DNA from: a virus | Strand: one strand, 5' to 3' | Length of the DNA stretch: 33,245 nucleotides | Virus genome (UHGV): UHGV-0144531 | Shown here: positions 1-33,245 of the stretch, piece after piece | Layout of the letters: the number at the start of each line of letters is the position of its first letter | Numbering within the stretch: position 1 is the first letter of the stretch | Translations under genes and position numbers: made by a program | Notes under the pieces: generated by a model | Told to the model about the DNA's origin: nothing | What the model saw: only the letters and a program-made list of their open reading frames with translations | Database searches by the model: none

Positions 1-78
1 ATAAGGTAAGTGCCTTTTTGTGCCTTCCGTATCTTTTTCCTTGCGTCTTTGCAAGTATGGCCTTACCTTGTCTGCAAG

Positions 79-90
79 TTTACAAAATGG
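79..90. promoter_or_regulatory. Copy of recurrent motif TTTACAAAATGG upstream of the repressor gene
   Basis: tttacaaaatgg at 79-90; flanked by inverted TGCAAGT / ACTTGCA repeats. Confidence 0.4.
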
Positions 91-163
91 AATTTTAAGA
101 TCAAGGCTTAAAATACACGTTTTGTGACTTGCATCAAACTTTTTGAGGTTATAGGGTAGCGAC

Positions 164-811
164 ATGAAAACAAAATGGTATGACTTAGCAAAGCAGCTCA
201 TGCGGGCGCAGGGCATGAGCCAGGATTCACTCGCGGATCGTATGGGGATAACTAAAGGCGGCCTGTCACACTGGCTGAACGGTCGCCGAGAGCCAAATCT
301 TGAAGATATTGCGCGGATTATGCGCGAGCTTGGTCGTCGGCAGTTTACTGTTACACATGATGGCATGGTCATTGATGATTCTGTTTCTAATACACTTCAG
401 GCCGTGCCGCCGCGTGATTTAGGTAGTTACCCGGTTATTGACTGGAAGGACACAGTAAACAATATGGATGACGCAAGGCGTTCAGCATTACGACACGTTA
501 CGACTAGCGTTATTTGTTCAGATGACAGTTACTGGCTGGTTGCCAAAGGTGAATCAATGAACGCGCCGCAGGGGTTGAGCATCCCGGCGGGGACGATGAT
601 ACTTGTGGACCCGCACGCGCCAGCTATTGACGGCAAACTGGTTATAGCCCAGCTTGAGGAAGGGCAGATACCGACGTTTAAACAGTTGATTATTGATGGA
701 GGTCAAAGGCTTTTACGTTCGCTCAATCCGCTGTATCCGCCAATCCCTATGAATCCAGAATCAAAAATTATAGGCGTGGTGGTTGATGCGAAGATCGTAA
801 ACCTGCCATAA
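164..811 (+). CDS. LexA/CI-family transcriptional repressor (HTH plus S24 peptidase-like domain)
   Basis: 215 aa; N-terminal HTH-like segment (SQDSLADRMGITKGGLSHWLNG); C-terminal S24 autopeptidase signature (GESM serine, downstream lysine in FKQLII); followed by a terminator hairpin. Confidence 0.75.
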   Translation: MKTKWYDLAKQLMRAQGMSQDSLADRMGITKGGLSHWLNGRREPNLEDIARIMRELGRRQFTVTHDGMVIDDSVSNTLQAVPPRDLGSYPVIDWKDTVNNMDDARRSALRHVTTSVICSDDSYWLVAKGESMNAPQGLSIPAGTMILVDPHAPAIDGKLVIAQLEEGQIPTFKQLIIDGGQRLLRSLNPLYPPIPMNPESKIIGVVVDAKIVNLP

Positions 812-816
812 ACATT

Positions 817-842
817 AGCCGCCGAATGGCGGCTTTTCTTTG
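817..842 (+). terminator. Rho-independent terminator after the repressor gene
   Basis: agccgcc-gaat-ggcggct stem-loop followed by tttctttg. Confidence 0.6.
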
Positions 843-921
843 CCTGGAAAACACCAAAACGTAAACAGAAAACGTTATTTATTATTTAAATATCAATGGC
901 ATATAAAATATTTTAAAAAAG

Positions 922-933
922 TATACAAAATGG
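922..933. promoter_or_regulatory. Copy of recurrent motif TATACAAAATGG in the repressor / early operon intergenic region
   Basis: tatacaaaatgg at 922-933 within an AT-rich stretch. Confidence 0.4.
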
Positions 934-1311
934 ACTGACTCGATGTTTTACGGGGCGTATATTGCGAGTCAAAGGAAGGGCGCAGGTAACAAAAGCAACT
1001 TCCTGGCACTTTAAAAATCAGGCTTAACACCTTGTCAACCGTGGAGTAACTCCCCGATGGGGGACCGAAAGCGGCACTGATAACAAGGCGCATGGGGTGT
1101 TTAAAGCGTTACATCCCCCACGAAACCGCACGCAAGGCGACGAGTCAGCTTGCTTGGAGTGAGCAAGGTCACGCCGGGAACGGCGATGATTGCGGGATTA
1201 GTTGAAAGATGTTAAGCCGCTCATTAACAATCTGGTCAGCCGCTGGAAGTGCGGCAATTAACGAAGATGATTTTTTATTAAGTATCATCAAGGATATACG
1301 GAGATCAGATT

Positions 1312-1602
1312 ATGAGCGTTACAATTATATATGGTAAATGTGATAGCAAAATGAATGCCAGGGAACGCAGAAGGATAAAAAGAGAAAACGAAAGAAAATC
1401 ATCACCTGCAATCAATAAAACAGACAATGTGGATAAAGCTATTCGATTTGCAAACGAGGAAAGATGCAAACCAAATAGCATTAAAGAACGTCGCAAAGGA
1501 TCAGTAAAATGGTATACGGAAAATGAAAGCGGCAGCTACTACCACGCAACGCAACCACGCCATTTAGGGGAAAAACCCCTGGATAAAGTCCGCTACCATT
1601 AA
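1312..1602 (+). CDS. Hypothetical basic protein (96 aa)
   Basis: ORF with GGAG RBS upstream (ggagatcagattATG); Lys/Arg-rich; no family recognised. Confidence 0.45.
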   Translation: MSVTIIYGKCDSKMNARERRRIKRENERKSSPAINKTDNVDKAIRFANEERCKPNSIKERRKGSVKWYTENESGSYYHATQPRHLGEKPLDKVRYH

Positions 1603-1632
1603 TACAAAATGTAAACATCCGGAGGTGACATT

Positions 1633-1755
1633 ATGGTTATTCAGGCGCTTCAATTCAAACTGGCAGTAGCGGAAATGCTTCACGATGCCGAAATGTGGAG
1701 CGCCGCGAATAAAGCCTTATACATAGTGTTAACAGCACGGGAGATTAAATGGTGA
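1633..1755 (+). CDS. Small hypothetical protein (40 aa)
   Basis: Strong RBS (ggaggtgacattATG); overlaps erf start by 7 nt; below ORF-track size cutoff. Confidence 0.3.
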   Translation: MVIQALQFKLAVAEMLHDAEMWSAANKALYIVLTAREIKW

Positions 1756-2393
1756 AAACAGAGTTACATAAAAAGCTATGGACGATTCAGCAAACGCTGA
1801 ACGCGCCGAAAAATCAGCGTAATAATTTTGGTGGATATAATTACAGGTCGGCGGAGGATATTTTAGAGGCGGTTAAACCACTGCTTCAAAGTATTACGCT
1901 GACTGTAAGCGATGAAATTGTCCTGATCGGCAATCGCTATTATGTGAAAGCTACGGCGACGCTAAGCGACGGTGAAGACGAAATAGCGGTAACGGCTTAC
2001 GCCAGGGAAGAAGAAAGCAAGAAGGGAATGGACGCAAGCCAGCTAACAGGTGCGACATCAAGTTACGCGCGAAAATATGCTTTGAACGGTTTATTCTGCA
2101 TTGATGATGCGCGAGATCCTGATACTGACGCATACGCTAAGCAGACAGGCCAGCAGCCTCGCCAGCAGAAAAACCCACCAAAACAACAACCACAGCAGCA
2201 GAAAGCGCCGCCAAATCCTGATGAAGTATTAGCACGTTTCTGTGATGCAGCAGCGAAAGCGCAGGACGCTAACAAGCTGCGTGAAATATTTGGCAAATGC
2301 TGGAAATTACTACCGGAAGGATCGGAACATCGAATCAAGGCAAAAGATGTTTATGACATCCGGGTAGCAGAGCTTAACGGGGAGATGGGTTAA
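1749..2393 (+). CDS. erf: Erf-family single-strand annealing protein (essential recombination function)
   Basis: N-terminal region (LNAPKNQ..FGGYNYRSAEDILEAVKPL..DEIVLIGNRYYVKATAT..GATSSYARKYALNGLF) closely matches P22 Erf as I recall it. Confidence 0.9.
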   Translation: MVKTELHKKLWTIQQTLNAPKNQRNNFGGYNYRSAEDILEAVKPLLQSITLTVSDEIVLIGNRYYVKATATLSDGEDEIAVTAYAREEESKKGMDASQLTGATSSYARKYALNGLFCIDDARDPDTDAYAKQTGQQPRQQKNPPKQQPQQQKAPPNPDEVLARFCDAAAKAQDANKLREIFGKCWKLLPEGSEHRIKAKDVYDIRVAELNGEMG

Positions 2394-2797
2394 TGAGTTT
2401 AAATTCAATCACGCTGGGCGGGAATATCGGTAATGATATGGAGGTTCGCTACACACAAAACGGGAAAGCGATTGGTAGTTTTCCGTTAGCTGTAACGAAT
2501 GGCTACGGCGATAATAAGCGGACAATGTGGGTCACTTGCCTGGTATTTGGTGAGCGTGCGGAAAAATTAGCGCCACATATCCGCAAGGGTGGAAAAATAG
2601 TGGTAAGCGGTCGCCTGGATGTTCGGCAATATGACCGGAACGACGGCACGAAGGGAACGGCGGTAGAAGTGGCGGTTAACGAATTTGAATTCATGAACGT
2701 TAACCAACAAGGCCAGCAGCAGAAAGCGCCTCCGCAGCAGCAGAATAATAACGGGAATAATCCGCCGATGGACTTTGATGACGATATCCCGTTTTGA
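2393..2797 (+). CDS. ssb: Single-stranded DNA-binding protein
   Basis: OB-fold-like N-terminus, Gln/Pro-rich linker and acidic C-terminal tail ending DDDIPF; start overlaps erf stop. Confidence 0.85.
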   Translation: MSLNSITLGGNIGNDMEVRYTQNGKAIGSFPLAVTNGYGDNKRTMWVTCLVFGERAEKLAPHIRKGGKIVVSGRLDVRQYDRNDGTKGTAVEVAVNEFEFMNVNQQGQQQKAPPQQQNNNGNNPPMDFDDDIPF

Positions 2798-2812
2798 TCC
2801 AATAGGTTAGCG

Positions 2813-3091
2813 ATGGTTGATTATCTAAAACCGCCACCACCGCCACGAACAAAAGAGCAAGTATTAAAAGAAGCCCGTGATCAAATCGATCGCGGGCTTT
2901 TTTTATGCGGCACGGCAGCGGAACGGATGGCAAAAAGATTTAGTGACCTGTACGCAAAACAAATATGGTTCGACAACTGGCAGGCAAGTTTTTATCCGCT
3001 GCAAAGAAAACCGGATATGCACTGGCCTGAATATGTCGATCCACGTATGCGCAAATATCGCGGGCGTATGGGCCAGGTCATTAACGATTAA
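2813..3091 (+). CDS. Hypothetical protein (92 aa)
   Basis: ORF in co-directional early gene string; no family recognised. Confidence 0.5.
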   Translation: MVDYLKPPPPPRTKEQVLKEARDQIDRGLFLCGTAAERMAKRFSDLYAKQIWFDNWQASFYPLQRKPDMHWPEYVDPRMRKYRGRMGQVIND

Positions 3092-3103
3092 TGAGGTGTT
3101 ATC

Positions 3104-3328
3104 ATGATTGAAGAAAAAGAAGTAGATAAGGAAATTCCTGACGGTTGTGATGAGCTTATTTGTTTTGACGGCGGCCTGTATGAGTTCGAAACGTCTGCAG
3201 GGTGGCACGATAAATGGCCTAAGCCTACTCGCCAGGAATTAAGCGACCGTAAATCATTCGGCGAAGATGCCGAACGGCTGGCTAATAACAAATGGCTTGA
3301 TAAGTTAATTGCGGAGGGTGGCAAATGA
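3104..3328 (+). CDS. Hypothetical protein (74 aa)
   Basis: ORF with RBS-like GAGGTG upstream. Confidence 0.5.
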   Translation: MIEEKEVDKEIPDGCDELICFDGGLYEFETSAGWHDKWPKPTRQELSDRKSFGEDAERLANNKWLDKLIAEGGK

Positions 3329-3438
3329 GCTTTGCAAAAATTGCCGCATTGCTTGCGGCTTTATCTATCGCCGTGCTGTATCTCAGTGTATCTCTTTATA
3401 TCACGGTAGCGATCATTAAACTCATTACTAACATGTGA
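3325..3438 (+). CDS. Tiny hydrophobic peptide (37 aa, one predicted TM helix)
   Basis: MSFAKIAALLAALSIAVLYLSVSLYITVAIIKLITNM; ATG overlaps stop of upstream gene; below ORF-track cutoff. Confidence 0.35.
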   Translation: MSFAKIAALLAALSIAVLYLSVSLYITVAIIKLITNM

Positions 3439-3446
3439 GGCCAATC

Positions 3447-3566
3447 ATGAAAGTCGGTAAGGATATTGTGACTGTCGCGTTTTGCATTATTTGCTTCCTG
3501 TTTGTGGTTGTTTCTTGTGGCGCATTTGCTGCGTTGGTTAGCTTTATTTTTAGAGGATTGCCGTGA
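3447..3566 (+). CDS. Tiny hydrophobic peptide (39 aa, one predicted TM helix)
   Basis: MKVGKDIVTVAFCIICFLFVVVSCGAFAALVSFIFRGLP; stop overlaps next ATG. Confidence 0.35.
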   Translation: MKVGKDIVTVAFCIICFLFVVVSCGAFAALVSFIFRGLP

Positions 3567-3838
3567 TGAAAACATGGGATGCAAAGGCTGGTGATCTTGT
3601 TGTGTTGCCTGAATATCGTGATGACCCTGGCCTGGTTGTACTGAATAAGATATATAACGATCTCGAGCGCCCGCTAGTGGTTAAATACCTGGACGGAACA
3701 ATCATAGAACCGCGCTACTTTGATGAGATTGAACTAAAGGCCCACAATGTTCGCGTTAAGCCGTTCCGTGCTTATGTTGAAAACCACTGGCGGAAATTGT
3801 TCGCCGGACTGAATGGGATGTTTGGCGTATGGCTATAA
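3566..3838 (+). CDS. Hypothetical protein (90 aa)
   Basis: ORF with GAGG RBS; ATG at 3566 preferred over track GTG at 3563. Confidence 0.5.
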   Translation: MKTWDAKAGDLVVLPEYRDDPGLVVLNKIYNDLERPLVVKYLDGTIIEPRYFDEIELKAHNVRVKPFRAYVENHWRKLFAGLNGMFGVWL

Positions 3839-4020
3839 AATTAGTGAAAGTTAAAGACCTGAAAGGCGGCGAAAAGATCCGCACGTGGTATGGCTATAAA
3901 TTTATTGTCGCTGCCTTTTCTTTCGGGTCAGGGGGTCAAGTAACATTATTTGATGAAGAAGACGACGAGGTGGGTAAATGGCATCTTGAACAATATGTTG
4001 AGGTGTTAAATGAAAATTAA
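3829..4020 (+). CDS. Hypothetical protein (63 aa)
   Basis: ORF overlapping neighbours by a few nt, typical phage operon packing. Confidence 0.45.
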   Translation: MAIKLVKVKDLKGGEKIRTWYGYKFIVAAFSFGSGGQVTLFDEEDDEVGKWHLEQYVEVLNEN

Positions 4021-4342
4021 ATTACATAAGGCCTATGATAGCGAAACAAATAAGCTATCACTATTTATTGAGTTCGAACGCCGGATCGTGTGTGTACCGT
4101 GGGCGCGTCGCTTTAATGATGCAGCAGGGCGGCGACAGTTCGCGTTAGACATGTTGTTGCGCGGTTGCGGCCTTATGCGCCCGCTATCTGATTTAAAACG
4201 GATGATGCCTGGATCGTTCGGTCAGATTGATGAAATAGAAATAAGCCCGGAAGAACTGAAACGGGAGCGTGATTTATTCCTTTCAAGCGAAGGAAACCCG
4301 CTTAATTCAGAAACAGAAATGAAATGGCATCACCCACTATAA
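4010..4342 (+). CDS. Hypothetical protein (110 aa)
   Basis: ORF in early gene string. Confidence 0.5.
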   Translation: MKIKLHKAYDSETNKLSLFIEFERRIVCVPWARRFNDAAGRRQFALDMLLRGCGLMRPLSDLKRMMPGSFGQIDEIEISPEELKRERDLFLSSEGNPLNSETEMKWHHPL

Positions 4343-4355
4343 AAGGATAAATATC

Positions 4356-4976
4356 ATGAACGACATCAAAACAGCTTACTCTCTCGGTAATGAAGGTATG
4401 TTGATCACTCGCTATACAGATGATGCAAACTTTCACGAAGTGGAAATTAAAGATTATCACGAAGTATTGAAAGATATGGAAGCTGGCGCGTATGACGCTG
4501 ATTTGAATCTGGCGCTACAGATTGTTGATATTGTGATGGGGGCGTCAATCCGCGATTACGTGTCTTTAAGTATGGAAGAAAAAACATCGGTAGCGCGTTA
4601 TGTATTCTCTCTTACTTTTGTGAAGCGCATGGAGGAAGAATTCGGACGCGTACCAGTGCCGGAAGAGGTTGATCCGCTCGCGTTCGGAAGTGCTGTTATT
4701 TTCCCGTTGAACAAGGATCAGCTTTGTAGTGTTTCACTGCATTCTATGCGCGGCCTGATGAAAAATATCTTTGAGGTTAAGATGTTGCAGAAATACATTG
4801 AGGAAGGCCACAAAGAGGAAGAAGTAAAATCGCTCATGCCATTGTTTTACGGTGAAATGGTTGGCAATGATATGCGTGCAAATGATTTCGGCGTACAGGC
4901 GGCTATCGCTGTGCTTAATGACGCACGGAAAAACGCACAGCCGACGCCTGAACAGGGAAAACGTGTACTGCATTAA
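4356..4976 (+). CDS. Hypothetical protein (206 aa)
   Basis: Largest unassigned early ORF; no family recognised from sequence alone. Confidence 0.6.
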   Translation: MNDIKTAYSLGNEGMLITRYTDDANFHEVEIKDYHEVLKDMEAGAYDADLNLALQIVDIVMGASIRDYVSLSMEEKTSVARYVFSLTFVKRMEEEFGRVPVPEEVDPLAFGSAVIFPLNKDQLCSVSLHSMRGLMKNIFEVKMLQKYIEEGHKEEEVKSLMPLFYGEMVGNDMRANDFGVQAAIAVLNDARKNAQPTPEQGKRVLH

Positions 4977-4988
4977 CCGAGTAATTCC

Positions 4989-5038
4989 GATCACATAAAT
5001 ATACATTTTGTATTGTAATTGCATATCCATTTTGTAAG
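4989..5038. promoter_or_regulatory. Recurrent motif cluster: GATCACATAAAT plus two direct copies of CATTTTGTA
   Basis: Intergenic; gatcacataaat at 4989-5000, acattttgtatt at 5003-5014, ccattttgtaag at 5027-5038. Confidence 0.45.
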
Positions 5039-5075
5039 CCGAAATCAAAAGGTTTACGGTGCGGAGGAAGCAAAA

Positions 5076-5294
5076 ATGGAACGCGAATTGATGCTTTATT
5101 GCGTAGAAGGTGGCGTAGGTCACGATGCCTACGTCGCTGGGAAAGGCTATCCAGCCGATGAAGTGCTTTCTAATATGCACTTCCGGGAAAATGAAATCAG
5201 GGTGTCTGTGTGGAAACGGTGCATTGATGGTATTGAGGTTGTAAGTATCGAACGGTATTTAGGCACGTTTGATTATGGTGTTATTGAGGCTTAA
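5076..5294 (+). CDS. Hypothetical protein (72 aa)
   Basis: ATG at 5076 with GGAGGA RBS; track start 5019 would run through the motif cluster. Confidence 0.5.
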   Translation: MERELMLYCVEGGVGHDAYVAGKGYPADEVLSNMHFRENEIRVSVWKRCIDGIEVVSIERYLGTFDYGVIEA

Positions 5295-5392
5295 TTATGG
5301 ACGACACATTGTTTTATATGTGCTGTTGCTGGGGTTTTATTGCCTTATGCCTGTTTATTAGGTGGTTTATTGAATACCATATGAGGTGATGC

Positions 5393-5587
5393 ATGGAACA
5401 GGAAACTGATTATAGAATACCTGAAAACCTGAAGTTAGTAGGCATTGGTTTTGGTTGTAGTTTTGTATCTGACGCAAACGGGGCGATTTATTTAGTGCGC
5501 CTCATTGATGGCGTTCAGCATATAAGAAGGCTAGGACTTTACATCAAAGCATTCAGAAGAGGTTATTTAAAAGCTCATGAAGTTTAA
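5393..5587 (+). CDS. Hypothetical protein (64 aa)
   Basis: ORF in co-directional string. Confidence 0.4.
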   Translation: MEQETDYRIPENLKLVGIGFGCSFVSDANGAIYLVRLIDGVQHIRRLGLYIKAFRRGYLKAHEV

Positions 5588-5780
5588 ACACTATAAAGAA
5601 TGGAAAATTCCAGAAGCAGCGACAAAGGCAGCACCAGGAAATTTTTCTGGCGTTTATTTTTATATGGATGGCAAATGGTATTTCGGCAGCAGGCCGGATC
5701 ACTATTATCAGGAAATAATCAAGCCTCACGTATGGGATATTAAAGAGCGCGTGAAAGATGGAGTAATTGAGGACGTTTAA
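5577..5780 (+). CDS. Hypothetical protein (67 aa)
   Basis: ORF in co-directional string. Confidence 0.4.
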   Translation: MKFKHYKEWKIPEAATKAAPGNFSGVYFYMDGKWYFGSRPDHYYQEIIKPHVWDIKERVKDGVIEDV

Positions 5781-5781
5781 A

Positions 5782-6018
5782 ATGCTTAAGAGCTTTTTTA
5801 ACTGGTTGGGGGCGTGGCTTTTGGCTACGCTTTTTGTTTTCCTGGCGGCCCTGACTGTTATCGGTGTTATTATGCTGGGGGGTATGTTTATTACGTGGTC
5901 GCTGCCTGAATTTAACAACATTGGGAATATTCTTTTTGCAGCCCGCGCTTTATTGGCTGTGAGCGCATTCATTGGTTTTTGCTTGACTGCCGCGCCGGAT
6001 TGGGATGATACATGGTGA
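5782..6018 (+). CDS. Small membrane protein (about 2 TM helices)
   Basis: Hydrophobic stretches (WLGAWLLATLFVFLAALTVIGVIMLGG; ALLAVSAFIGFCL); ATG at 5782 with GAGG RBS. Confidence 0.45.
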   Translation: MLKSFFNWLGAWLLATLFVFLAALTVIGVIMLGGMFITWSLPEFNNIGNILFAARALLAVSAFIGFCLTAAPDWDDTW

Positions 6019-6256
6019 TCCTATGGCTTTATTCAATATGTCAGAGCCGCAATTTAACGCCGTAAAAACTGCCGCCCGCGCGGCGCTTTCGGCCTGCAAA
6101 GCGGAGGTGGAAAAGAACGGCTACAGCGATAAAGCCACGCGGCTGATATTAGACAAGCATTATCGCAAGGTCGCCCCGCTAATCAGTATCGAGCGTTTTG
6201 TCTGGCTGGTGGGGTATTTAAACAACCGATGGGGAACTGATCAGGATTATTTCTAA
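6005..6256 (+). CDS. Hypothetical protein (83 aa; alternative start 6023)
   Basis: ORF; start ambiguous between ATG 6005 and ATG 6023. Confidence 0.45.
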   Translation: MIHGDPMALFNMSEPQFNAVKTAARAALSACKAEVEKNGYSDKATRLILDKHYRKVAPLISIERFVWLVGYLNNRWGTDQDYF

Positions 6257-6265
6257 GGGGGCGTA

Positions 6266-6805
6266 ATGAAAAATGATTACGGCGGCAGCAACACGCCGAA
6301 AGAAATAAAAGACCTATGGCAGACGCCGAAACCTGTTTTTAGAGGAATGGATCTGGAATTCGAATTCGTCGCGGATGTGGCGGCAAACAAGGCAAACGCA
6401 TTAATACCGCGATATATAACCGAAGAAATGGACACGCTCCATTATCCGTGGGGAGCGGTGGCGATGCCTGGTGAGTATGTCTGGATGAATCCGCCATATT
6501 CTAATCCGGGGCCATTCGTTGATAAGGCGGCGCTTGAACATCAACGAAATCACATTGGCTGTGTAATGTTATTGCCCGCTGACATTTCTGTTAACTGGTT
6601 TATGAACGGCGTGGAGACGGCAAACGAATGCCGATTAATTACGCGCGGGCGGCTGGCTTTTATAAATGTCGCGACAGGGAAACCAGCAAGCGGAAACAAT
6701 AAAGGGAGCTTGTTCTTGATCTGGCATCCACGGTGCAGACATGAATGTATTTTCACGCAGATAACACGTAAAGAGCTATACGCGAGAGGCGCAAATAATG
6801 ACTAA
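6266..6805 (+). CDS. Phage Dam-type DNA N6-adenine methyltransferase
   Basis: N-terminal WQTPKPVF and catalytic NPPY motif (VWMNPPYSNPG) as in the phage Dam family; AGGGGG RBS. Confidence 0.75.
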   Translation: MKNDYGGSNTPKEIKDLWQTPKPVFRGMDLEFEFVADVAANKANALIPRYITEEMDTLHYPWGAVAMPGEYVWMNPPYSNPGPFVDKAALEHQRNHIGCVMLLPADISVNWFMNGVETANECRLITRGRLAFINVATGKPASGNNKGSLFLIWHPRCRHECIFTQITRKELYARGANND

Positions 6806-7298
6806 GGCAGCAGATTTATTAAGACTTGCATCAGAAACCATAGAGCAAAGAGGTAAGCAAAACGGCTACGACAAAAAAGAGGAAAAATCAGCGCCAAAAA
6901 TAGCCACTATTTACAACGCTAAGAAGGGGGCAGATTTAACCACGCTTGATGTATTAGATCTGCTAATTTGTCTCAAGGAGGCGCGTTTAGAGGCTATTTT
7001 GAGCAATAACAGCGATCCGACAGACACACTAATTGATTTAATTAGCTATAACGCGCTAAAAGCTGAGCAAATATTAACGGAACGTGAGGAAGAACAAAGA
7101 AAGAAACAGGCTGTTTTTGATATGCCGCTGAATGGTGGATTAATAAAAGATGAAGCTATAACCAGTTGTAAGGGATTGCCGCCTTCTATGCTTAACCCTC
7201 AATGTGGTTGCATTTCAACTCGACTTGATTTGAAGTTTGATAGAGCTGAAGCTATTCGTGATAAGAGGTACGATCCAAATGAAAAGGGTGACAATTGA
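6798..7298 (+). CDS. Hypothetical protein (166 aa)
   Basis: ORF between the two methyltransferase genes; no family recognised. Confidence 0.5.
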   Translation: MTKAADLLRLASETIEQRGKQNGYDKKEEKSAPKIATIYNAKKGADLTTLDVLDLLICLKEARLEAILSNNSDPTDTLIDLISYNALKAEQILTEREEEQRKKQAVFDMPLNGGLIKDEAITSCKGLPPSMLNPQCGCISTRLDLKFDRAEAIRDKRYDPNEKGDN

Positions 7299-7782
7299 CA
7301 GGTTATTAGCCTGCGTTTATGTCGCCGTTTTCGTGATCATCAATCTTATTGTTAACCACTGTGGCCCGTGGGTAATTCCGATCACCACGGTATCCGCAGT
7401 GTGTGTCAATATGATGATCCGTGACTTCTTGTTATATGACGGCGGCCTGAAATGGTCGGCTACAACATGCGCCGCCGCTGGCGCAATTACGGTGCTGATA
7501 AACTATGATGCAGGAATGGTGGCGATCGCGTCATTCGTTGCGGTTGTTTCCGGTGCGCTTATTTCTGGCGGCGTTTACCGTGTTTTACCTGGTGATTTCG
7601 ATTCGAAACGCTGGCCTGCAAATATAGCTTCAGCTATCGGCGATGCGTTAATTTTTCCCACGCTATCGTTTATGGCATTTATGCCGGAAATATCAGCTAT
7701 TCAATTCATCTCAAAAATGGCAGCGGTAACGGTGATCACTATCATCATGCGCCGCTATTTTACGTTTGAGGGCAGAAAATGA
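7279..7782 (+). CDS. Integral membrane protein (multi-TM), function unknown
   Basis: Several hydrophobic helices; weak, unverified resemblance to YhhQ/DUF165-type transporters. Confidence 0.45.
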   Translation: MKRVTIDRLLACVYVAVFVIINLIVNHCGPWVIPITTVSAVCVNMMIRDFLLYDGGLKWSATTCAAAGAITVLINYDAGMVAIASFVAVVSGALISGGVYRVLPGDFDSKRWPANIASAIGDALIFPTLSFMAFMPEISAIQFISKMAAVTVITIIMRRYFTFEGRK

Positions 7783-8537
7783 GCGGGCTTAAAAATTGGG
7801 TGGTGTGGTCGTTGTACGACGGCAGCGGGTACGCCGTTAAAGATTGGGCTGACGCTGGCTATAAGTGTTATTGCTTCAACTATGACGGCGCTAACCACGG
7901 CGACTATGAAGGCGTAAAAATCATTCATCCGAATATTGAATACGTTAACGTATGGATTAACAGCCATTTCCTGGTGATGTTCTCCCCTGAATTGTCTGTT
8001 TATCCAGAGCCTGACATTATTCTGGCCTTCCCGCCATGCGACCATCTAGCCGTGTCCGGCGCTCGTTGGTTTACCAGCAAGCGTGAAAAAGATCCTGACT
8101 TCCAGGTGAAGGCGGCATATAACGCAAAACTGGTAGAAACGCTGGCTGACATGTATCACGTCCCGTGGATGGTGGAAAATCCGGTTGGCGCACTGTCAAC
8201 GTTATGGCGTAAGCCGGATTTTATCTTCAATCCGTGCGCTTACGGTGGATACCTGCCTGAAGATGATAAACATCCTGCTTTTCCTGATGTTTACCCGCCG
8301 CGCGACGCGTACACGAAGAAAACTTGTATCTGGTGCGGCAACGGATTTAAACAGCCGCTTTTTAGACCTGTAGATCTTAACTCTGATGATAACCCTGGCT
8401 GGGCGAAAACTGGAGGCCGGACGAAACGAACAAAGATGATCCGCTCGCTAACGCCGCGCGGCTTCGCCATCGCTGTATTCCTGGCTAACGACCGGGCAAT
8501 CACGCGGACTACGCTTAACCGCGTTTTACCGGAGTGA
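7779..8537 (+). CDS. Putative DNA (cytosine-5) methyltransferase
   Basis: Motif IV-like PPC (AFPPCDHLAVSG) and motif VI-like ENx (MVENPVG); 252 aa; GAGGG RBS. Confidence 0.55.
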   Translation: MSGLKNWVVWSLYDGSGYAVKDWADAGYKCYCFNYDGANHGDYEGVKIIHPNIEYVNVWINSHFLVMFSPELSVYPEPDIILAFPPCDHLAVSGARWFTSKREKDPDFQVKAAYNAKLVETLADMYHVPWMVENPVGALSTLWRKPDFIFNPCAYGGYLPEDDKHPAFPDVYPPRDAYTKKTCIWCGNGFKQPLFRPVDLNSDDNPGWAKTGGRTKRTKMIRSLTPRGFAIAVFLANDRAITRTTLNRVLPE

Positions 8538-8568
8538 AGTTTACGGAATGGCGTCATTGCGTGATGAA

Positions 8569-8637
8569 GATCACATAATGGCGCTTTACGCCTTGTTTGT
8601 GTGTATCCATTTTGTATACTTCAAGCAAACAAAATGC
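8569..8637. promoter_or_regulatory. Recurrent motif cluster: GATCACATAA plus CCATTTTGTATA and AACAAAATGC
   Basis: Intergenic, upstream of the ninG operon; gatcacataa 8569-8578, ccattttgtata 8607-8618, aacaaaatgc 8628-8637. Confidence 0.45.
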
Positions 8638-8696
8638 TCTTTAAAAATCCGGTAACGCTGAAATGCGTAGAAATCACCTGAAAAGGAGAGAGCATT

Positions 8697-8873
8697 ATGT
8701 CTTTTAATGATTACCAATGGCATGACGACTATGAACGAGAAAGCGTCATGCGTGCAATGTGCAATGTATGCAGCACGAAGAAAGGAGGCTGTAACGAGTG
8801 CGACGAATGCTTAGAACATTGGCTAAGGGCAGGGCACGCCGAAAGGCTGAACGAAACAGAGAATCAAAAATAA
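8697..8873 (+). CDS. Small Cys-rich protein (58 aa), putative zinc ribbon
   Basis: CxxC...CxxCxxC pattern (CNVCSTKKGGCNECDEC); strong RBS aaaaggagagagcattATG. Confidence 0.4.
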   Translation: MSFNDYQWHDDYERESVMRAMCNVCSTKKGGCNECDECLEHWLRAGHAERLNETENQK

Positions 8874-8887
8874 TAGGGGTGGTTTTT

Positions 8888-9493
8888 ATGCAGAACCCTA
8901 AAAAACCAATAAGACGCCGTTGCAAATGCTGCGGCGTTTTTTTTGAGCCTAAATATCACAACCAGACGTGGTGCAGTGACGAATGTCTGGAAGAGTTGAA
9001 ATTTGATCAGCTATGCCGCGACCGTGAGAAGGCTATGAAGGCTATGGAACGGAAGAAACGCCGTGATAGCCAGCGGGAAGAACGAAACCGGAAGCGGAAG
9101 CAGTTAAATCCGCGTAGCTACTGGATTAAACAGGCGCAAAACGTTTTTAACGCTTATATACGCGAGCGTGACGCGCGATTGCCGTGTATATCTTGCGGGA
9201 CTTACTACGGTGAGCAATGCGGGTGGGATGCGGGCCATTACAGGACGGTAGCCGCCGCCGGACACCTTCGCTTTAACGAGGATAATTGCCATAAACAATG
9301 CAGACACTGCAACCAGACATTAGACGGAAACATCGGAGGGTATCGCCCTGCGCTGATTCGAAAAATTGGCCTCGCAATGGTGGTTGCGCTGGAGAACAAC
9401 AACGATACACACAAATGGACGATCGCAGAATGTAAGGAGCTAATAAACATCTATCAGGCGAAATTGGACGCCTTAAGGAGAAAGGCAGCATGA
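8888..9493 (+). CDS. ninG: NinG/Rap-family recombination protein
   Basis: Conserved Cys/His clusters (CKCCG..W..C, CISCG, H...NCHKQCRHCN) as in lambda NinG; ATG 8888 with AGGGGTGG RBS. Confidence 0.8.
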   Translation: MQNPKKPIRRRCKCCGVFFEPKYHNQTWCSDECLEELKFDQLCRDREKAMKAMERKKRRDSQREERNRKRKQLNPRSYWIKQAQNVFNAYIRERDARLPCISCGTYYGEQCGWDAGHYRTVAAAGHLRFNEDNCHKQCRHCNQTLDGNIGGYRPALIRKIGLAMVVALENNNDTHKWTIAECKELINIYQAKLDALRRKAA

Positions 9494-9897
9494 ATGAATA
9501 TACCTTTAGCCTGCCTTACCCGCCATCGAATAACCGCTATTACCGACATTCACGGGGTTTTCACTATATCAGCGAAGTGGGGAAGGAATACCGGGAACAA
9601 GTAAAAGACATCATCGAATTATTAAATCTAGACATTAACCTGTCTTGCCGACTGGCAATCGCCATTTATGCCGCGCCGCCTGATAACCGGACCAGGGATC
9701 TTGATAATATCCCTAAATGCCTATTTGACAGCCTTACTTATGCCGGATTTTGGAAAGATGATGGACAAATTGACTCAATAAAAATTGTCCGCTGCCGGAA
9801 GGTAAAAGGCGGACGCTTGTTTATTAAGATCCGCGAACGCGGCGACCTACTACCGGATATTGACGAATACGCGACTAATATGTGGGGTGAGCAATGA
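9490..9897 (+). CDS. rusA: RusA-family Holliday junction resolvase
   Basis: LPYPPSNNRYY start, RTRDLDN and DDGQIDS acidic catalytic motifs. Confidence 0.85.
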   Translation: MNEYTFSLPYPPSNNRYYRHSRGFHYISEVGKEYREQVKDIIELLNLDINLSCRLAIAIYAAPPDNRTRDLDNIPKCLFDSLTYAGFWKDDGQIDSIKIVRCRKVKGGRLFIKIRERGDLLPDIDEYATNMWGEQ

Positions 9898-10076
9898 AAA
9901 ACGAAGTTAAAGATCTGCAAATAGATATTCAGCGCGATGAGCATGATTTAGCTACAGTCCGACAAATCCAGGCTTTTCACATGCGAGAATTACTTGCACT
10001 GAAAGAGTTTGAAAGAAAGCTAGTGCAATCAATATCTGATCGCAAAAGACTGGTTGCACGTTACGGGGGTAAATAA
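9894..10076 (+). CDS. Hypothetical protein (60 aa)
   Basis: ORF translationally coupled between rusA and Q. Confidence 0.45.
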   Translation: MKNEVKDLQIDIQRDEHDLATVRQIQAFHMRELLALKEFERKLVQSISDRKRLVARYGGK

Positions 10077-10798
10077 TGAATTTGGAATCTATTCTTAAAT
10101 TCCACCTCCCAAAATCACCGCGTTTGTCAGATGAAAGCCGGGGCACGTCCCCAGACTCGCTTAATACTACTGATGCACTAACCGCAGCAGGTATGGCGCA
10201 ATCGCGCGTAGAGCTTGGTTATAGCGCTTTTTTAGGGAAGATGGAATTATCGCAAGCCGAAAAACACAGGGCCGTAGTTTTGCTTACAGAGCGTTTAAGA
10301 GCTATGGCAAAAGATTACGAATACGTCATGGAGCTGGACGAGGACAAACGCAATGATCTTATTATTCTTGTTGCCGTTTTCGCGTTTCGGGATTACTGCC
10401 AGAGTGCCGCGACAGAAAAAACTTGTATGGATTGCGGCGGATATAAATTTACGTTTGACGACTACGGAGAAAAACACCTTTGCAAAAAATGCAAGGGGCA
10501 TGGAAAAGTTCGCAATCATTGTAAACGATGCAAAGGGCGCGGCGAGATACCGGATAAAGCAGCCAGTGAAGCAGCGGAAATGCCAGTGTTCAAAACGTGC
10601 CAGCATTGCGGCGGGCGCGGGTACTCGCGTTTCCCTGTAGATCTTGTCCGGCGTGCGGTTAATCAGCTTGTATTTCCGGTAAGCCGATCAACGTGGTGGA
10701 AGAAATACCGTGCTTTCTATGAAGACGCCATTGCTGAATTGTTCAAAGAAGAGGCGCAGGCTGATAACGAAATTAAACGAGTGACACGGGGTGAATAA
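10076..10798 (+). CDS. Q: Lambda-type late antiterminator Q
   Basis: N-terminus (LESILKFHLPKSPRLSD..AAGMAQS), zinc-finger cysteines and C-terminus (HKEE..ADNEI) align with lambda Q as I recall it. Confidence 0.9.
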   Translation: MNLESILKFHLPKSPRLSDESRGTSPDSLNTTDALTAAGMAQSRVELGYSAFLGKMELSQAEKHRAVVLLTERLRAMAKDYEYVMELDEDKRNDLIILVAVFAFRDYCQSAATEKTCMDCGGYKFTFDDYGEKHLCKKCKGHGKVRNHCKRCKGRGEIPDKAASEAAEMPVFKTCQHCGGRGYSRFPVDLVRRAVNQLVFPVSRSTWWKKYRAFYEDAIAELFKEEAQADNEIKRVTRGE

Positions 10799-10998
10799 TG
10801 AAACAACAAGAGATAAACATGAAAAAAGTGATTATTCTTTTTGAAGATTATAACGGTGATGCATGGTGCAAGTATTTAAGCGGTGTTGAAGCACGGTTGG
10901 CGCTAACGTTTATTGCCGCACTGGATGAAGGGGATTTTAACGCTATTCCGGTTAAGCCAGTAGAAATCTATCGTCGCGAGGTGAAGGATGAAGCCTAA
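10798..10998 (+). CDS. Hypothetical protein (66 aa)
   Basis: ORF; ATG overlaps the Q stop (TAATG). Confidence 0.45.
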   Translation: MKQQEINMKKVIILFEDYNGDAWCKYLSGVEARLALTFIAALDEGDFNAIPVKPVEIYRREVKDEA

Positions 10999-11257
10999 AT
11001 TAAAAGAACATCTATTCGCAAAGCTGGTTAATAATCTGACATTAACGGCGCGTGTGTGCAGTGATACGCAACAATTAGGGTCGTGGATAGTAAGGGATTT
11101 AAGAAAATACATCGAGCCAGGCGGGCCAGGTGACGAGATGACTATGGACAAGGCCATCAAGCGCCGTTCGGCTGATTGGTCAGTAAGTAACACAGGATTA
11201 ACCGGATACATCGAAGGCTACAACGACTGCTTACAGGATCATAGCGATGGCAAGTAA
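10988..11257 (+). CDS. Hypothetical protein (89 aa)
   Basis: ORF in co-directional string. Confidence 0.45.
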   Translation: MKPKLKEHLFAKLVNNLTLTARVCSDTQQLGSWIVRDLRKYIEPGGPGDEMTMDKAIKRRSADWSVSNTGLTGYIEGYNDCLQDHSDGK

Positions 11258-11555
11258 AGACCTACACTTGAACCTGAAAGGGGAATATTTCCACGCCATC
11301 CGGGCGGGAAAGAAGGTGGAGGAATACCGACTTTATAATGAATACTGGCGTAAACGCCTGGAGGGGCGGGAATATGAACGCCTGATCATTAAGCTGTGGT
11401 ATCCAGCCAGCCACGAAGCGCACCGGAACATAAACCTGCCTTATTTCGGGTACGAAGTAAAAACTATCACGCATCCATTATTCGGCCCTGATCCTGTTAA
11501 GGTATTCGCAATTAAATGTGATGTGAATTGGATGTTAAGGTGGGGGGAGCAATGA
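11247..11555 (+). CDS. Hypothetical protein, possibly ASCH/PUA-like
   Basis: N-terminal LHLNLKGEYFHAIRAGKKVEEYR resembles ASCH/DUF3850-type cores; from memory only. Confidence 0.4.
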   Translation: MASKDLHLNLKGEYFHAIRAGKKVEEYRLYNEYWRKRLEGREYERLIIKLWYPASHEAHRNINLPYFGYEVKTITHPLFGPDPVKVFAIKCDVNWMLRWGEQ

Positions 11556-11767
11556 AAAAAGCTGGCCTATCAATTAGCCGTGTATTGTGCGGTGACGAAA
11601 ACGAGATCCGCATAGAAATTAAATTTAGCACAGGTAAAGAGATAATCCTTTACACGACACCTGAAAACCTGACGCTGGCGCTTACTGGTAAATCTGAAAC
11701 GCCGTGCGACGTCCGGTTGCGCAATATTGAAATTAAGGAATTAAGGAAGGTGAAAGATGAAAAGTAG
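11552..11767 (+). CDS. Hypothetical protein (71 aa)
   Basis: ATG 11552 preceded by GGGGGGAG RBS; track start 11528 would overlap upstream gene. Confidence 0.4.
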   Translation: MKKAGLSISRVLCGDENEIRIEIKFSTGKEIILYTTPENLTLALTGKSETPCDVRLRNIEIKELRKVKDEK

Positions 11768-11957
11768 AATGAAACGCATGGTAAGAGCTTACGATAAGGC
11801 TTTAATGGTTTTTGATGATTTGCGACGCAATAAGCGTGAGCGTCGTAAATGGGCGCGTTTATTCGCGAAAGAATGGCACGAAGACGATGCGACAATCGAC
11901 TGTCAAAAAGACGCTGACGAATTAGCTGACGATAACGTTTATTATATGATGTGGTGA
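11757..11957 (+). CDS. Hypothetical protein (66 aa)
   Basis: ORF in co-directional string. Confidence 0.4.
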   Translation: MKSRMKRMVRAYDKALMVFDDLRRNKRERRKWARLFAKEWHEDDATIDCQKDADELADDNVYYMMW

Positions 11958-11961
11958 CAAC

Positions 11962-12327
11962 ATGCAAATAATCATTGATTACCTTTGCCATGCAGCAAAT
12001 ACACTTTTCGGTTTTTATCAACAACCTTTCCTTAAAGAGTGGGATTCGATGTTAAACGATATCCTCGACAAAGGATTAATAATGGAGGTTGACGAGCTTA
12101 CAATCAAAATTAATTATGAAGGTGAAGAATATCAAATTTGGGTGGGTAATAGATGGTATTCATACGGTCATATTTATTCAATTGGTGGTAAGTTCATTAA
12201 AAGAAACCAGGAATTCAGACCGCGCTTCCGCACAATGCGCCGACTACATAACCTGCATATGAATCTATTTGAAGACCAGGAAGCACGGGAACTATTCAAG
12301 ATCTACGGAGATAAATCATGGAGCTAA
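11962..12327 (+). CDS. Hypothetical protein (121 aa)
   Basis: ORF; AT-rich by eye. Confidence 0.45.
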   Translation: MQIIIDYLCHAANTLFGFYQQPFLKEWDSMLNDILDKGLIMEVDELTIKINYEGEEYQIWVGNRWYSYGHIYSIGGKFIKRNQEFRPRFRTMRRLHNLHMNLFEDQEARELFKIYGDKSWS

Positions 12328-12548
12328 AAATCTGGCAGGCTATCGACGTAGTTGATAATGAGTTAAGTATGTTTGCCACTGACGGAAAGCGCGCGGTGAT
12401 CGCCACATGGACGCGTAACCATGATGATATCGCTTTTCGTCGCAAGGCTGCGGAGTGGCTTTTCTCTGATGGCGGCTACACGATGAACATCGCCCAGCTT
12501 GCCAGAATGAAGGATGAAAAGCTGGTAGACAGCTACACAACTGCATAG
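12318..12548 (+). CDS. Hypothetical protein (76 aa)
   Basis: ORF in co-directional string. Confidence 0.45.
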   Translation: MELKIWQAIDVVDNELSMFATDGKRAVIATWTRNHDDIAFRRKAAEWLFSDGGYTMNIAQLARMKDEKLVDSYTTA

Positions 12549-12558
12549 CGGGGTAAAT

Positions 12559-12792
12559 ATGCGTATCTATGAACACAAGCGGGATAAAACCCGCTTTTTT
12601 GTTCGTGCTGGCGTGGCGTACCAGTATCACGAATGTGGATATATTGAGGCGCTTGCTTACGACCTGGATTTCGAACAAGAAAAAGAATGGTTTGACTTTA
12701 AGATTTACCGGAAGCGCAAGCCAACGCGCGACGAGCGCCACGCTATCCGTGATTTTCTAATCAGCATTGACCGCTGGGAGGCAGAAGAATGA
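12559..12792 (+). CDS. Hypothetical protein (77 aa)
   Basis: ORF in co-directional string. Confidence 0.45.
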   Translation: MRIYEHKRDKTRFFVRAGVAYQYHECGYIEALAYDLDFEQEKEWFDFKIYRKRKPTRDERHAIRDFLISIDRWEAEE

Positions 12793-13082
12793 GAACGAAG
12801 AAAGTGGCAGATCAGAAAGCGTTAGTTATCGCTACAACGGACGTATCGTTATTCACGAAGGGCGAAGAAATAGATCTTAAATTGCTTTTCGGTATGTTTG
12901 AGCCACACGAAAAGCCGTGGTTTGTTCATGAAGACAAACAAGGCAATATGCGCGTAGTAGTGCCGGACAAAAACAGCGACATATTTTTTGCTATTCCAGA
13001 CCCGTTGCATGACGGAGAAATGCTGGCGGTATTGCTTATCGCTGATGCTGTTACTTACAAGGGAAAGAAATATGAAAGTTAA
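12789..13082 (+). CDS. Hypothetical protein (97 aa)
   Basis: ORF in co-directional string. Confidence 0.45.
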   Translation: MRTKKVADQKALVIATTDVSLFTKGEEIDLKLLFGMFEPHEKPWFVHEDKQGNMRVVVPDKNSDIFFAIPDPLHDGEMLAVLLIADAVTYKGKKYES

Positions 13083-13299
13083 ATTCTTGCACGATCACGG
13101 CTACCCGTCATTGAAACAGGTTGTTGGTAAGGTCGTTAATGTCGTTCATAGCGATGAGATTACTTGCATGATTAATGGTGCTGATCTCATTGCCGCTGGT
13201 GCTGATGACCATTACATAAATCCGGCATGGTCGTATACGTTCAGCCTGGGCGACTTCGTTGGCGATAAGGGACGCGGGCTGGAAGTAGTCGAGGGTTAA
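13072..13299 (+). CDS. Hypothetical protein (75 aa)
   Basis: ATG 13072 (MKVKFLHDHG); the longer track ORF from 12988 overlaps the upstream gene. Confidence 0.4.
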   Translation: MKVKFLHDHGYPSLKQVVGKVVNVVHSDEITCMINGADLIAAGADDHYINPAWSYTFSLGDFVGDKGRGLEVVEG

Positions 13300-13303
13300 T
13301 ATT

Positions 13304-13552
13304 ATGGACGTTTACGAGGATGTTTGCCTGGCACCTTCATCTTATAGCTTTTATTTTCTGATAAATGGAAAGGCTTATAGATGCGATTCTGACGGGGTGA
13401 GAGAAGAAAAGCTGTTTTGCACTAAAGGATACCTGGATGATTTGGTTTTTGCCGGGATATTTCGTAAACGCCCGGCTAACCTGGAAGAAGAAATGCTGAT
13501 CGAGGTAATTAAAAATGAAAATCAAGGTAAGTTATTTCCGGGCGAAAGATAA
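13304..13552 (+). CDS. Hypothetical protein (82 aa)
   Basis: ORF in co-directional string. Confidence 0.4.
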   Translation: MDVYEDVCLAPSSYSFYFLINGKAYRCDSDGVREEKLFCTKGYLDDLVFAGIFRKRPANLEEEMLIEVIKNENQGKLFPGER

Positions 13553-13766
13553 GGCAACTGGAAAGCGGATGGCGATCCTGGTTAACGAGGCAGGATATAT
13601 GTTTGTCCTGTACCCGTGGTGCATAGCTAGCCATAACGATTATTATCGCCGTCACGCTGCGCGGAGTGCGGTAGGGATGAAGGGTTGGCAACCTCGCGAC
13701 ATGGAAAACTATTGTGAATGGAAATTAGTGGCAAAATACACGGTCGATTATAAAGGGGTTTTCTGA
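13515..13766 (+). CDS. Hypothetical protein (83 aa)
   Basis: ORF in co-directional string. Confidence 0.4.
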   Translation: MKIKVSYFRAKDKATGKRMAILVNEAGYMFVLYPWCIASHNDYYRRHAARSAVGMKGWQPRDMENYCEWKLVAKYTVDYKGVF

Positions 13767-13978
13767 TGCAAGTTAAATGCTCATACTCAAGCAATGACAG
13801 TGTTTTCACGATTGGGAGTATTTATGACGTTCACATCGTTTATGGCAATGAAGCACACACAATGAGTAATTGCCTTGCCTTGATTGATAATCATGACGAA
13901 ATATGGGTATTCAGGCCGAGCTATGAAGGCGGTGAAATATCCGGTGTAGGTTTTGCTGCCAGCTTTGAACGTTATTAA
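13766..13978 (+). CDS. Small protein, paralog family member A (70 aa)
   Basis: Shares C.YS...F..G.IY.V and D..G..W.F motifs with the next three ORFs. Confidence 0.45.
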   Translation: MQVKCSYSSNDSVFTIGSIYDVHIVYGNEAHTMSNCLALIDNHDEIWVFRPSYEGGEISGVGFAASFERY

Positions 13979-13988
13979 AGGGGCAACA

Positions 13989-14246
13989 ATGAAACATTTA
14001 TATTTTGAGGTATTGCAGACGCGCGACCGCAATATTTTTGAAGAAGGGAAGATCTATTGCGGCGTTCAACTCCACGGCGCACCGGGCGGTGATGGTGCAA
14101 TGGCGATAACTGGCGATGATGATAAAGTTTATTTCGCTTATGTTAGCCATATCAATAACGCCGCTGGTTTGTATATTTATCGCATAGTGCATGATTTCCG
14201 TGAGATCGCGGAGTTTTGCGCCCGCGAAGGCAGTAAACCGGAATAA
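13989..14246 (+). CDS. Small protein, paralog family member B (85 aa)
   Basis: ATG 13989 with AAAGGGG RBS; FEEGKIYCGV and GDDDKVYFAY motifs. Confidence 0.45.
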   Translation: MKHLYFEVLQTRDRNIFEEGKIYCGVQLHGAPGGDGAMAITGDDDKVYFAYVSHINNAAGLYIYRIVHDFREIAEFCAREGSKPE

Positions 14247-14256
14247 GTGAGGTGCT

Positions 14257-14496
14257 ATGAATCGGAAACATAGATACCAGTGCACATACTCACGATGCAG
14301 CGCGTTTTTTAAGAATGGCAAGATCTACGAGGTTGACGCGGCATTGGTTGACGCAAAGGATCAGGAATATATTCATGCCATTACTGACGACCAGGGGCAG
14401 TTATGGCGATTTTATAAGATGGGTTGTGGCACGGCGCTTGTTTATGCGCGTGCTGGTGGTGGTGCTTTTGCTGCGTTTTCGTATGTAGGGGTATGA
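14257..14496 (+). CDS. Small protein, paralog family member C (79 aa)
   Basis: CTYSRCSAFFKNGKIYEVDA and TDDQGQLWRFY motifs. Confidence 0.45.
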   Translation: MNRKHRYQCTYSRCSAFFKNGKIYEVDAALVDAKDQEYIHAITDDQGQLWRFYKMGCGTALVYARAGGGAFAAFSYVGV

Positions 14497-14717
14497 AAAT
14501 GATTTTAACGTGTAACGAATCGAAATTGGGCTGTTTTGAGGAAGGCGTACAGTACACGGCTGAAAAACCGATGGGATTGTCTCCTAAATTTCCGTTTATC
14601 GTCGTGACTGACACTTACGGTCACTTATGGTATGCAGGGCCGCTAGGCGGTATTGGTCGTTATGTTGTCCGTAGTTCGGATGGGGCGATGAAGGTTACTT
14701 TTACGGAAGAAGCATAA
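14493..14717 (+). CDS. Small protein, paralog family member D (74 aa)
   Basis: ATG 14493 with AGGGG RBS; LTCNESKLGCFEEGVQYTAE and TDTYGHLWYAG motifs. Confidence 0.45.
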   Translation: MKMILTCNESKLGCFEEGVQYTAEKPMGLSPKFPFIVVTDTYGHLWYAGPLGGIGRYVVRSSDGAMKVTFTEEA

Positions 14718-14777
14718 ATGTGATCTACCCTTCAAAGTTTACAAAATGGCATTGTTCTGGTGGCGCCATTTTGTTAT
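14714..14777. promoter_or_regulatory. Palindromic element TTTACAAAATGG-N16-CCATTTTGTTAT with adjacent GATCACATTT (reverse orientation)
   Basis: Intergenic; aaatgtgatc 14716-14725; tttacaaaatgg 14738-14749; ccattttgttat 14766-14777; TATAAA-like -10 inside the right arm. Confidence 0.5.
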
Positions 14778-14815
14778 AAAGAAGCTGAAGAGAGAACGAT
14801 GCGGAGGGTAGAAAA

Positions 14816-15088
14816 ATGAAACGCTGGATTAACGAAGAAACAAAAGCCCGCTTCAATGCAATTTGGGATCTGATTGAAAAAGAGGACGGCGTTTCTAGTC
14901 CCTACCTGAACAATCTTGAGTTCCACTATGTAGAAGCGATGAACGCAGAGCATGACCACCAAGTCGGTGCTGATGAATTCGCCAAAAAATACGGCTTCGA
15001 TGATGCAAACCATATGATTAACAACGTGGTGATGCAGGCAGAGGAAGACTACGAATGCAAATCACTTGAATTCGCACGTATGGCATAA
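14816..15088 (+). CDS. Hypothetical protein (90 aa)
   Basis: First ORF downstream of the palindromic element. Confidence 0.45.
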   Translation: MKRWINEETKARFNAIWDLIEKEDGVSSPYLNNLEFHYVEAMNAEHDHQVGADEFAKKYGFDDANHMINNVVMQAEEDYECKSLEFARMA

Positions 15089-15098
15089 GGGGGAAACC

Positions 15099-15239
15099 AT
15101 GAACGCTAACGCTAAATATCCGGCCTGGGTTTTCGAACTGTACGCAAGATACTTTGAATTACTGGCACAAGGTGAAGAAGCATTAAGCATTGACGAGTAC
15201 GCGGAGTGCTTAGGGTTTAAAGGAGGCGAAGAAGCATAA
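15099..15239 (+). CDS. Small hypothetical protein (46 aa)
   Basis: ATG with AAGGGGG RBS; below ORF-track cutoff. Confidence 0.3.
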   Translation: MNANAKYPAWVFELYARYFELLAQGEEALSIDEYAECLGFKGGEEA

Positions 15240-15282
15240 AACACGGGGCAGGATGGCCCCATCAAATCAGAAGGGTGTAATC

Positions 15283-15582
15283 ATGAAAAGCGCTAAATTT
15301 ATTGCTTGCTGTTTTGTTGAAGTTCCTAACGATGATGTTTTCTGTAATTATGAATTTAAAGACAGCTTAGGCAGATCTCACATTGTTGTTGGCAAACGTG
15401 GTGACTGGTTATATATCACTGATGGAGACAGGATCTTCACTAAAAACCAGTTGTTAATAATAAAGTCAAAAAATGATGAAATACAGGTCGGTATTATGGG
15501 GATCATAAGTTATCACGCCAGTTTATTGTTAAAACACGATGTGGTAAATAAAGCGCGTAGCTTACCTGGTGCTGAATTTTAA
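15283..15582 (+). CDS. Hypothetical protein (99 aa)
   Basis: ATG 15283 with AAGGGTG RBS; visibly AT-rich coding sequence. Confidence 0.45.
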   Translation: MKSAKFIACCFVEVPNDDVFCNYEFKDSLGRSHIVVGKRGDWLYITDGDRIFTKNQLLIIKSKNDEIQVGIMGIISYHASLLLKHDVVNKARSLPGAEF

Positions 15583-15605
15583 TTCCTTACGAAGGAGAAT
15601 AATCA

Positions 15606-15929
15606 ATGTCTAAATTTATCAGTGTTAAAGTTTTCCGTGGATCTTTTCCAGAAGATAAAGAAATTGGACAATTCGCAGGTAAACGCGGCGCATGTTTCCG
15701 TGTGGCTACTGAAGACGACGCGCACGTTAAACGCTTCCACGTATCTGAACCGCCTTTTGACGCAGACCATCTTGAAGACCTGGATAGAATTAAAAGCCTA
15801 GTTTTTGCCTATCTGATGTTCCAGGGTATCGCTGATATGGAAGTGGAATTGCTTGGCGCTGAACTGGTTGCAGAATACAAAATGACTGAAGCAGAAAACA
15901 GAGGGGTTGAAATTGAGCGCATCAAATAA
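15606..15929 (+). CDS. Hypothetical acidic protein (107 aa)
   Basis: ORF with AAGGAG RBS; Asp/Glu-rich. Confidence 0.45.
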   Translation: MSKFISVKVFRGSFPEDKEIGQFAGKRGACFRVATEDDAHVKRFHVSEPPFDADHLEDLDRIKSLVFAYLMFQGIADMEVELLGAELVAEYKMTEAENRGVEIERIK

Positions 15930-16164
15930 GCTGTATAAAGTCAGATGTAAACGCGAATACCCTGGCTTTACGATTGGTTGCGAATATCTGGGCCATATTG
16001 GGTACGGCCCTTTCGGTGAGTTGGGAATGAATACGATTGACGACGACGGCGACAGCAGGACGCTCGATCTTGATACGGATGACTTCGAATATATCCCTCC
16101 AGTTACTTACCGTGCCGTAGATGATTTCCTGGCTGAACAAGAAGATGATGAAGAGGATGATTAA
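15907..16164 (+). CDS. Small protein with highly acidic C-terminal half (85 aa)
   Basis: C-terminal 45 residues roughly 40 percent Asp/Glu, ending DDFLAEQEDDEEDD. Confidence 0.45.
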   Translation: MKLSASNKLYKVRCKREYPGFTIGCEYLGHIGYGPFGELGMNTIDDDGDSRTLDLDTDDFEYIPPVTYRAVDDFLAEQEDDEEDD

Positions 16165-16166
16165 CT

Positions 16167-16307
16167 ATGGATGACGAATACGTTAACAATTTTATTGTTA
16201 TGTTTCTTAGTGAGAACTGGCGCATGTTTGAACATTATTGTTTTGAGCGCGGGGAAAATGCTGAAGAAATCTATCAATATTTAGGCGGGGAGAAAGAGGA
16301 TGATTGA
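16167..16307 (+). CDS. Small hypothetical protein (46 aa)
   Basis: ATG immediately after upstream stop; below ORF-track cutoff. Confidence 0.3.
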   Translation: MDDEYVNNFIVMFLSENWRMFEHYCFERGENAEEIYQYLGGEKEDD

Positions 16308-16500
16308 ATGTCTTATCTTTGCTGTATTTCTCCTTTATATCGCTGGCGCTATCCTGATGTCTTGTTTCATCAAATGTAACGATCTCGATCGTGGTGGCCT
16401 TGAGATTCCTTTCTGGCCTGTAGCGGTGTTTATCGCTTTCTTCGGTGCAACGCTAGTGCAGATTAAGCGAGCCATTAAGGAGCGTAAAAATGGGAAATAG
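16300..16500 (+). CDS. Small membrane protein (66 aa, 2 TM helices)
   Basis: Two hydrophobic segments (LIFAVFLLYIAGAILMSCFI; FWPVAVFIAFFGATLV) and basic C-terminus. Confidence 0.4.
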   Translation: MIECLIFAVFLLYIAGAILMSCFIKCNDLDRGGLEIPFWPVAVFIAFFGATLVQIKRAIKERKNGK

Positions 16501-16714
16501 CGACCATCAATATGACGGCGTTTATCAGTCATTGGTGTCACGCGCTTATTATCGCCTTGAAGGTGAACACGTAATGATGCGATCACGCCAGTTTGAACCG
16601 TGGCATGAAACGGTTTTACCTGTGACAGCGAAAGAAGTTATCACGATGTTTAATCACGGACATTGGAGCAAGATTGGCGATATTAAGTTCAGGATGTTTA
16701 AAGAGGGCGGTTAA
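16490..16714 (+). CDS. Hypothetical protein (74 aa)
   Basis: ORF in co-directional string. Confidence 0.4.
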   Translation: MGNSDHQYDGVYQSLVSRAYYRLEGEHVMMRSRQFEPWHETVLPVTAKEVITMFNHGHWSKIGDIKFRMFKEGG

Positions 16715-16897
16715 ATGATTGAAGATGGTATATACGCCGTGAACCTCATTGATGAAATGTTTTACCGCGTGGAGGGTAATGATATTCGTATCAGTATCGA
16801 TGGTGGCGAGTGGAAAGAGCCATTCATGGATATGACGCGGGAAATAATTGAAATCATGCTTTATAACGGCGACGTGGTGAAGGTTAGCGACCTGTGA
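16715..16897 (+). CDS. Hypothetical protein (60 aa)
   Basis: ORF in co-directional string. Confidence 0.4.
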   Translation: MIEDGIYAVNLIDEMFYRVEGNDIRISIDGGEWKEPFMDMTREIIEIMLYNGDVVKVSDL

Positions 16898-17070
16898 ACG
16901 AGATCGAAGACGGCATCTATTTGCATAAGGTATTTAACATCGTCTATTTACTTAAAGGTAATAAGGTGATGATAAGACCTGATGACGATCCACATTGGGA
17001 ATCAAGCGACATGGATCGGTGGCATATGCAAATGTTGTTTGATAATGGCCTGATATACAAAACTGCGTAA
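16894..17070 (+). CDS. Hypothetical protein (58 aa, GTG start)
   Basis: GTG overlapping upstream stop; shows the same EDGIY / RISIDGGEW-like pattern as 16715-16897. Confidence 0.25.
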   Translation: MNEIEDGIYLHKVFNIVYLLKGNKVMIRPDDDPHWESSDMDRWHMQMLFDNGLIYKTA

Positions 17071-17077
17071 GCCGTAT

Positions 17078-17106
17078 TTGTAGAGCGTAAACAAACGGAT
17101 TAAAAT
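17078..17106 (+). promoter_or_regulatory. Sigma70-like promoter, candidate late promoter (PR'-like)
   Basis: -35 TTGTAG (17078-17083), 17-bp spacer, -10 TAAAAT (17101-17106); a terminator lies about 30 nt downstream and the lysis cassette follows. Confidence 0.45.
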
Positions 17107-17134
17107 ATTTCCTAACAATGCGAAATTGTAATTA

Positions 17135-17157
17135 CCCGGCCCCCGCGCCGGGTTTTT
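17135..17157 (+). terminator. Rho-independent terminator (tR'-like) upstream of the holin gene
   Basis: cccggc-ccccgc-gccggg hairpin followed by ttttt. Confidence 0.6.
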
Positions 17158-17177
17158 GCTTTGTTGGAGGTAAATCT

Positions 17178-17378
17178 ATGTTCGACAGAATACGGGAGGC
17201 GTGCGCGTATGTGACTGGGGCCGTAACTGCTTTTTTCGGCGCGATAACCATCAATGACATTGCCGTCTTTGTGGGTATCTTATCAACCGTAGGCACATTT
17301 GCCGTTAATTATTACTTCAAATCACAGGAGAACAAGCGGGCGCAAGAGGAACACGACGCGCGAATGGGGAATAAGTAA
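17178..17378 (+). CDS. Holin (class II / pinholin-like, 66 aa)
   Basis: ATG 17178 with GGAGG RBS; two hydrophobic helices and charged C-terminus (YYFKSQENKRAQEE) like phage 21-type S; directly precedes the endolysin. Confidence 0.7.
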   Translation: MFDRIREACAYVTGAVTAFFGAITINDIAVFVGILSTVGTFAVNYYFKSQENKRAQEEHDARMGNK

Positions 17379-17867
17379 ATGATTAGCCAATCGCTGAAAA
17401 ACAAGATTGTTGCGGCGGCTGGTGGGGCGATCGCTATTGCGGCGGTGATGATAAAAGATCTTGAAGGCGTTGAGTATAAGCCATACAGAGATGTCATCGG
17501 TGTTTACACGATATGTTATGGACACGTCGGAAAAGACATCATGCTTGGTAAGACTTACACGCAATCAGAATGCGATGCTTTATTAAATAAAGATCTACAC
17601 AAGACCGCAAAAGCGATTGACCCATATATCAAAGTCGAAATATCAGATTTTACCCGCGCAGCACTTTATTCATTCGCCTATAACGTAGGCGCTACCAACT
17701 TCAAAACATCAACCTTACTAAAACTACTCAATGACGGCAAGAAATCAGAAGCGTGCGCACAGCTTAAACGCTGGGTATACGCTGGCGGTAAGAAGTGGCA
17801 AGGCCTGGTAAACCGCCGCGAGGTTGAATATGCCGTTTGCGAATGGGGGGAAACGTGGACAAGGTGA
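17379..17867 (+). CDS. SAR endolysin (T4-lysozyme-like muramidase with N-terminal signal-anchor-release domain)
   Basis: N-terminal Gly/Ala-rich weak TM ([16 protein letters not shown]) followed by catalytic E..D..T triad ([21 protein letters not shown]), as in P21 R and P1 Lyz. Confidence 0.85.
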
Positions 17868-18325
17868 AGGCGTTAATTATCGCCGCTGTTGTTTGCATTA
17901 TTGCCGGACTGACCGCCGTAACATGTTATTACCAGGGTGAGGCGGCAAGGTTACAGGAAGAAGTCACGGTAACGAAAGGCGCACTGAAAACGGCAAGTAA
18001 CACTATTCAGCAGATGAAGGAGCGAAACGCCGAACTGTCAAAACTTGATAAGAGGTATCACGATGAGATTAAAGCTATCAGATCTGACATTGCCGATCTG
18101 CGCACTGGCATTGATAACGGCACTATCAGGCTGCGCGTCAACGCAATACCCGTGCGAGTGTCCGACTCCGCCGAATCCGCCAGCCGCATTGATGGAGCCT
18201 CCTGTAGACTCACTCCCGACGCTGAATCGGCTTATCTATCCCTCAGAGAACAACTAAAAACGAAAGACGCTCAGATTACTGGTCTTCAGGACTACATCAA
18301 AACTCAGTGCTTACGCAAAGAATAA
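17843..18325 (+). CDS. Rz-like i-spanin
   Basis: N-terminal TM helix ([17 protein letters not shown]) then coiled-coil periplasmic domain; embedded Rz1 in +1 frame; start uncertain (ATG 17843 or GTG 17855). Confidence 0.65.
18063..18257 (+). CDS. Rz1-like o-spanin (outer-membrane lipoprotein) embedded in Rz
   Basis: Signal peptide with lipobox (LITALSGC), proline-rich mature region ([17 protein letters not shown]); entirely inside Rz in another frame. Confidence 0.65.
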   Translation: MRLKLSDLTLPICALALITALSGCASTQYPCECPTPPNPPAALMEPPVDSLPTLNRLIYPSENN

Positions 18326-18603
18326 CAGCGCGTGGACGTGTCGCCGTTTCTGCCAGCCAGCCATAACCAGGCCAATCCTTCCCGCGAGCGACGGCGGAAA
18401 TTCAAAAACACGTAATACCGGATCAACAGTCCCATTAACAGGTCAGGCGCTACCTGGGTAGAAGAAAGCGCCACCCACCTATTTTATAAAATTCTGAAAA
18501 CGGTACTCATGCAGCGCCGTTTTTAGTGTTTTATAGCTGTTTTCACTCCCTGCGGTGTCGAGTTTTGCGGGGGTTATATTTTTCAGAATAGGAGATTATT
18601 CTG

Positions 18604-19146
18604 ATGGCTAAGGCTAAAGGCATTAAGTTGCCTCACTTCAAGATCCCGCTTTTTGAGCATACCACTGTTTTCTTTTGCCCGACCCGCGAGATGTTCTATG
18701 AATTTTGCGAAAAGGCAGGAATTCCGATTGAACCTGATTTCGAGTTGGCTGGAGGATTAACGCTTACTTGCACTGGCGAGAATGGTGGTAACTTCTACGT
18801 GATCGCAGTATTCAACAATGAGTTGGGAACGCTGGTCCATGAATGCGCCCACACTACATTCCACGTTTTAAGTGATGTAGGCGTCGTGGCTACCACGGAT
18901 CCTACCCATCCGGCGAATGAGACTTACGCTTACATGGTAGACCGTATCTTCGATGCGTTTTTCCCTATCATAGCAGAATCAAACGAAGCACAGGTTGCAG
19001 CAATGCAGGCGGCAGAAGTCGTCGATCAGGCGCTGGAACAGGCAGAACAGCCGAAGGAAGAGGAAAAACCCGCGAAGAAAGGCAAACGTAAGCCCAAAGC
19101 AAAAGAAGCGTATGTGCCGCGCGTAATGAGCTTTAAACGAGGCTGA
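18604..19146 (+). CDS. Hypothetical protein with HExxH motif and Lys-rich C-terminal tail (180 aa)
   Basis: GTLVHECAHTTFH with Glu about 22 residues downstream (gluzincin-like spacing); tail EEEKPAKKGKRKPKAKE; GGAG RBS sits in the loop of a 7-bp hairpin (cagaata/tattctg). Confidence 0.55.
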   Translation: MAKAKGIKLPHFKIPLFEHTTVFFCPTREMFYEFCEKAGIPIEPDFELAGGLTLTCTGENGGNFYVIAVFNNELGTLVHECAHTTFHVLSDVGVVATTDPTHPANETYAYMVDRIFDAFFPIIAESNEAQVAAMQAAEVVDQALEQAEQPKEEEKPAKKGKRKPKAKEAYVPRVMSFKRG

Positions 19147-19148
19147 TT

Positions 19149-19238
19149 ATGGTTGCGTCAATATTAACGTTTATGGGTGGCGTGGCGTTCGGATTCATTA
19201 TTTGCCTGTTTATGGTGATTATGTCTATGCGAGGCTGA
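19149..19238 (+). CDS. Tiny hydrophobic peptide 1 (29 aa)
   Basis: MVASILTFMGGVAFGFIICLFMVIMSMRG; GAGG RBS; ATG overlaps upstream stop. Confidence 0.3.
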   Translation: MVASILTFMGGVAFGFIICLFMVIMSMRG

Positions 19239-19240
19239 TT

Positions 19241-19336
19241 ATGGACGCTTACATCATCGCCGGATTAATTGGTATTTCTGTATTTCTGGTGAGTTTTGTT
19301 ATTGCCGTACTGATAACCGTAAAAAGCAAGTATTAG
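19241..19336 (+). CDS. Tiny hydrophobic peptide 2 (31 aa)
   Basis: MDAYIIAGLIGISVFLVSFVIAVLITVKSKY; same cgaggctgattATGg junction as peptide 1. Confidence 0.3.
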   Translation: MDAYIIAGLIGISVFLVSFVIAVLITVKSKY

Positions 19337-19349
19337 ATGGGGTGGCAAG

Positions 19350-19424
19350 ATGATTGACCCGCTAATTATCCTTTCTGCCTGCGTCGCTGTATGGCTGGCG
19401 ATCATGATATTCATTGAAAGCTGA
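19350..19424 (+). CDS. Tiny hydrophobic peptide 3 (24 aa)
   Basis: MIDPLIILSACVAVWLAIMIFIES; G-rich RBS-like sequence upstream. Confidence 0.3.
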   Translation: MIDPLIILSACVAVWLAIMIFIES

Positions 19425-19517
19425 AGGTATTCACCATAAATATTTACGATCTCATCTGGTGGTCGTTGGTCGCCGTCATTATCTATTTCTGGTGGAAGAA
19501 TGTTGTATAGGTGAAGC

Positions 19518-19598
19518 ATGAACGCATACGAAATGCTATTGCTGGTGGCTGTTATTACAGTTATTGCCGTAGATGTTTATCGAGGGTTTAAAAGATGA
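19518..19598 (+). CDS. Tiny hydrophobic peptide 4 (26 aa)
   Basis: MNAYEMLLLVAVITVIAVDVYRGFKR; AGGTGA RBS. Confidence 0.3.
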   Translation: MNAYEMLLLVAVITVIAVDVYRGFKR

Positions 19599-19666
19599 GA
19601 GAAGCAGACTTCTTTTGCATGATTATAGTGATTGTCATCGTTGCGGTGCTTTTAAGTGTTAACTGA
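19595..19666 (+). CDS. Tiny hydrophobic peptide 5 (23 aa)
   Basis: MREADFFCMIIVIVIVAVLLSVN; ATGA overlap with peptide 4. Confidence 0.25.
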   Translation: MREADFFCMIIVIVIVAVLLSVN

Positions 19667-19683
19667 ATCGCAGGGGGTTAAAA

Positions 19684-19752
19684 ATGAAATGGCTTGATTT
19701 CTTTTTCCTGGTTGTCGCGATTGTTCTCACTATGGCGGCCTTGTCGCAGTAA
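19684..19752 (+). CDS. Tiny hydrophobic peptide 6 (22 aa)
   Basis: MKWLDFFFLVVAIVLTMAALSQ; strong AGGGGG RBS. Confidence 0.3.
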   Translation: MKWLDFFFLVVAIVLTMAALSQ

Positions 19753-19761
19753 GGCGAAAAG

Positions 19762-19848
19762 ATGAAAGAATTATTCGACTTTCTGGAAACAGCAACATAC
19801 TGCGCAACATTAATTGCGTGTTTATATATTCTGTGTAAATGGTTTTAA
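19762..19848 (+). CDS. Tiny hydrophobic peptide 7 (28 aa)
   Basis: MKELFDFLETATYCATLIACLYILCKWF; AAGG RBS. Confidence 0.3.
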   Translation: MKELFDFLETATYCATLIACLYILCKWF

Positions 19849-19858
19849 GAGGTGAAAT

Positions 19859-20344
19859 ATGGCCCGCACGAAAAAGGCAAAGGCTGAAGACAAAAAGCCA
19901 GCAGCCAAAAAGGTGGGCCGTCCACATGGCTATTCAGAAGAAAAGGCATTGGAGATCTGCGAGCTTGTGTCGGACGGCGAAAGCATTAACAAAATTTCGA
20001 AGATGCCTGGTATGCCTGCACGTTCAACAATCCTTAAGTGGTTCAGAGACGTGCCAGAGTTTTCGGACATGTATATGCGCGCGAAGGAGATCGGATTCGA
20101 GGTGTTAGCTGATGAGATCATCGACCTTGCTGACGCGCCAGAGAACATCAAAAAGGAAGAACTGAACAGACACCATTTGATGATTGAAACGCGCAAATGG
20201 CTATTGGCAAAACTGCAACCTCGTAAATATGGTGAACGCGTCACACAGGAAATCGTAGGCAACAGGGAAGAGTCGCCCGTACAGGTGGAAGTAACGAAAG
20301 AAGAAATTGCACGCATCGTTCAGGAAGTAGAAAACGAGGTGTAA
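19859..20344 (+). CDS. Terminase small subunit
   Basis: Basic N-terminus, HTH-like segment (GRPHGYSEEKALEICELVSDGESINKISK) and position directly upstream of the large terminase. Confidence 0.7.
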   Translation: MARTKKAKAEDKKPAAKKVGRPHGYSEEKALEICELVSDGESINKISKMPGMPARSTILKWFRDVPEFSDMYMRAKEIGFEVLADEIIDLADAPENIKKEELNRHHLMIETRKWLLAKLQPRKYGERVTQEIVGNREESPVQVEVTKEEIARIVQEVENEV

Positions 20345-20346
20345 TT

Positions 20347-21825
20347 ATGTTGACAATCAGAGAACGAATTATTCAGTCCAAATGTGAAAACGATGGCCTG
20401 TTTTTTAATCGCTACTTTTACAAGCAAGCGAACGGGACGAAGATGTTAATCTCAGGCCATCATTTAGCTATCCGCGACGCACTGCAACGCGTTATCAAAG
20501 GTGAGATAACCCGACTCATCATCAACATCCCCCCAGGGTACGGCAAAACCATGATCGCAACTATCAATATGATGGCGCGGTCACTCGCAATAAATCCCCG
20601 CACAAGATTCCTTCACGTTTCCTATTCCAACAACCTTGCGTTACTCAACTCCTCGACTGTAAGGAACATGATCTGTACGCCTGACTATCAGGCGATGTGG
20701 CCCATGAAGATCCGCAACGATGCCAACAGTAAATCGATGTGGTGGACTGAATACGGCGGCGGCGTGTATGCAACGTCATCACTTGGTCAGGTGACCGGGT
20801 TCCGTGCGGGGTACATGGAATCAGGATTTAATGGCGCGTTAATCATCGACGACCCATTAAAACCCGCTGACGCTTACTCTGACGTGGTGAGAAAGCAGGT
20901 GAACACCAACTATAACGATACGCTTGCATCGCGTCTGGCAGTGCAAACAACGCCTGTTATCGTCATCATGCAGCGCATCCACTACGATGATTTGTCCGGC
21001 TACCTGTTACGCGGCGGCAGTGGTGAAAAGTGGTATCACCTTAACCTGCCAGTGAAGATCGACAACAGCCTGGATTATTGGGATCTGTACCCTGAAAACG
21101 AGTTCGCCATTCCTATCGCTCACAACCTGCCGGACGGCTGGCTATGGCCTAAAAAACACAATGACACCCATGAAGCCGGACTGAAGGCGCACAGACGGTC
21201 ATTTGAAGCCCAGTACATGCAGCGCCCGCGTAAATTCGACGAAGAAGGCGCATTGTGGACTGAAGCAATGATAACCGCAGCACACCGAATGCAGATAACG
21301 CAGGAGAAAATCCGCACTGTGATAGCCATTGACCCGGCGACAACATCATCTGATGAGTCGGACGAAACGGGGATCATGGCATGTTCCGCTTATGGTGGTG
21401 GCAAGAATGCTCAGTATTCTGTTGATGGCGACTATTCAGGCCGTATGTCACCTAACGACTGGGCGCAGGCATCAATGAACGCCTACAACATCCATGAAGC
21501 TGACGCGATGGTTATCGAAACCAACCAGGGTGGTGATATGGCAGAGGCCACACTACGCAATGCCGGATTCAAAGGCCGCATTGTTAAGGTGCACGCAAGT
21601 AAAGGTAAATTCGCCCGCGCTGAACCAATATCGGCACTGTATGCACAAGGAAGGGTGGCACACACTGGTGAGCTATACACGCTGGAAAATCAAATGATGG
21701 AATACGTGCCAGCTACCGCCAAAAAATCCCCTGACCGTATGGACGCAATGGTATGGGGTATCACCGAACTAAGCCAGCCACAGGCAATGGGCCTTATGTT
21801 ACCTAAGCGCCTGCGCGGATTTTAA
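20347..21825 (+). CDS. Terminase large subunit
   Basis: 492 aa; Walker A-like PPGYGKT; acidic motifs in C-terminal nuclease region (AIDPA, ETNQGGDM); position. Confidence 0.9.
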   Translation: MLTIRERIIQSKCENDGLFFNRYFYKQANGTKMLISGHHLAIRDALQRVIKGEITRLIINIPPGYGKTMIATINMMARSLAINPRTRFLHVSYSNNLALLNSSTVRNMICTPDYQAMWPMKIRNDANSKSMWWTEYGGGVYATSSLGQVTGFRAGYMESGFNGALIIDDPLKPADAYSDVVRKQVNTNYNDTLASRLAVQTTPVIVIMQRIHYDDLSGYLLRGGSGEKWYHLNLPVKIDNSLDYWDLYPENEFAIPIAHNLPDGWLWPKKHNDTHEAGLKAHRRSFEAQYMQRPRKFDEEGALWTEAMITAAHRMQITQEKIRTVIAIDPATTSSDESDETGIMACSAYGGGKNAQYSVDGDYSGRMSPNDWAQASMNAYNIHEADAMVIETNQGGDMAEATLRNAGFKGRIVKVHASKGKFARAEPISALYAQGRVAHTGELYTLENQMMEYVPATAKKSPDRMDAMVWGITELSQPQAMGLMLPKRLRGF

Positions 21826-21904
21826 AATCTGCCTCACAACTACCAACAAGTTTTTTTTATTTTTCGCGTAGCAACGCGTAAACATGTATTCAGGAGTAAA
21901 CATT

Positions 21905-23275
21905 ATGCCATCCAATTTAGAATTGGCGGTTAATGCTGCCTTGTCTCAACGCCAGGCGGCCTTTGCCCGCTATGCAGCGGCACATCCGTTCACTATGGGG
22001 ATAGATGCCAAACGTGATGCTGCGTGGAGTGAATACGGATTTAAAGAAGAGATCACGTATCACGATCTATACAAACTGTACAGACGCGGCGGCATCGCTC
22101 ACGGTGCTGTAGAAAAGATTGTTACTACTTGCTGGCGCACCAAGCCAAAGATGATTGAAGGAACTGAAGACGAGAAAGCGAAAAAGGAAACACCGTGGGA
22201 AAGAGAAATCAAGAAGAAATTTAACAACAGATTTTGGCGCACTGTTGCTGAATGTGATCGCCGCCGCCTCATTGGTCGTTACTCTGGTCTGTTAATTCAT
22301 ATCAGAGATAACAAGCCGTGGGATCAGCCAGTGACAAAAGGCGTAGGCATTGCAAAATTTACCCCTGTGTGGGCTGGCGCTCTTACACCGAAGGACTTCG
22401 AAGAAAACCCGGATAATGAAAACTATGGCCTGCCAACGTGGTGGGAATACAAAGAACGCATTAACAGTAAGACCATTGCCAGAAAGATCCACCCTGACCG
22501 CATATTCATCTTTGGCGACTATTCTGATGATGTCATCGCTTTCCTTGAACCTTCCTACAACGCATTCGTATCACTGGAAAAAGTGGAAGGCGGTAGTGGT
22601 GAATCATTCCTGAAAAACGCAGCGCGTCAGCTTGCCATTTCGTTCGATAAAGAGATTGACTTCCGTTCCCTGGCTGCAACATACGATTGCGACGTTACAG
22701 AGTTACGCGAAAGATTCAATGAGGCTACGGCTGAAATGAATAAGGGTAATGACGTAATGATGGCGTTACAGGGTGCGACAGTAAGCCCGCTGGTTACTGC
22801 CGTATCTGACCCGTCATCAACCTATGACGTAAACCTGCAAACCGCCGCCGCTGGTGTTGATATTCCAACCCGCATCTTGGTTGGGAACCAGCAGGGAGAA
22901 CGCGCATCAACCGAAGACCTGCGTTACTTCAACAGCCGCTGCATGACCCGCAGGGAGGAAATCGGTGGCGAGATTGAAGATCTGTTCCGCAAGATGGCAG
23001 ATCTACGCCTTATCAGTATGCCAGTAGATGTATCAGTGCTATGGGACGACCTTAACGCCATGACCAAAGCAGAGCTACTGGAAGCCGCAGACAAGATGGC
23101 GCAAATCAATCAGGCTTGTTTGGCTACTGGTGAAGAAATATTTAGCGGCGATGAGATCCGCGAGGCTGCCGGATACGATGGCCCAGCCAGTGAAGTAGAA
23201 ACGGAAGAGGATGACGATGATGAAGGTGAAGAAAATAATCAGGCGAATACCTCCAGCCGCGATAATGCCATCTAA
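21905..23275 (+). CDS. Portal protein
   Basis: About 460 aa directly downstream of TerL; acidic C-terminal tail; ATG 21905 with AGGAG RBS. Confidence 0.65.
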   Translation: MPSNLELAVNAALSQRQAAFARYAAAHPFTMGIDAKRDAAWSEYGFKEEITYHDLYKLYRRGGIAHGAVEKIVTTCWRTKPKMIEGTEDEKAKKETPWEREIKKKFNNRFWRTVAECDRRRLIGRYSGLLIHIRDNKPWDQPVTKGVGIAKFTPVWAGALTPKDFEENPDNENYGLPTWWEYKERINSKTIARKIHPDRIFIFGDYSDDVIAFLEPSYNAFVSLEKVEGGSGESFLKNAARQLAISFDKEIDFRSLAATYDCDVTELRERFNEATAEMNKGNDVMMALQGATVSPLVTAVSDPSSTYDVNLQTAAAGVDIPTRILVGNQQGERASTEDLRYFNSRCMTRREEIGGEIEDLFRKMADLRLISMPVDVSVLWDDLNAMTKAELLEAADKMAQINQACLATGEEIFSGDEIREAAGYDGPASEVETEEDDDDEGEENNQANTSSRDNAI

Positions 23276-24161
23276 CACCGAAGACCCGACCATGACAGGG
23301 AAGTTAAGGTCGGGAGCTATTAAGCGTTTTAAAGCCTGCCTGAAGAAAGTTGCGGATCCGTATATCGCCATATTGGACAGAATCCAATATAGCCTGGCTG
23401 TTAATAAGAAATACACCTTTCAGATTTACATGGATGAATTTCACGACATGCTGGAGGACGCAAGCGACATGATTGATGAGATATTCGAGTTAACAGACCC
23501 GGAAAACTTCTGGTTCTGGCAGAATTACGTGAAGGTGGCCTATCAGCGCGGCACGGCACAGGAATATGCCAACCTCGCTAACCAGTCTGTCACGTACTCA
23601 AGCGTTTATCCCGATGTATCTGCCGTACTATCAAGCACAACCTACCGCACGCGCCTTGCCCTGGTCCGTACCCGTGTATTTGAGGAAATGCGCGGGCTGA
23701 CAGCACAGATCAAAAAGGATATGGCCCGCCGACTAACTGAAGGCATGGCCCGTGGTTTAAACCCACTGGAAATAGCGCGCACATTGAATCAGGAGACGCA
23801 ATTACCGCTATACAGGTGTAAACGTATTGCTCGAACTGAAATATGCACAGCGTTACGCACAGCGCGTATGGATGAGGCAGAAGCGGCGACAGAAGAATTT
23901 AATCTGCGCACTATGCAAATGCACATTTCGGCATTATCACCGACTACCAGGCTATCGCACGCGCAGCGGCACGGTAAAACATACACCATAGATGAGCAGC
24001 GCGAATGGTGGAGTAGATCCCCTAATTCAATTAACTGCAAATGTAGCACGATTACCGTATTAGTTGACGAAGACGGTAACATATTAAACGAACGAATATT
24101 AGATCGGGCGCAAGAAAACTATAAAGTTGCGCACGCTAAATATGGCGAAGATTGGGAGTAA
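23265..24161 (+). CDS. Putative head morphogenesis / minor head protein
   Basis: About 300 aa immediately after the portal gene, the usual position of Mu F / SPP1 gp7-like proteins; start uncertain. Confidence 0.45.
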   Translation: MPSNTEDPTMTGKLRSGAIKRFKACLKKVADPYIAILDRIQYSLAVNKKYTFQIYMDEFHDMLEDASDMIDEIFELTDPENFWFWQNYVKVAYQRGTAQEYANLANQSVTYSSVYPDVSAVLSSTTYRTRLALVRTRVFEEMRGLTAQIKKDMARRLTEGMARGLNPLEIARTLNQETQLPLYRCKRIARTEICTALRTARMDEAEAATEEFNLRTMQMHISALSPTTRLSHAQRHGKTYTIDEQREWWSRSPNSINCKCSTITVLVDEDGNILNERILDRAQENYKVAHAKYGEDWE

Positions 24162-25435
24162 AAACCGTGAGTAAAGAACTGATTCAGGTTAATACCAAAT
24201 TAACCGCTAATACCATACGCCGGGAAACTTATAACGGACGCGAGCACATTGTTGTGCCATCATATACGCTGCCATTCAATATCGTTATGAATCGTGAATA
24301 TTACCCGGAAGCTGAAATTATCGCTAATTACCAGTCACTGGAGGGTACGCTTGCCCCGCTGGGCCATCCTACCGTTGACGGTAAATTTGTTTCAGCATTT
24401 AGCCCGGAAGGATTAAACACGGGTTTTTGTGGTGCGTGGAACAGAAACGTTGAGTTACGCGGCAACCGTGTTTATGTGGAAAAATGGGTGGATGTGGAAA
24501 CCGCCAGCCATTCAAGCCAGGGCCGCGAATTATTAGCCCGACTGGAAGCACTGGAGAAAGGAGAAAGCAAAGATCCTATCTGGTCGTCCGTCGCTGTATA
24601 TCGCCAGCGTATGCCAGCCACCGAAGAAATGAAAGCCCAGGGTGCTGACCATGTAGTGAAAATCATGTCGATCGACCATGACGCTATCTTGCTGCATGAG
24701 CCGCCAGCCGCTTCGCCGGAACAGGGCGTAGGCTTAATGGTTAATACCGACCAGGCGAAGCCGTTAATGGCGGTGGCAATGAAAGAAAATAGCTATCGCA
24801 CACTTGAAAAACAGTTAACCGCTGCTGCGCGGGAAATGTTCCCTGACGCTGATTACGTATACGTGGTGGACTTCACTGATAGAGAGGTGACGATCGCCAC
24901 TAATGAAAACTGTGCGGAAAGATACAACTACGAAAAACAGGCTGATAAAATTATTCTCAATAATGGCGAGCTTACAACCAACGAGGAAAGTAAATCCTGG
25001 TTTACTCAGTTCGCTGAACACCTTTCTAATCTTTTCTCCCTGAATGAAAAAATTAAGGCCAATAAATCGGAGGACGATCCCATGCCTTTGACCAAAGAAG
25101 AACGCGCCGAACTGGTAAAAGAAATTAACGAAGGCTTATCCGCCAATATCGCTAATGCAGTAGCAGAGGCATTAAAACCAGTACAGGCAAGCGTTGAAGA
25201 ATTACAGACCAATCAGAAAGCGATTAAAGAAGAGATCGCAGCAAACGCAAATAAAGAAGAAGCAGAAAAACGCGCCGCAGTAGCAAAAGTACACGGCGAA
25301 ATTGTTGCTAACGCATTAAGCGGTGAAGCGTTAGAAGCAATGTTTAAATCCCTGGGCAAAGCAGCGCCGATGGCTACCAACGCAGCAAACGAAGGTAAAA
25401 AAGGCGAAGTCCCGGACTTTAACACCTATTTCTAA
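24152..25435 (+). CDS. Putative scaffolding / prohead maturation protein
   Basis: 427 aa; globular N-terminal half, Ala/Glu/Lys-rich coiled-coil-like C-terminal half; lies between portal-side and capsid genes. Confidence 0.4.
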   Translation: MGVKTVSKELIQVNTKLTANTIRRETYNGREHIVVPSYTLPFNIVMNREYYPEAEIIANYQSLEGTLAPLGHPTVDGKFVSAFSPEGLNTGFCGAWNRNVELRGNRVYVEKWVDVETASHSSQGRELLARLEALEKGESKDPIWSSVAVYRQRMPATEEMKAQGADHVVKIMSIDHDAILLHEPPAASPEQGVGLMVNTDQAKPLMAVAMKENSYRTLEKQLTAAAREMFPDADYVYVVDFTDREVTIATNENCAERYNYEKQADKIILNNGELTTNEESKSWFTQFAEHLSNLFSLNEKIKANKSEDDPMPLTKEERAELVKEINEGLSANIANAVAEALKPVQASVEELQTNQKAIKEEIAANANKEEAEKRAAVAKVHGEIVANALSGEALEAMFKSLGKAAPMATNAANEGKKGEVPDFNTYF

Positions 25436-25451
25436 TTAAAAGGGGATCACA

Positions 25452-25880
25452 ATGTCTCGTTTTCGTCGTGTAAATATTGATGGTAAATCCATTACCGAAA
25501 CCTACACTGCTAAGGTCGCAGTAAAACCAGGTGAACTGGTAAAACTGGACGGAGGTAAGTTTGCAAAAGCAACCAGTGCTGATGTCGGTGCAGCTCAGTT
25601 GTACATCGTCAACCCGGCATTCCACGAAGGCAAAACCATTACTGATGCAATCGCTGCAAATGAAACTGTTGTTGCTGATTATGTGGAACAGGGCCGAGAG
25701 TTTGCTCTCCTTGTTCCTGCAGCCGCTTATGTTAAGGGTGCAGCTATTGCTCTCGCAGCCGACGGGGTGAAACTGTTTGTTGCGCCAAGTGAACAGGCAG
25801 CGCCAGATCCGATCATCGCATACTGCCAGGAAGACGTAACCCTGGAGGCGGAAGATTTTATCCGCGTTCGCGTTGCTTAA
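25452..25880 (+). CDS. Putative head decoration or accessory capsid protein
   Basis: 142 aa Ala/Val-rich protein immediately upstream of the major capsid gene. Confidence 0.35.
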   Translation: MSRFRRVNIDGKSITETYTAKVAVKPGELVKLDGGKFAKATSADVGAAQLYIVNPAFHEGKTITDAIAANETVVADYVEQGREFALLVPAAAYVKGAAIALAADGVKLFVAPSEQAAPDPIIAYCQEDVTLEAEDFIRVRVA

Positions 25881-25897
25881 TTTAAAAGGGGAAAAAC

Positions 25898-26962
25898 ATG
25901 TACTTTACAAAAGAAAACCTTGCCACCAACGCCCGTATGCAGGGCCATTGGAAAGAACTGTGGGCGCAACGCAATATCTTCAACGAGCAGCACAACGCCA
26001 TGATTGCTGCAAATCAGGCAAATATGACCGCTGAAATGTTGACCTGTAACGCCGTCGGCGGCTTCGCAAAAGAATTCTGGAAAGAAATCGATAACCAGAT
26101 TATCGAACTGAACACCGAAGAAATCGGTATTGAGATCGTAAACGACCTGATGGGTGTGCAAACCGTACTGCCAATCGGTAAAACGCTGAAAATGTACAAC
26201 GTATCCGGTGACATCGATGATGAAGTTGTGATGTCTATGGATGGTCAAGCGCCACACGGCTTTGATCACACCGAATACGGCAGCGATGGCGACCCGATCC
26301 CGATGTTCGCAGCGGGTTACGGTGTTAACTGGCGTTTAGCTCAGGGCTTAAATACTGTAGGCATCGACCTTGCATTAGACAGCCAGCGCCTTAAACTGAA
26401 AAAATTCAACAAAGCACGCGTCCAGTTCTACCTGAATGGTAACGATCGCATCGTGGTTGATGGTCATAAAGCAATGGGTCTTAAAAACCACAAAAACACC
26501 CAGCAACTTAAACTGAAAACTGTCGCTAAAATCGACCTGACCACCGCGACTTTCGATAAGATTATTGAATTCTTTACCACTGGTGAGTTCGGGAAACTGG
26601 CCCGCGCCAACTTCGTAGCTAAATACGATGTAATGTGGGTATCGCCAGAAATCATGGCTAACCTGGCACGCCCACACATCGTTAATGGCGTAATTGTTGG
26701 TAGTGTACTGGATGTTATCAAGCCGTTTGTCCCGGTTGATGATATTCGCCAGACCTATGCGCTGACTGGCAACGAATTTATCGCTTATCAGCGTAGTCGC
26801 AGCGTCATCACCCCGCTGATTGGCATGACCACTGGCGTAGTTCCGTTACCGCGCATGATGCCGACCGATAACTACAACTTCCGCATTATGTCTGCTGAGG
26901 GTCTTCAGATCACCTGTGATATGAAAGGTCGTTCAGGTGTGGTCTACGGCAGCAATACCTGA
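25898..26962 (+). CDS. Major capsid protein
   Basis: 354 aa; position after scaffold/decoration genes; strong RBS; terminator immediately downstream. Confidence 0.6.
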   Translation: MYFTKENLATNARMQGHWKELWAQRNIFNEQHNAMIAANQANMTAEMLTCNAVGGFAKEFWKEIDNQIIELNTEEIGIEIVNDLMGVQTVLPIGKTLKMYNVSGDIDDEVVMSMDGQAPHGFDHTEYGSDGDPIPMFAAGYGVNWRLAQGLNTVGIDLALDSQRLKLKKFNKARVQFYLNGNDRIVVDGHKAMGLKNHKNTQQLKLKTVAKIDLTTATFDKIIEFFTTGEFGKLARANFVAKYDVMWVSPEIMANLARPHIVNGVIVGSVLDVIKPFVPVDDIRQTYALTGNEFIAYQRSRSVITPLIGMTTGVVPLPRMMPTDNYNFRIMSAEGLQITCDMKGRSGVVYGSNT

Positions 26963-26982
26963 TTGATATGTTTCCTGTAACT

Positions 26983-27009
26983 CCCCGGCGCGATGCCGGG
27001 GATTTTTTT
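26983..27009 (+). terminator. Rho-independent terminator after the major capsid gene
   Basis: ccccggc-gcgat-gccgggg hairpin followed by attttttt. Confidence 0.65.
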
Positions 27010-27027
27010 GTATGTGGAGAAAACAAA

Positions 27028-27414
27028 ATGGTCACTACAGAACAGGCGCGGGAATATATTGAAAGCCAGGGTATTGACCTGCCAGACGTTATCTTATCTT
27101 TGCTGGTGGAGCAGGCAAATAGCGTTAATGAATGCCTTGATGCCAACTATCCGGCCTCCACTGCAACATTGATTCAGCTTTATCTGATTGGCCTGTTAGG
27201 ACTAAGCCAGGCTGATAAATACGTTTCCTCGCAGACTGGGCCGAACGGTGCGAGTCAGTCATACCGCTATGTCGATTTTAATAAGCGATGGAAGGCGGCC
27301 TATTCGTTGCTTTACTCACTGGACAAACACCATTGTACAGCCGAACTAATTCCACCAGATCCAGAAAACACCGCGCACGCCGGGCTGTGGATTGGTAAGA
27401 GCAGGAGGATGTGA
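27028..27414 (+). CDS. Putative head-tail connector / adaptor protein
   Basis: ATG 27028 with GGAG RBS after the terminator; position after the capsid gene. Confidence 0.45.
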   Translation: MVTTEQAREYIESQGIDLPDVILSLLVEQANSVNECLDANYPASTATLIQLYLIGLLGLSQADKYVSSQTGPNGASQSYRYVDFNKRWKAAYSLLYSLDKHHCTAELIPPDPENTAHAGLWIGKSRRM

Positions 27415-27602
27415 CAATGTGGAACGACCTGACATTACCAAATCCAGTATTGCCGAAACCATTTACCCGCGTGTGGGTTAAAACGGATAGCGGACGCCAG
27501 GTGGCGGCCTACCTCAATGATGCTGGCTTATGGGTAATTCTTTGCCCGCGCGTGGCGAAAACTCATCCGAAAATTGTTAAATGGAGTTACGGCTATGAGT
27601 AA
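27411..27602 (+). CDS. Hypothetical structural protein (63 aa)
   Basis: ORF translationally coupled in the head-tail joining block. Confidence 0.4.
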   Translation: MTMWNDLTLPNPVLPKPFTRVWVKTDSGRQVAAYLNDAGLWVILCPRVAKTHPKIVKWSYGYE

Positions 27603-27963
27603 GCTATCGAGATTTACTTACAAGGCGTTAGCCACCATTTACCCCGTAACGCGTGACGACTGGACAAACTCCGATGTATACGGTACGCCATACCTGGTAG
27701 ATTGTGCATGGGAGCGTACTGACGGAACTGCAACAGACGCAAACGGCAACGAGGTGAGCAACACAATAACCGTATATACCGAACTGCTTCACAAGATGCA
27801 GCCAGTACAGCGCCCGGAAAAAGGATGGATGCTTGCCACTGGTGACACTACTGCTATTGCCGACCCGCTTGCGGCTGGGGCCAACGTTATAACCGGGATC
27901 GTTGAATGGGATATGAGCATGTTTAACGACACGCCGGATTATAAGATCGTGACAGGGGGTTAA
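27595..27963 (+). CDS. Putative head-tail joining protein
   Basis: ORF in structural block; ATG 27595 chosen inside the track ORF. Confidence 0.4.
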   Translation: MSKLSRFTYKALATIYPVTRDDWTNSDVYGTPYLVDCAWERTDGTATDANGNEVSNTITVYTELLHKMQPVQRPEKGWMLATGDTTAIADPLAAGANVITGIVEWDMSMFNDTPDYKIVTGG

Positions 27964-27965
27964 TC

Positions 27966-28430
27966 ATGCCTATCAGGGGAGTTAAACGCGTCCGTGAGAG
28001 ATTAAAGCAGGAGCTAAAGGAAATCACCGATAAAAAGACGCACGAAGTTTTATGGCGCGTCGGTATGCTGGCTGGTGGCTTTGCGGCAAACATGACACCA
28101 GTTGATACGGGTTTTTTAATTAACAGCCAATTTCAATATATAGGTAACACGGCGGATGGTATGCAGTTACGGCTGGGATATACAGCCCGTTACGCTGAAT
28201 GGGTGCACAATATGCCAGGCACATTAAAAGGCCAGCCGCGTGAACATTTCGGGAAAACAAATAACCTTTCAGATTTCGGGCCGAAACAGGTAATTGAGTT
28301 CGGCGGCGGTACTGGCAAAGGTAAATATTGGGACCCAAACGCGGAGCCGGAATTCTTGCGCAAGGCATTCGAAGATCCAAACAACGCCGACGATATTTAT
28401 AAAGAGATTGTAGAAGGTTACAAAACATGA
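27966..28430 (+). CDS. Putative head-tail joining / tail completion protein
   Basis: 154-aa ORF in structural block. Confidence 0.4.
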   Translation: MPIRGVKRVRERLKQELKEITDKKTHEVLWRVGMLAGGFAANMTPVDTGFLINSQFQYIGNTADGMQLRLGYTARYAEWVHNMPGTLKGQPREHFGKTNNLSDFGPKQVIEFGGGTGKGKYWDPNAEPEFLRKAFEDPNNADDIYKEIVEGYKT

Positions 28431-28813
28431 AGCGCAGCGAAGTATACGACGAAATAAGGGATTGGATTCAATCCCACGGATACGATGAGGGCTATATTTT
28501 GCAGGCCCGTTTCTGGAATGAGCGGAGCAATTCGAATAATGACAGATACATCGTAATCCAGCAAAACGGCGGCGCGGCTGGTGAAGAAGCAATAACCCGT
28601 GATTATTTCCGCATTCTGGTTATTTCAGCGCGTAATGATACAAATATCAGTGAAGTGGAAGACCTTGCCGATGCCATCCGTCAAAGTATGTTAACAGAAT
28701 ATAAAACTGATAAAATTACACACATGAAGCCAGTTGGCGCTATCCCTGCAATGCAGACAAGAGAAGGGCGCTTTATTTTTACCGTAGCTTTTCAAACCAT
28801 CATATCAAGATAA
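28427..28813 (+). CDS. Putative tail completion protein
   Basis: 128-aa ORF immediately upstream of the putative major tail gene. Confidence 0.4.
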   Translation: MKRSEVYDEIRDWIQSHGYDEGYILQARFWNERSNSNNDRYIVIQQNGGAAGEEAITRDYFRILVISARNDTNISEVEDLADAIRQSMLTEYKTDKITHMKPVGAIPAMQTREGRFIFTVAFQTIISR

Positions 28814-28826
28814 GAGGTAAATTAAC

Positions 28827-29303
28827 ATGTCTCAGACTTGCGAAAAAGGCACGTTTACAGGCCGTGACGTTGCTGTATTCTTCGCTATCGCTTGTCCAAA
28901 TGCGAAGCCGGAAACTGGAGCGTACAAAGCGTTAGGCATGATGCGTGGTAAAACACTTTCCGTTGAATGGGAAACCGCTGACGCCACCGCCGATAAATCA
29001 GCCGATTACACGAAAGAATCAATGGTTACTTACAAATCCGTTTCTTTCTCCGGCGACGGTGTGTCCCGCACTGAAGAAATCCATAATCAGAAAGCGCTGA
29101 AACGCCACGTAATTACGCCAGGTGAAACCACCGGATCACAACCTTATGTATGGCTGAAGATCGTTTCTCCTGTAGACGTAACTGAAGGCCCATTCCTTTG
29201 CACTTCCTTTAAAGAAGAAGATCCACACGATGATGTTTCCACCTGGTCCATTGAGTGCGAAAGCGCTGGCAAGGTAACGGTAGGCGACGTTCCGCCAGCA
29301 TAA
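28827..29303 (+). CDS. Putative major tail (tube) protein
   Basis: 158 aa; strong RBS; followed by a strong terminator; upstream of chaperone and tape measure genes. Confidence 0.5.
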   Translation: MSQTCEKGTFTGRDVAVFFAIACPNAKPETGAYKALGMMRGKTLSVEWETADATADKSADYTKESMVTYKSVSFSGDGVSRTEEIHNQKALKRHVITPGETTGSQPYVWLKIVSPVDVTEGPFLCTSFKEEDPHDDVSTWSIECESAGKVTVGDVPPA

Positions 29304-29321
29304 CAGCCAATATTAACAATC

Positions 29322-29346
29322 GGGGCCATTTGGCCCCTTTTCTTTT
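29322..29346 (+). terminator. Rho-independent terminator after the putative major tail gene
   Basis: ggggcc-attt-ggcccc hairpin followed by ttttctttt. Confidence 0.65.
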
Positions 29347-29358
29347 AAGGTGAATACT

Positions 29359-30036
29359 ATGATCCATGTTCGTACAGGACAATTTGCGGCTGTGGTGAAC
29401 GGTAAGCGCTATGAGTTTAATCCTTGCTTTGCTGCGATGGCTAAAATCGGCAACGATAGTGAGCTTGTCGAATATTTCGCACTTATCCACGGCAGCAAAT
29501 ACCCATCACGATTGCCTACAGATCCAGACCTCCGCAATCGCATTATGGCGCGGTGTTATGGTGAGATAGTACAAACGTCAATGCGCATCCTGAAATGTTG
29601 CTCAGACGACGAAATAGCCCCGTTATTGGGTGAATGTAGGTTAACTTCTTCCGCCAAGTTACGACTAAAACCCGGACTGATGCCGACCAGTGACGTTATC
29701 ACGCTGGCACAACATTGCATGTACCACGGTTTAATCGGTGACGGGCCAGAAGAAGACGCCGGAGAGATCCGGGAAGGGGAATATAAGCCGACTTTTAACG
29801 TGCTGGAATTCGTTTATTCTGCCGTAGCTCACCTGGGGTTATCAGAATCAGAAGCATGGAATATGACAATGACCGGATATAGGGCCGTTGTACGCGCTAA
29901 AACGCCGCCAGAAGCAAGAAACAAACAAAAACGCCCAAATGTATTGCTGGATAAAAAGGCTTATGACGATGGAATGAATGGTGCTATGGAGATACTAAAA
30001 AGAATGAAAAATCGCGAGCAAGAAAAAGCCCGGTAG
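29359..30036 (+). CDS. Putative tail assembly chaperone
   Basis: Position between major tail and tape measure genes; no frameshift partner ORF evident. Confidence 0.4.
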   Translation: MIHVRTGQFAAVVNGKRYEFNPCFAAMAKIGNDSELVEYFALIHGSKYPSRLPTDPDLRNRIMARCYGEIVQTSMRILKCCSDDEIAPLLGECRLTSSAKLRLKPGLMPTSDVITLAQHCMYHGLIGDGPEEDAGEIREGEYKPTFNVLEFVYSAVAHLGLSESEAWNMTMTGYRAVVRAKTPPEARNKQKRPNVLLDKKAYDDGMNGAMEILKRMKNREQEKAR

Positions 30037-30050
30037 ATCCGGGCGTTTTT
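30023..30050. terminator. Bidirectional rho-independent terminator
   Basis: aaaaa-gcccgg-tagat-ccgggc-gttttt: hairpin flanked by A-run and T-run, between convergent genes. Confidence 0.65.
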
Positions 30051-30061
30051 GTTAAGTTCGC

Positions 30062-30382
30062 TTATGCTATTTTTTCGTAAAGCACATTCATCTGGGTGCG
30101 AATCACTGTTAATATATTGATTGCTGCGTTCTTATTAATGCGTTTATTCGCTACTATTTTTGTTTTCCCATCAATAACAACCAGATCTGCGTGCAATACA
30201 TGGTTGAAGTTGACAATGTAATAATACTGTTTATCGCCAACATGTTGAACATATGCACCATTTAGATTTCCTTTATACCCACAATCACGCTCTGCGACAC
30301 CGAAGTCAAATTCGCGGTTCATCTTGCGATTATATGCTACTTGTTTATGTTCCCATTTTCTCATCCATTCATCGCGTTTCAT
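30062..30382 (-). CDS. Hypothetical protein (106 aa), second gene of minus-strand insertion
   Basis: Minus-strand ORF with no signal peptide; AT-rich by eye; 9-nt gap from upstream lipoprotein gene. Confidence 0.5.
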   Translation of the reverse strand: MKRDEWMRKWEHKQVAYNRKMNREFDFGVAERDCGYKGNLNGAYVQHVGDKQYYYIVNFNHVLHADLVVIDGKTKIVANKRINKNAAINILTVIRTQMNVLYEKIA

Positions 30383-30391
30383 GTTTCACCC

Positions 30392-31051
30392 TTAATTCCA
30401 GTTGCAAGCGTTTTTCACTTTGTCGATGTGGTTATAAAGACCATCAATGTTAAACACTGCTTTCTCAATGTCGCCAGCTTCCGGCACTACTTCAATGATA
30501 AATTGTTTTTCGTTAACCAGTTTTTTAATCATTGGAATGGCTTTTTTGCCGTTCCATAATCCAAGAGCTTTATAGTTAGTTGACCGACTCCATTCAGTAG
30601 CTACAGCTTTGTGATCGCCGATCTGGTAGTTAATATAAGTAGTGTCCCCAGCGTCAGTTACATGGTTTGACCATGCTACGAACATTTTTGTTTTATTACC
30701 CTGGCAAGCGATTGTTAATACAGGTTTGTTTTCATCCCGTGCTTTCAGTGTAGGGAAAGCATCAAGACTTCCGCTGAAATGTTCTGCTTTCACGAAAAGG
30801 AACACGTTTTTTGTGTCCTGCATATCATCTTTTCTTTCGACCACAAGCCACTGTTTACCAGCTTTTTCTTTTGCTAACTGTGCCTCATATGCGGCTTGTT
30901 TTGCTTGTTGTTCTGCAAGCCATTTAGCATTTTTCTCTGCTAATGCTTGTTGTTCTTGAGTGGTCACTATAGGCGCTTTTTCATTATCCTCATTGCAACC
31001 AACCAGACCCAATACCGCCGCAATCATTGCCACTTTTGCTAACCGTTTCAT
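30392..31051 (-). CDS. Predicted lipoprotein (219 aa)
   Basis: Signal peptide with lipobox (MKRLAKVAMIAAVLGLVGC); Ala/Gln/Lys/Glu-rich linker then globular domain of about 130 aa; GGTGGG RBS; minus strand. Confidence 0.7.
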   Translation of the reverse strand: MKRLAKVAMIAAVLGLVGCNEDNEKAPIVTTQEQQALAEKNAKWLAEQQAKQAAYEAQLAKEKAGKQWLVVERKDDMQDTKNVFLFVKAEHFSGSLDAFPTLKARDENKPVLTIACQGNKTKMFVAWSNHVTDAGDTTYINYQIGDHKAVATEWSRSTNYKALGLWNGKKAIPMIKKLVNEKQFIIEVVPEAGDIEKAVFNIDGLYNHIDKVKNACNWN

Positions 31052-31098
31052 AACCCACCACGCTAACTTGATTTACTGACCATTCCCTTTGGCTTCTT

Positions 31099-31161
31099 TA
31101 TACAAAATGGAGTCGTTGAAGTAAAGCCATTTTGTATAAAATAGATACACAGATCACATTT
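31099..31161. promoter_or_regulatory. Palindromic element TATACAAAATGG-N16-CCATTTTGTATA with adjacent GATCACATTT, between divergent genes
   Basis: tatacaaaatgg 31099-31110; ccattttgtata 31127-31138; gatcacattt 31152-31161; TATAAA-like -10 in each arm on its own strand. Confidence 0.5.
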
Positions 31162-31178
31162 TTGCATGAGGTTAAATC

Positions 31179-33245
31179 ATGGCTACCAGTGTAGGTACAA
31201 TTTATTACGAAGTTGATGCGAAAACTGGTCAACTTCTCGTTGCACAACGACAGGCAGACCAGGCCTTTGGGCGTATAGAGCGCGGCGCAAAACAGGCTGA
31301 CCGCCAGGTAAACACCCTGAAAACATCCATCAAGGCACTGACCAGGGTTATCCATTTGCTAATTGCTGCGGAGGCCGTGCGTCAATTTATGGATATGGCG
31401 GAGCAAGCAAAAATGCTTCGCGTAAAAATCAAAATGCTTACGGGCGATGCGGAGTCCGCCGGACGGGTTTTTGATGGCCTGAAAGCAATATCAAAAGAAA
31501 CAGGCCAAAGCATGAAGGATACCGGGGATCTGTGGCAAGGCTTAGCTATCTCACTGAAGAACACGTCCGCCACTGAAGGGCAATTGCTTAACCTGGTAGG
31601 TACGATTCAGAAAATGGGGGCGTTGGGCGGCGCGTCAGCGGAGCAGATGTCAAACTCAATGCGTCAATTCCGTCAGTCTATCGACGGTGGCGTGTTGCGT
31701 GCTGAAGAATTCAACAGCCTGTTAGAAAACACCCCGACCATCGTACAGACAATGGCACGCCAGATGGGGTTATCAATGGGCCAATTCCGCGCCGAAATGC
31801 TGGACGGTAAGATCACGGCAGAAAGGATGGTTAACGCAATCCAGGCGGCTACGCAGGAAACAAACGAGAAGTTTGCGCAGTTGCCGCGCACATCCGGCAT
31901 GGCCCTGAATGAGCTTAAAGTCGAGGTTATGGGACTTGTTGAGCAATTGGATGATCTTTTCGGTGTATCCGATACGGTTGTTGCTGGTATCGATCTTGTA
32001 ACGAAAGGTGTTAAGGCTTTAGGTGAAGGCGCTGATTTCGCTAAAACCTGCTTTAACACCCTGAAGACGGCTGGTGGCGAATTCATCGACATGTTTGAAG
32101 ATGTCAGAATCAAGGCTGGCGAGGTAGCCGAGAAGATCATCGCAATGGTGACGCCAATCAAGGCACTAATGGATGCCTACAAATGGATGAAGGAGGTCGT
32201 AGGAGAGCAAACCGACGAATATAACAGCAACTACGAGAAGAAATACGGTAAGACCGTTGGCAAGGTCATGCAACTACAGGATGATCTGACCGCAGCAATC
32301 CAGGCTACAGAAGAAGCAAGGAAAAATGAACAGAATGCCGCCAATGACGGAGCGATTACCGGATTCGACAAGCCAGTAGACAAACCGAAAAAACAGAAAA
32401 AAGAGAAGAAATCTGAAGCTGATCGTCTTGGCGATAAAGGTATAAGCGTTTCTGACCAGTACAACAAAGACGCCGCCGCTATGCGCAAAGCGTTAGAGAG
32501 CGGCAAGGCCATTGATGCTGCATTCGCCCAGGGTAAAATCACTCTCCTTGAGTACCGCGCCGCGCAAAAAGGGATAGGTAAGGAACTAAAGGAAGAATTA
32601 GCACAAATTCCGGTAGAGGAATTGCGCGACAAATGGGAGCAAATAGTAAGCCCGATGGATCAGCTAAAGGGCGAAGTAGACCCTATTCAGCAGGTTCAAA
32701 ATGAATGGGCCGTCCGTAAGCAAATGCTTATCGACCTGGGCGTGACGGAAGCGCAACAGAAACAGGAACTGTTAGCCTATGAGCAACAGATCCGCGATCT
32801 GAAGTGGGAGCAATGGCAGGCGCAAAGCGACACAAACAGCCTTATCGGTGATTGCGTTAATGGCCTTAAAGGTGGTATGAGCAATGCACTTGTTGGCCTG
32901 TTAAATGGTACTCAATCATTGAGTGATGTTTTTGCTAACTTAGGCAGCAATATCCTCGGGAATATCGGTAACAGGCTTTCAGACATAGCTGCAAACTGGA
33001 TAGCAGATCAGATCATGATGGAAACGCAAAGCAAAGCGACTCAGGCAAGTACCACGGCGGGCGCGGTAGCGGCGCAAGGCCAGATTGCTGCGGCGGCGGC
33101 CCCGGCGGCGGCGGCAACAGCGGCGTCAACTGGCGGCGCATGGGCGGCGGCTGGTTCTGCGGCACTCACTGCGATCATGTCGCTGGCTACGTCAATTTTT
33201 GGCGGCGGTCGCTTTAATGGTGGTAGCGTCATTGGTGGCAATATG
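31179..33245 (+). CDS. Tail tape measure protein (partial, continues past window end)
   Basis: Open frame from ATG 31179 (GAGG RBS) to the window end, 689 codons with no stop; alpha-helical, Ala/Gln/Glu-rich, Ala/Gly-rich hydrophobic segment near the end; missing from the ORF track because no stop is present. Confidence 0.8.
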   Translation, partial: MATSVGTIYYEVDAKTGQLLVAQRQADQAFGRIERGAKQADRQVNTLKTSIKALTRVIHLLIAAEAVRQFMDMAEQAKMLRVKIKMLTGDAESAGRVFDGLKAISKETGQSMKDTGDLWQGLAISLKNTSATEGQLLNLVGTIQKMGALGGASAEQMSNSMRQFRQSIDGGVLRAEEFNSLLENTPTIVQTMARQMGLSMGQFRAEMLDGKITAERMVNAIQAATQETNEKFAQLPRTSGMALNELKVEVMGLVEQLDDLFGVSDTVVAGIDLVTKGVKALGEGADFAKTCFNTLKTAGGEFIDMFEDVRIKAGEVAEKIIAMVTPIKALMDAYKWMKEVVGEQTDEYNSNYEKKYGKTVGKVMQLQDDLTAAIQATEEARKNEQNAANDGAITGFDKPVDKPKKQKKEKKSEADRLGDKGISVSDQYNKDAAAMRKALESGKAIDAAFAQGKITLLEYRAAQKGIGKELKEELAQIPVEELRDKWEQIVSPMDQLKGEVDPIQQVQNEWAVRKQMLIDLGVTEAQQKQELLAYEQQIRDLKWEQWQAQSDTNSLIGDCVNGLKGGMSNALVGLLNGTQSLSDVFANLGSNILGNIGNRLSDIAANWIADQIMMETQSKATQASTTAGAVAAQGQIAAAAAPAAAATAASTGGAWAAAGSAALTAIMSLATSIFGGGRFNGGSVIGGNM

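Follow-up and report, generated by a model that had tools for sequence, protein, structure and literature searches.

DpdA swaps guanine in DNA for a 7-deazaguanine. Every known 7-deazaguanine DNA modification needs a DpdA (PMC10516641). Escherichia coli YhhQ is described, in the citation of Zallot et al. 2017 given by PMC6884629, as a transporter of the queuosine precursors preQ0 and preQ1. Phages encode homologues of this permease, and an earlier statement is that these are not correlated with any group (PMC6884629). A related case is phage CAjan, in which yhhQ lies in the 7-deazaguanine cluster (PMC6884629, PMC7544227); the deletion of this gene left DNA modification unaffected in rich medium (PMC7544227). 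An orthologous counterpart of the cassette described below, with 80-98% amino acid identity, is gp30-gp33 of phage mEp021 (GenBank MH706966), the products of which are labeled putative Dam, hypothetical protein, putative membrane protein (6 TM), and putative DNA cytosine methyltransferase. The record and the accompanying paper (PMC11893012) give the membrane protein no VUT (Vut_1)/YhhQ assignment, and a 7-deazaguanine connection is absent from the discussion. The same four genes are already annotated in the mEp021 record; the new part of the present study is the family assignment of the membrane protein.

The DNA analyzed here (hereafter, the window) is a stretch of 33,245 nt from the virus genome UHGV-0144531, and its source is a temperate E. 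coli phage of the mEp021-like (mEpimmI) group. Four overlapping genes on the plus strand fill positions 6266-8537, with the ORFs lying where the original prediction had placed them (6266-6805, 6798-7298, 7237/7279-7782, and 7779-8537). The first two genes, encoding a Dam-type methylase and a DUF6378 protein, overlap by 8 nt, the DUF6378 and membrane protein genes overlap by 20 nt, and an ATGA is common to the end of the membrane protein gene and the start of the C5-like methylase gene. Each of the four starts has its own Shine-Dalgarno sequence. They are best explained as tightly packed, translationally coupled early genes forming an accessory operon of the nin region, between ipe and NinF/NinG/RusA/Q. 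The gene upstream in the same string (6005..6256, plus strand; phrog_303) encodes a homologue of Ipe ("inducer of pleiotropic effects") with 93% amino acid identity to that of mEp021; it represents context and lies outside the modification genes. On the downstream side, a non-coding spacer of approximately 160 nt (8538..8696, plus strand) closes the four-gene string before NinF. The mEp021 record annotates the terminator TERM_4 at the matching position, and according to the mEp paper, nutR2 lies on the downstream side of the methyltransferase gene (PMC11893012). A simple terminator scan found none in this spacer, and its only Rfam match was below the threshold. No close relatives emerged from a scan of bacterial genomes, as the collection scanned contains a single genome for each species.

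The first gene (6266..6805, plus strand) encodes an orphan phage Dam-type DNA N6-adenine methyltransferase of 179 aa. The original prediction had named it as such, and the profile searches confirmed this: the protein exceeded the curated cutoffs of PF05869 (E 1.2e-50; 172 bits, cutoff 28.1) and of the TIGR01712 equivalog (138.9 bits, cutoff 97.05), it matched phrog_111 (E 1.7e-62), and the catalytic motif NPPY occupies residues 75-78. It was also the sole cassette protein matched in PADLOC, as an "orphan methyltransferase" (E 8e-24). Its dN/dS against the mEp relatives was 0.04-0.085.

The second gene (6798..7298, plus strand) encodes a DUF6378 protein of 166 aa (PF19905, E 4.3e-7, 30.6 bits, cutoff 27.1; phrog_9871 and phrog_474). 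The protein has a conserved N-terminal domain of approximately 95 aa with four predicted helices, followed by a C-terminal tail that is variable and dispensable; the loci L087 and L106 retain the N-terminal domain alone. This gene was the least constrained in the cassette (dN/dS 0.16-0.25). An AF2 model from a shallow alignment (pLDDT 59.6) had four N-terminal helices and a disordered tail, and a Foldseek search of the PDB with this model returned only generic helical bundles (E > 1). A sequence search of the PDB yielded no match. The product appears to be a small helical protein, to which these searches assigned no function.

The last gene (7779..8537, plus strand) encodes a compact enzyme of 252 aa with the C5-cytosine methyltransferase fold. 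It matched phrog_757 ("DNA methyltransferase") at E 5e-85. The motifs YDGSG (residues 13-17), PPC (85-87), and ENP (133-135) are counterparts of the C5 methyltransferase motifs I (FxGxG), IV (PC, with the catalytic Cys), and VI (ENV), and G15, S16, P86, C87, E133, N134, and P135 were invariant across 29 homologues. No match to Pfam or NCBIfam, PF00145 included, was obtained at E <= 0.1 or 1; a precomputed PF00145 match exists in one homologue that is 57% identical. A profile search of the PDB reached DNMT3B at only E 0.22, with motifs I and IV aligned with those of DNMT3B, and the structure model has the C5 methyltransferase fold. The expectation of a C5-cytosine methyltransferase-like enzyme was borne out by the conservation of the catalytic Cys87 and Glu133 and by this modeled fold, and the protein is probably an orphan DNA m5C methylase. 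Unlike the C5 methyltransferases of PF00145, such as M.HhaI and the catalytic domain of DNMT3A/B, the enzyme lacks a match to this family, spans only approximately 230-250 aa, and has a minimal target-recognition region. The small "C5 methylases" of Drexlerviridae, which are phrog_757, are the closest known kind alongside the PF00145 enzymes. We also considered whether the protein is a disguised DpdA. This was ruled out because BLASTP found no homology to the DpdA-like neighbors of other VUTs.

No restriction endonuclease gene adjoins the cassette, the neighbors being the ipe homologue upstream and NinF/NinG/RusA downstream; therefore, both methylases are orphans, in agreement with the original prediction. 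The Dam-type and C5-fold enzymes would methylate the replicating phage DNA, which would then resist host restriction. Judging from family membership, the resistance of phage DNA to host restriction is the most likely role of the two methylases, and the "broad anti-restriction self-methylation" originally proposed is plausible. In the BASEL study, the presence of such methylase genes in Drexlerviridae was not related in any simple way to restriction resistance (PMC8594841). As a clue to methylase specificity, we searched for the avoidance of GATC and CCWGG; both sites occurred at the Markov expectation. These methylases, already annotated in mEp021, are routine anti-restriction equipment of phages. 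The locus is for the most part ordinary, and the modest puzzle that it contains is a transporter without a partner, which is puzzling because DpdA is its near-constant partner in other phages and is absent here.

The membrane protein gene (7279..7782, plus strand) encodes 167 aa from the ATG at 7279, which is preceded by an AGAGG ribosome-binding site; translation may alternatively start at a TTG further upstream, at 7237, which would give 181 aa. The match to phrog_4899 (E 1.6e-45) begins at the ATG. The protein contains at least five hydrophobic segments, and the mEp021 record notes 6 TM. A weak resemblance to YhhQ had been predicted, with an HMM search against this family as the check. The protein itself did not match PF02592 (Vut_1) at E <= 0.1; however, its homologues did. 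Among 138 representatives collected with phmmer (E 1e-43 to 1e-6), 61 were aligned, and 58 of these matched PF02592. One homologue is fused to QueF. The alignment of the protein with YhhQ of E. coli K-12 in hhalign had a probability of 93.2% (E 3.1e-7, 141 columns), and the resemblance is real on both counts. A profile search of the PDB for a solved YhhQ structure gave only spurious matches to Tim22 (E 0.29). The protein is very probably a short, divergent member of the Vut_1/YhhQ family, with a membership that is transitive through its homologues.

The relatives of this permease are tightly associated with DpdA. A DpdA/TGT gene adjoins the VUT gene in 77 of 80 IMG/VR metagenomic loci, comprising 75 with an adjacent DpdA-like ORF on the same strand and two with a TGT+DUF6884 ORF, while the other three are cut by contig ends; since these loci came from a single peptide pattern and include redundant entries, this proportion overstates the number of independent observations. 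In total, IMG/VR contains more than 541 VUT loci. A phrog_887/DpdA-like gene also abuts the VUT gene in all six isolates checked, namely, PEAT2, the protein of which was given as DpdA by Hutinet et al., AB3P2, Opt-719, LHE71, Phc, and Tbat1_6. In the window, tblastn and an HMM of 78 DpdA sequences (--max) detected nothing at E <= 10. The same searches detected nothing in the mEp021 and MagusPhagus loci, in L087-L089, or in positions 1-50000 of mEp010, a range that covers all but the last 3.8 kb (the end of the tail fiber). A default search with this HMM (E <= 0.01) was also negative for the flanks in 46 mEp-like loci and for L144. Pfam searches revealed no TGT (PF01702) in window ORFs of at least 120 aa or in five left-arm ORFs of mEp010, and no FolE, QueD, QueE, or QueC in window ORFs of at least 120 aa. 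These results uphold the earlier observation that a transglycosylase or Que gene is absent from the window. The suggested link to nucleobase modification is supported solely by the relatives that other phages carry, which are partners of DpdA; in the lineage of the window, DpdA is gone and conserved polar residues of the permease have changed.

In a neighbor-joining tree, the VUTs without DpdA grouped together as the sister of the DpdA-linked VUTs of Drexlerviridae. The members of this clade are the mEp021-like phages, a more distant relative that shares the cassette, another temperate lineage, and an approximately 128-kb contig (L144). The distant relative keeps the order Dam-DUF6378-VUT-C5 with only 53% identity in VUT, and the orphan VUT has been retained in lineages diverged to 46-53% identity. 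No neighbor family common to three of the four orphan lineages was found, and the DUF6378 profile gave hhalign probabilities below 1% against the neighbors of the orphan VUTs in L088 and L144. Within the mEp021-like group, the VUT gene had the lowest dN/dS of the cassette (0.027-0.050 at dS 0.21-0.45), and 45 of 46 related genomes carry it at full length with 95-99% identity. In one genome (L142), a deletion has joined the 5' end of Dam to VUT residues 79-167. The window VUT retains the family-invariant residues Y14, N22, G29, R48, D49, N115, D122, F131, Q142, and K146. However, the orphan clade replaces residues that are invariant in the DpdA-linked VUTs (D44N, N36T, H/Q52 to hydrophobic residues, G132, and G149), and the aspartate at position 44 is shared by E. 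coli YhhQ. These substitutions at invariant positions suggest that the substrate, or even transport itself, may have changed.

The arrangement of the cassette does not imply a joint function of the methylases and the membrane protein. The C5-like gene was lost or broken in eight of 44 mEp021-like genomes by deletion, invasion by an HNH gene, or an internal deletion, whereas 45 of 46 genomes have an intact transporter gene. With good confidence, we consider the permease to be functional, given its low dN/dS, its full length across genomes, and the gene order kept in the distant relative, and to be independent of the C5 enzyme, given that VUT is intact in the genomes with a lost or broken C5-like gene. 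We propose that DpdA was lost in the lineage of the window and that the permease was kept under strong purifying selection. The permease may still import a base similar to preQ0/preQ1 or another small heterocycle of this kind, which would serve enzymes of the host, with Tgt and the Q-tRNA pathway as the simplest case, and it would act without a need for the neighboring methylases. Our overall reading, to which we assign a probability of approximately 0.5, is that the cassette combines two orphan anti-restriction methylases with an independently useful importer of a base or precursor, which probably feeds host pathways. The narrower proposal that the imported compound is a queuosine precursor for host use is tentative. 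Several points weigh against our reading. The host already encodes YhhQ and can make Q de novo through a complete pathway, so a second importer would bring no obvious benefit, and the deletion of yhhQ in CAjan left DNA modification in rich medium unaffected. There was no excess of Q-dependent NAU codons (U-ending fractions: Asn 0.43, Asp 0.56, His 0.41, and Tyr 0.50), no tRNA gene was found near the cassette, and a search for a preQ1 riboswitch near the cassette gave no Rfam match at the gathering score and two chance-level matches at E <= 1.

Among the other readings, one takes the membrane gene to be the decaying relic of an earlier DpdA-VUT module, now without a function; this would account for the absence of DpdA and for the Dam-VUT fusion in L142. 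We rejected it as highly improbable on the basis of the dN/dS of 0.03-0.05 with dS reaching 0.45 and the intact gene in all but one of the 46 genomes; its retention in lineages at 46-53% identity points in the same direction. The same strong constraint along the whole length of VUT counts against a different proposal, in which the protein was exapted and, instead of transporting queuosine precursors, imports another small molecule or serves in the membrane as an effector (of superinfection exclusion or host physiology, for instance). The replacement of the conserved acidic D44 by Asn and of the polar N36 and H/Q52 is consistent with such a change, as are the presence of YhhQ in the host and the lack of a shared neighbor family in three of the four orphan lineages. 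However, most of the family-invariant residues are retained, and a PADLOC search found VUT to be similar to no known exclusion or defense protein. We regard exaptation as rather unlikely, although it is the strongest of the competing explanations.

The two remaining proposals retain a role for an imported base in the absence of DpdA. The clade may mark a DpdA-independent use of this base, either in DNA modification by an unrecognized enzyme or in the deliberate reprogramming, by a temperate gut phage, of the queuosine status of host tRNA; if so, a new substrate would explain the D44N, N36T, and H52 changes. We consider this to be improbable. The version in which the transporter feeds an unrecognized DNA hypermodification made by the cassette itself is slightly more doubtful still. 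The reaction would be performed by the C5 methyltransferase-fold enzyme with an imported or non-SAM cofactor, or DpdA would be replaced by the DUF6378 protein or by some other small protein of the phage. Against this, VUT stays intact in the eight genomes in which the C5-like gene is lost or broken, the DUF6378 protein evolves the fastest in the cassette and nothing similar flanks the other orphan VUTs, and no TIM-barrel or TGT-like protein was found in the scanned sequences; moreover, the known 7-deazaguanine DNA modifications all need DpdA (PMC10516641).

The present results place a "hypothetical membrane protein" of a prevalent group of human gut coliphages as a YhhQ-family permease. The relatives of this permease are near-obligate partners of DpdA, and the lineage of the window kept it after the loss of DpdA. 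The earlier statement that phage YhhQ homologues correlate with no group (PMC6884629) may be sharpened accordingly: the short VUT subfamily is tightly linked to DpdA, with one coherent clade as the exception. E. coli K-12 and the mEp phages provide a tractable case in which to explore what a phage gains from a lone importer of the queuosine-precursor type.

Compared with E. coli YhhQ (COG1738, PF02592), the window protein is homologous over nearly the whole length, both are multi-TM proteins, and they share the D-x-x-F-x-x-x-A-F segment and the A-x-A-S helix. However, the window protein is phage-encoded, has 167 aa rather than 221 aa, and carries Asn where the xDLxxR motif of YhhQ has a conserved Asp. 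The DpdA-VUT modules of PEAT2 (gp18-gp19), Acinetobacter phage AB3P2, and the Drexlerviridae phages Opt-719, LHE71, and Phc contain VUTs of the same short subfamily, with 28-36% identity to the window VUT (tblastn E 1e-10 to 1e-23), and are likewise embedded among early and DNA-metabolism genes. In these modules, DpdA abuts VUT, whereas the clade of the window has no DpdA and the flanks of VUT in the window are occupied by the DUF6378 protein and the C5 methyltransferase-like enzyme.

Between positions 6000 and 9000, the window shared 86-91% nucleotide identity with phages of the mEpimmI group (mEp010, mEp554, mEp044, mEp021, mEp515, mEp013, and MagusPhagus), which are temperate, Nus-dependent coliphages. 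The mEp021 genes gp29 to gp33 are annotated as ipe, a putative DNA N-6 adenine methyltransferase, a hypothetical protein, a putative membrane protein (6 TM), and a putative DNA cytosine methyltransferase, respectively, and are followed by NinF, NinG, a RusA-type resolvase, and Q. The gene order in the window was identical; therefore, the four-gene arrangement originally predicted at 6266-8537 is real. The cassette is encoded on the + strand and comprises Dam (6266-6805), a DUF6378 protein (6798-7298), the membrane protein, hereafter the permease (7279-7782), and a C5-like enzyme (7779-8537). The PHROG profile of the permease begins at the ATG at 7279, although translation might instead begin at an in-frame TTG at 7237. 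Stops overlap the next starts within the cassette, and a Shine-Dalgarno sequence was present at each of the four starts. A non-coding spacer of approximately 160 nt lies 3' of the C5-like gene. A simple scan of this spacer detected no terminator; a terminator is predicted at the matching position in mEp021, and nutR2 was located at the equivalent position (PMC11893012). The same string of genes includes, directly 5' of Dam, a homologue (6005-6256) of mEp021 Ipe ("inducer of pleiotropic effects"); Ipe was tied to the haemolytic phenotype that mEp021 lysogens show (PMC11893012).

Other features of the window were noted. A conserved 206-aa early protein (4356-4976), hypothetical in mEp021 (gp25) and mEp010, had no Pfam or PADLOC match. 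From Q to the lysis genes (10800-17300) there is a long series of very small + strand ORFs, which is unusual for a location 3' of the late-gene antiterminator; the equivalent region of mEp010 has approximately 25 genes, each encoding a hypothetical protein of 30-130 aa. The tail-gene region contains, on the other strand (30392-31051, - strand), an ORF of 219 aa that matched the VasI/EvfG family of type VI secretion proteins (PF11319, E 2.5e-16). The kilobase in which this ORF lies has the lowest GC content of the window (0.395), GC skew and AT skew are both negative there, and the ORF looks like a moron from a bacterial T6SS locus. Across the whole window, CTAG was strongly under-represented (11 observed vs 36 expected) and GATATC, GTAC, and GGCC moderately so, with GATC and CCWGG at expectation.

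The Dam-type N6-adenine methylase proposed for the first gene was unambiguous at the level of sequence: the protein matched PF05869 (E 1.2e-50), scored above the equivalog cutoff of TIGR01712, carries NPPY at residues 75-78, and was classed by PADLOC as an orphan methyltransferase. The 252-aa C5-like protein had no match in Pfam or NCBIfam. It matched phrog_757 "DNA methyltransferase" (E 5e-85) and had 2764 homologues, mostly phage proteins of 227-260 aa; several are named DNA cytosine methyltransferase by NCBI, and one has a PF00145 match. Four blocks were invariant in 29 homologues: motif I (xDGSG), motif IV (PPC), motif VI (ENP), and, towards the C terminus, TPRG. Motifs I and IV of the family profile aligned with their DNMT3B counterparts, with an E value of only 0.22. 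A confident AF2 model (pLDDT 87.6) retrieved DNMT3A/B catalytic domains in Foldseek (E 4e-7). On the basis of these matches, names, motifs, and the model, the protein is a compact C5-MTase-fold enzyme with intact catalytic Cys and Glu, which agrees with the original prediction; its likeliest activity would be methyl transfer to DNA cytosine. Since no restriction gene adjoins the cassette, both methylases are orphans, as had been proposed. By standard reasoning, both may modify phage DNA against restriction. In the BASEL study (PMC8594841), such genes bore no simple relationship to restriction-modification resistance in Drexlerviridae. In the DUF6378 protein, four predicted helices form a conserved N-terminal domain, and the tail is variable and dispensable; structural and sequence searches with the protein returned no match.

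A weak resemblance of the permease to YhhQ-type transporters had also been suspected. The protein had no direct Pfam match, and a word-indexed search returned close relatives only. An exhaustive phmmer search retrieved 138 cluster representatives at E <= 1e-3 (25 at E <= 1e-10). PF02592 (Vut_1) was matched by 58 of 61 aligned homologues (best E 8e-14), one of the 61 having a QueF-like domain, and a profile built from the 61-sequence alignment matched E. coli K-12 YhhQ (b3471) with a probability of 93.2% (E 3.1e-7). The resemblance is thus real, the HMM check being negative for the protein directly and positive through its homologues and the profile match to YhhQ, and we assign the permease to the YhhQ/VUT family on sequence grounds. 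Some VUT homologues of approximately 295-306 aa (P0159, P0167, P0173, P0174, P0176, P0187, P0188, and P0194) have an extra region of approximately 140 aa without a Pfam match, and VUT forms the N-terminal half in most of them. Two others are fused, one with a QueF-like domain and one with DUF5020. Such fusions could hint at the substrate.

Tblastn against isolated phages detected permease homologues in Drexlerviridae, Pectobacterium phage PEAT2, and an Acinetobacter Obolenskvirus, among others, with identities of 28-36%; some carry the annotation "VUT family protein". In all six isolates inspected, the VUT gene abuts a phrog_887 "queuine tRNA-ribosyltransferase" of approximately 245-275 aa. 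Hutinet et al. listed the PEAT2 protein as DpdA; their table has no YhhQ entry for PEAT2. DpdA is the transglycosylase that exchanges guanine in DNA for a 7-deazaguanine. Among 80 IMG/VR VUT loci, a partly redundant set obtained from the family alignment with one peptide pattern, a DpdA-like ORF directly adjoins VUT on the same strand in 75, usually overlapping by 3-42 nt; two have a single TGT (PF01702) + DUF6884 protein upstream, and the remaining three end at contig edges. Given this adjacency, the short phage VUT is normally one half of a DpdA-VUT module, by which a 7-deazaguanine base is taken up and then placed in DNA. In two IMG/VR loci (L042, 163-1440, and L043), a 425-aa protein directly 5' of VUT has a TGT-like region (PF01702, E 1e-5) and a C-terminal DUF6884 (E 3e-44), and may be a fused DpdA variant.

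No DpdA was detected at E <= 10 by tblastn with three DpdA-like proteins or by a 78-sequence HMM (--max) in the window, the mEp021 and MagusPhagus loci, the first 50 kb of mEp010, or the retrieved loci L087-L089. A default HMM search at E <= 0.01 found none in 46 further mEp021-like loci or locus L144. Pfam scans covering every window ORF of 120 aa or more, together with the left arm of a relative, revealed no TGT or Que genes and returned only cI, Erf, SSB, NinB, DnaB, NinG, RusA, Q, lysis, and structural proteins. The earlier statement that the window has no transglycosylase or Que gene was upheld within the scope of these searches. Outside the mEp group, the nearest relatives of the permease are also without DpdA. 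One contig, at 53% VUT identity, encodes Dam, DUF6378 (N-terminal domain only), VUT, and the C5-like enzyme, then NinG, RusA, and Q; a second temperate lineage (46%) has a YunG-like gene, a 75-aa ORF, VUT, two phrog_2510 paralogues, and an N6_N4 methylase; and in a contig of approximately 128 kb, the orphan VUT gene follows DNA ligase. No neighbour family was common to the three orphan-VUT lineages compared. In a neighbour-joining tree, the DpdA-less VUTs formed one clade, nested among DpdA-linked sequences as the sister of Drexlerviridae VUTs; this topology, from a tree without support values, fits a single loss of the DpdA partner.

The permease showed the lowest dN/dS among eight genes compared with three mEp relatives (0.027-0.050; dS 0.21-0.45); values were 0.04-0.085 for Dam, 0.07-0.14 for the C5-like gene, and 0.16-0.25 for DUF6378. 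A full-length permease (95-99% identity) was present in 45 of 46 mEp021-like IMG/VR genomes. The sole exception was L142, in which a deletion fuses the Dam 5' end to VUT residues 79-167 (4923-5267, protein P0009) and the DUF6378 gene is gone. Of the 44 genomes that could be assessed, just 36 had an intact C5-like gene: it was cleanly deleted in L138, carried an in-frame internal deletion removing PPC and ENP in L133, L134, and L136, and was frameshifted in L097 and L132, which could be assembly errors. In L101 (5501-6028) and L109, a 175-aa HNH_3 homing-endonuclease gene (PF13392, E 9e-18) replaced the C5-like gene except for a remnant of its last 27 codons. These patterns indicate that selection acts on the permease itself and that it can do without the C5-like enzyme. 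The selection data contradict a decaying remnant, which we regard as highly improbable. We also doubt that the cassette itself makes a cryptic DNA hypermodification.

The analysis established gene content, family and fold assignments, the absence of DpdA from the sequence that was searched, the selection on the genes, and the patterns across the population. We tentatively propose that the permease would take up a preQ0/preQ1-like base or a similar heterocycle for use by host enzymes, most simply Tgt and Q-tRNA. Hutinet et al. proposed a host-use role for phages with Q-pathway genes but without DpdA. However, the host encodes its own YhhQ, a yhhQ deletion in CAjan left DNA modification unaffected (PMC7544227), and neither Q-codon bias in the window nor a riboswitch was found. 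Exaptation of the permease to another substrate or role is possible, though unlikely, and residue differences bear on it. Four orphan VUTs were compared with DpdA-linked VUTs, among them those of the Drexlerviridae sister group. The orphan sequences shared replacements at six otherwise invariant positions: N36T, I41V, D44N, H/Q52 (to hydrophobic), G132 (to M, S, or L), and G149 (to A, T, or S). Asp44 of DpdA-linked VUTs, which is Asn in the orphan clade, corresponds to the Asp in "ATDLTVR" of YhhQ. Y14, N22, G29, R48, D49, N115, D122, F131, Q142, and K146 are retained. Such a combination is consistent with a membrane protein that still works but may have changed its substrate or coupling with the loss of DpdA, and preQ0/preQ1 as the cargo of the proposed import for host enzymes is less certain because of these substitutions.

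Both methylases are of known kinds and were annotated before, and public annotation already covers the cassette except for the identity of the membrane protein. The present study newly assigned the mEp "membrane protein" to the YhhQ/VUT family, revealed that the short VUT subfamily almost always adjoins DpdA, and identified a DpdA-less clade that is coherent, under strong constraint, and marked by signature substitutions. The known counterpart is E. coli K-12 YhhQ, an experimentally characterised "queuosine precursor transporter", to which the window protein is homologous over 141 columns.

What the first reader, a model, noticed from the sequence alone, without database searches (positions are those of the whole stretch)
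13766..14717. Tandem array of four diverged paralogous small proteins
Four consecutive genes (13766-13978, 13989-14246, 14257-14496, 14493-14717) encode 70-85 aa proteins that share an aligned pattern: an N-terminal C.YS or C.ES, then F..G.(I/V)Y.V (for example FFKNGKIYEV, FEEGKIYCGV, FTIGSIYDVH, FEEGVQYTAE), then (T/G)DD..G.(L/I/V)(W/Y).(F/Y) (TDDQGQLWRFY, TDTYGHLWYAG, DNHDEIWVFRP, GDDDKVYFAYV). Tandem diversified paralogs usually signal arms-race functions. I do not recognise the family.
Basis: seen in the sequence. Interest (0 to 1): 0.55.

Follow-up and report, generated by a model that had tools for sequence, protein, structure and literature searches.

The report
Tandem array of small β-barrel phage proteins
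Four neighbouring small genes in this temperate E. coli phage are real, anciently diverged copies of one gene, and they are predicted to fold like Gp54 of phage Bas11, a rare six-stranded β-barrel whose only known activity is to trigger the bacterial CapRel defence; what they do for the phage is unknown.

Summary
The four ORFs sit exactly where stated, each with a ribosome-binding site. Each one scores above all 2000 shuffled versions of itself against an HMM built from the other subfamilies (per-sequence E from 8e-14 to 3e-5). Orthologues are under purifying selection (dN/dS 0.05-0.21).

The window is a relative of the mEp021 (mEpimmI) temperate coliphages. The array lies between the Q-like antiterminator gene and the lysis cassette, directly after a conserved 83-aa gene. 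In 18 related genomes it holds 0 to 5 copies, always in the same order: [E, E2, H or F] - A - B - C - D or D'.

Function is inferred, not shown: dispensable, co-transcribed, probably delayed-early accessory proteins that each bind a host or defence protein. The arms-race reading is only partly supported. There is cassette gain and loss and one variable patch in A, but no positive selection.

The parts
13766..13978 (+). Paralogue A, 70 aa, acidic (pI 4.6). It has the motifs KCSYS, FTIGSIY and IDNHDEIWVF, and ends ASFERY.
   Evidence: ORF and ribosome-binding site. Leave-one-out HMM E 1.9e-10, with 0 of 2000 shuffles reaching it. hhalign to C 1e-5 and to E 1.7e-8. It hits phrog_31142, the E type, at 8e-5. 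dN/dS is 0.21 overall and 0.49 in codons 26-48.
13989..14246 (+). Paralogue B, 85 aa, pI 5.5. It lacks the N-terminal Cys and has a longer C-terminal part.
   Evidence: ORF and ribosome-binding site. Leave-one-out HMM E 1.7e-5, 0 of 2000 shuffles. hhalign to C 1.1e-5. Homologues occur only in E. coli prophages, at 69% identity or more. dN/dS 0.17.
14257..14496 (+). Paralogue C, 79 aa, basic (pI 8.8). It is the member modelled with the highest confidence.
14493..14717 (+). Paralogue D, 74 aa, pI 5.7. Its start overlaps the stop of C (ATGA). Relatives carry an allelic D' form with a different C-terminal half.
15907..16164 (+). Probable distant fifth member (G; phrog_25234). The N-terminal half has YKVRCKREYPGFTIGCEY and IDDDGDSRTL, and it is followed by a very acidic tail (pI 4.1).
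   Evidence: Leave-one-out HMM E 1.3e-4, 0 of 2000 shuffles. It is the best non-array hit of the family HMM among 398 window ORFs, at E 0.063. P0063 from an E. coli prophage is an F::G chimera whose junction falls at the aligned DDxG motif. Membership is not certain.
13515..13766 (+). Conserved 83-aa upstream anchor gene (phrog_38609). The array starts directly after it in the 16 of 18 surveyed genomes that carry the array. It is context, not a family member.
   Evidence: Its stop overlaps the start of A (ATGA at 13763-13766).
14741..14779 (+). Hairpin followed by a T-run directly after D. The corresponding site is annotated as a Rho-independent terminator (T7) in phage mEp044. It marks the 3' end of the array module.
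   Evidence: Sequence. mEp044 annotation. The fold is -18.3 kcal/mol for the 83-nt stretch, with z -1.46, which is not significant on its own. The consensus scan did not pick it up.
10076..10798 (+). Context: the Q-like antitermination protein gene, 3 kb upstream of the array.
   Evidence: The orthologue is annotated 'putative late gene regulator Q' in mEp021 and 'antitermination protein' in RefSeq prophages.
17134..17153 (+). Context: a strong intrinsic-terminator-like site just upstream of the holin gene, followed by the lysis cassette to about 18325. It occupies the position of terminator TERM_5 in mEp021. Because of it the array is read as lying upstream of the late transcription unit.
   Evidence: PMC11893012 lists t5 among the experimentally demonstrated terminators of mEp021.

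Best explanation
The four genes are members of one protein family that has diversified into at least ten sequence types (A, A2, B, C, D, D', E, E2, F, H). The family forms an ordered tandem array with a variable number of copies in mEp021-type (mEpimmI) temperate coliphages.

Shown here:
- The genes are co-oriented and tightly packed, with 8-12 nt spacers or ATGA overlaps, and each stop codon region carries the ribosome-binding site of the next gene.
- Each is kept by purifying selection.
- Whole genes are gained, lost and swapped at gene boundaries, while slot order stays fixed.
- The modelled members (C and D) fold as a roughly 70-aa six-stranded β-barrel with a long β1-β2 loop. The closest solved structure is Gp54 of phage Bas11.

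Inferred, not shown:
- The array lies between the Q-like gene and the terminator and late region in front of the holin gene, and it has no promoter of its own. It is therefore most likely transcribed as part of the early-right operon under N-like (Gp17-type) antitermination, that is, delayed-early.
- The proteins are soluble and cytoplasmic (no signal peptide or membrane segment was seen on reading the sequences; no predictor was run), mostly acidic, and dispensable (natural zero-copy phages exist).
- They most likely act as small protein-binding modules. Each paralogue would bind a different host or defence protein through the β2-β4 face and its variable loop, in host takeover or counter-defence. 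As with Gp54, some may themselves be sensed by defence systems.
For: Paralogy: hhalign between subfamily profiles. Leave-one-out HMMs with 0 of 2000 shuffles reaching the real score for A, B, C, D, E and F. Invariant F..G..Y plus a C-terminal F.

Real genes: ribosome-binding sites. dN/dS 0.05-0.21, against 0.10 and 0.37 for the flanking genes.

Array architecture: 0 to 5 copies in 18 genomes, always after the g13515 orthologue and in the same slot order. Junctions lie at the stop-RBS-start boundaries. Chimeric and truncated forms occur in prophages.

Gp54 of Bas11: a six-stranded β-barrel with a prominent β1-β2 loop and 'very rare' topology, non-essential, of unknown function, and a direct binder and activator of CapRelSJ46. 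Its authors suggest it may inhibit another defence system (PMC11578894).

Context: the Q-like gene, the holin and the terminator. The same fold is common among small uncharacterised proteins of enterobacterial siphophages (BFVD). Bas11 itself has three further ORFs that hit the family HMM.

Variable surface: A codons 26-48 have dN/dS 0.49, against 0.10 in the flanks.
Against: There is no functional evidence of any kind for these proteins. The only characterised protein with this fold also has no known function of its own.

Sequence homology to Gp54 is not detectable. The family HMM against Gp54 is matched or beaten by 916 of 5000 shuffles. Profile-profile comparison against six Gp54 homologues gives E 0.21. 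The link is therefore fold-level only, and it rests on predicted models, one of them of low confidence. A and B were not modelled.

Expression timing is inferred from gene order alone.

Whole-gene dN/dS is low, so there is no direct sign of an arms race.

D's link to the family is weaker than the others, with its best pairwise profile E at 0.004.
Confidence: 0.6

Rival explanations
1. The four ORFs are unrelated small β-rich proteins. The shared motifs (F..G..Y and DDxGxxW) are generic β-hairpin signatures that arise by convergence.
For: Direct pairwise BLASTP is weak. In the search of 1.84 billion representative proteins, the family profile also picks up RCC1-type and other β-propeller repeat proteins through the DDxGxhW hairpin. 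This shows that part of the motif is generic. D reaches only 0.004-0.05 in pairwise profile comparisons.
Against: Leave-one-out HMMs separate every member from 2000 shuffles of itself. Alignments are collinear over the whole length and include the C-terminal A.F strand. C and D models, built from different alignments, retrieve the same rare fold as top hit. The genes always occupy the same locus in a fixed order. In-register chimeras between types exist.
Confidence: 0.05
2. They are minor virion or assembly proteins, for example decoration or head-associated small β-barrels, rather than host-directed accessory proteins.
For: The orthologue of the nearby gene 13304-13552 is annotated 'virion structural protein' in mEp021. 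One BFVD structural neighbour is named 'putative minor capsid protein'. P0088, a distant two-domain relative, hits a PHROG labelled virion structural protein.
Against: The array lies in the regulatory and early region, upstream of the lysis genes and far from the head and tail modules. Viable phage mEp021 and prophage MIN12 have zero copies, and mEp554 has one, so no essential structural role is possible. The database labels are automatic and untested.
Confidence: 0.07
3. They are small nucleic-acid-binding β-barrels (SH3, Sm or KOW-like) that act as RNA or DNA regulators of phage or host gene expression.
Against: A, B, D, D' and F are acidic (pI 4.6-5.7), and no conserved basic patch exists. 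The conserved positions are hydrophobic core and turn residues. The closest structure, Gp54, binds a protein (PMC11578894).
Confidence: 0.1
4. They are prophage-expressed lysogenic-conversion or superinfection-exclusion 'morons' that protect the lysogen, rather than lytic-cycle proteins.
For: The position between the Q-like gene and the lysis genes is the classic moron and toxin slot of lambdoid phages (general knowledge). Presence and absence vary among prophages.
Against: No promoter-like site lies in front of the array or between its genes on the + strand. The region has fewer promoter-like sites than its shuffles, 11 against 17.6. The genes are translationally packed with their neighbours. 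No PADLOC defence model matches. The exclusion function of this phage group was assigned to lipoproteins encoded elsewhere (PMC11893012).
Confidence: 0.12

Closest known systems
Gp54 of Escherichia phage Bas11 (JohannLBurckhardt), PDB 9AXB and 9ERV; phrog_7421; direct trigger of the CapRelSJ46 fused toxin-antitoxin defence (Zhang et al., Nature 2024, PMC11578894)
   Different: No significant sequence similarity. It belongs to a different PHROG. Gp54 is a single gene in virulent Drexlerviridae, not a tandem array in a temperate phage. CapRel activation has not been tested for the window proteins, and even close Gp54 homologues do not activate CapRel (PMC11578894).
phrog_31142 (unknown function), which corresponds to subtype E of this array (mEp044_58 and mEp010_62)
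   Same: E matches it at 1.3e-37, A at 8e-5 and C at 8e-7. It belongs to the same array and the same family.
   Different: B and D do not reach it. It covers one subtype only and carries no annotation.
Other PHROGs of small enterobacterial phage proteins with a C...F..G..Y...D..G motif: phrog_4927, 9122, 6261, 10169, 16833, 9181, 2684 and 10580 (all unknown function)
   Same: Marginal but recurrent hits from many members; 12 of 28 hit phrog_4927, with a best E of 0.002. Bas11 ORFs 0071, 0048 and 0079 hit the family HMM at 8e-4 to 8e-3. BFVD neighbours reach TM-scores up to 0.88.
   Different: The similarities are near the detection limit. Those proteins are dispersed single genes or domains of larger proteins; P0088, for example, has two such domains and a membrane anchor. 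They are not ordered arrays.
SH3-like small β-barrels and PliC/MliC-type lysozyme inhibitors
   Different: The scores are much lower than for Gp54. SH3 domains have five strands. PliC and MliC are eight-stranded periplasmic lipoproteins with signal peptides, and I saw no signal peptide in the window proteins.

Membership tests
Gp54(Bas11)-like six-stranded β-barrel fold | [quoted passage not shown] | tested here: met
Gp54(Bas11) sequence family (phrog_7421) | Detectable sequence homology to Gp54 and its Drexlerviridae homologues | tested here: not met
   The family HMM against Gp54 scores -0.7 bits, and 916 of 5000 shuffles do as well or better. hhalign of the family against a six-member Gp54 alignment gives E 0.21, with only the F..G element aligned. 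Gp54 hits phrog_7421, and none of the window proteins do.
Gp54(Bas11) function: trigger of CapRelSJ46 | Direct binding to the pseudo-zinc-finger antitoxin domain of CapRelSJ46 and activation of it | not testable with these tools
   This needs co-expression toxicity and binding assays. Close Gp54 homologues already fail to activate CapRel (PMC11578894), so activity cannot be assumed.
Single paralogous family (A, B, C, D) | Each member is significantly similar to a profile built from the others | tested here: met
   Leave-one-out HMM E values are 1.9e-10 (A), 1.7e-5 (B), 8e-14 (C) and 2.9e-5 (D), with 0 of 2000 shuffles reaching any of them. hhalign gives A-C 1e-5, B-C 1.1e-5 and D-E 0.004.
Arms-race (diversifying-selection) gene family | dN/dS above 1 in at least part of the gene among orthologues | tested here: not met
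   Whole-gene dN/dS is 0.05-0.21. The highest segment is A codons 26-48, at 0.49. Only pairwise Nei-Gojobori estimates on 6-10 sequences were made. No site model was run.
Arms-race (diversifying-selection) gene family | Rapid gene gain, loss and cassette exchange among close relatives | tested here: met
   Copy number is 0 to 5, with alternative types in slot 1 (E, E2, H, F) and slot 5 (D, D'), in 18 genomes. Frameshifted and chimeric copies occur.
Known anti-phage defence proteins (PADLOC) | Match to a defence-system model | tested here: not met
   No hits at E up to 1.
Pfam / NCBIfam curated families | Match above the curated threshold | tested here: not met
   Pfam gives only two sub-threshold chance-level hits. 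NCBIfam gives none.

The most novel reading that the evidence does not exclude
The array is a combinatorial battery of Gp54-like β-barrels. Each slot would encode a binder, either an inhibitor or a decoy, for a different bacterial immune sensor or host factor. Temperate mEpimmI phages would shuffle whole cassettes to match the defence repertoire of their hosts. The same proteins would in turn be the molecular patterns that CapRel-type sensors evolve to detect. This would turn a fold described as very rare and known from one protein into a widespread family of phage counter-defence proteins and defence triggers.
Probability: 0.2. Interest if true: 0.7.

Novelty: new variant of a known kind. Interest (0 to 1): 0.45.

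Why it matters

The models here suggest that the same fold is the building block of an ordered array in a prevalent group of gut temperate coliphages. The array's copy number ranges from 0 to 5. By structure search, the fold also occurs in many small uncharacterised proteins of enterobacterial siphophages.

This offers a natural genetic system for asking what these barrels do and whether defence systems sense them. Zero-copy and five-copy phages exist, and slots carry alternative alleles.

It remains a family of hypothetical proteins, and no function has been shown.

Tried and rejected
- Pfam, NCBIfam and PADLOC scans of the four proteins and of G found nothing usable.
- A profile search of PDB sequences gave only chance-level hits (titin Ig, AcrIC4, MORN; E 0.075 or worse) and did not find 9AXB.
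- Two word-indexed searches with B and D found only E. coli prophage orthologues at about 70% identity or more.
- The search of 1.84 billion representative proteins with the family profile found no new small relatives apart from P0088. Its large hits are β-propeller repeat proteins (RCC1 and others) matched through the repeated DDxGxhW hairpin. I treat these as motif-level matches, not homologues.
- Sequence tests of a link to Gp54, with a single sequence and with a six-member profile, were negative. The F..G and G..W resemblance that I saw by eye is not statistically supported.
- I saw no consistent Cys/His pattern, so a zinc-binding reading was not pursued.
- The hairpin after D is not significantly more stable than shuffles.
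- The mEpimmI paper does not discuss these genes.

Full report
**1. Observation**

The window has four consecutive + strand ORFs at exactly the coordinates given: A 13766-13978 (70 aa), B 13989-14246 (85 aa), C 14257-14496 (79 aa) and D 14493-14717 (74 aa). Each starts with ATG behind a purine-rich ribosome-binding site. A-B and B-C are separated by 10 nt, and C and D overlap in ATGA.

The N-terminal C.YS / C.ES motif is absent from B.

**2. Is the similarity more than chance?**

- Within-window BLASTP is weak: A-C 5.5e-4, B-C 0.08, C-D 0.09.
- I collected orthologues from related phages and from a 5.8-billion-protein collection. I then compared subfamily profiles with hhalign. Results were A-C 1e-5, B-C 1.1e-5, A-E 1.7e-8, C-E 2.2e-5, A-F 1.9e-4 and E-F 1.4e-4. 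D was weakest, at 0.004 against E and 0.02-0.05 against the others.
- In leave-one-subfamily-out HMM tests, every member scored above all 2000 composition-matched shuffles of itself. Per-sequence E values were 1.9e-10 (A), 1.7e-5 (B), 8e-14 (C) and 2.9e-5 (D).
- The joint alignment is collinear, with invariant F..G..Y and a conserved C-terminal F.
- Against all 398 six-frame ORFs of the window, the family HMM finds the four genes at 1e-24 to 1e-29. The next hits are 15907-16164 (E 0.063) and 12789-13082 (E 0.11).

The four genes are diverged paralogues, at 15-30% identity.

**3. Are they real genes?**

Among 6-10 orthologues per subtype, dN/dS is 0.05-0.21. The flanking genes give 0.10 and 0.37. 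The genes are therefore maintained by purifying selection.

In A, the central codons 26-48 have dN/dS of 0.49, against 0.10-0.11 on either side. This segment occurs in two or three allelic forms.

**4. Where the array sits**

The window is about 84% identical at the nucleotide level to the mEp021-group (mEpimmI) temperate coliphages mEp044, mEp010, MagusPhagus, mEp554 and mEp021. PMC11893012 describes this group.

The array lies about 3 kb downstream of the Q-like antitermination gene (10076-10798) and about 2.4 kb upstream of a strong terminator-like site (17134-17153) that precedes the holin, lysozyme and spanin genes. That site corresponds in position to TERM_5 of mEp021; PMC11893012 lists t5 among its experimentally demonstrated terminators.

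The whole Q-to-holin interval is filled with about 25 small, tightly packed + strand genes. No promoter-like site precedes the array on the + strand, and the region has fewer promoter-like matches than its shuffles.

From this I infer, but have not shown, that the array is read as part of the early-right operon under N-like antitermination, that is, as delayed-early genes. A hairpin with a T-run directly follows D (14741-14779). It is annotated as a terminator in mEp044 but is not significantly stable on its own.

**5. Copy-number survey**

I scanned 18 genomes: the window, five phages and twelve E. coli prophages. Where present, the array always starts directly after the conserved 83-aa gene (13515-13766 in the window), and the slot order is fixed: [E, E2, H or F] - A or A2 - B - C - D or D'.

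| Copies | Genomes |
|---|---|
| 0 | mEp021, MIN12 |
| 1 | mEp554 |
| 3 | mEp044, mEp010, UMNK88, GF66.2, MLI107, N1286, LSU61, STEC308 |
| 4 | the window, M1/5, GN05505 |
| 5 | MagusPhagus, Ecol_244, 09-00049, PAR (A frameshifted) |

- Exchanges happen at the stop-RBS-start junctions.
- Prophage collections also hold truncated and chimeric forms. Examples are E::D', fusions of C or F to the C-termini of downstream genes, and an F::G chimera joined at the aligned DDxG motif.
- A further member, mEp044_46, sits upstream of the Q-like gene in mEp044 (E 1.3e-7).
- Only 35 of 5426 complete E. coli genomes carry this region, and 11 have all four genes.

**6. Fold**

Foldseek against BFVD found many uncharacterised proteins of 65-80 aa (and some larger ones) from enterobacterial siphophages, mostly Drexlerviridae. 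TM-scores relative to the target ranged up to 0.88.

**7. What is known about Gp54**

According to PMC11578894:
- Gp54 of Bas11 is a 66-aa, non-essential protein of unknown function.
- It binds the antitoxin domain of CapRelSJ46 directly and so activates that defence. On binding it partly unfolds and contacts CapRel through β2-β5 and the β1-β2 loop, which refolds into a new strand.
- The authors speculate that it may inhibit another defence system.

I retrieved its sequence from MZ501085.1. It shows no significant sequence similarity to the window family. Against the family HMM, 916 of 5000 shuffles score at least as well. A six-member Gp54 profile gives hhalign E 0.21, with only the F..G element at the start of β2 aligned. 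It also belongs to a different PHROG, 7421. The link is therefore at the level of fold only.

Three other Bas11 ORFs (0071, 0048, 0079) do hit the family HMM at 8e-4 to 8e-3 among 598 ORFs. Many members give recurrent marginal hits to a handful of unknown-function PHROGs (4927, 9122, 6261, 10169, 16833). This suggests a diffuse superfamily of small phage barrels.

**8. Other database results**

There is no Pfam, NCBIfam or PADLOC match, and no PDB match by sequence.

The search of 1.84 billion representative proteins with the family profile found only the same E. coli prophage clusters and the two-domain, membrane-anchored P0088. It also returned large β-propeller repeat proteins (RCC1 and others), matched through the repeated DDxGxhW hairpin. 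I regard these as motif-level matches.

**9. Mechanism**

Shown:
- an ordered tandem family of variable copy number, under purifying selection;
- a predicted Gp54-like barrel fold;
- dispensability, since natural zero-copy phages exist;
- acidic to mildly basic proteins with pI 4.6-8.8.

On reading the sequences I saw no signal peptide or membrane segment; no predictor was run.

Inferred:
- delayed-early co-transcription;
- action as small protein-binding modules, each paralogue with its own host or defence target, through the β2-β4 face. The variable patch of A lies in that region, and the equivalent region of Gp54 contacts CapRel.

I put about 0.9 on the paralogous-family and common-fold part, and about 0.3 on the binding-module or counter-defence function. 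The overall confidence of 0.6 is for the combined statement with its inferred steps marked.

Rival readings are listed with their tests: convergent motifs, virion proteins, nucleic-acid binders and lysogen-expressed morons. None is better supported.

**10. Verdict**

The arms-race interpretation is only partly supported: there is cassette turnover, but no positive selection.

The family is unannotated, and its sequence-detectable members are confined to mEpimmI-type E. coli phages and prophages. The new points are the ordered array organisation and the fold-level link to Gp54 of Bas11.

I rate this a new variant of a known kind, of moderate interest, because no function is known for any member of the fold.

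Noticed in passing
window 16490-16714 and 16715-16897 (+): A second adjacent pair of small paralogues (74 and 60 aa; BLASTP E 8e-6 within the window). mEp021_45 looks by eye like the second one. Function is unknown.
   Followed up: partly
window 12789-13082 (+): This 97-aa protein (phrog_33175) is the second-best non-array hit of the family HMM (E 0.11 among 398 ORFs). It has an LFTKGEEI...HEDKQGNMRVV pattern and may be another very distant barrel of the same kind.
   Followed up: partly
window 10798-17118 (+): The interval between the Q-like gene and the holin gene is about 6.3 kb and holds about 25 small genes. In mEp021 the same interval is about 2 kb. This is a hypervariable accessory region, and many prophage copies carry deletions that fuse neighbouring genes in frame (P0028, P0041, P0067, P0071).
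   Followed up: partly
L001 254-490 (mEp044_46, upstream of the Q-like gene): A 78-aa member of the same family (family HMM E 1.3e-7) lies outside the array, between the Holliday-junction resolvase gene and the Q-like gene. The window has an unrelated 60-aa gene (9894-10076) at that position.
   Followed up: partly
L006 (phage Bas11) 45147-45338 (+), 37578-37943 (-), 47216-47653 (+): Three Bas11 ORFs other than gp54 (bas11_0071, _0048 and _0079; PHROGs 9181, 2684 and 13504) hit the window family HMM at E 8e-4 to 8e-3 and show the KC...F..G..Y...D..G pattern. Bas11 may therefore carry several barrels of this kind.
   Followed up: partly
P0088 (212 aa, phrog_10580; from the search of representative proteins): This protein has two tandem domains of the family pattern (MKFEC..F.WGKVY and MKFECIS..FTVGKIYDV..TDDTG) followed by a C-terminal hydrophobic segment. 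It looks like a membrane-anchored, duplicated version of the barrel. Its source phage was not identified.
   Followed up: no
window 14315-14488 (+), alternative frame inside gene C: This 57-aa alternative-frame ORF inside C is read through into D' in the mEp010 annotation (a 133-aa 'protein') and appears in several frameshifted database proteins (P0038, P0054, P0058). It is an annotation or frameshift artefact rather than a gene.
   Followed up: yes
L008 3026-3240 (E. coli PAR prophage): The A copy is split into two ORFs by a frameshift, so it is a decaying array member in an otherwise five-slot array.
   Followed up: yes

What the first reader, a model, noticed from the sequence alone, without database searches (positions are those of the whole stretch)
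14714..14780. Recurrent palindromic motif TACAAAATGG-N16-CCATTTTGTA at operon boundaries
A 10-12 nt motif with consensus T(T/A)TACAAAATGG occurs, in one or other orientation, at least nine times, all in intergenic regions: 79-90, 922-933, 1602-1611 (degenerate), 5003-5014, 5027-5038, 8607-8618, 14738-14749, 14766-14777, 31099-31110 and 31127-31138. A specific 10-mer is expected less than once in a window of this size. At 14738-14777 and 31099-31138 two copies form a perfect inverted repeat with the same 16-bp spacer, and each arm carries a TATAAA-like -10. These sites precede new gene blocks, including the divergent lipoprotein and tape measure genes. The pattern suggests a common operator for one dimeric regulator, possibly the CI-like repressor, or a shared promoter architecture.
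Basis: seen in the sequence. Interest (0 to 1): 0.6.

Follow-up and report, generated by a model that had tools for sequence, protein, structure and literature searches.

The report
Dispersed CI-repressor operators at phage promoters
The repeated TACAAAATGG motif is most likely the binding site of this temperate E. coli phage's lambda-CI-like repressor, copied onto about ten promoters across the genome rather than only the two beside the repressor gene, and often paired with a CRP-like box.

Summary
TACAAAATGG occurs 7 times exactly (0.09 expected) and 13 times with one mismatch or fewer (3.4 expected). All exact copies are intergenic. One detail is wrong: the 14766 arm reads AACAAAATGG, so only the 31101/31127 palindrome is perfect.

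The window is a prophage of the mEpimmI (mEp021) coliphage group, whose operators have not been published. The motif sits on the two early promoters that flank the lambda-CI-type repressor gene. It matches the clade-wide operator pattern (A/T)TAC-N5-GTA, found at the same positions upstream of homologous repressors. It also recurs at internal promoters.

Each copy is probably a whole operator of about 17 bp (GTWTAC-AAAAT-GGA), not a half-site. The "palindromes" are two operators 25 bp apart. The promoter-proximal copy is fused to a -10-like hexamer.

At five promoters a CRP-like box lies 43.5–44.5 bp upstream of that copy, about -60 from the predicted start (5 of 13 copies against 0.09 expected).

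RNA-hairpin and terminator readings are rejected as the common explanation. Binding by the repressor and the direction of regulation are inferred, not shown. I class this as a new variant of a known kind, of moderate interest.

The parts
76..92 (-). Operator O_L1 (AAGTTTACAAAATGGAA; motif 81-90). It covers the spacer and the -10 of the predicted leftward early promoter PL: -35 TTGATC at 104-99, a 16-nt spacer, and -10 TAAACT at 82-77, all on the minus strand.
   Evidence: The motif is kept across 21 relatives except at its 6th base, while the DNA between it and the -35 varies. A nutL boxA lies downstream in mEp021.
113..138 (+). Degenerate operator O_L2 (ATACACGTTTTGTGACT at 113-129; AAATAC-ATTTT-GTGACT in most relatives), overlapping a CRP-like box TGTGACTTGCATCAAA at 123-138 (9 of 10). 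It is centred about 43 bp upstream of the repressor start codon.
   Evidence: The homologous repressor locus L090 has its O2 at the same 47-nt distance from the rep ATG.
129..166 (+). Predicted repressor promoter (PRM-like): TTGCAT (129-134), N17, TAGGGT (152-157), N6, ATG (164). This geometry would give a leaderless rep mRNA.
   Evidence: The same geometry occurs across the clade, with a perfect TATAAT in L090-type phages.
854..866 (-). Additional operator-like site GTTTACGTTTTGG upstream of PR.
   Evidence: pattern GTWTAC-N5-GK. The block CCAAAACGTAAAC is nearly invariant (one substitution in 21 relatives) in the A3 alignment.
919..963 (+). PR region. It holds the motif operator (AAGTATACAAAATGGAC; motif 924-933) at -46..-37, the -35 CTGACT at 935-940 (TTGACT in relatives), a degenerate operator TTTTAC-GGGGC-GTATAT at 946-962 over the -10, and the -10 TATATT at 958-963. 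An AT-rich UP-like tract lies at 902-923.
   Evidence: This is the only canonical sigma-70 promoter called next to a motif. AAAAAAGTATACAAAATG and TTGACT are invariant in 21 relatives while the promoter spacer varies. The two operator centres are 25 bp apart.
1600..1616 (.). Dyad operator TAATAC-AAAAT-GTAAAC, immediately after the stop codon of the N-like antiterminator gene.
   Evidence: In the two most diverged relatives the centre changes (ATATC, ATAAC) while both halves are kept.
4980..5040 (+). Module A. It holds a CRP-like box AGTAATTCCGATCACA (4980-4995), a distal operator ACATTTTGTA (5003-5012, a perfect TACA-N3-TGTA dyad), and a proximal operator CCATTTTGTA (5027-5036). The gene start is at 5076.
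   Evidence: mEp021 has CGTGATTGCGATCACA (9 of 10) at the same offset.
8539..8668 (+). Module B. It holds an operator-like GTTTACGGAATGG (8539-8551), a CRP-like box CGTGATGAAGATCACA (8560-8575, 9 of 10), a small hairpin GGCGCTTTACGCC (8580-8592), an operator GTATCCATTTTGTATAC (8603-8619; motif 8607-8616) fused to the -10 TATACT (8615-8620), then boxA TGCTCTTTAAAAA (8635-8647) and a boxB-like hairpin ACGCTGAAATGCGT (8655-8668), which together correspond to nutR2.
   Evidence: The position of nutR2 comes from PMC11893012.
14719..14780 (+). Module C, the finding itself. It holds a CRP-like box TGTGATCTACCCTTCA (14719-14734), a distal operator TACAAAATGG (14740-14749), a 16-nt spacer containing a -35-like TTGTTC, a proximal operator CCATTTTGTT (14766-14775), and the -10-like TATAAA (14775-14780). 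The gene start is at 14816.
   Evidence: Relatives carry perfect or near-perfect CRP cores here: TGTGATCTTCATCACA in L009 and TGTGATCTGTATCACA in the M1/5 prophage.
31097..31158 (-). Module D, read leftward. It holds a CRP-like box (31143-31158), a distal operator (31127-31136), a 16-nt spacer with a -35-like TTTACT, a proximal operator (31101-31110), and the -10-like TATAAA (31102-31097). It drives the lipoprotein gene that starts at 31051 on the minus strand. The right arm also faces the tape measure gene (ATG at 31179).
   Evidence: The arms are a perfect 14-nt inverted repeat.
164..811 (+). rep, the lambda-CI-type repressor (HTH_3 plus Peptidase_S24) proposed to bind the motif.
   Evidence: (3bdn lambda repressor, E = 1.4e-20, residues 15-208). 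The Rep021 orthologue confers immunity from a plasmid (PMC11893012).

Best explanation
The 10-mer is the conserved core of an operator of about 17 bp, GT(A/T)TAC-AAAAT-GG(A/C)nn. It is bound by the phage's lambda-CI-type repressor Rep, and presumably also by its Cro-like antagonist. In lambda the operators are confined to two clusters beside the repressor gene. Here they have been copied onto roughly ten promoters across the genome: PL with the rep promoter, PR, and internal promoters that restart transcription after terminators or head accessory-gene cassettes.

Each copy is a whole operator for one repressor dimer. The strong half, GTAWAC, doubles as the -10 hexamer (TAWACT or TATAAA) of the promoter it controls, so a bound repressor would occlude RNA polymerase. 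A second copy 24-25 bp upstream, near -41, gives a pair suited to cooperative binding through the conserved CI C-terminal domain. When that second copy is inverted, the pair reads as the palindrome TACAAAATGG-N16-CCATTTTGTA.

Five of these promoters also carry a CRP-like box at about -60, the class I activation position. The modules therefore look like cAMP-CRP-dependent, Rep-repressible promoters.

Shown here: the sequence statistics, positions, conservation and geometry, the homology of Rep to lambda CI, and the clade-wide operator pattern. Inferred: that Rep is the binder, that the effect is repression, that binding is cooperative, the transcription start points, and that CRP binds the box.
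For: 1. Rep is a full-length lambda CI homologue with both the HTH and the S24/cooperativity domains. The mEp021 orthologue confers immunity from a plasmid (PMC11893012).

2. The motif is the main element shared by the two intergenic regions that flank rep. It covers the spacer and -10 of the predicted PL (TTGATC-N16-TAAACT) and lies at -46..-37 of PR, with a degenerate TAC-N5-GTA site over the PR -10 25 bp away.

3. In 21 relatives the motif blocks are conserved while neighbouring promoter-spacer DNA varies. The palindrome arms are invariant while the 16-nt spacers vary.

4. Across 20 N-terminal types of this CI clade, three repeats of the form (A/T)TAC-N5-GTA(T/A) lie upstream of rep at conserved positions. 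The window's motif occupies the O1 position and its degenerate copy the O2 position, at the same 47 nt from the ATG as in L090. At the 1603 site the halves are kept while the centre changes in two diverged relatives.

5. The generalised pattern GTWTAC-N5-GK gives 12 hits against 2.8 expected. Eight of them are in the 9.6% of the window that is non-coding.

6. Partner copies lie 24-25 bp upstream at seven loci.

7. Oriented as CCATTTTGTA, the consensus continues as (A/T)ACT, a -10-like hexamer. By my reading, 13 of 17 copies in the window plus mEp021 point at a co-directional gene start 30-110 nt away (with the annotations). The M1/5 prophage again has copies at the strand-switch junctions of its tail region.

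8. A CRP-like box is centred 43.5-44.5 bp upstream of the proximal copy at 5 of 13 copies, against 0.09 expected. None of 20,000 random placements reached 5. The box is conserved in mEp021 and mEp010 and is a perfect core in some relatives.
Against: No binding or transcription data exist for any site, so Rep as the binder rests on position and homology.

- The consensus is consistently asymmetric (GG where a dyad would have GT), which is unusual for a homodimeric CI protein.
- The motif's main copy at PR lies upstream of the -35 rather than over the core promoter, and the proposed proximal PR operator is weak and variable.
- O_L1 and O_L2 are 35 bp apart, not 24-25.
- Repression by Rep would silence the accessory genes (the lipoprotein, for example) in lysogens, where such genes are often expressed.
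- The -10-like hexamers are poor (TATAAA, TAAGCC), and the strict sigma-70 scan calls none of the internal sites.
- No heteroimmune relative with the same backbone was found, so covariation of the dispersed sites with the repressor could not be tested.
- In the one other clade member examined over 15 kb, the operator variant is not dispersed. Dispersal is therefore special to this group and cannot be inferred from homology.
Confidence: 0.6

Rival explanations
1. The motif is an operator or activator site for a different DNA-binding protein. Candidates are the divergently encoded Cro-like HTH protein alone, another small phage regulator, or a host factor that works together with CRP. On this reading Rep uses other sequences.
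For: The consensus is asymmetric. The motif holds a fixed 43.5-44.5 bp geometry with a CRP-like box, which would also suit a co-regulator. Copies near -41 sit at a classic activator position. The internal promoters have weak hexamers that may need activation.
Against: The clade-wide comparison ties (A/T)TAC-N5-GTA repeats to the repressor gene at lambda-like O1/O2/O3 positions. No known E. coli regulator consensus that I could recall matches the motif (from memory, not tested). Cro-type proteins normally share the repressor's operators, so that version is not truly distinct.
Confidence: 0.17
2. The motif is only a shared promoter cassette. On this reading one promoter (spacer plus -10, with an upstream A-tract acting as an UP-like element) was duplicated and spread around the genome. 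It is conserved by common descent or by RNA polymerase contacts, and no repressor is involved.
For: The motif runs into a -10-like hexamer and mostly points at gene starts. Modules C and D share longer similarity, including TAAAGAAGC and the TGTGATCT box. Modules A and C share a similar ribosome-binding and start region (family D4). The distal copy reading TACAAAATG resembles the proximal UP-element subsite (from memory).
Against: Apart from C and D, the modules share only the short elements and not the DNA between them. The motif also occurs in the opposite orientation upstream of the -35 sites, and at 1603, where no promoter is evident. An invariant 8-nt block inside a sigma-70 spacer is not explained by polymerase contacts. 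The motif matches the operator pattern of homologous repressors.
Confidence: 0.12
3. The inverted repeats act at the RNA level, as hairpins for termination, processing or attenuation.
For: The two palindromes fold at -11.7 to -15.2 kcal/mol with z-scores between -1.6 and -5.8. In mEp010 the two arm changes of the C-type site would give G-U pairs on the + strand.
Against: Any inverted repeat folds. The direct-repeat site (5003/5027) and the 8607 site do not fold better than shuffles, and single copies have no partner. The stems are A/U-rich with 16-nt loops and no U-tract, and no terminator is called at them. No Rfam family matches. If the right arm abuts the -10, the module's own transcript starts downstream of the hairpin. 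The D-type site of mEp021 and mEp010 has an uncompensated arm change (TACAAAATGT).
Confidence: 0.03
4. The conserved short sequences are recombination joints (module boundary sequences). They would promote exchange of gene cassettes between related phages, with no regulatory role.
For: Copies lie at mosaic boundaries. The gene next to the 31101 site differs between relatives while the motif is kept. The block containing the 14740 site is absent from mEp021. The M1/5 prophage is identical to the window only from the tape-measure side of the site.
Against: At 10-40 bp the sequences are short for efficient homologous exchange. The fixed geometry with -10-like hexamers, partner sites and the CRP-like box points to transcription. 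The copies on PL and PR are not at mosaic boundaries. This could be a side effect of dispersed operators rather than their function.
Confidence: 0.05

Closest known systems
Lambda CI / OR-OL operators (lambdoid immunity regions)
   Same: The repressor is homologous over its whole length, with an HTH plus an S24 C-terminal domain. The sites are dyad-like and about 17 bp long, and they overlap the early promoters on both sides of the repressor gene. One site lies about 43 bp upstream of a leaderless-type repressor promoter, like OR2 at PRM. Neighbouring sites are 24-25 bp apart, compared with 23-24 bp in lambda (the lambda values are from memory).
   Different: The sites are not confined to two clusters. 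At least six further loci across the window, and more in the tail region of relatives, carry them. The consensus is consistently asymmetric with a fixed A-tract centre. PR has its best site upstream of the -35. The repressor gene is co-oriented with PR and separated from it by a terminator. CRP-like boxes accompany five of the sites.
Stoperators of cluster A mycobacteriophages (L5 gp71, Bxb1; PMC9283540, PMC6550527)
   Same: An asymmetric repressor site is present in many copies in short intergenic regions across a temperate phage genome.
   Different: Stoperators lie in one orientation relative to transcription and act by stopping elongation (orientation rule from memory; elongation stop from the PMC9283540 abstract). 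Their repressor is monomeric and not CI-like (same abstract). Here the orientation is mixed (5:5 in the window), most copies are fused to promoter-like hexamers, and the repressor is a CI homologue.
Phage P1 C1 repressor and its dispersed operators (from memory)
   Same: This is a coliphage whose immunity repressor controls more than a dozen operators scattered over the genome. Each overlaps a promoter, the consensus is an asymmetric 17 bp, and some are paired as incomplete palindromes.
   Different: C1 is unrelated to CI and binds as a monomer, and P1 is a plasmid prophage. The consensus (ATTGCTCTAATAAATTT) is unrelated.
Class I CRP-dependent promoters such as lac (from memory)
   Same: A TGTGA-N6-TCACA-like box (7-10 of 10 matches) lies about 60 bp upstream of the predicted start of promoters with weak hexamers.
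   Different: The start points are predicted, not mapped. With them the box centres fall at -59.5 to -60.5 rather than -61.5. Several boxes have one perfect half and one poor half. CRP control of this phage group has not been reported in the papers I could read.
PeSL promoter/stem-loop cassettes of T4-type phages (from memory)
   Same: Short repeated regulatory units (a promoter plus an inverted repeat) flank variable gene cassettes.
   Different: PeSLs are early promoters with a stem-loop in lytic phages and are thought to mediate shuffling. Here the repeats match a repressor operator, and most are not palindromic.

Membership tests
Operator set of a lambda-CI-type repressor | The phage encodes a CI/LexA-type repressor (HTH plus S24 peptidase-like C-terminal domain). 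| tested here: met
   Window 164-811 matches 3bdn lambda repressor at E = 1.4e-20 over residues 15-208 and the Pfam families HTH_3 and Peptidase_S24.
Operator set of a lambda-CI-type repressor | Sites overlap the early promoters that flank the repressor gene. | tested here: met
   The motif covers the PL spacer and -10 (76-92). It lies at -46..-37 of PR, with a degenerate site over the PR -10. The promoters are predicted, not mapped.
Operator set of a lambda-CI-type repressor | Sites are about 17 bp long with two-fold (dyad) symmetry. | tested here: inconclusive
   The 1600-1616 and 5003 copies are good dyads (TACA-N3-TGTA). Most copies have a strong half, GTWTAC, and a weak half, GGAnnn, and the G is consistent.
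Operator set of a lambda-CI-type repressor | Homologous repressors in other phages have equivalent repeated sites at equivalent positions. | tested here: met
   Twenty N-terminal types all have three (A/T)TAC-N5-GTA repeats upstream of rep. The window's motif and its degenerate copy fall at the O1 and O2 positions.
Operator set of a lambda-CI-type repressor | The repressor physically binds the sites and represses the promoters. | not testable with these tools
   This needs EMSA or footprinting, ChIP, and reporter assays.
Stoperators (cluster A mycobacteriophages) | All copies lie in one orientation relative to the direction of transcription. | tested here: not met
   Of the ten intergenic copies in the window, five are in each orientation, although nearly all genes are on the + strand.
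Stoperators (cluster A mycobacteriophages) | A monomeric two-domain repressor of the L5 gp71 type. | tested here: not met
   Rep is a lambda CI homologue. The family description comes from the PMC9283540 abstract.
Class I CRP-dependent promoter | A TGTGA-N6-TCACA site. | tested here: met
   The boxes score 7-9 of 10 in the window and 10 of 10 in relatives at module C (L009, M1/5). Such boxes are not enriched in the window overall: 11 at 8 of 10 or better, against 13 expected.
Class I CRP-dependent promoter | The site is centred near -61.5 (or further upstream by whole helical turns) from the transcription start. | tested here: inconclusive
   The distance to the proximal motif is fixed at 43.5-44.5 bp at five promoters. 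With starts predicted 7 nt after the hexamer, the centres fall at -59.5 to -60.5. The starts are not mapped.
Intrinsic terminator / structured RNA | A G+C-rich stem followed by a U-tract, or a fold that is conserved and better than chance at all copies. | tested here: not met
   No terminator is called at the palindromes. The 5003/5027 and 8607 sites fold no better than shuffles. No Rfam match was found.

The most novel reading that the evidence does not exclude
A lambda-CI-type repressor controls a genome-wide regulon of about 10-17 self-contained promoter cassettes. In each cassette the strong operator half is itself the -10, and a second operator lies 25 bp upstream. Several cassettes are wired to cAMP-CRP through a class I box. 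On this reading prophage silencing, accessory-gene (moron) expression and perhaps the lysis-lysogeny choice of a prevalent gut coliphage group integrate host carbon status at every promoter. The third nut site of this group would then be explained by a third Rep-controlled early promoter directly upstream of it.
Probability: 0.3. Interest if true: 0.7.

Novelty: new variant of a known kind. Interest (0 to 1): 0.5.

Why it matters
[quoted passage not shown] They share a single immunity type, and their repressor has been shown to work, but no operator has been reported. That paper only remarks that the operators probably differ from lambda's.

This analysis gives a concrete, testable operator, GTWTAC-AAAAT-GGA, and a map of candidate promoters. 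It also suggests that a CI-type repressor here polices many promoters across the genome rather than two. That arrangement is known for the unrelated repressors of P1 and the cluster A mycobacteriophages, but it is not the textbook picture for CI.

The module at 8603-8620 would account for the group's unusual third nut site, because it places a separate early promoter immediately upstream of nutR2. The CRP-like boxes, if functional, would link prophage gene expression to host carbon status.

Tried and rejected
- **Fixed sigma-70 element.** I tried reading the motif as a -35 (TTGTAA or TTTACA) or as an extended -10 (TGnTATAAT). The distances to partner hexamers are inconsistent, and the TG is in the wrong register (manual reading; strict scans).
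- **Alternative sigma factors and other promoter classes.** Readings as sigma-28, sigma-54, sigma-S or T4-late promoters, and as host factor sites (IHF, Fis, DnaA, TyrR, OmpR, AraC, CytR and others), were considered from memory. None fits all copies, and none was tested formally.
- **One dimer on the two arms.** Rejected on geometry: the centres are 25 bp apart, and single and direct-repeat copies exist.
- **RNA hairpin.** Rejected as the common denominator.
- **GATCACAT as a Dam-related or independent motif.** Its positions are better explained as the strong half of a CRP-like box at a fixed offset. I also considered it as a weak Rep half-site (ATCAC-N5); only the 8569 copy fits.
- **Covariation within the same backbone.** Searches through the repressor and through the N-like protein Gp17 returned only homoimmune members, so this could not be done. 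The three loci with a 37-38% Rep homologue belong to ordinary lambdoid prophages.
- **Literature.** Valencia-Toxqui et al. 2023 (Arch Virol 168:92), which may map the early promoters, is not in the library. A full-text search for the motif found only unrelated primer sequences.
- **Gene functions.** PHROGs and Pfam gave no function for the genes downstream of modules A and C.
Full report
**What the window is.** The window is most of a temperate E. coli phage or prophage of the mEp021 / mEpimmI group. It shares about 87% DNA identity with mEp044, mEp010, mEp554, mEp021 and MagusPhagus over 73-86% of the first 20 kb and about 90% of the remainder.

The gene order follows mEp021: a CI-like repressor (164-811), an N-like antiterminator Gp17 (1312-1602), Erf, methyltransferases, NinG, Q (10076-10798), many small ORFs, lysis genes, head and tail genes, a reverse-strand cassette (30062-31051), and the tape measure gene (from 31179).

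The 2025 description of the group shows that the repressor Rep021 confers immunity and that Gp17 acts at three nut sites. It reports no operator or promoter sequences (PMC11893012). The earlier antitermination paper is not in the library.

**Checking the observation.**
- Exact TACAAAATGG occurs 7 times against 0.09 expected.
- With one mismatch or fewer it occurs 13 times against 3.4 expected.
- It is the top 9-mer and 10-mer in the window apart from a GCC repeat.
- The ten listed copies lie in gaps between genes. The three extra one-mismatch hits (169, 15876, 27022) are in or at the start of coding sequence, which is the chance level.

One detail is wrong. The 14766 arm is AACAAAATGG, so that repeat is 9 of 10. 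The 31097-31110 / 31127-31140 repeat is perfect over 14 nt.

The spacer is constrained. A scan of viral contigs for ACAAAATGG-N(12-20)-CCATTTTGT gave 41 hits. Of these, 27 have exactly 16 nt, and they lie mostly on 53-57 kb contigs of this phage group, at two orthologous loci. The other 14 are scattered over the remaining spacer lengths. In the alignment of those loci the arms are invariant while the 16-nt spacers differ.

**The motif is longer than 10 nt and is tied to promoters.** Oriented as CCATTTTGTA, the consensus continues as (A/T)ACT. The motif therefore runs into a -10-like hexamer: TAAACT, TATACT, or TATAAA at the palindromes.

In the window plus mEp021, by my reading against the annotations, 13 of 17 copies point at a co-directional gene start 30-110 nt downstream. 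In mEp021 and in the related M1/5 prophage, copies recur at the junctions in the tail region where reverse-strand cassettes meet forward-strand genes.

The strict sigma-70 scan calls only one promoter next to a motif, CTGACT-N17-TATATT at 935-963, which is TTGACT in relatives. The other hexamers are weak.

**The immunity region.**
- *PL.* On the left of rep, the minus strand reads TTGATC (104-99), a 16-nt spacer, and TAAACT (82-77). This is a plausible leftward early promoter, with the nutL boxA further downstream in mEp021. The motif (81-90) covers the last 8 nt of its spacer and the first 2 nt of its -10.
- *PR.* On the right of rep, after a bidirectional terminator (817-834), the motif (924-933) sits at -46..-37 of PR, preceded by an AT-rich UP-like tract. 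A degenerate TTTTAC-GGGGC-GTATAT covers the PR -10. The two centres are 25 bp apart.
- *Shared elements.* The motif is the main element shared by these two intergenic regions, apart from AT-rich runs and the boxA sequences.
- *Conservation.* In 21 relatives AAAAAAGTATACAAAATG and TTGACT are invariant while the PR spacer varies. At PL the motif is kept except for its 6th base, while the DNA between it and the -35 varies.
- *The rep promoter.* rep itself appears to have a PRM-like promoter, TTGCAT-N17-TAGGGT-N6-ATG, which would give a leaderless mRNA. A degenerate motif copy is centred about 43 bp upstream.

**Link to the repressor family.** Rep aligns with lambda CI over residues 15-208 (E = 1.4e-20), including the C-terminal domain that mediates dimer and tetramer contacts.

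Loci encoding Rep homologues were collected: 43 with at least 90% identity, 3 at 37-38%, and then 80 more of the wider clade. Across 20 distinct N-terminal types, every type has three repeats of the form (A/T)TAC-N5-GTA(T/A) upstream of the repressor gene at conserved positions. One lies over the leftward promoter, one is centred about 44 bp upstream of the ATG, and one lies over a ...GTATAAT-N6-ATG promoter. The details differ between types.

The window's motif, GTTTAC-AAAAT-GGAAT, occupies the first position. Its degenerate copy occupies the second, at the same 47 nt from the ATG as in L090. The one-mismatch copies at 1603 and 5003 are perfect TACA-N3-TGTA dyads. At the 1603 site the two most diverged relatives keep both halves and change the centre.

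The generalised pattern GTWTAC-N5-GK gives 12 hits against 2.8 expected. Eight of them lie in the 9.6% of the window that is non-coding, including new candidates at 854, 5052 and 8539.

In the one other clade member examined over 15 kb, the operator variant occurs only at the immunity region and at a TTGACA promoter 2.7 kb downstream. Dispersal is therefore a peculiarity of the mEpimmI group.

**Each copy is a whole operator, and pairs are 24-25 bp apart.** A weaker or equal copy lies 24-25 bp upstream of the promoter-proximal copy at seven loci. It is inverted at 14745/14770 and 31106/31131, which produces the "palindromes". It is in direct orientation at 5007/5031. It is degenerate elsewhere.

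This spacing is close to that of adjacent lambda operators (23-24 bp, from memory) and is too wide for one HTH dimer. O_L1 and O_L2 are 35 bp apart, so the rule is not universal.

**A composite module with a CRP-like box.** GATCACAT, which I noticed beside four sites, is the strong half of a TGTGA-N6-TCACA box. Such boxes are not enriched in the window overall: 11 score 8 of 10 or better, against 13 expected.

Beside the motif, however, the box centre lies 43.5-44.5 bp upstream of the proximal copy at five promoters: PL 130.5, A 4987.5, B 8567.5, C 14726.5 and D-leftward 31150.5. That is 5 of 13 copies against 0.09 expected, and none of 20,000 random placements reached 5.

The geometry is the same in mEp021 and mEp010, with boxes of 8-9 of 10. 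Some relatives have a perfect core at module C: TGTGATCTTCATCACA in L009 and TGTGATCTGTATCACA in M1/5.

If transcription starts 7 nt after the hexamer, the box lies at -59.5 to -60.5, the distal operator at about -41, and the proximal operator at about -16. The five modules share only these short elements and not the DNA between them, except that C and D-leftward are more alike.

**Consequences for reading the loci.**
- *The finding itself (14719-14780).* This is a rightward module in front of the ORF at 14816.
- *The 31097-31158 site.* This is best read as a leftward module for the lipoprotein gene (30392-31051, minus strand). That gene is VasI/TagO-like and has the lipobox LVGC. The right arm serves as its distal operator. 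There is no CRP-like box on the tape-measure side.
- *Module B.* Its -10 (TATACT, 8615-8620) sits 15 nt upstream of boxA (8635-8647) and a boxB-like hairpin (8655-8668), which correspond to nutR2. This suggests that the third nut site serves a third early promoter located just after the terminator that follows the cytosine methyltransferase gene.

**Alternatives.** An RNA hairpin cannot be the common factor. The palindromes fold, as any inverted repeat does. The direct-repeat site and the 8607 site do not fold better than shuffles, and single copies have no partner. No terminator or Rfam family is found.

A pure promoter-cassette reading does not explain the copies upstream of the -35 sites in the opposite orientation, the 1603 site, or the match to the clade's operators. 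A different binder (the Cro-like protein or a host co-regulator of CRP) cannot be excluded. Recombination at these short conserved joints may be a side effect.

**Limits.** There are no binding data and no mapped transcription starts.
- The direction of regulation at accessory promoters is unknown, and a copy at -41 could activate, as CI does at PRM.
- The consistent GG in the weak half is unexplained.
- No relative was found with the same backbone and a different repressor, so strict covariation could not be tested.

**Prevalence.** The 31084-31178 module is present once, on the chromosome, in 35 of 5,426 complete E. coli genomes.

**Verdict.** The best explanation is a dispersed set of operators for the lambda-CI-type repressor, each built into a promoter and several coupled to a CRP-like box. 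I give this a confidence of about 0.6. It is a new variant of a known kind of system and of moderate interest.

Noticed in passing
window 123-138, 4980-4995, 8560-8575, 14719-14734, 31143-31158: CRP-like boxes (TGTGA-N6-TCACA, 7-9 of 10 matches) lie at a fixed 43.5-44.5 bp from the promoter-proximal motif copy, about -60 from the predicted starts. Some relatives have perfect cores. This suggests cAMP-CRP input into five phage promoters, including the leftward early promoter.
   Followed up: partly
window 8603-8668: A promoter-like module (operator fused to the -10 TATACT at 8615-8620) lies directly upstream of boxA TGCTCTTTAAAAA (8635-8647) and a boxB-like hairpin ACGCTGAAATGCGT (8655-8668), which correspond to nutR2. 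The group's unusual third nut site may therefore serve a third early promoter rather than read-through from PR.
   Followed up: partly
window 129-166, and L090 1566-1603: The repressor gene appears to be transcribed as a leaderless mRNA: TTGCAT-N17-TAGGGT-N6-ATG here, and TCCACA-N17-TATAAT-N6-ATG in a 38%-identical homologue. There is no Shine-Dalgarno sequence, as at lambda PRM. The geometry is conserved across the clade.
   Followed up: partly
window 164-178: Codons 1-5 of rep (ATG AAA ACA AAA TGG = MKTKW) contain AACAAAATGG, a one-mismatch copy of the operator core. It lies 43.5 bp from the CRP-like box at 123-138. The N-terminal arm MK(T/M)(K/N)W is conserved across the clade, so this may be coincidence or an autoregulatory site.
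   Followed up: no
window 41-52: TTGCGTCTTTGC (TTGC-N4-TTGC) lies just downstream of the predicted PL start and is conserved in relatives as TTGCRTCNTTGC. It resembles the TTGC repeats bound by lambda CII, but with a 4-nt rather than a 6-nt gap. It remains unexplained.
   Followed up: no
window 30392-31051 (-) and 30062-30382 (-): A reverse-strand accessory cassette lies inside the tail operon. The first gene encodes a lipoprotein (lipobox LVGC) that matches Pfam VasI (E = 2.5e-16). It is annotated in a related prophage as type VI secretion system-associated protein TagO. The gene at this position differs between relatives.
   Followed up: partly
window 19150-19239: A 29-codon hydrophobic ORF (MVASILTFMGGVAFGFIICLFMVIMSMRG) lies on a 100-nt stretch that is 93-95% identical to rV5/FV3-like lytic phages and to records labelled as Campylobacter phages. 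Its ribosome-binding and start sequence (CGAGGCTGATTATGG) is repeated at 19137 and 19229. It may be a small mobile membrane-peptide gene.
   Followed up: no
window 5061-5085, 14801-14825, 31398-31422: A direct-repeat family, GCGGAGG(A/G)..AAAAATG(G/A)AACGC, was found. The first two copies are the ribosome-binding and start regions of the genes downstream of modules A and C, so those two modules share more than the operators.
   Followed up: no
window 817-834: A bidirectional terminator-like hairpin (AGCCGCCGAATGGCGGCT) lies right after rep and separates rep from PR. The motif copy at 924, read leftward (CCATTTTG-TATACT), could start a short transcript that runs toward it, antisense to the 3' end of rep.
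   Followed up: no
L213 (E. coli M1/5 chromosome NZ_CP053296.1, 2677035-2717129): A related prophage next to ydaN/zntB is identical to the window from about 31200 to the window's end, but mosaic elsewhere. Its tail region holds reverse-strand cassettes with a ParE-family toxin-like gene and a KilAC antirepressor gene, with motif copies at the adjoining junctions. The gene at the portal position is annotated as an anti-CBASS Acb1 family protein.
   Followed up: partly

Follow-up and report, generated by a model that had tools for sequence, protein, structure and literature searches.

The open frame at 15907-16164 on the plus strand of the window (the whole 33,245-nucleotide stretch of virus genome UHGV-0144531) runs without interruption and is a real, protein-coding gene. 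It is an ordinary uncharacterised phage accessory gene, and its 83-aa product is predicted to form one compact domain, a five-stranded SH3-like barrel with a C-terminal acidic helix, followed by a disordered tail of about five residues. This part of the explanation, the gene and its compact domain, is strongly supported where it is not shown directly. Our best guess for the function, made with low confidence, is that this small protein acts as an electrostatic inhibitor of some basic protein that binds nucleic acid. Taken as a whole, the combination of accessory gene, one-domain acidic SH3-like fold and electrostatic-inhibitor mechanism falls somewhat short of an even chance in our estimation.

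Start codon, extent and conservation of the gene

The first-pass annotation had placed the start of the gene at 15907, but the related loci point to another codon. The codon matching 15907 is TTA, TCT or TCG, none of them a start, in several related loci, whereas the TTG at 15913, together with a Shine-Dalgarno sequence of the GGAGG/GGGGG type a few bases 5' of it, is kept in eight of the nine. In the window the corresponding motif falls within the 3' end of the upstream 107-aa gene (table 1). The length of 83 aa agrees with the PHROG 25234 profile, in which residues 3-85 of the 85-aa reading match positions 1-83 of 83 (E = 2.9e-55), and with RefSeq WP_319789780.1; RefSeq annotates the 83-aa form in a prophage copy that is 95.6% identical to the window gene.

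Selection acts along the entire reading frame. The dN/dS ratio is 0.17 over codons 7-78, and across nine loci it amounts to 0.135 for codons 7-38, 0.136 for codons 39-65 and 0.39 for the helix; because both halves show values of about 0.14, the full 83-aa product is considered to be under selection. The same figures bear on the reading in which the true product is a 45-aa peptide starting at the internal ATG at 16027 (MNTIDDDGD...) and the preceding 38 codons are non-coding. Forms of 43-46 aa are indeed annotated (mEp010_69, MagusPhagus CDS0069 and many E. coli GenBank and RefSeq records), and a GGTGAG motif lies 5' of this ATG. This reading is nevertheless already disfavoured and seems to us highly improbable: the low ratio for codons 7-38 is reached at a dS of 0.98, these codons are homologous to the N-terminal strands of proteins from T1-like phages and are required for the confidently predicted barrel, and both the TTG start and the Shine-Dalgarno sequence preceding it are kept in related loci. 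The 43-59-aa forms in four phage GenBank records are truncations of the 83-aa protein, which means in practice that the gene is mis-annotated, in shortened form, in these records.

Close homologues were found in 58 clusters, every one of them in E. coli prophages or phages, with 75-95% identity to the 83-aa protein. PHROG 25234 is a small family and its members are all annotated as 'hypothetical'; the mEpimmI and E. coli prophage proteins of the WP_319789780.1 type belong to the same family and share its synteny (107-aa gene, 83-aa gene, holin). More distant relatives of 52-65 aa, with 35-49% identity, are present in T1-like lytic phages of the Drexlerviridae (LL5 A0A2Z4Q2J7, bas08_0073, bas10_0065 and HCF1 gp11), where their genes lie near a polynucleotide kinase gene. 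They share the motifs YPGF...G.EY...DDDGD.R with the 83-aa protein but comprise the barrel only, without the PPVTY linker, the C-terminal helix and the longer tail, although the bas10_0065 branch also carries a short acidic tail. The residues that are invariant throughout the extended family (Y16, G18, F19, G22, Y25, G35, D43 and R49) are all located in the barrel. A literature search by locus tag and accession found no paper mentioning the T1-like homologues. Scans of the 83-aa protein and its neighbours against Pfam, NCBIfam and PADLOC gave no match, and the family profile matched no PDB sequence at E ≤ 10. An HMM search of 1.84 billion representatives returned only 16 matches and no annotated relative; several of the 16 are low-complexity acidic stretches in long proteins.

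Table 1. Features of the window that are related to the 83-aa gene and its surroundings
Feature	Position	Strand	Remarks
Q-like antiterminator	10076..10798	+	PHROG 127, E = 7.6e-79; upstream array boundary
Probable distant paralogue, 70 aa	13766..13978	+	hhalign P = 4.3e-5 against the 83-aa family
Array paralogue of the 70-aa gene, 79 aa	14257..14496	+	jackhmmer link; weak hhalign P = 0.007 to the 83-aa family
Possible array paralogue, 74 aa	14493..14717	+	weak: HMM E = 0.003 with fusions, hhalign P = 0.0065
107-aa gene	15606..15929	+	PHROG 23107; overlaps start of 83-aa gene by 17 nt
Shine-Dalgarno-like AGAGGGG	15900..15906	+	ends 6 nt before TTG 15913; abuts TTG at 15907
83-aa acidic protein, CDS	15913..16164	+	TTG start, stop TAA 16162-16164; PHROG 25234, dN/dS, RefSeq
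SH3-like beta-barrel, predicted	15931..16095	+	residues 7-61
DDDGD hairpin, strands 3/4	16039..16053	+	residues 43-47; alignments, junction mapping
C-terminal helix YRAVDDFLAEQED, predicted	16108..16146	+	residues 66-78
Poly-Asp/Glu tail DEEDD	16147..16161	+	residues 79-83; low confidence, last block mean pLDDT 52
Intrinsic-terminator-like hairpin and T-run, strong	17134..17160	+	between array and holin gene

Predicted fold and charge

AlphaFold2 models the 83-aa protein as a single domain with a pLDDT of 88. In the predicted model five antiparallel strands (residues 7-12, 24-31, 37-42, 48-51 and 58-61) form a small barrel superposable on SH3 domains, and the barrel carries conserved loops rich in Tyr, Phe and Gly (YPGF at 16-19 and GYGPFG at 30-35). 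Across the extended family no motif is conserved more widely than the DDDGD hairpin. The predicted helix has an acidic face that is conserved, and its residues D70, F72 and E75 do not vary within the long family; in the tail the composition is conserved across the family, and length and sequence vary. Three likenesses seen by eye were dropped. The C-terminal tip of SSB is DFDDDIPF, and the similar DLDTDDFEYIPP is internal and forms strand 5; the consensus of the beta-clamp-binding motif is unmatched; and DDDGD has the wrong register for a DxDxDG calcium loop.

The initial description from the letters alone, that the last 45 residues are about 40% Asp/Glu and that the protein ends in DDFLAEQEDDEEDD, agrees with our counts: there are 19 Asp/Glu (42%) and two Lys/Arg in these 45 residues, and three Asp/Glu and five Lys/Arg in the first 38. 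This acidic half is real as a matter of composition; however, it is neither a separate nor a disordered region, since it consists of strands 4-5, two loops and the helix of one predicted domain. The acidic residues are placed in the hairpin between strands 3 and 4 (DDDGD), in the loop between strands 4 and 5 (DLDTDD), in the helix and in the tail. Overall the protein has a net charge of -15, a pI of 4.05 and an Asp/Glu content of 26.5%, and its Asp/Glu residues are more clustered than a random spread of the same residues would give (hypergeometric P = 3.3e-4). No other of the 74 crude ORF calls in the window reaches 19 Asp/Glu in any 45-residue stretch, and only one is more negative per residue.

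On the one hand, acidity is common in this neighbourhood. The downstream 46-aa ORF (16167-16307) exceeds the 83-aa protein in acidity per residue and several tiny ORFs nearby are similarly acidic, so that a negative charge may be typical of small phage proteins in general; the upstream 107-aa neighbour, which had also been called acidic, is so only mildly (net charge -6, pI 5.06). On the other hand, the net charge of 38 full-length family representatives ranges from -10 to -18, with a median of -15, and their C-terminal ends, of about two dozen different kinds, are all rich in Asp/Glu. Members of the bas10_0065-type sub-branch independently end in EVDDED-like tails. Together with the invariant D70 and E75 of the helix, this points to selection on the acidity of the family.

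Genomic setting, neighbouring genes and natural fusions

By its sequence the window belongs to the mEp021-like (mEpimmI) temperate coliphages, and the DNA of the region is 84-90% identical to that of mEp044, mEp010, mEp554, mEp021 and relatives. It has a CI-like repressor gene at 164-811. The group has been described previously, with a reported prevalence in human gut samples equal to that of lambdoid phages (PMC11893012). The 83-aa gene is located in a dense array of tiny genes that extends from the Q-like antiterminator to the lysis cassette and its holin. PF03589 was detected on the gene equivalent to this antiterminator in loci L005 and L015-L017. Just 5' of the lysis genes, terminators are also annotated in mEp044 (T8) and mEp010 (T9). 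A promoter scan gave fewer sites than shuffled controls and did not locate the late promoter; for the 83-aa gene, transcription could be late, or delayed-early through readthrough under the N-like Gp17 antiterminator. Neither the Rfam scan nor the tRNA scan detected anything in the window. The 83-aa gene is an accessory ('flexible') one: mEp044, mEp010 and mEp554 carry it, and the laboratory phages mEp021, mEp515 and mEp013 lack it and can do without it.

The upstream 107-aa gene and the 83-aa gene are probably translationally coupled; their adjacency and overlap recur in loci L010-L013 and L014. The 107-aa protein is predicted to adopt an alpha+beta fold, for which no informative structural match was obtained, and a profile comparison of this protein with the 83-aa family found no similarity.

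Related prophages contain in-frame fusions in which the C-terminal half of the 83-aa protein is attached to the N-terminal halves of other array genes, and in the two verified cases the parts are joined exactly at the DDDGD hairpin. The N-terminal halves are 90-93% identical to members of the family of the 70-aa gene, whose relatives supply this part of the natural fusions. The paralogy of the 83-aa gene with the 70-, 79- and 74-aa array genes (table 1) is moderately supported by profile comparison: the HMM match of the 70-aa gene has an E value of 3e-6 when the fusions are included in the profile and 0.09 when they are left out, and with the fusion-free profile none of the three links is significant. 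Paralogy with the genes at 12789-13082, 13989-14246 and 15283-15582 is unsupported by hhalign. These natural half-barrel fusions illustrate how new ORFs arise by deletion from paralogous mini-genes. It could even be imagined, although we give the idea little credence, that the array from Q to holin is a recombining repertoire of SH3-like mini-barrels, where a near-invariant acidic C-terminal module serves as a shared 'warhead', directed at a basic protein of the host or its defences that binds nucleic acid, and is repeatedly rejoined to divergent N-terminal half-barrels that set the specificity; the fusions would then be functional new inhibitors and not tolerated deletion scars.

Proposed function and alternative explanations

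The mechanism that we propose is that the 83-aa protein acts as a small stoichiometric protein-protein inhibitor. The aromatic and Gly-rich loops of the barrel would provide specificity, and the acidic helix and tail would provide electrostatic attraction to the basic surface of a protein that probably binds nucleic acid. The target may belong to the host, perhaps to its defences, or to the phage itself, and the inhibitor would work as a 'decoy' in the manner of CarS and TifA instead of imitating a stretch of B-DNA as Ocr and ArdA do. On its own, this whole mechanism is more doubtful than the explanation outlined at the beginning, and we advance it tentatively. The fold alone says little, because SH3-like barrels bind very diverse ligands. 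The gene's place after Q and beside the lysis genes speaks against a function that is needed as the DNA enters the cell. Should the protein indeed neutralise a nucleic-acid-binding or defence protein of the host, an SH3-like scaffold from temperate phages of Gram-negative bacteria would join the short list of small acidic inhibitors such as CarS and TifA, and the large array of tiny genes that separates Q from the lysis genes, so far unexplored, would become accessible to study.

Since the barrel-only relatives lack the helix, the conserved function may reside in the barrel and be unrelated to the acidic C-terminus. The functional unit would then be the barrel alone, binding a peptide, a protein or nucleic acid, with the helix and tail as an appendage for solubility, an 'entropic bristle', or as an autoinhibitory lid that has no target of its own. 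The T1-like homologues, the location of the invariant residues of the extended family, the faster evolution of the helix (0.39 versus 0.14) and the unconstrained sequence and length of the tail are all in keeping with this. However, three helix residues are invariant in the long family, the natural fusions always retain the C-terminal module nearly unchanged, and acidic tails arise independently in the bas10_0065 sub-branch; we consider the barrel-alone explanation unlikely, if a serious competitor. A different, phage-internal role, for example in late development or the timing of lysis and not in host takeover or anti-defence, can be envisaged for a two-protein module made of the 83-aa protein and the co-translated 107-aa protein. 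All full-length loci examined show the adjacency and the 17-nt overlap unchanged, the pair is directly upstream of the lysis cassette, and a natural in-frame fusion of both genes (P0050) is present on 14 contigs. Yet the 107-aa family is far commoner (203 versus 58 clusters) and often occurs without the 83-aa gene, the fusions P0055, P0057 and P0234 occur in prophages whose array has no called 107-aa gene and where the slot before the fusion is taken by an 83-aa gene, and three laboratory phages of the group dispense with the 83-aa gene altogether. We consider a module of this kind improbable.

The first-pass annotation had offered another explanation from charge, namely that the protein is a DNA mimic of the Ocr/ArdA type, in which a DNA-like array of carboxylates would block type I restriction-modification or BREX. 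The Asp/Glu content, pI and net charge given above do fall among the values given for DNA mimics (pI 3.8-5.5; PMC2926617), and the acidity is conserved. Charge is nevertheless the sole feature in favour of the idea, and since tiny ORFs nearby share a comparable acidity, this property does not discriminate here. Ocr, a dimer, is elongated and all-helical, with carboxylates that follow the course of bent B-DNA, and ArdA is likewise elongated, with several domains and roughly 165 aa, whereas the 83-aa protein is predicted to be a globular all-beta barrel with one helix, in a single domain, and barrel and helix alone would be too small for the DNA groove of a type I enzyme. The statement that similarity to Ocr and ArdA is undetectable held up in our searches: there was no match at E ≤ 1 in Pfam-A, which presumably includes models of both, and none in the PDB search described above. 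Ocr (T7 gp0.3) and ArdA resemble the 83-aa protein only in strong net negative charge and small size, and differ in sequence, predicted fold class, genomic position and perhaps in expression timing; the 83-aa gene follows Q and neighbours the lysis genes instead of standing at the early, leading end of the genome. Moreover, the barrel-only T1-like relatives have no acidic helix, the phage possesses two DNA methyltransferases of its own (6266-6805 and 7779-8537) as an alternative route past restriction, and the gene is absent from three phages of the group. Acidic proteins with an SH3-like fold that block proteins binding DNA do exist, CarS1 and TifA among them. We regard DNA mimicry of this type as quite improbable and retain the electrostatic inhibitor as the preferred, if tentative, reading.

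Relation to known acidic and SH3-like proteins

The closest analogies that we see for the 83-aa protein are CarS, TifA and Gp54(Bas11). The antirepressor CarS1 of Myxococcus xanthus is an SH3-like protein of 86 aa with a pI of 4.1 that mimics operator DNA (PMC2926617). It is close to the 83-aa protein in size (86 versus 83 aa) and pI (4.1 versus 4.05), and its monomeric five-stranded SH3-like topology with many surface Asp/Glu residues is paralleled by our predicted model, which likewise combines an SH3-like topology with a pI of about 4. By analogy, CarS would be the best mechanistic example of how an acidic SH3-like protein can act as a decoy for a surface that binds DNA; it differs in being a bacterial protein of a light-response circuit and in having no C-terminal helix. 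The profile search of PDB chains, a set that we expect to include the CarS1 NMR structure, found no sequence homology to CarS at E ≤ 10.

TifA (Orf65) of Enterococcus phage phi47 is acidic (21% Asp/Glu), has an SH3-like N-terminal domain and inhibits type IV restriction enzymes by binding directly to the nuclease; its authors refrained from describing it as a true DNA mimic (PMC11322646). Compared by its published description, it resembles the 83-aa protein in being small, acidic, phage-encoded and equipped with an SH3-like domain, but it is built of two globular domains, and its phage infects a Gram-positive host. A TifA-like function of the 83-aa protein would be pure analogy.

Gp54 of phage Bas11 (PF25180; PDB 9AXB) triggers the CapRel(SJ46) defence (PMC11578894). 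It is a six-stranded barrel without helix or acidic tail, whereas five strands are predicted for the 83-aa protein. Membership in the Gp54(Bas11) family was rejected, as the 83-aa protein has no Pfam match at E ≤ 1; the positive control, the Bas10 homologue bas10_0057, matches PF25180 at 1.1e-34.

An acidic SH3-like barrel protein and its start

The gene at 15913-16164 (+) very probably encodes a real 83-aa accessory protein, a single barrel of the SH3-like type that carries an acidic helix and an acidic tail, which belongs to an uncharacterised phage family and lies in a recombining array of tiny genes. It is a new, uncharacterised addition to a growing class of small acidic barrel proteins of phage accessory regions; its family has already been catalogued, as hypothetical.

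The first-pass annotation had placed the ORF at 15907-16164. This ORF exists and its product ends in DDFLAEQEDDEEDD, but the start has to be moved to the TTG at 15913. TTG 15907 directly adjoins a Shine-Dalgarno-like AGAGGGG, and TTG 15913 lies 6 nt past this motif. The equivalent of TTG 15913, with an upstream motif of the GGAGG/GGGGG type, is kept in eight of nine related loci, in three of which the codon equivalent to 15907 is TTA, TCT or TCG. Considering this conservation, the length of the PHROG profile (83 positions) and the 83-aa TTG form annotated in RefSeq for a prophage copy with 95.6% identity, the gene was placed at 15913-16164.

Truncated forms of 43-59 aa, starting at internal codons, are annotated in four phage GenBank records, and 45-46-aa 'MNTIDDDGD...' proteins are present in many E. 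coli records; the 45-aa short form coincides exactly with the C-terminal 45 residues that had been singled out for their acidity. Pairwise Nei-Gojobori comparison of nine loci gave a dN/dS of 0.135 (dS 0.98) for codons 7-38, 0.136 for codons 39-65 and 0.39 for the helix. Judged by conservation and dN/dS, the real product in those four records is the 82-85-aa TTG-initiated form. It is very improbable that the short 45-aa form is the true product: codons 7-38 are constrained, the relatives in T1-like phages have homologous N-termini, and the predicted fold needs the N-terminal part. On the minus strand, ORF 15922-16140 overlaps the gene; the same dN/dS analysis ruled it out as the frame under constraint.

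Charge and predicted structure

The C-terminal 45 residues, earlier put at about 40% Asp/Glu, indeed hold 19 (42%) and two Lys/Arg, with only three Asp/Glu among the first 38 residues; for a protein of this composition, such a C-terminal concentration has a hypergeometric P of 3.3e-4. The whole protein has a net charge of -15 and a pI of 4.05, and none of the other ORFs among 74 crude calls in the window has at least 19 Asp/Glu in any stretch of 45 residues. The acidity is conserved across 38 full-length cluster representatives (net charge -10 to -18, median -15). The 107-aa upstream neighbour (15606-15929), also described as acidic, is so only mildly (net -6, pI 5.06). Acidity is frequent in adjacent mini-ORFs, such as 16715-16897 (net -9 in 60 aa). 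A 46-aa ORF at 16167-16307 (PHROG 15754), which begins 3 nt past the stop of the 83-aa gene and ends in EKEDD, contains 13 Asp/Glu and three Lys/Arg (net -10) and, at -0.22 per residue, exceeds the 83-aa protein in acidity per residue.

The AlphaFold2 model, built from a 39-sequence alignment, has a mean pLDDT of 87.9 and a pTM of 0.74, with 10-residue block means of 91-95 over residues 11-70 and a low-confidence C-terminal end (last block mean 52). Strands are predicted at 7-12, 24-31, 37-42, 48-51 and 58-61, and a helix at 66-78. In this model, the 'extremely acidic C-terminal half' of the first-pass annotation is therefore not a separate low-complexity domain. The model places Asp/Glu in the hairpin between strands 3 and 4 (D43-D47, DDDGD), in the loop between strands 4 and 5 (DLDTDD), on one helix face (D70, D71, E75, E77 and D78, with D70 and E75 invariant) and in a floppy tail of about five residues. 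The composition of the tail is kept while its length and sequence vary, giving about two dozen C-terminal endings among 38 representatives. The conserved aromatic loops of the barrel fall in the region through which SH3 domains usually bind their ligands (a region summarised in PMC2926617).

Family and distribution

A word-indexed search detected 58 homologues, all from E. coli/Shigella prophages or phage contigs and none of them named, and when 1.84 billion representatives were searched exhaustively with a profile, only 16 matched at E<=1e-3; a broader profile collected 115 clusters, all of 37-96 aa and all hypothetical. Megablast located the gene in only five of 5,426 complete E. coli genomes. 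The surrounding DNA is 84-90% identical to Escherichia phages mEp044, mEp010, mEp554, mEp515, mEp021, mEp013 and MagusPhagus; these phages belong to 'mEpimmI', a group of temperate coliphages that are Nus-dependent and non-lambdoid (PMC11893012). By tblastn the gene is present in mEp044, mEp010, mEp554 and MagusPhagus and was not found in mEp021, mEp515 and mEp013. It is dispensable for the mEpimmI group.

Two architectures are seen. Prophages of the mEpimmI type carry the long one, 82-86 aa with barrel, helix and tail. Proteins of 52-65 aa that consist of the barrel alone are encoded on ~50-kb contigs and by named T1-like Drexlerviridae such as LL5, HCF1, DanielBernoulli/Bas08 and IsaakIselin/Bas10, near the polynucleotide kinase gene. 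The bas10_0065 sub-branch has, independently, a short acidic tail (EVDDED, EVDEDEDH, EVDSEECEDD).

Fusion genes within the array

Among the concrete results of this analysis, the half-barrel fusions and the systematic mis-annotation of the gene are of most use, and the mosaicism revealed by the fusions is the most interesting side result. Several database proteins join the C-terminal module of the acidic protein (...DGDSRTLDLDSDDFEYIPPVTYR.VDDFLAEQED..., from about residue 43 onwards) to unrelated N-terminal halves; in P0055 and P0057 the module is 83-88% identical to the window protein. Mapping traced the N-terminal halves to donors that are themselves array members: over its first 44 residues, P0057 shares 93% identity with a 71-aa array gene (MFARCVYSDT...KDNDGD/AWQFYG), P0055 shows 90% identity to a related one (...KDDHGD/AWRYW) and P0234 95% to a 94-aa one, and an 85-aa array gene matches the first 30 residues of P0042. 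In P0050, found on 14 contigs, the C-terminal module is preceded by the N-terminal ~35 residues encoded by the 107-aa neighbour, and this fusion stands in for both genes in its prophage. P0045 and P0047 are converse fusions, in which residues 1-38 of the acidic protein come first; by eye, what follows resembles the C-terminal parts of downstream genes equivalent to 16894-17070 and 16490-16714. At the P0055, P0057 and P0234 loci an 83-aa gene lies immediately 5' of the fusion and no 107-aa gene was called in the array. Given these positions and the array-gene donors, the fusions are in-frame deletions between array genes, and they are tolerated or useful, because several occur on multiple contigs.

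The two halves of P0055 and of P0057 meet precisely at D-x-[D/H]-G-D, a hairpin motif common to the donors and the family of the acidic protein. In hhalign comparisons of this family, P was 4e-5 for the family of 13766-13978 and about 0.007 for those of 14257 and 14493; HMM matches to donor families were significant only with the fusions in the profile. Jackhmmer linked 13766-13978 and 14257-14496 as paralogues. The 70-80-aa genes of 13766-14717 have a common pattern, x-C-x6-8-F-x2-G-x2-Y ... D-x-x-G-x-x-W, and resemble divergent copies of a single mini-barrel fold, distant kin of the acidic protein. The junctions and the weaker hhalign/HMM evidence together make it likely, if unproven, that this fold is represented in the array by several paralogues that have diverged greatly.

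Possible function

What could such a protein do? Our tentative reading, by analogy, is a stoichiometric inhibitor or decoy of the CarS/TifA kind. Its target would be a basic surface, probably one that binds nucleic acid, on a host or phage protein; the conserved aromatic loops would recognise this surface, and the acidic helix and tail would steer the protein towards it electrostatically. Acidic SH3-like inhibitors of DNA-binding proteins are known. CarS1 (86 aa, pI 4.1) has a monomeric five-stranded SH3-like fold and is an operator-DNA mimic according to its authors (PMC2926617); TifA of Enterococcus phage phi47, 21% acidic and with an SH3-like N-terminal domain, inhibits type IV restriction enzymes directly, and its authors avoid the term 'DNA mimic' (PMC11322646). 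Both are analogies to the 83-aa protein, not homologies.

Somewhat less probable is that function resides in the barrel alone, with an accessory acidic end. A two-protein module with the 107-aa neighbour, in a phage-internal role, is rather unlikely. The charge had prompted the proposal of an Ocr/ArdA-type DNA mimic, offered with the remark that similarity to those proteins was undetectable; the remark is borne out by the lack of signal in Pfam (E<=1) and PDB sequences (E<=10). The analysis neither supports nor refutes the proposal itself. Ocr and ArdA differ in fold class from the predicted barrel, whose gene lacks their leading early genomic position, and membership was rejected on sequence, predicted fold class and position. 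Ocr-like imitation of extended B-DNA is unlikely for a ~9-kDa barrel unless it is oligomeric, and a true Ocr-like mimic acting against type I or BREX systems is improbable. Self-methylation by the two phage methyltransferases is a plausible alternative way past host restriction. The probability left after the decoy and its four rivals, the 45-aa form included, goes to something else.

Genomic context and transcription

The gene order of the window was derived from PHROG scans (table); Rfam families and tRNAs were found nowhere in it. Array-type genes belong to a 'flexible' class left uncharacterised in PMC11893012.

Features of the window, fusion genes and truncated database entries (fusion coordinates are those of the related loci)
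Feature	Position	Strand	Remarks
CI-like repressor	164-811	+	PHROG
Erf-like annealing protein	1749-2393	+	PHROG
DNA methyltransferases, two	6266-6805, 7779-8537	+	PHROG; upstream of NinG, RusA, Q
NinG/Rap	8798-9493	+	PHROG
RusA	9490-9897	+	PHROG
Q-like antiterminator	10076-10798	+	PHROG
Tiny-ORF array, ~6 kb	after Q-like antiterminator	+	contains the 83-aa gene
Genes with common pattern	13766-13978, 14257-14496, 14493-14717		related genes in L001, L007-L013
Holin, endolysin, Rz-like genes	~17178-18325	+	PHROG; terminase and head genes next
Fusion P0050	L005/L006 4001-4228		
Fusion P0057	L015 3001-3237		
Fusion P0055	L016 3001-3231		
Fusion P0234	L017 3001-3255		
Further fusions			P0042, P0045, P0047, P0061, P0236
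Truncated entry mEp044_64	PP180004.1		L001; internal start
Truncated entry mEp010_69	PP180001.1		L007; internal start
Truncated entry mEp554_64	PP180005.1		L009; internal start
Truncated entry CDS0069	PP925836.1		L008; internal start

About 2 kb (10800-12790), without counterpart in L005 and L016/L017, separate the Q-like gene of the window from its mini-gene array; in those loci the array begins at the Q stop codon. This segment contains minus-strand ORFs at 10903-11211, 11650-12024 and 12340-12741 (102-133 aa), which have no PHROG match, and a terminator-like hairpin at 12577-12596 (+); it may be an inserted moron cassette.

In every full-length locus examined, the 107-aa gene (PHROG 23107) precedes the 83-aa gene with an identical 17-nt overlap, an arrangement that suggests translational coupling; downstream, a small number of variable mini-genes lead up to the holin gene. 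A strong terminator-like hairpin (17134-17160) separates array and holin, and the mEp044 and mEp010 annotations place terminators shortly before the lysis genes. Within the first codons of the listed 86-aa 'holin' ORF (17118-17378, ATG 17118) lies the hairpin, ACCCGGCCCCCGCGCCGGGT followed by a T-run, and ATG 17178 has a GGAGG motif ahead of it; 17178 is therefore the probable start of the holin, giving the 66 aa seen in related loci. The hairpin would then be an intergenic terminator, comparable to lambda tR'. The N-like antiterminator Gp17 modifies RNA polymerase, with nutR2 upstream (PMC11893012), and the array is possibly delayed-early, read by Gp17-modified polymerase from nutR2; an alternative possible scheme is that it is read only after Q acts. 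A promoter scan, with fewer sites than in shuffled controls, favoured neither.

Directly upstream of the lysis cassette, 16490-16714, 16715-16897 and 16894-17070 all match PHROG 15318 (E = 2e-5, 6e-33 and 7e-30, respectively), so that 16490-17070 is a tandem triplication of another uncharacterised mini-protein. In one related prophage, L016, an HNH_3 (PF13392) endonuclease gene (4564-5085) lies between the endolysin and spanin genes.

Follow-up and report, generated by a model that had tools for sequence, protein, structure and literature searches.

The closest described systems are the late control regions of lambdoid phages served by antiterminators of the Q-lambda family, which is PF03589 by name (PMC9388147). 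In lambda, the PR'-qut-tR' region (6S RNA) adjoins the Q gene, and its elements follow in the order promoter, pause element at +1 to +6, terminator, and lysis genes. In P22, the corresponding set (gene 23, P-late/PR', qut, and t-late) is more compact, with about 45 nt between the stop codon of gene 23 and the cassette and with the t-late hairpin starting at +31, whereas tR' of lambda is at about +194. In both phages, the late start is the first A of AACGAT, located 6 nt after the -10 hexamer TAAATT, and Q loads at AACGAT, which acts as a sigma70-dependent pause element (SDPE); the lambda/P22 equivalent of the pause element is TCAACGATGG. The consensus-like TTGACT is the -35 hexamer in P22, and in lambda it both serves as the -35 hexamer and lies beside the pause element. 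The binding site of lambda Q is in the spacer between the -35 and -10 hexamers, and loading of Q involves promoter-proximal sigma retained from initiation (PMC9388147).

The ES18-type phages (Salmonella and enterobacterial lambdoid prophages) carry the nearest Q subfamily outside the group considered below. Our comparison covered 80 ES18-type Q loci and 68 distinct PR' regions. In all 80, the Q stop codon is followed after 40-70 nt by TTTACA, the spacer AAGTGGCGATWTTTGTT, and TAATMT. Seven nucleotides after the -10 hexamer stands (C)TAACGATGG/CTAACGATGG, CCAATGATGG, or CTAACAGTAG, and the hairpin often begins at +26/+27. One locus, L123, reads ATAACAATG at this place.

Accessory genes inserted in the interval between Q and the lysis genes are known from Stx-converting lambdoid phages such as 933W, where they lie downstream of PR'-tR' and hence are Q-dependent late genes. 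For the coliphage mEp021, a 2023 study of its terminators in Arch Virol reportedly demonstrated one of them, 't5', experimentally. The GenBank record of this phage (MH706966) annotates Q (gp37), a hairpin homologous to the one described below (TERM_5), and the holin (gp46). The late promoter, the pause element, and qut are neither annotated in MH706966 nor described in PMC11893012, which covers Gp17 and the nut sites and treats the Q-lambda-like protein in general terms only.

The window, that is, the whole stretch of viral DNA analyzed here (UHGV-0144531, 33,245 nt), contains a locus of this kind. The region around 17078-17157 is 88-92% identical to the mEpimmI coliphages mEp021, mEp010, mEp013, mEp044, mEp515, mEp554, and MagusPhagus, and it is also matched in prophages of 35 complete E. 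coli genomes; these matches place the window among the relatives of the mEpimmI coliphages (mEp021 group). The genes for NinG (8798-9493) and RusA (9490-9897) are followed by the Q antiterminator gene (10076-10798, plus strand; 240 aa; Pfam PF03589, E = 1.2e-29). Next comes a variable accessory block of about 22 tightly packed small ORFs on the plus strand (10798-17070), with overlapping start and stop junctions in the ORF list. The first late gene encodes a holin of 66 aa (PF16080; 17178-17378, plus strand, ATG at 17178) and is preceded by the ribosome-binding site GGAGG (17166-17170, plus strand). The genes for endolysin (17379-17867; Pfam PF00959) and Rz (17837-18325; PF03245) follow on the plus strand, and terminase and virion genes are located 3' of Rz. 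Between a cytosine methyltransferase-like gene and NinF, the plus strand carries a boxA-like TGCTCTTTAA and a boxB-like ACGCTGAAATGCGT at 8636-8675, probably the counterpart of the published mEp021 nutR2. Annotations of the gene at 21884-23275, after the large terminase gene (L002, from 11250; L003, from 11092), are in conflict: it is a 'portal protein' in phage records and an 'anti-CBASS protein Acb1 family protein' in RefSeq for the E. coli prophage copies.

The Q protein is 35% identical to lambda Q and matches the lambda Q structure 7UBM with E = 1e-39 in a phmmer search. Its N-terminal torus region (the RNA-exit torus segment), including G39, is conserved. Judged by these similarities, it is a genuine member of the Q-lambda family. 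Compared with the lambda and P22 proteins, its zinc-ribbon arm is enlarged by a cysteine-rich insertion (CxxC...CxxC; residues ~117-147). The same insertion is common to the ES18-type Q proteins, whose identity to the window's Q is about 35-40%, and it may alter the recognition of the DNA site. Protein searches also revealed closer relatives, with 76% identity (L184/185) and 48% identity (L179-182, on sequences of ~53 kb from Logan contigs such as SRR23253395_6136). No relatives of the window's Q were found among the GTDB species representatives; for Q of the 48% sister group, IMG/VR contains distant matches only and no close relative.

The gap before the holin gene (17071-17177, 107 nt) contains, in this order, a -10 hexamer, AACAAT, and a GC-rich hairpin with a T-run. 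The initial annotation had described the first part of it as a good sigma70 promoter. The hexamers are indeed in place, TTGTAG at 17078-17083 and TAAAAT (5/6) at 17101-17106, both on the plus strand and separated by a spacer of 17 nt, but "good" overstates the case. Only TTG of the -35-like hexamer agrees with TTGACA (3/6), the two hexamers together have 8 of 12 consensus matches, the pair is not listed by a hexamer promoter scan, and about one third of the relatives have TCGCGC in place of the -35. The scan yielded fewer promoter-like sites in this region than in shuffled sequence; therefore, hexamer matches carry no weight as evidence, and this approach was dropped. An extended -10 is absent, as TAAAAT is preceded by GAT. 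Given a -35 with 3/6 matches at best and no extended -10, the basal strength of the promoter is doubtful.

The 3' half of the spacer (AAACAAACGGAT, 17089-17100, plus strand) is conserved and contains a candidate Q-binding element. Downstream of the -10 hexamer, the discriminator ATTTCCT (17107-17113, plus strand) covers the predicted start region, with +1 predicted at 17113 or 17114. It is followed by the -10-like hexamer AACAAT (17114-17119, plus strand; about +1 to +6), the proposed SDPE, which stands 7 nt past the -10 hexamer and has both the key A2 and the key T6 of a -10-like element. This hexamer, overlooked by the initial annotation, is the most telling feature of the gap. A pause is predicted near 17129-17130, at about +16/+17.

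The intrinsic terminator tR' (17134-17163, plus strand) consists of a hairpin with seven pairs, six of them GC, and the T-run TTTTTGCTTTG. The hairpin ACCCGGC-CCCCGC-GCCGGGT (17134-17153) has a 7-bp stem (17134-17140 and 17147-17153) and a 6-nt loop. It begins 27 nt after the -10 hexamer, and the GGAGG of the holin gene follows, so the original description of a GC hairpin with a T-run within about 30 nt, and then the holin ribosome-binding site, is accurate. Counted from AACAAT, the hairpin begins after 14 nt, at about +21, and transcript release is predicted at +44 to +47. The distance from the pause site to the terminator is very short, about 5 nt. Among terminator-like sites on the plus strand between 9000 and 20000, this hairpin ranks first. 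The RNA 17114-17165 folds with -20.6 kcal/mol (z = -3.97); in its minimum free energy fold, AACAA and GCGAAA pair with UUGUU and UUUUGC flanking the hairpin. A search of 10-20 kb with the Rfam 15 covariance models gave no match at 17000-17200 with E <= 1.

This layout is common to P22, the ES18-type phages, and lambda. As in lambda, a Q protein of the same family is combined with a putative promoter, a putative pause element at +1 to +6, a terminator, and lysis genes, in this order. As in P22, the -10 hexamer and a -10-like AAC(G/A)AT at +1 to +6 are separated by 6-7 nt, and a compact cassette is followed by the holin gene; the hairpin of P22 at +31 provides a precedent for such a compact promoter-terminator cassette. 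The spacing of 7 nt and the CTAAC(G/A)ATG context are those of the ES18-type loci, the window having TAAAAT-ATTTCCT-AACAATG. The differences concern the -35 and the position relative to Q. P22 has TTGACT and the ES18-type loci have the conserved TTTACA, compared with a 3/6 hexamer here, and the spacer of P22, where Q binds, is unrelated in sequence to that of the window. Both P22 and the ES18-type loci have the cassette near Q, and in lambda it adjoins Q. The homologous element of mEp021, with 89-96% identity over 17040-17200 and the same gene order, is 1.9 kb from Q, compared with 6.3 kb in the window. Thus, the arrangement proposed initially, that of a lambdoid late promoter, is correct as to the P22/ES18 geometry and the family of Q, whereas the short distance from promoter to terminator is not that of lambda.

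The distance from the Q stop codon (10798) to 17078 is 6.28 kb. The initial annotation regarded the location of Q far upstream, past an accessory block, as the unusual part. It is unusual compared with other long-arm (related lambdoid) Q genes, where, according to our cassette detector described below, 27-61 nt separate the stop codon from the cassette, but it is not peculiar to the window: across the group, the distance varies from 1.1 to 7.1 kb, a range in which the 6.3 kb of the window is among the larger values. Adjacency to Q, which is typical of a Q-lambda-type cassette, is thus absent here. A PR' directly after Q was considered and rejected, as the next ORF overlaps the Q stop codon and no motif or cassette is present there. 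Since Q acts in trans, the separation is a difference in organization and not in mechanism.

The intervening block is variable and consists of small genes in the early orientation, and it probably forms the distal end of the early right operon. Unlike the accessory genes of Stx phages, it lies upstream of the cassette and hence should be expressed early, not late. When 20 of its ORFs were compared with PHROG, all matches were to families of 'unknown function'. The block includes tandem paralogs (16490-17070 and 13766-14496, plus strand), with three consecutive ORFs matching phrog_15318 and two matching phrog_31142; such tandem paralogous small genes explain the duplicated junction sequences in BLAST comparisons of relatives. 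A 164-nt gap at 15089-15252 is accompanied by a terminator-like hairpin on the minus strand (15243-15262, ATGGGGCCATCCTGCCCCGT followed by GTTTTATG), while all neighboring genes are on the plus strand. In mEp021 (L001), gp41 (8003-8251) lies inside the block between Q and the holin gene and is annotated as a virion structural protein, and two virion-associated proteins are known to be encoded upstream of the lysis region (PMC11893012). If the block is early, gp41 would be an early-expressed virion component.

To describe conservation, we used 45 IMG/VR loci collected via Q, supplemented with mEp021, MagusPhagus, and two E. coli prophages. For 48 loci collected by BLAST (31 distinct sequences), the alignment covered 200 nt ahead of the holin gene, and column counts are given for up to 43 distinct relatives. 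TAAAAT has no variable columns (0/6), and neither has CTAACAATGCGAAA, which includes AACAAT (0/14). Both stem arms and the T-run are near-invariant, with a compensatory change from CCCGG/CCGGG to CCCAG/CTGGG in two variants, and the loop varies in 4 of 6 columns. The -35 region is variable (14/19 columns), as are third codon positions of the holin gene (55/66). The discriminator varies in 3 of 5 columns, with the variants ATTACCT, ATTCTCT, and ACTTCCT and a length of 6 nt in L184, which matches the expectation for a spacer. Over the 31 distinct upstream variants, the best -35 score is 3/6 in 22 (TTGTAG, TTGTGG, TTGTAT, and TTGTTG) and 2/6 in nine (TCGCGC), and it never reaches 4/6.

Recombination breakpoints recur at two places, the stop codon of the last accessory ORF (~17068-17070) and the interior of the promoter spacer (~17089), and they separate two upstream classes, GCCGTATTTGTAG... 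and CCATAATCGCGCATAAAAA... Despite these breakpoints, AAACAA and GAT of the spacer do not vary in the mEpimmI relatives. By inspection, the Q allele (720 or 726 nt) does not correlate with the -35/upstream class. Three loci have a different holin allele and retain the element. Thus, the element is kept when the upstream gene or the holin allele is swapped, and it behaves as a unit. A scan for the exact pattern found it on 46 IMG/VR contigs, nearly all of which have this type of Q; three of the 46 are outside the Q list, and for two of these three the Q gene of the sample is on another contig.

A loose motif derived from the lambdoid phages (TAANNT, 6-7 nt, AAYRATG) matches the window twice, at 17101 and 24946, with 0.35 matches expected by chance, and on its own it is not rare. 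Of the two matches, only that at 17101 is intergenic, has a terminator after it, and recurs at the corresponding position in the relatives (47/49 loci). A more specific detector requires a -10-like hexamer, 5-8 nt, an SDPE-like hexamer, and a terminator 8-45 nt later. We ran this detector on 80 metagenome loci, over the 9 kb that follow Q; it found one cassette per related locus and about two spurious matches in ~0.5 Mb, and in every relative the cassette is the only one between Q and the late genes. To judge from these counts, what exceeds chance at this site is conservation and layout, not hexamer matches. The second match of the loose motif, GAAAAACAGGCTGA-TAAAAT-TATTCTC-AATAAT-GG at 24930-24970 on the plus strand, is similar to the site at 17101 and to its counterparts in L184 and L179. 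However, it belongs to the coding sequence of the gene 24152-25435 and is not followed by a terminator. Variation at synonymous sites is weakly suppressed there (2/14 compared with 62/153, p = 0.045, in four distinct sequences only). This match may be a chance one, or it may be an internal pause or Q-loading site.

The sister group whose Q is 48% identical to that of the window has the synteny NinG-RusA-x-Q, 3 kb of small ORFs, and the holin gene. The gap before the holin gene (L179, 13736-13846) contains TATAAT-TCCCTC-AATAAT, then 17 nt, a 10-bp hairpin, and T7. The layout of the cassette is the same as in the window, whereas the sequence is different, and a -35 is again absent. TAAACAA, located 6-7 nt upstream of the -10 hexamer, is common to the sister group and the window. 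Because the spacer is conserved, TAAACAA recurs in the sister group, and the lambda Q site also lies in the spacer, we consider AAACAA...GAT a candidate Q-binding element.

Several terminators are located inside the late operon. A strong intrinsic terminator with nine pairs, seven of them GC, and T7 follows the gene 25898-26962 on the plus strand (26982-27012), and mEp021 has TERM_7 annotated at the equivalent place. Since strong terminators are present inside the operon (26982 and 29322), late transcription would need processive antitermination. The hairpins at 29322-29337 (strong, in the late operon) and 30028-30044 are perfectly palindromic and GC-rich, with T-runs on both strands. They look like bidirectional terminators, in a region where late genes of the plus strand meet ORFs of the minus strand (30062-32632).

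Based on these data, the gap 17071-17177 is most probably the Q-dependent late control cassette of an mEpimmI-type phage, with promoter activity and Q dependence as its predicted properties; we put the probability of this reading at about 75%. From the arrangement of the elements, we infer a start site, a pause, a Q-binding site, and Q-dependent read-through. Sigma70 polymerase would start at about 17113/17114 on a promoter defined mainly by the -10 hexamer TAAAAT, the -35 being weak or absent. Region 2 of sigma would then re-bind AACAAT at +1 to +6, and polymerase would pause at about +16/+17. Without Q, the terminator (hairpin with U-run, from +21 to about +45) would stop transcription, leaving an RNA of about 45 nt and silent late genes. 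Q, made from the early right operon, would bind the promoter spacer, with AAACAA...GAT as the candidate site, engage the paused complex, probably together with NusA, and form an RNA-exit nozzle as lambda Q does. The modified polymerase would ignore the hairpin and later terminators, such as that at 26982, and transcribe the holin, endolysin, Rz, terminase, and virion genes. In addition, the early operon, with Q and the accessory block, would end at this hairpin. As a mechanism this is ordinary; the departures from the textbook case are that the cassette is unlinked from Q by a variable block, that it has no proper -35, and that the hairpin is unusually near the pause.

The gap might instead contain only a terminator ending the early right operon, with neither a promoter nor a Q-loading site. 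The upstream block would then be the 5' half of an extended RNA stem, and expression of the late genes would depend on read-through by polymerase that the N-like Gp17 has modified, or on a Q site at another location. The poor or absent -35 agrees with this, and the extended pairing of the minimum free energy fold (AACAA/UUGUU and GCGAAA/UUUUGC) could explain conservation of the AACAATGCGAAA block at the RNA level; covariation is uninformative on this stem because all its columns are constant. N-like antitermination is, in addition, proven in the group, with nutR2 upstream of NinF-Q (PMC11893012), and the window has boxA/boxB-like sequences at 8636-8675. Yet TAAAAT is outside the extended stem and does not vary, the sister group keeps TATAAT-6 nt-AATAAT in a different sequence, and the ES18-type PR' has the same spacing and the same CTAAC(A/G)ATG context. 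Moreover, changes in the 3' arm of the small ACAAT/ATTGT pairing are not compensated, and the conserved Q would be left without a visible target, no other cassette being present in the 9 kb after it. For these reasons, a terminator without a promoter is unlikely. We also considered and rejected a nut site or boxB-like hairpin (AACAATGCGAAATTGT), as its 3' arm (ACAAT/ATTGT) varies uncompensated and no boxA similar to TGCTCTTTAA is found near 17100.

A location of the true Q-loading site in the conserved block 12318-12612, with the 17134 hairpin merely a downstream terminator read by Q-modified polymerase, is hardly plausible. The block does have suggestive features. In mEp021, it directly follows Q, with the hairpin 259 nt past the Q stop codon in a lambda-like geometry; the hairpin AAGCGGGATAAAACCCGCTT and its T-run TTTTTGTT are near-constant in almost all relatives; synonymous variation is suppressed (3/14 third positions vary compared with 47/63 elsewhere, p = 3e-4); and a promoter-like CTGGCA-16-GATAAT occurs at 12332-12359. 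But in both ORFs the variation follows a clean three-base period, and both are preceded by ribosome-binding sites; the block is therefore coding. Several relatives have GATAAC instead of GATAAT, and downstream of this hexamer the sequence is unconserved and has no -10-like pause element; with no conserved -10 or pause motif, the block was rejected as a real qut. It is not fixed beside Q either, being 0.26-2.1 kb away, and the hairpin is missing from L029-L031. The hairpin (12577-12596; site 12577-12602 within 12572-12612, plus strand) overlaps codons 1-18 of a conserved ORF of 77 aa (12559-12792), and it probably acts as a genuine terminator or attenuator within the early operon.

Transcription by Q-modified polymerase might not start at the site at all: the enzyme would arrive from the early operon and take sigma70 in trans at the tandem -10-like elements, or a -35-less promoter would be activated by Q or another phage factor. 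A usable -35 is indeed lacking in the group and in the sister group, and transcription of the early operon runs directly into the site, which has no further strong terminator close to it. Still, the known Q-lambda loading uses sigma retained from initiation (PMC9388147), and a good -35 box is present in every related lambdoid cassette. This reading would thus break with the known pattern, and we consider it very unlikely. The late promoter may truly lack a -35 and not be self-sufficient for sigma70. In that case, Q, with its extra zinc ribbon, would bind in the spacer and also recruit or retain polymerase, or Q would load onto early-operon polymerase that gains sigma70 at the tandem -10-like elements. 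This variant is quite unlikely; if true, either option would explain how the site could drift kilobases away from Q, to the end of the early operon.

As a Q-dependent cassette, the site would mark where late expression switches on in the mEpimmI coliphages, non-lambdoid phages common in the human gut, for which only the early (N-like) antitermination has been studied. A Q-lambda-type cassette would not have to adjoin Q, and here some 10-25 small genes of unknown function are located between the two. For annotation, the triplet of a -10 hexamer, a -10-like hexamer, and a terminator can find late promoters when adjacency to Q fails. The weak or absent -35, combined with the short distance from pause to terminator, offers a compact test of how much promoter a Q-loading site needs. 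The intervening genes would fall in the early program, the reverse of the arrangement in Stx phages.

Follow-up and report, generated by a model that had tools for sequence, protein, structure and literature searches.

The analysed stretch of DNA (33,245 nucleotides, in the following the window) carries at 18604..19146 (+) an open reading frame with an ATG start codon, which encodes a protein of 180 aa. As stated in the preliminary description, this protein contains the sequence LVHECAHTTFH, which spans residues 77-87, and its gene (in the following the HExxH gene) lies between the lysis and the packaging modules. The upstream lysis genes comprise a holin-like ORF, a lysozyme gene (17379-17867) and the gene for the Rz spanin (17837-18325, +). 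An ORF for a Rz1-like lipoprotein with the lipobox LSGCAS (18045-18257, +) lies out of frame inside Rz, which is the usual arrangement of embedded spanin genes. Downstream follow the genes for the small terminase (19859-20344), the large terminase (20347-21825) and the portal protein.

The window derives from a mEp021-like (mEpimmI) coliphage or prophage, and its large terminase shares 98% identity with the mEp021 protein. The mEp021 counterpart of the HExxH gene is mEp021_49, which is annotated as "hypothetical protein". All seven phage records with a terminase that is at least 93% identical contain the gene, and it is core in this phage type, a group of coliphages that is prevalent in the gut. 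The gene was initially considered to occupy an insertion hot-spot between the lysis and terminase genes. Among P22-like phages the content of this slot indeed varies, with accessory and anti-defence genes in it, but in the phage type of the window the gene belongs to the core.

A terminator-like stem-loop, followed by a U-rich stretch, is located between Rz and the HExxH gene (18484..18536, +; −20.7 kcal/mol, z = −5.2), with an inverted repeat at 18485-18503 and 18517-18535. None of 200 shuffled sequences folded as stably as the region 18478-18545, and the mEp021 record annotates a terminator (TERM_6) at the homologous place. No sigma-70-like promoter was found in 18200-19900. With a terminator upstream and no promoter-like site, the HExxH gene is most simply part of an antiterminated late transcript together with the terminase genes. 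Membership in the late transcript points to a function in the lytic cycle rather than in lysogenic conversion. For the same two reasons, and because the gene is core in the phage type, we rejected its interpretation as a lysogenic-conversion "moron". In mEp021, 16 virion proteins were identified by mass spectrometry, and all but two of their genes are part of the structural cluster (PMC11893012). Since the two exceptions both lie upstream of the lysis genes, the product of gene 49 was apparently not detected in particles.

Directly at the start codon the RNA can form a hairpin (18583..18604, +) with the arms TCAGAATA (18583-18590) and TATTCTGA (18597-18604) and the loop GGAGAT, which includes the Shine-Dalgarno sequence GGAG (18591-18594). 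The last nucleotide of the 3′ arm is the A of the start codon. The preliminary description had placed the GGAG in the loop of a 7-bp hairpin before the ATG; position and loop are correct, but the stem consists of 8 perfect pairs, or 9 if a closing G·U pair is included. The hairpin has a calculated energy of −8.6 kcal/mol (z = −4.6), and not a single one of 200 shuffled sequences folded as well. Among 48 close relatives we found 13 distinct leader sequences, which represent roughly five types. The stem is kept in the window-type and the mEp021-type leaders, with one A-to-G change that results in a G·U pair. A third type has only a weak alternative fold, and two further types have no hairpin. 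The earlier suggestion that the hairpin may confer translational control is thus not supported, since three other leader types retain it at most as a vestige and no compensatory double changes occur among the leaders of the 48 relatives. Because of this variation among close relatives, we regard the hairpin as a local feature of some leaders and not as a conserved regulatory element.

Conservation and predicted structure of the protein

The window protein matches phrog_1365 with E = 1.8e-31 (residues 1-131 against profile positions 3-124 of 127) and is a direct member of this PHROG, whose profile does not include the linker and tail described below. No function is assigned to phrog_1365, and there is no Pfam model for the family. 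Homologues in P22-like phages (Orf129 of phage L, p49 of ST64T, HkcC of HK620) are 37-47% identical. An exhaustive profile search over 1.84 billion representative proteins yielded at least 578 clusters (50% identity) at E ≤ 1e-3, mostly with 110-140 residues; both this number of clusters and the intact, invariant catalytic site favour experimental work on the family. A further search for homologues mostly gave near-identical copies from E. coli prophages and only two additional divergent sequences. Family members have 108-216 aa (median 125) and consist mostly of the stand-alone domain.

The family alignment (A5) comprises 125 diverse members with 20-61% identity to the window protein. The HECAH motif (18838..18852, +) is invariant in all of them and contains two predicted zinc ligands, H79 (18838-18840) and H83 (18850-18852), and the predicted general base E80 (18841-18843). 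It is followed by the block N105-E106-T-Y-A-Y110 (18916..18933, +), in which E106 (18919-18921), the predicted third zinc ligand, is invariant in 125/125 and Y110 is present in 123/125 members. This is the downstream Glu that had been noted before, with 22 residues between H83 and E106. H79, E80, H83 and E106 are the only invariant columns of the alignment, while G51, F70, T76, G93 and Y110 are conserved to at least 90%. In 111 of the 125 members 18-19 residues separate the second His from the Glu, and the 22 residues in the clade of the window are due to a short loop insertion. The residue directly before the Glu is Asn in 75 members. In gluzincins such as thermolysin and the M1 aminopeptidases, HExxH is followed about 18-20 residues downstream by a Glu, commonly as "NE". 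The spacing of 18-19 residues together with the frequent Asn before the Glu thus constitutes the classical gluzincin signature. It had been cautioned that a motif as short as HExxH may occur by coincidence; this concern is not borne out, since the tetrad forms the sole invariant positions in 125 divergent homologues, which excludes a chance motif.

The third residue after the zinc-binding Glu is Cys in 96/125 members and Ala (A109) in the clade of the window. The Cys may serve in regulation or lie close to the metal, and would then have been lost in this clade.

Residues 1-125 (18604..18978, +) are predicted to form a zincin-like catalytic domain. A model of residues 1-131, calculated from the alignment of 125 sequences, reached a pLDDT of 93.7 and a pTM of 0.87. 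It shows strands at 11-13 and 21-25, a backing helix at 28-38, strands at 51-57 and 63-69, a helix at 74-91 that carries HExxH, and a helix at 103-130 that begins just ahead of E106. In this model the order of sheet, backing helix, active-site helix and glutamate helix is as expected of a zincin. The full-length model, which is based on 16 sequences, has a pLDDT of 76.5, with one long helix (104-147) and disorder from residue 152.

A search for zincin folds with Foldseek had been proposed as a check. The full-length model, with its long helix and disordered tail, gave no significant match against the PDB; the named matches obtained with folds and profiles are almost all zinc metallopeptidases, with weak scores. 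The family profile of 125 sequences retrieved only zinc metallopeptidases from the PDB sequences, with myroilysin as best match (E = 0.011, HExxH aligned to HExxH), followed by astacins and an aspzincin. The only match of a five-sequence profile against the same sequences was a spurious one to a gasdermin. In the viral structure library BFVD 28 matches were found at E ≤ 1e-3, few of them named, and all named matches at E ≤ 0.02 are "SprT-like", "SprT" or "Metalloprotease". Scans of the window protein against Pfam, NCBIfam and PADLOC gave no usable match and none at threshold; with PADLOC there were no matches for the window protein and two stray weak ones among the 125 members. Pfam SprT-like matches 18/125 members weakly (best E = 1e-4, below the gathering threshold). 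One homologue (P0118) is labelled "PolyVal Metallopeptidase superfamily domain" in its source (nr), and one automated annotation has already guessed "metallopeptidase".

The proposal of a minimal gluzincin-type peptidase is thus supported by the invariant tetrad, the gluzincin spacing and the predicted zincin topology, whereas fold and profile scores are weak. In our view the domain is quite probably a true zincin whose gluzincin-type active site is intact. The window protein would belong to an uncharacterised family of the known zincin superfamily and would not represent a new kind of system. It resembles the gluzincins of MEROPS clan MA(E) (thermolysin M4, M1 aminopeptidases, M3 oligopeptidases) in having HExxH on the predicted helix 74-91 and the Glu on the next helix. 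It differs from them by the small size of the domain (about 125 residues), which has no C-terminal subdomain past the Glu helix, and by the lack of any MEROPS or Pfam family model at threshold; its peptidase activity is putative. Minigluzincins and other minimal zincins (proabylysin/projannalysin; PDB 3e11, "predicted zincin-like metalloprotease") scored within the noise of the match list and show no sequence relationship; they are archaeal or bacterial proteins and not encoded by phage accessory genes.

MPTase-PolyVal (PF18818) is also a phage- or plasmid-borne zincin with HExxH and a Glu on the next helix. None of the 125 members matches PF18818 at E ≤ 0.1, so that membership is supported only by the name given to P0118 in its source, and phrog_1365 proteins are small and stand alone instead of being part of a giant multidomain protein. 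The zincin domains of polyvalent proteins were proposed to act in host conflicts (Iyer et al. 2017, PMC5512222).

An acidic helical linker of variable length (residues 126-154; 18979..19065, +) connects the domain to the C-terminus, and the helix runs to residue 147 in the full-length model. It is followed by the basic patch KPAKKGKRKPKAK (residues 155-167) and the C-terminal motif EAYVPRVMSFKRG (residues 168-180), together encoded by 19066..19143 (+). This agrees with the Lys-rich disordered tail described before: pLDDT values are below 50 for residues 152-163 and 166-180. In close relatives the part past residue 125 comprises 55-69 residues and differs by insertion of an acidic repeat. Despite this variation of the linker, the basic patch (KKGKRKPKAK) and the C-terminal motif are near-invariant in 47 close relatives; the terminal motif of the clade is EALVPRVMSFKRG, of which EAYVPRVMSFKRG is the version in the window. 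The combination of acidic linker and Lys-rich tail is specific to the mEpimmI clade, and most family members are bare domains. Related E. coli prophages have a second type of tail, which is likewise Lys-rich, and Lys-rich extensions are also present on several other family members. Conservation of the tail despite the variation of the linker argues for a function of the tail, and most likely it binds a polyanionic partner, either nucleic acid or an acidic protein surface.

An alternative frame (18995-19126, +) is open over 43 codons across the region of the Lys-rich tail and encodes an Arg/Lys-rich sequence. In a single assembly a homologue (P0114) reads into this frame, probably due to a frameshift or a sequencing error.

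Genomic neighbourhoods of related genes

In P22-like phages the usual gene order is Rz, a DUF2560 protein (Orf118, phrog_571), the family gene, a gene for Dec or a PF18894 protein, and the terminase genes. The DUF2560/phrog_571 protein (118 aa in phage L; L005:2641-2997 and 45 other loci) is the commonest immediate neighbour in these phages, and its gene directly adjoins the family gene in 42 of the 46 occurrences. No homologue of it is encoded beside the HExxH gene in the window. At 11 loci (e.g., L026:5379-6026) a gene for a PF18894 "putative phage metallopeptidase" (E = 1.3e-43; named "transposase" in PHROGs) lies directly downstream of the family gene, so that two HExxH proteins are encoded side by side ahead of the terminase genes. 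We rejected the PF18894 protein as a paralogue: hhalign gave a probability of 2% and aligned only 48 columns around the motif.

In P22 and HK620 the family gene is found in the immI region instead. The P22 record NC_002371.2 contains at 13861-14226 (+; L002:3001-3366) an intact, unannotated homologue of 121 codons with HECAH and NETY. It is located between sieA and orf59a/mnt, is the counterpart of hkcC in HK620 and overlaps with the promoter annotated for sieA on the opposite strand. Both paralogues, at different sites, are present in some phages, and one homologue (locus L006) lies in the early/recombination region. The family is present, unannotated or labelled "unknown", in the tractable model phages P22, L, HK620 and epsilon34.

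Two distant loci that are related to each other (L008:3085-6004 and L104:2528-5004) carry the family gene at the end of an operon with two ParB_N genes and a gene for an ABC/STAND-like ATPase, upstream of the terminase genes. The operon in L008 also has a thioredoxin gene and a Tad2-like gene. This set of domains recalls the polyvalent proteins, but is split into separate genes, with ParB_N and ATPase encoded upstream of the family gene.

We looked up 11 distant contexts and found a named anti-defence gene within four genes in four of them. An Acb2/Tad1-type gene is located directly upstream of the family gene in L007 (−1) and four genes upstream in L105 (−4), and the Tad2-like gene of L008 is also directly upstream (−1). 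In L249 the family gene lies between the genes for the portal and a Mu-F-like head-morphogenesis protein, tad6 follows directly downstream (+1), and an AcrIF11-type gene is present on the same contig. Tad6 has been documented to inhibit ThsB of the Thoeris system (PMC13402655). We also applied sponge-gene profiles to 246 loci that span 5 kb on each side; matches within 2.5 kb occurred in 5 of 26 lineages, counted at 60% identity. These sponge genes lie mostly less than 700 bp upstream of the family gene and on the same strand. The remaining contexts contain packaging, lysis, antirepressor, HNH or recombination genes.

There is no anti-defence neighbour at the window copy, nor at most P22-like loci. 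A Pfam scan of 150 distinct neighbours at close P22-like loci revealed no recurrent anti-defence family, and co-location is therefore confined to a minority of lineages. In this minority the family gene can be found directly beside validated anti-Thoeris or anti-CBASS genes. These raw counts from a small sample are suggestive of accessory islands shared with counter-defence genes and, being guilt by association, of nothing more. The co-location could reflect only that accessory genes share the same hot-spots.

Possible functions of the HExxH protein

With moderate confidence we regard the protein as an active zinc peptidase of the cytoplasm that works at a late stage of infection. The zinc ion would be coordinated by the two His residues of the active-site helix (H79 and H83) and by E106 of the following helix, with E80 as activator of the catalytic water. 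Transcription together with the late genes would occur by read-through of the terminator behind the lysis cassette, and the protein would have its role in a late phase of the lytic cycle, in the cytoplasm, as a stand-alone minimal gluzincin-type metallopeptidase that its Lys-rich tail may direct to a polyanionic partner. Zinc binding, peptidase activity, the function of the tail and the class of the target are what we infer here. Our best guess is that the target would be a host protein, possibly a component of defence or stress response, rather than a virion protein. This guess is based on where the relatives are located in other phages. A host-directed and possibly counter-defence role ranks first among the views on the target, and we put it forward tentatively.

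For the family as a whole it appears rather doubtful that it represents an unrecognised class of proteolytic counter-defence zincins, which would cut a host immune or stress-response protein. In that case the genes would travel in accessory islands together with those for the inhibitors Acb2, Tad1, Tad2 and Tad6, and the basic tail of the clade would lead to nucleic-acid-bound targets. Counter-defence factors generally act early, and late expression is unusual for them. The late expression of the HExxH gene therefore counts against such a role. The known counter-defence proteins of phages are mostly binders, sponges or nucleotide-degrading enzymes, and we found no description of a small phage zincin as counter-defence protease in the literature. 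Neither did we find functional data on mEp021 gene 49, hkcC/Orf129, DUF2560 or phage proteases as anti-defence factors. Even without an immune role, "zincin-like metallopeptidase" is a usable annotation for a PHROG with no function and for hundreds of "hypothetical proteins".

The basic tail can also be seen in another context. A DNA-associated protease of the SprT/Wss1/Spartan kind would bind DNA by the Lys-rich tail and bring its zincin domain to DNA-bound proteins around genome packaging, such as host nucleoid proteins, nucleases or crosslinked proteins. No Pfam family other than SprT-like (PF10263) is matched by several members, and together with the named BFVD matches this constitutes a weak resemblance. 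The tail, which recalls the DNA-binding regions of these proteases, is conserved in the clade and has similar counterparts on other members, and the gene is located directly upstream of the terminase genes. However, the window protein itself has no SprT-like match, and even the best E value in the family stays below threshold. Spartan and Wss1 use a His as third zinc ligand, whereas phrog_1365 has an invariant Glu at this position. Furthermore, most members have no tail, which means that DNA targeting is not the general mechanism of the family, and no DNA-binding domain was detected. We consider this function unlikely.

The position of the gene in the late operon beside packaging and head genes would also fit a protease for virion assembly, which processes a head, scaffold or ejection protein and is brought to the procapsid by the tail. 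The homologue between portal and head-morphogenesis genes in L249 is in agreement with this, no conventional prohead protease is annotated in mEp021, and processing roles were proposed for phage zincin domains (Iyer et al. 2017, PMC5512222). Against this stand the absence of the protein from the 16 proteins detected in mEp021 virions, the location of homologues in other regions, namely early/recombination in L006 and immI in P22 and HK620, and the presence of two paralogues at different sites in some phages. In addition, the head assembly of P22 is not known to include a proteolytic maturation step. Altogether a role in assembly is quite improbable.

Two other functions have a very low probability. 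A protease of the ImmA/IrrE/CapP kind would cleave a repressor or an anti-sigma-like regulator of the phage, a rival prophage or a host system. Only one of the 125 members matches Peptidase_M78 (E = 0.099), and the window protein has no match to this model (ImmA/IrrE, COG2856). Nor is there an adjacent gene for an HTH repressor or another HTH partner in the window, where the neighbours are Rz upstream and mini-ORFs and terminase genes downstream. The same hot-spots often carry antirepressor genes, whose adjacency to family genes may therefore be incidental. The second of these functions is not proteolytic: the HExxH...E site would bind a metal for another hydrolase or an oxygenase reaction, or the protein would be a non-catalytic binder. 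The aKG-HExxH peptide hydroxylases (TIGR04267) were once mistaken for proteases, and 13/125 members match this family very weakly (best E = 0.0077); the weak fold matches to solved zincins point in the same direction. The TIGR04267 matches, however, stay far below the cut-off and span no more than the motif helix, in the window protein residues 76-100. A peptidase agrees with the invariance of the general-base Glu, with the gluzincin spacing and with the zincin topology. An invariant E80 is not expected of a pure binder. A chance occurrence of HExxH in an unrelated protein, as the shortness of the motif and the lack of a Pfam match for the window protein alone might suggest, can be dismissed, since this is refuted by the invariance of the motif and the downstream Glu.

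Other small ORFs of the window

Upstream of the holin gene two small ORFs (16715-16897 and 16894-17070, both +) appear by eye to be tandem paralogues. Both have EDGIY near the N-terminus and share a similar C-terminal pattern.

The HExxH gene and the gene for the small terminase are separated by about 700 bp (19149-19848, +), which contain a chain of seven mini-ORFs with 22-31 codons (19149-19238, 19241-19336, 19350-19424, 19518-19598, 19595-19666, 19684-19752 and 19762-19848, all +), each of which corresponds to about a single hydrophobic transmembrane helix. The mEp021 record has no annotation in this region, and an Rfam search of 18300-19900 gave no match. Mini-ORFs are also present in the 47 close relatives examined, mostly 4-9 per locus, and their membership varies, with 40 different arrays in 48 sequences.

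The first mini-ORF (29 codons, MVASILTFMGGVAFGFIICLFMVIMSMRG; window 19144-19243, +) shows 91-95% DNA identity to a segment in about 78 unrelated large phages of the rV5/FV3 type and others. The identity begins exactly at the TGATTATG stop/start junction and stops at the stop codon of the mini-ORF. It looks like a discrete mini-gene that is exchanged among unrelated phages. In phage FV3 the copy (L247:1201-1301) is unannotated and lies between two genes.

Follow-up and report, generated by a model that had tools for sequence, protein, structure and literature searches.

Bacterial inner membranes contain a class of small regulators, including AcrZ, MgtS, MgrB, PmrR, KdpF and CydX, that are 20–50 aa long and consist of a single transmembrane (TM) helix without a signal peptide. 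These proteins often escape annotation, and they work by attaching to larger proteins of the membrane. Among phages, T4 RI is a lysis regulator with a single transmembrane domain (TMD), and in the Pf3 coat protein a single TM helix joins an acidic N-tail to a basic C-tail, a layout that predicts N-out insertion dependent on YidC and the proton-motive force (PMF). Small paralogous peptides are also known from Gram-positive bacteria: aureocin A70, garvicin KS and the cereucins are made of two to four unmodified, leaderless peptides, each about 30 aa long, whose genes lie head to tail, and such multi-peptide bacteriocins have, to our knowledge, the genetic architecture closest to the one reported here. 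Accessory 'moron' genes of temperate coliphages have a classical hot spot in the interval that separates lysis from terminase genes.

Bacterial small membrane proteins have been the subject of reviews (PMC12648545, PMC11539335), and hydrophobic microproteins have been catalogued by Fremin et al. (2022; cited within PMC11188072) and in the 'Cryptic Bacterial Microproteome' (PMC11188072). Type I toxin genes are reported to form tandem repeats in some cases (PMC2887945), and the 1-TMD proteins LysA2b/LysF1b of mycobacteriophage D29/F1 are reported to take part in lysis regulation.

The array described here belongs to a temperate coliphage of the mEp021 group ('mEpimmI') and was analysed in a window of 33,245 nucleotides, the whole stretch of DNA studied. 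With lysis genes upstream and DNA-packaging (terminase) genes downstream, positions 19149–19848 hold seven intact hydrophobic mini-ORFs of 22–31 codons, each with an SD and an ATG, together with one start-defective copy, D (Table 1). The seven ORFs are spread over three frames and are tightly packed, with a single ATGA overlap (F/G) and remaining gaps of 2–17 nt; an SD-like motif lies 3–8 nt 5' of each ATG, and the gap contains no plus-strand ORF of at least 60 aa. All of this agrees with the original prediction, which had been made from the letters alone, and the family matches of the two neighbours likewise bear out its placement of the array after a HExxH gene and before the small terminase gene.

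Table 1. Features of the micro-gene array and its surroundings, in window coordinates; loci are those carrying the cassette among 67 related loci, and pN/pS is the in-frame value for the family.
Feature	Position	Strand	Sequence	Loci	pN/pS	Remarks
Terminator-like hairpin	18497..18524	+	AAAACGG...CCGTTTTT			Between Rz and HExxH gene; from fold
HExxH protein	18604..19146	+				180 aa; phrog_1365; small zincin/SprT-like fold; upstream neighbour, context only
Junction motif	19138..19146	+	CGAGGCTGA			SD plus stop codon, end of HExxH gene
Mini-gene A	19149..19238	+	MVASILTFMGGVAFGFIICLFMVIMSMRG	15/67	0.27	29 aa; variable head cassette; GAGG SD; ATG and 29 codons in every copy
Mini-gene B	19241..19336	+	MDAYIIAGLIGISVFLVSFVIAVLITVKSKY	59/67	0.27	31 aa; acidic N-terminus, TM helix, basic C-terminus; ATG in all; C-terminal tail variable (31–38 aa)
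Mini-gene C	19350..19424	+	MIDPLIILSACVAVWLAIMIFIES	64/67	0.27	24 aa; core cassette; ATG and 24 codons throughout
Cassette D	19436..19510	+	(I)NIYDLIWWSLVAVIIYFWWKNVV; INIYDLIWWSLVAVIIYFWWKNVV from ATA at 19436		0.29	24 codons; frame open from 19418
Mini-gene F	19518..19598	+	MNAYEMLLLVAVITVIAVDVYRGFKR	65/67	0.26	26 aa; core cassette, paralog of N and D; ATG in all
Mini-gene G	19595..19666	+	MREADFFCMIIVIVIVAVLLSVN	24/67	0.25	23 aa; ATGA overlap with F stop; ATG and 23 codons throughout
Mini-gene H	19684..19752	+	MKWLDFFFLVVAIVLTMAALSQ	62/67	0.16	22 aa; core cassette; ATG in all
Mini-gene M	19762..19848	+	MKELFDFLETATYCATLIACLYILCKWF	62/67	0.07	28 aa; core cassette, last in every array; lowest pN/pS among families
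Small terminase subunit (TerS)	19859..20344	+				Sf6 type; PF20901, E = 1.9e-36; phrog_1482; own strong SD, ATG 10 nt past the end of M

Hydrophobic reading frames are favoured in T-rich DNA, and the array region is composed of 35% T and 15% C. In 2000 dinucleotide-preserving shuffles of this region, however, SD+ATG hydrophobic ORFs of 22–60 aa arose at a mean of 0.09 (maximum 2), against the seven observed. The remainder of the 33-kb plus strand carries just four comparable ORFs, and the minus strand of the window none. Furthermore, the frames are conserved across a comparison set of 67 related loci (about 70 related phages) with 588 cassette copies, among which 578 start with ATG, 583 with a canonical start codon and 587 are untruncated. 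The synonymous versus non-synonymous comparison that had been proposed as a check gave a pooled in-frame pN/pS of 0.224 (0.07–0.39 per family), as opposed to 1.03 and 1.50 for the two remaining sense frames, and purifying selection at the amino-acid level was detected in every family. Variable sites were distributed 132/91/243 over the three codon positions (chi-square p = 5e-18). For the flanking essential genes the same pipeline returned 0.12 (TerS) and 0.09 (HExxH gene), about half the value of the array. Since the antisense frame sharing the wobble position is also low (0.34), pN/pS alone does not fix the strand; it is fixed by the starts, stops and SD motifs and by the broken minus-strand ORFs. 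Indeed, the 84-aa minus-strand ORF at 19265–19519, which the original prediction had itself named as the rival gene, contains stops or frame breaks in most relatives, remains intact in a handful and is rejected as the true gene. The assigned mini-ORFs occupy a median of 84% of the gap. Judged from sequence, what looked like a 700-bp gap is densely filled with genuine protein-coding micro-genes, and the view that these are separate genes, not pieces of a frameshifted pseudogene, stands on the frames, starts and lengths kept throughout the related loci.

As a count of intact ORFs in the window the figure of seven is correct; as a description of the system it is too low, because the same gap in the 67 related loci holds 2–12 cassettes each, drawn from 19 peptide families. 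These combine into 44 presence/absence architectures, in which the order is colinear with zero violations. Types B, C, F, H and M are near-universal, and the other types are accessory. Several families are related to one another, as indicated by paralogy z-scores of 10.9 for F–N, 9.7 for G–K, 8.8 for A2–A2b, 6.5 for G–H, 5.7 for H–K and 4.0 for D–F. Cassette identity is uncorrelated with flank identity, and cassette content varies freely among near-identical phages. Cassette C, for instance, has a mean nucleotide identity to the window of 96.6%, above that of both flanking genes; its 30 distinct DNA sequences encode 16 peptides, and a phage with an HExxH protein of just 60% identity has a C peptide that is 100% identical. 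These comparisons show an array that is modular and partly paralogous and that evolves, as far as sequences can tell, by gain, loss and exchange of cassettes at conserved junctions.

One such junction is the motif at the end of the HExxH gene, which recurs at 19230–19238, the end of A, and forms a direct repeat bracketing this cassette. An intact but unannotated A is present in rV5-like virulent myoviruses (rV5, FV3, ECP26, BP9 and SYGMH1) at 90–95% nucleotide identity, and codon position 2 is identical across the four copies that were compared base by base. In these phages too A is bracketed by this motif, and it is at these junctions that the homology of the two groups stops. The surroundings are different: in rV5-like phages A lies in a non-late transcription unit, and in rV5 it sits behind a gene unrelated to the HExxH gene, about 2 kb downstream of the sole candidate 2-TMD holin and in the same transcription unit as the latter. 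Cassette A has moved horizontally between these virulent myoviruses and the temperate siphovirus group of the window phage, which share a host. An exact DNA pattern search of IMG/VR for A added two further contigs only, both mEp-type.

Each peptide comprises one hydrophobic segment of bilayer-spanning length and little else. The Kyte–Doolittle 15-residue maximum ranges from 1.95 to 3.61 across the seven intact peptides, each of which has one hydrophobic core, and uncharged stretches are 13–27 aa long. Simple sums on the Hessa scale clearly favoured insertion of A, B, C and G, were borderline (negative sum) for H and, over the fixed window lengths that were tried, marginal to unfavourable for D, F and M; both F and M have charged residues close to the helix or inside it. 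The claim of one hydrophobic helix per peptide holds in so far as the core is present in all of them, and it is weakened for D, F and M by these sums. The N-terminal heptad is net-negative in 15 of the 19 families, and the C-termini are mostly neutral or basic. The peptides would become single-pass helices of the E. coli inner membrane, and by the positive-inside rule they may adopt an N-out/C-in topology, as does the Pf3 coat protein. The latter is an analogy of topology only, Pf3 coat being a 44-aa virion protein of a filamentous phage, and implies neither homology nor a structural role. With acidic or neutral N-termini, the peptides show no signal peptide with a positive n-region followed by a lipobox or AxA site. 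A lipobox-like LSAC in peptide C was considered and rejected, as it is unconserved and reads LSLC in several relatives (L012, L017 and L021).

Upstream of the HExxH gene lie the genes for a holin, an endolysin and Rz/Rz1, the phage's own class II holin being encoded at 17118/17178–17378. At the position equivalent to the terminator-like hairpin, terminators are annotated in the mEp021 and mEp013 records. A simple consensus scan found no sigma-70-like promoter in 17282–20203, an interval that includes all of the array as well as the HExxH gene, and only weak terminator-like sites occur within the array ORFs; a similarly simple scan of 18200–20000, a weak negative, revealed no promoter-like site on the minus strand and no Rfam match. 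Transcription as part of the late operon is likely because the array is on the same strand as the lysis and packaging genes, is contiguous with them and has no promoter by the consensus scan. The late transcript would run from holin, endolysin and Rz/Rz1 through a read-through terminator to the HExxH gene, the array and the terminase genes. Within the scanned interval the array lacks the promoter and terminator of its own that characterize a moron, although its location is a typical moron hot spot. Across relatives the commonest stop-to-ATG spacing is -4 (112 cases), then -8 (38 cases), then +2 to +18 nt, and SD motifs precede nearly all cassette copies. Stop and SD may even share one motif, as in TAGGTGA at 19508, which contains the stop of D and the SD of F. 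Such tight stop/SD/start junctions and ATGA overlaps suggest that the cassettes are translated serially by coupling.

The original remark that this array was not recognised has proved apt, since neither the family libraries nor the papers found contain a match. Searches of Pfam, PHROG, NCBIfam, PADLOC and Rfam gave no significant family match for the array peptides. The best was that of A to phrog_6302 (E = 8.5e-4), a family of unknown function, and a peptide that the window lacks, the 47-aa L, had non-significant PHROG matches to holin phrog_920 (E = 0.04) and to an Rz-like spanin (E = 0.64). Toxin-family models in Pfam/NCBIfam and the defence-system models of PADLOC were not matched at E up to 1, and Rfam contained no relevant RNA element. 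Neither a significant holin match in PHROG or Pfam nor the 2–3 TMD or SAR-plus-TMD arrangement of holins, with its charged C-terminus, was found, each peptide having one hydrophobic segment. When B, L and M were compared with 50,697 phage records by tblastn, matches were confined to the mEp021 group; phmmer of B against 1.84 billion representative proteins retrieved four matches only, all from its own family, and TerS scans of GTDB species-representative genomes revealed no relatives in other species. The literature search turned up no description of the array and no ribosome-profiling or peptidomics data on it, and none of its peptide sequences occur in the papers searched.

Compared with the systems introduced above, the array peptides share with the AcrZ class their tiny size, single TM helix, lack of a signal peptide and absence from annotation. 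AcrZ-class genes, however, are dispersed, individually regulated chromosomal genes, whereas the array consists of 2–12 paralogs in a phage late operon with cassette turnover, and Pfam and NCBIfam indicate no sequence relationship between the two. Catalogued microproteins, as far as the searched text describes them, are also conserved small ORFs under purifying selection, mostly hydrophobic and often co-directional with their neighbours; these catalogues are bulk collections, and the text searched does not mention prophages or tandem repeats, uses 'arrays' twice in passing and never refers to this one. Type I toxins (Ibs, ShoB, TisB, DinQ, Ldr and Hok) resemble the array in being short, very hydrophobic, located in the inner membrane and sometimes tandem; the array differs from them in that no antisense RNA partner or family match was found, its genes are coupled in an operon and its N-termini are acidic. 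HK97 gp15, T4 Imm, T4 RI and LysF1b/LysA2b are likewise small inner-membrane proteins of phages, some encoded beside lysis genes, but they are products of single genes, typically 55–100 aa or longer, with soluble domains, do not form a variable array and have no homology to the array peptides. Leaderless bacteriocins, for their part, are amphipathic cationic peptides that ABC transporters export to kill other cells, in contrast to the far more hydrophobic, acidic-headed peptides of this Gram-negative phage, which come without a transporter.

We give a probability of roughly 80% to the reading that these are real, translationally coupled late-operon genes whose products would be single-pass inner-membrane micropeptides, forming a partly paralogous, modular accessory battery directed at host membrane targets. 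The peptides may act individually on inner-membrane components of the host (or of a competitor), in the manner of small-membrane-protein regulators, and would not be subunits tied to one phage-specific partner. This individual, host-directed action is suggested because content varies freely among near-identical phages and because A occurs in an unrelated virulent phage, so that the argument for a host target draws mainly on a single cassette and on presence/absence variation. Candidate ends include the timing of lysis, the exclusion of other phages and the neutralisation of membrane-embedded defence effectors.

The first of these ends can also be framed as a dedicated function, with the peptides acting as antiholin- or co-holin-like single-TMD factors that modulate lysis timing through the class II holin or by perturbing the PMF. 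The array follows the lysis genes in the presumed late transcript, A shares a transcription unit with a candidate holin in rV5, and single-TMD lysis regulators exist in other phages. Nevertheless, the array is set apart from the lysis cassette by a terminator-like hairpin and by the HExxH gene, nine to twelve paralogs varying freely among near-identical phages are unlike a tuned timer, rV5 carries A alongside an unrelated lysis system, and no PHROG lysis family was matched significantly; we regard this explanation as somewhat unlikely. Superinfection exclusion or immunity, in which the peptides would bind inner-membrane injection components and block DNA entry as do HK97 gp15 and T4 Imm, would suit the moron hot spot, the strong presence/absence variation, the transfer of one cassette between same-host phages and the aptness of small TM peptides for binding TM domains. 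It is rendered rather doubtful by the absence of a predicted promoter for expression in the lysogen, late expression being late for such a role, by the lack of similarity to PADLOC models, and by the exclusion lipoproteins and repressor immunity already characterised in mEpimmI phages (PMC11893012).

A more speculative proposal, which we advance tentatively, is that the array is a toolkit of decoy TM helices directed against the pore effectors of abortive infection or the inner-membrane channels through which the DNA of rival phages enters, and shuffled in an arms race. Different peptides would intercalate into different membrane-embedded machines, the abortive-infection effectors being ones triggered by late phage proteins, and cassettes would be shuffled even across unrelated lineages such as rV5. 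Alternatively, the core peptides B, C, F, H and M might assemble into a hetero-oligomeric pore serving lysis or PMF control. If true, the former would add bare TM helices as a new class of factors in anti-defence or in competition between phages, and the latter would be a previously unknown lysis or PMF-control device.

Depolarising peptides similar to type I toxins, which would dissipate the membrane potential and so kill the host or arrest it, serving host shut-off or forming addiction modules, are suggested by a size and hydrophobicity that resemble those of Ibs, ShoB, TisB, DinQ and Ldr, and by the tandem arrangement that type I toxin genes can also have. We consider this improbable in view of the missing toxin-family matches, the absence of an antisense promoter or sRNA signal and the coupling of the genes within a long operon, where they are not individually repressed units.

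The peptides could also be substrates or partners of the HExxH protein in a peptide-processing module, as the first mini-gene always begins 2 nt past the HExxH stop, the pairing is kept in the most divergent relatives (60–71% identity) and the catalytic motif (H79, E80, H83 and E106) is invariant in 16 homologs. Such a module is very unlikely: Foldseek matches of this protein are small proteins of many unrelated phages (a few of them named SprT-like or metalloprotease, with no Pfam match for the protein itself), in which no array is reported; in mEp013 a HNH endonuclease has been inserted after the HExxH gene and ahead of the array; A follows an unrelated gene in rV5; and nothing in the peptides resembles a leader or a cleavage site. 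Least probable, and largely refuted by the selection on amino acids, the shuffles, the broken minus-strand ORF and the conservation of A in another genomic context, is a non-functional gap of chance ORFs, of uORFs whose translation tunes expression of a terminase gene that has its own strong SD, or of a minus-strand gene, even though the gap is almost free of annotation in PGAP output and in the curated mEp021 record.

The importance of the array lies partly in what annotation overlooks. Standard pipelines miss the eight cassettes of this phage and as many as twelve in relatives; PGAP leaves a blank of 0.5–1.1 kb in dozens of E. coli prophages, and these genes are lacking from all rV5-type records examined, as from the curated mEp021 record. 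The array is a concrete case for lower ORF-length cut-offs in phage annotation. Its dense, ordered and modular architecture, together with the transfer of A, suggests self-contained units acting on the host membrane, and it provides a compact natural library for asking what bare TM micropeptides do in infection, in a phage group that is genetically tractable and infects E. coli K-12.

Finally, the eighth hydrophobic frame, first noted for its want of a canonical start, belongs to a real family: cassette D begins with ATG in 45 of 46 related copies, the ATA of the window phage being the lone exception. The window copy retains its SD (GAAGG), and in this phage D is probably silenced or very weakly translated.

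The 712-bp interval between the HExxH gene and the small terminase gene (TerS) of this phage holds an array of conserved, selected and tightly coupled micro-genes, which is modular, partly paralogous, and mosaic, and one of whose cassettes is mobile. The window belongs to the mEp021 ('mEpimmI') group of temperate E. coli siphophages, which are Nus-dependent and non-lambdoid; its nearest records are mEp044, mEp554, mEp010, mEp013, mEp021, mEp515 and MagusPhagus.

Features of the late region around the mini-ORF array
Feature	Coordinates	Strand	Remark
Class II holin	17118 or 17178 to 17378	+	
Endolysin	17379-17867	+	
Rz	17837-18325	+	
Rz1	18045-18257	+	Embedded in Rz
Terminator-like hairpin, strong (AAAACGG...CCGTTTTT)	18497-18524		In 280-bp Rz/HExxH non-coding gap 18326-18603
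HExxH protein	18604-19146	+	180 aa
Mini-ORF interval	Between HExxH gene and TerS	+	712 bp
Small terminase	19859-20344	+	Sf6-type
Large terminase	20347-21825	+	

The hairpin in the gap downstream of Rz suggests a read-through (antiterminated) late transcript. The scan predicted no sigma-70-like promoter from 17282 to 20203, a stretch that includes both the HExxH gene and the array, and none on the minus strand of the scanned region, so that the array genes appear unlike autonomous morons or type I toxin/antisense pairs. Taken whole, the gap folds somewhat better than shuffled sequence (z = -2.0), and PHANOTATE and Pharokka call tiny CDSs there in relatives. The longest holin ORF contains, within its 5' end, a second terminator-like hairpin, which is GC-rich (17134-17153). 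In relatives the holin is annotated at 66 aa, equivalent to a start at ATG 17178, with the terminator just upstream; the arrangement is reminiscent of a lambda pR'-tR'-like late control region. Some relatives have HNH homing-type endonuclease genes inserted in this late region, at differing points: in mEp013 (locus L006, 2025-2510) the insertion separates the HExxH gene from the array, and the HExxH 3'-end junction sequence recurs after the HNH gene; in locus L071 (1752-2273) it lies between endolysin and Rz.

Each of the seven tiny single-TM ORFs of the original prediction (A, B, C, F, G, H and M) was recovered in its place. They occupy three frames, and the plausible ribosome-binding sites correspond to an SD-like motif 3-8 nt before every ATG; the tight packing likewise holds, with spacers of 2-17 nt and an ATGA overlap of F and G at 19595. 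Seven ORFs in the region combine an ATG start, 22-60 codons, an SD-like motif and a 15-residue Kyte-Doolittle maximum of at least 1.9, against a mean of 0.09 and a maximum of 2 in 2000 dinucleotide-preserving shuffles (mean 0.53 and maximum 4 when the SD requirement was dropped). Only four further ORFs qualify elsewhere on the 33-kb plus strand, and none on the minus strand. The cluster thus exceeds chance.

The homologous interval, from the HExxH stop to the TerS start, was collected from 67 loci. Besides the window these comprise 7 phage records, 45 IMG/VR contigs and 14 of the 35 E. coli prophages detected in 5426 complete genomes. Two more divergent contigs joined the comparison later, and no relative of the window's TerS was found in a one-genome-per-species collection. 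The interval measures 318-1154 bp. Mini-ORFs of like kind fill it in every locus and fall into 19 peptide families (A, A2, A2b, A3, A4, B, N, C, D, O, E, F, G, H, I, J, K, L and M), which keep strictly to one colinear order without a single violation in the 67 loci. Cassette content differs among loci, which hold 2-12 each (median 9) and show 44 distinct architectures. The core consists of F (65/67), C (64/67), H (62/67), M (62/67) and B (59/67), and the remaining families are accessory. Assigned mini-ORFs take up a median of 84% of the interval, a coding density normal for phages. Some arrays (L020 1724-1867, L021 1920-2063, and L045) close with an extra soluble, acidic 47-aa ORF, MNDEELKIADEIRKALDSAENNETIYLSEQEVEKMMNEFKLRFGKDN, directly preceding TerS and among the few small ORFs there annotated by PGAP.

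The mini-ORFs show the substitution patterns of coding sequences. The start is ATG in 578 of the 588 cassette copies and canonical in 583, and 587 copies are untruncated; variable sites at codon positions 1, 2 and 3 number 132, 91 and 243 (chi-square p = 5e-18). Pooled pN/pS in the proposed frames is 0.224, ranging from 0.07 (M) to 0.39 (A2), against 1.03 and 1.50 in the two other sense frames; run through the same pipeline, TerS scores 0.12 and the HExxH gene 0.09, so that the micro-genes are under constraint, though somewhat more loosely than these essential neighbours. A low value (0.34) is seen in one antisense frame too, which is expected and no evidence of antisense coding because its wobble position is shared with the sense wobble; the strand is set by conserved plus-strand ATG, SD and stop positions. 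The original prediction depended on the frames being conserved in related phages, and across the 67 loci they are. The minus-strand ORF 19265-19519 (84 aa), which it had named as the possible real gene, is not the gene: it meets stops or frame splits in most relatives, and apart from the window just a few loci have it fully intact. Over the array start of L022 (E. coli O157:H7 LSU61; 1008-1397, minus strand) PGAP places a 129-aa 'hypothetical protein', which is probably no true gene but a shadow ORF cast by the hydrophobic mini-genes of the plus strand.

An eighth hydrophobic frame had been described as lacking a canonical start, and its initiator in the window is indeed ATA (19436), with the SD retained. 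This frame is family D, whose form in relatives is MNIYDLIWWSLVAVIIYFWWKNVV. ATG starts 45 of 46 homologous copies and the window's D is one of only six defective copies in 588, which argues that the start was lost recently and in this phage in particular, where D is probably silenced.

Every peptide is dominated by a single hydrophobic stretch. The N-terminal heptad is net-negative in 15 of 19 family consensus sequences (typically M-x-x-x-[D/E]-hydrophobic) and the C-termini are neutral or basic (e.g. KSKY, YRGFKR, KNVV and KEAKQRFKGKQ); by the positive-inside rule, this charge pattern predicts a single-pass N-out/C-in topology of the Pf3-coat type. Simple Hessa sums favour insertion of A, B, C and G, leave H borderline and, at fixed window lengths, come out unfavourable for D, F and M, and we therefore infer membrane insertion with unequal strength among the eight peptides. 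Small-xxx-small motifs are present in several families. Composition-controlled alignment indicates that the families are partly paralogous (z-scores: F-N 10.9, G-K 9.7, A2-A2b 8.8, A2-A3 8.1, G-H 6.5, H-K 5.7 and D-O 5.0), with at least three sub-groups born of tandem duplication and divergence.

The commonest stop-to-next-ATG distance is -4 (ATGA, 112 cases), followed by +8 (72), +11 (51) and -8 (38), the others being mostly +1 to +18. Stop codons are frequently fused to the SD, as in TAGGTGA at 19508 and CGAGGCTGA at 19138 and 19230. Nucleotide identity of cassettes to the window does not track that of the flanks (Spearman -0.5 to +0.25): cassette C averages 96.6% versus 84-89% for the flanks. 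Moreover, a contig with a 60%-identical HExxH protein encodes C and M peptides matching the relatives' commonest variants at 100%, its C being also identical to the window copy. This decoupling argues for a mosaic array shaped by in-register recombination.

Cassette A with its junctions (~95-100 bp) is 90-95% identical to a segment of ~90 rV5-like (Vequintavirus) genomes. Each of rV5, FV3, ECP26, BP9 and SYGMH1 has it as an intact 29-codon ORF flanked by two annotated genes, and it is left unannotated in all rV5-like records inspected. Base by base, the copies of rV5, FV3, ECP26 and BP9 differ from the window only at codon positions 1 and 3, by conservative substitutions. The homology begins and ends at the CGAGGCTGA junction on both sides, which points to gain of A by recombination at short SD/stop junction repeats. 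According to the rV5 paper, A lies within the transcription unit of genes 82-163, outside the late unit 27-66, and ~2 kb downstream of a proposed candidate 2-TMD holin, away from the lysin (PMC3606486). That a self-contained 90-bp cassette has stayed intact in two unrelated phage lineages sharing a host speaks for an autonomous function directed at that host. Among the carriers of the rV5-type A, at 92-94% identity, are about ten MG0656xx records ('Campylobacter phage' C5, A141, D1 and others, labelled C. jejuni); their genomes are of rV5-like size, and they seem to be Vequintavirus coliphage genomes labelled as Campylobacter.

Pfam, PHROG, NCBIfam and PADLOC models gave no meaningful match for any peptide, and Rfam no RNA family. 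Matches of B, L (a 47-aa peptide family absent from the window) and M by tblastn against 50,697 phage records were confined to the mEp021 group, and B found four matches among 1.84 billion representative proteins, all of its own family. In the working we propose, the array would be co-transcribed with the late genes via the read-through terminator, its mini-genes translated serially through coupling, and the peptides delivered to the inner membrane as single-pass helices. Each might then act individually on membrane components of host or competitor, which we infer from the free presence/absence variation and the portability of A. Modulation of lysis timing leads the candidate functions, at a probability of about 0.25. 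Exclusion of other phages ranks behind it as a doubtful option, level with a role in neutralising defence effectors embedded in the membrane, or some other novel mechanism, and toxin-like depolarisation of the membrane is the least probable of these.

The HExxH protein (phrog_1365) has invariant residues H79, E80, H83 and E106, no Pfam match and a lysine-rich, disordered tail; one database source labels a 60%-identical homologue 'PolyVal metallopeptidase'. That it forms a dedicated peptidase/substrate module with the array is unlikely, given that its predicted fold recurs in small uncharacterised proteins of many unrelated phages (a few labelled SprT-like or metalloprotease), an HNH endonuclease splits the two in mEp013, and the gene preceding A in rV5 is unrelated.

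Much is known about individual single-TM regulators, toxins, exclusion proteins and lysis regulators. We found no description of a dense, ordered, variable late-operon array of up to 12 bare TM-helix genes with cross-lineage cassette transfer; the peptide sequences do not occur in the searchable literature. The array is real, unannotated and tractable, and alone settles no long-standing question. Hydrophobic microproteins figure in bulk surveys of phages and enterobacteria, one of which is PMC11188072, citing Fremin et al. 2022. In the mEpimmI genomics paper (PMC11893012), 'transmembrane' and 'small ORF' are absent and the array interval is undiscussed.

Other mini-ORFs lie in the early region. 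Two consecutive SD-preceded single-TM mini-ORFs on the plus strand, 3325-3438 (37 aa, MSFAKIAALLAALSIAVLYLSVSLYITVAIIKLITNM) and 3447-3566 (39 aa, MKVGKDIVTVAFCIICFLFVVVSCGAFAALVSFIFRGLP), fit exactly into a gap between longer ORFs, and their DNA is 88-92% conserved in 6/6 mEp phages; nearby, the mEp021 annotation has a 'putative toxin-antitoxin system subunit' and a terminator. Additionally, a 30-aa hydrophobic mini-ORF at 5297-5389 (+), MDDTLFYMCCCWGFIALCLFIRWFIEYHMR, exactly fills the gap between ORFs 5019-5294 and 5393-5587.
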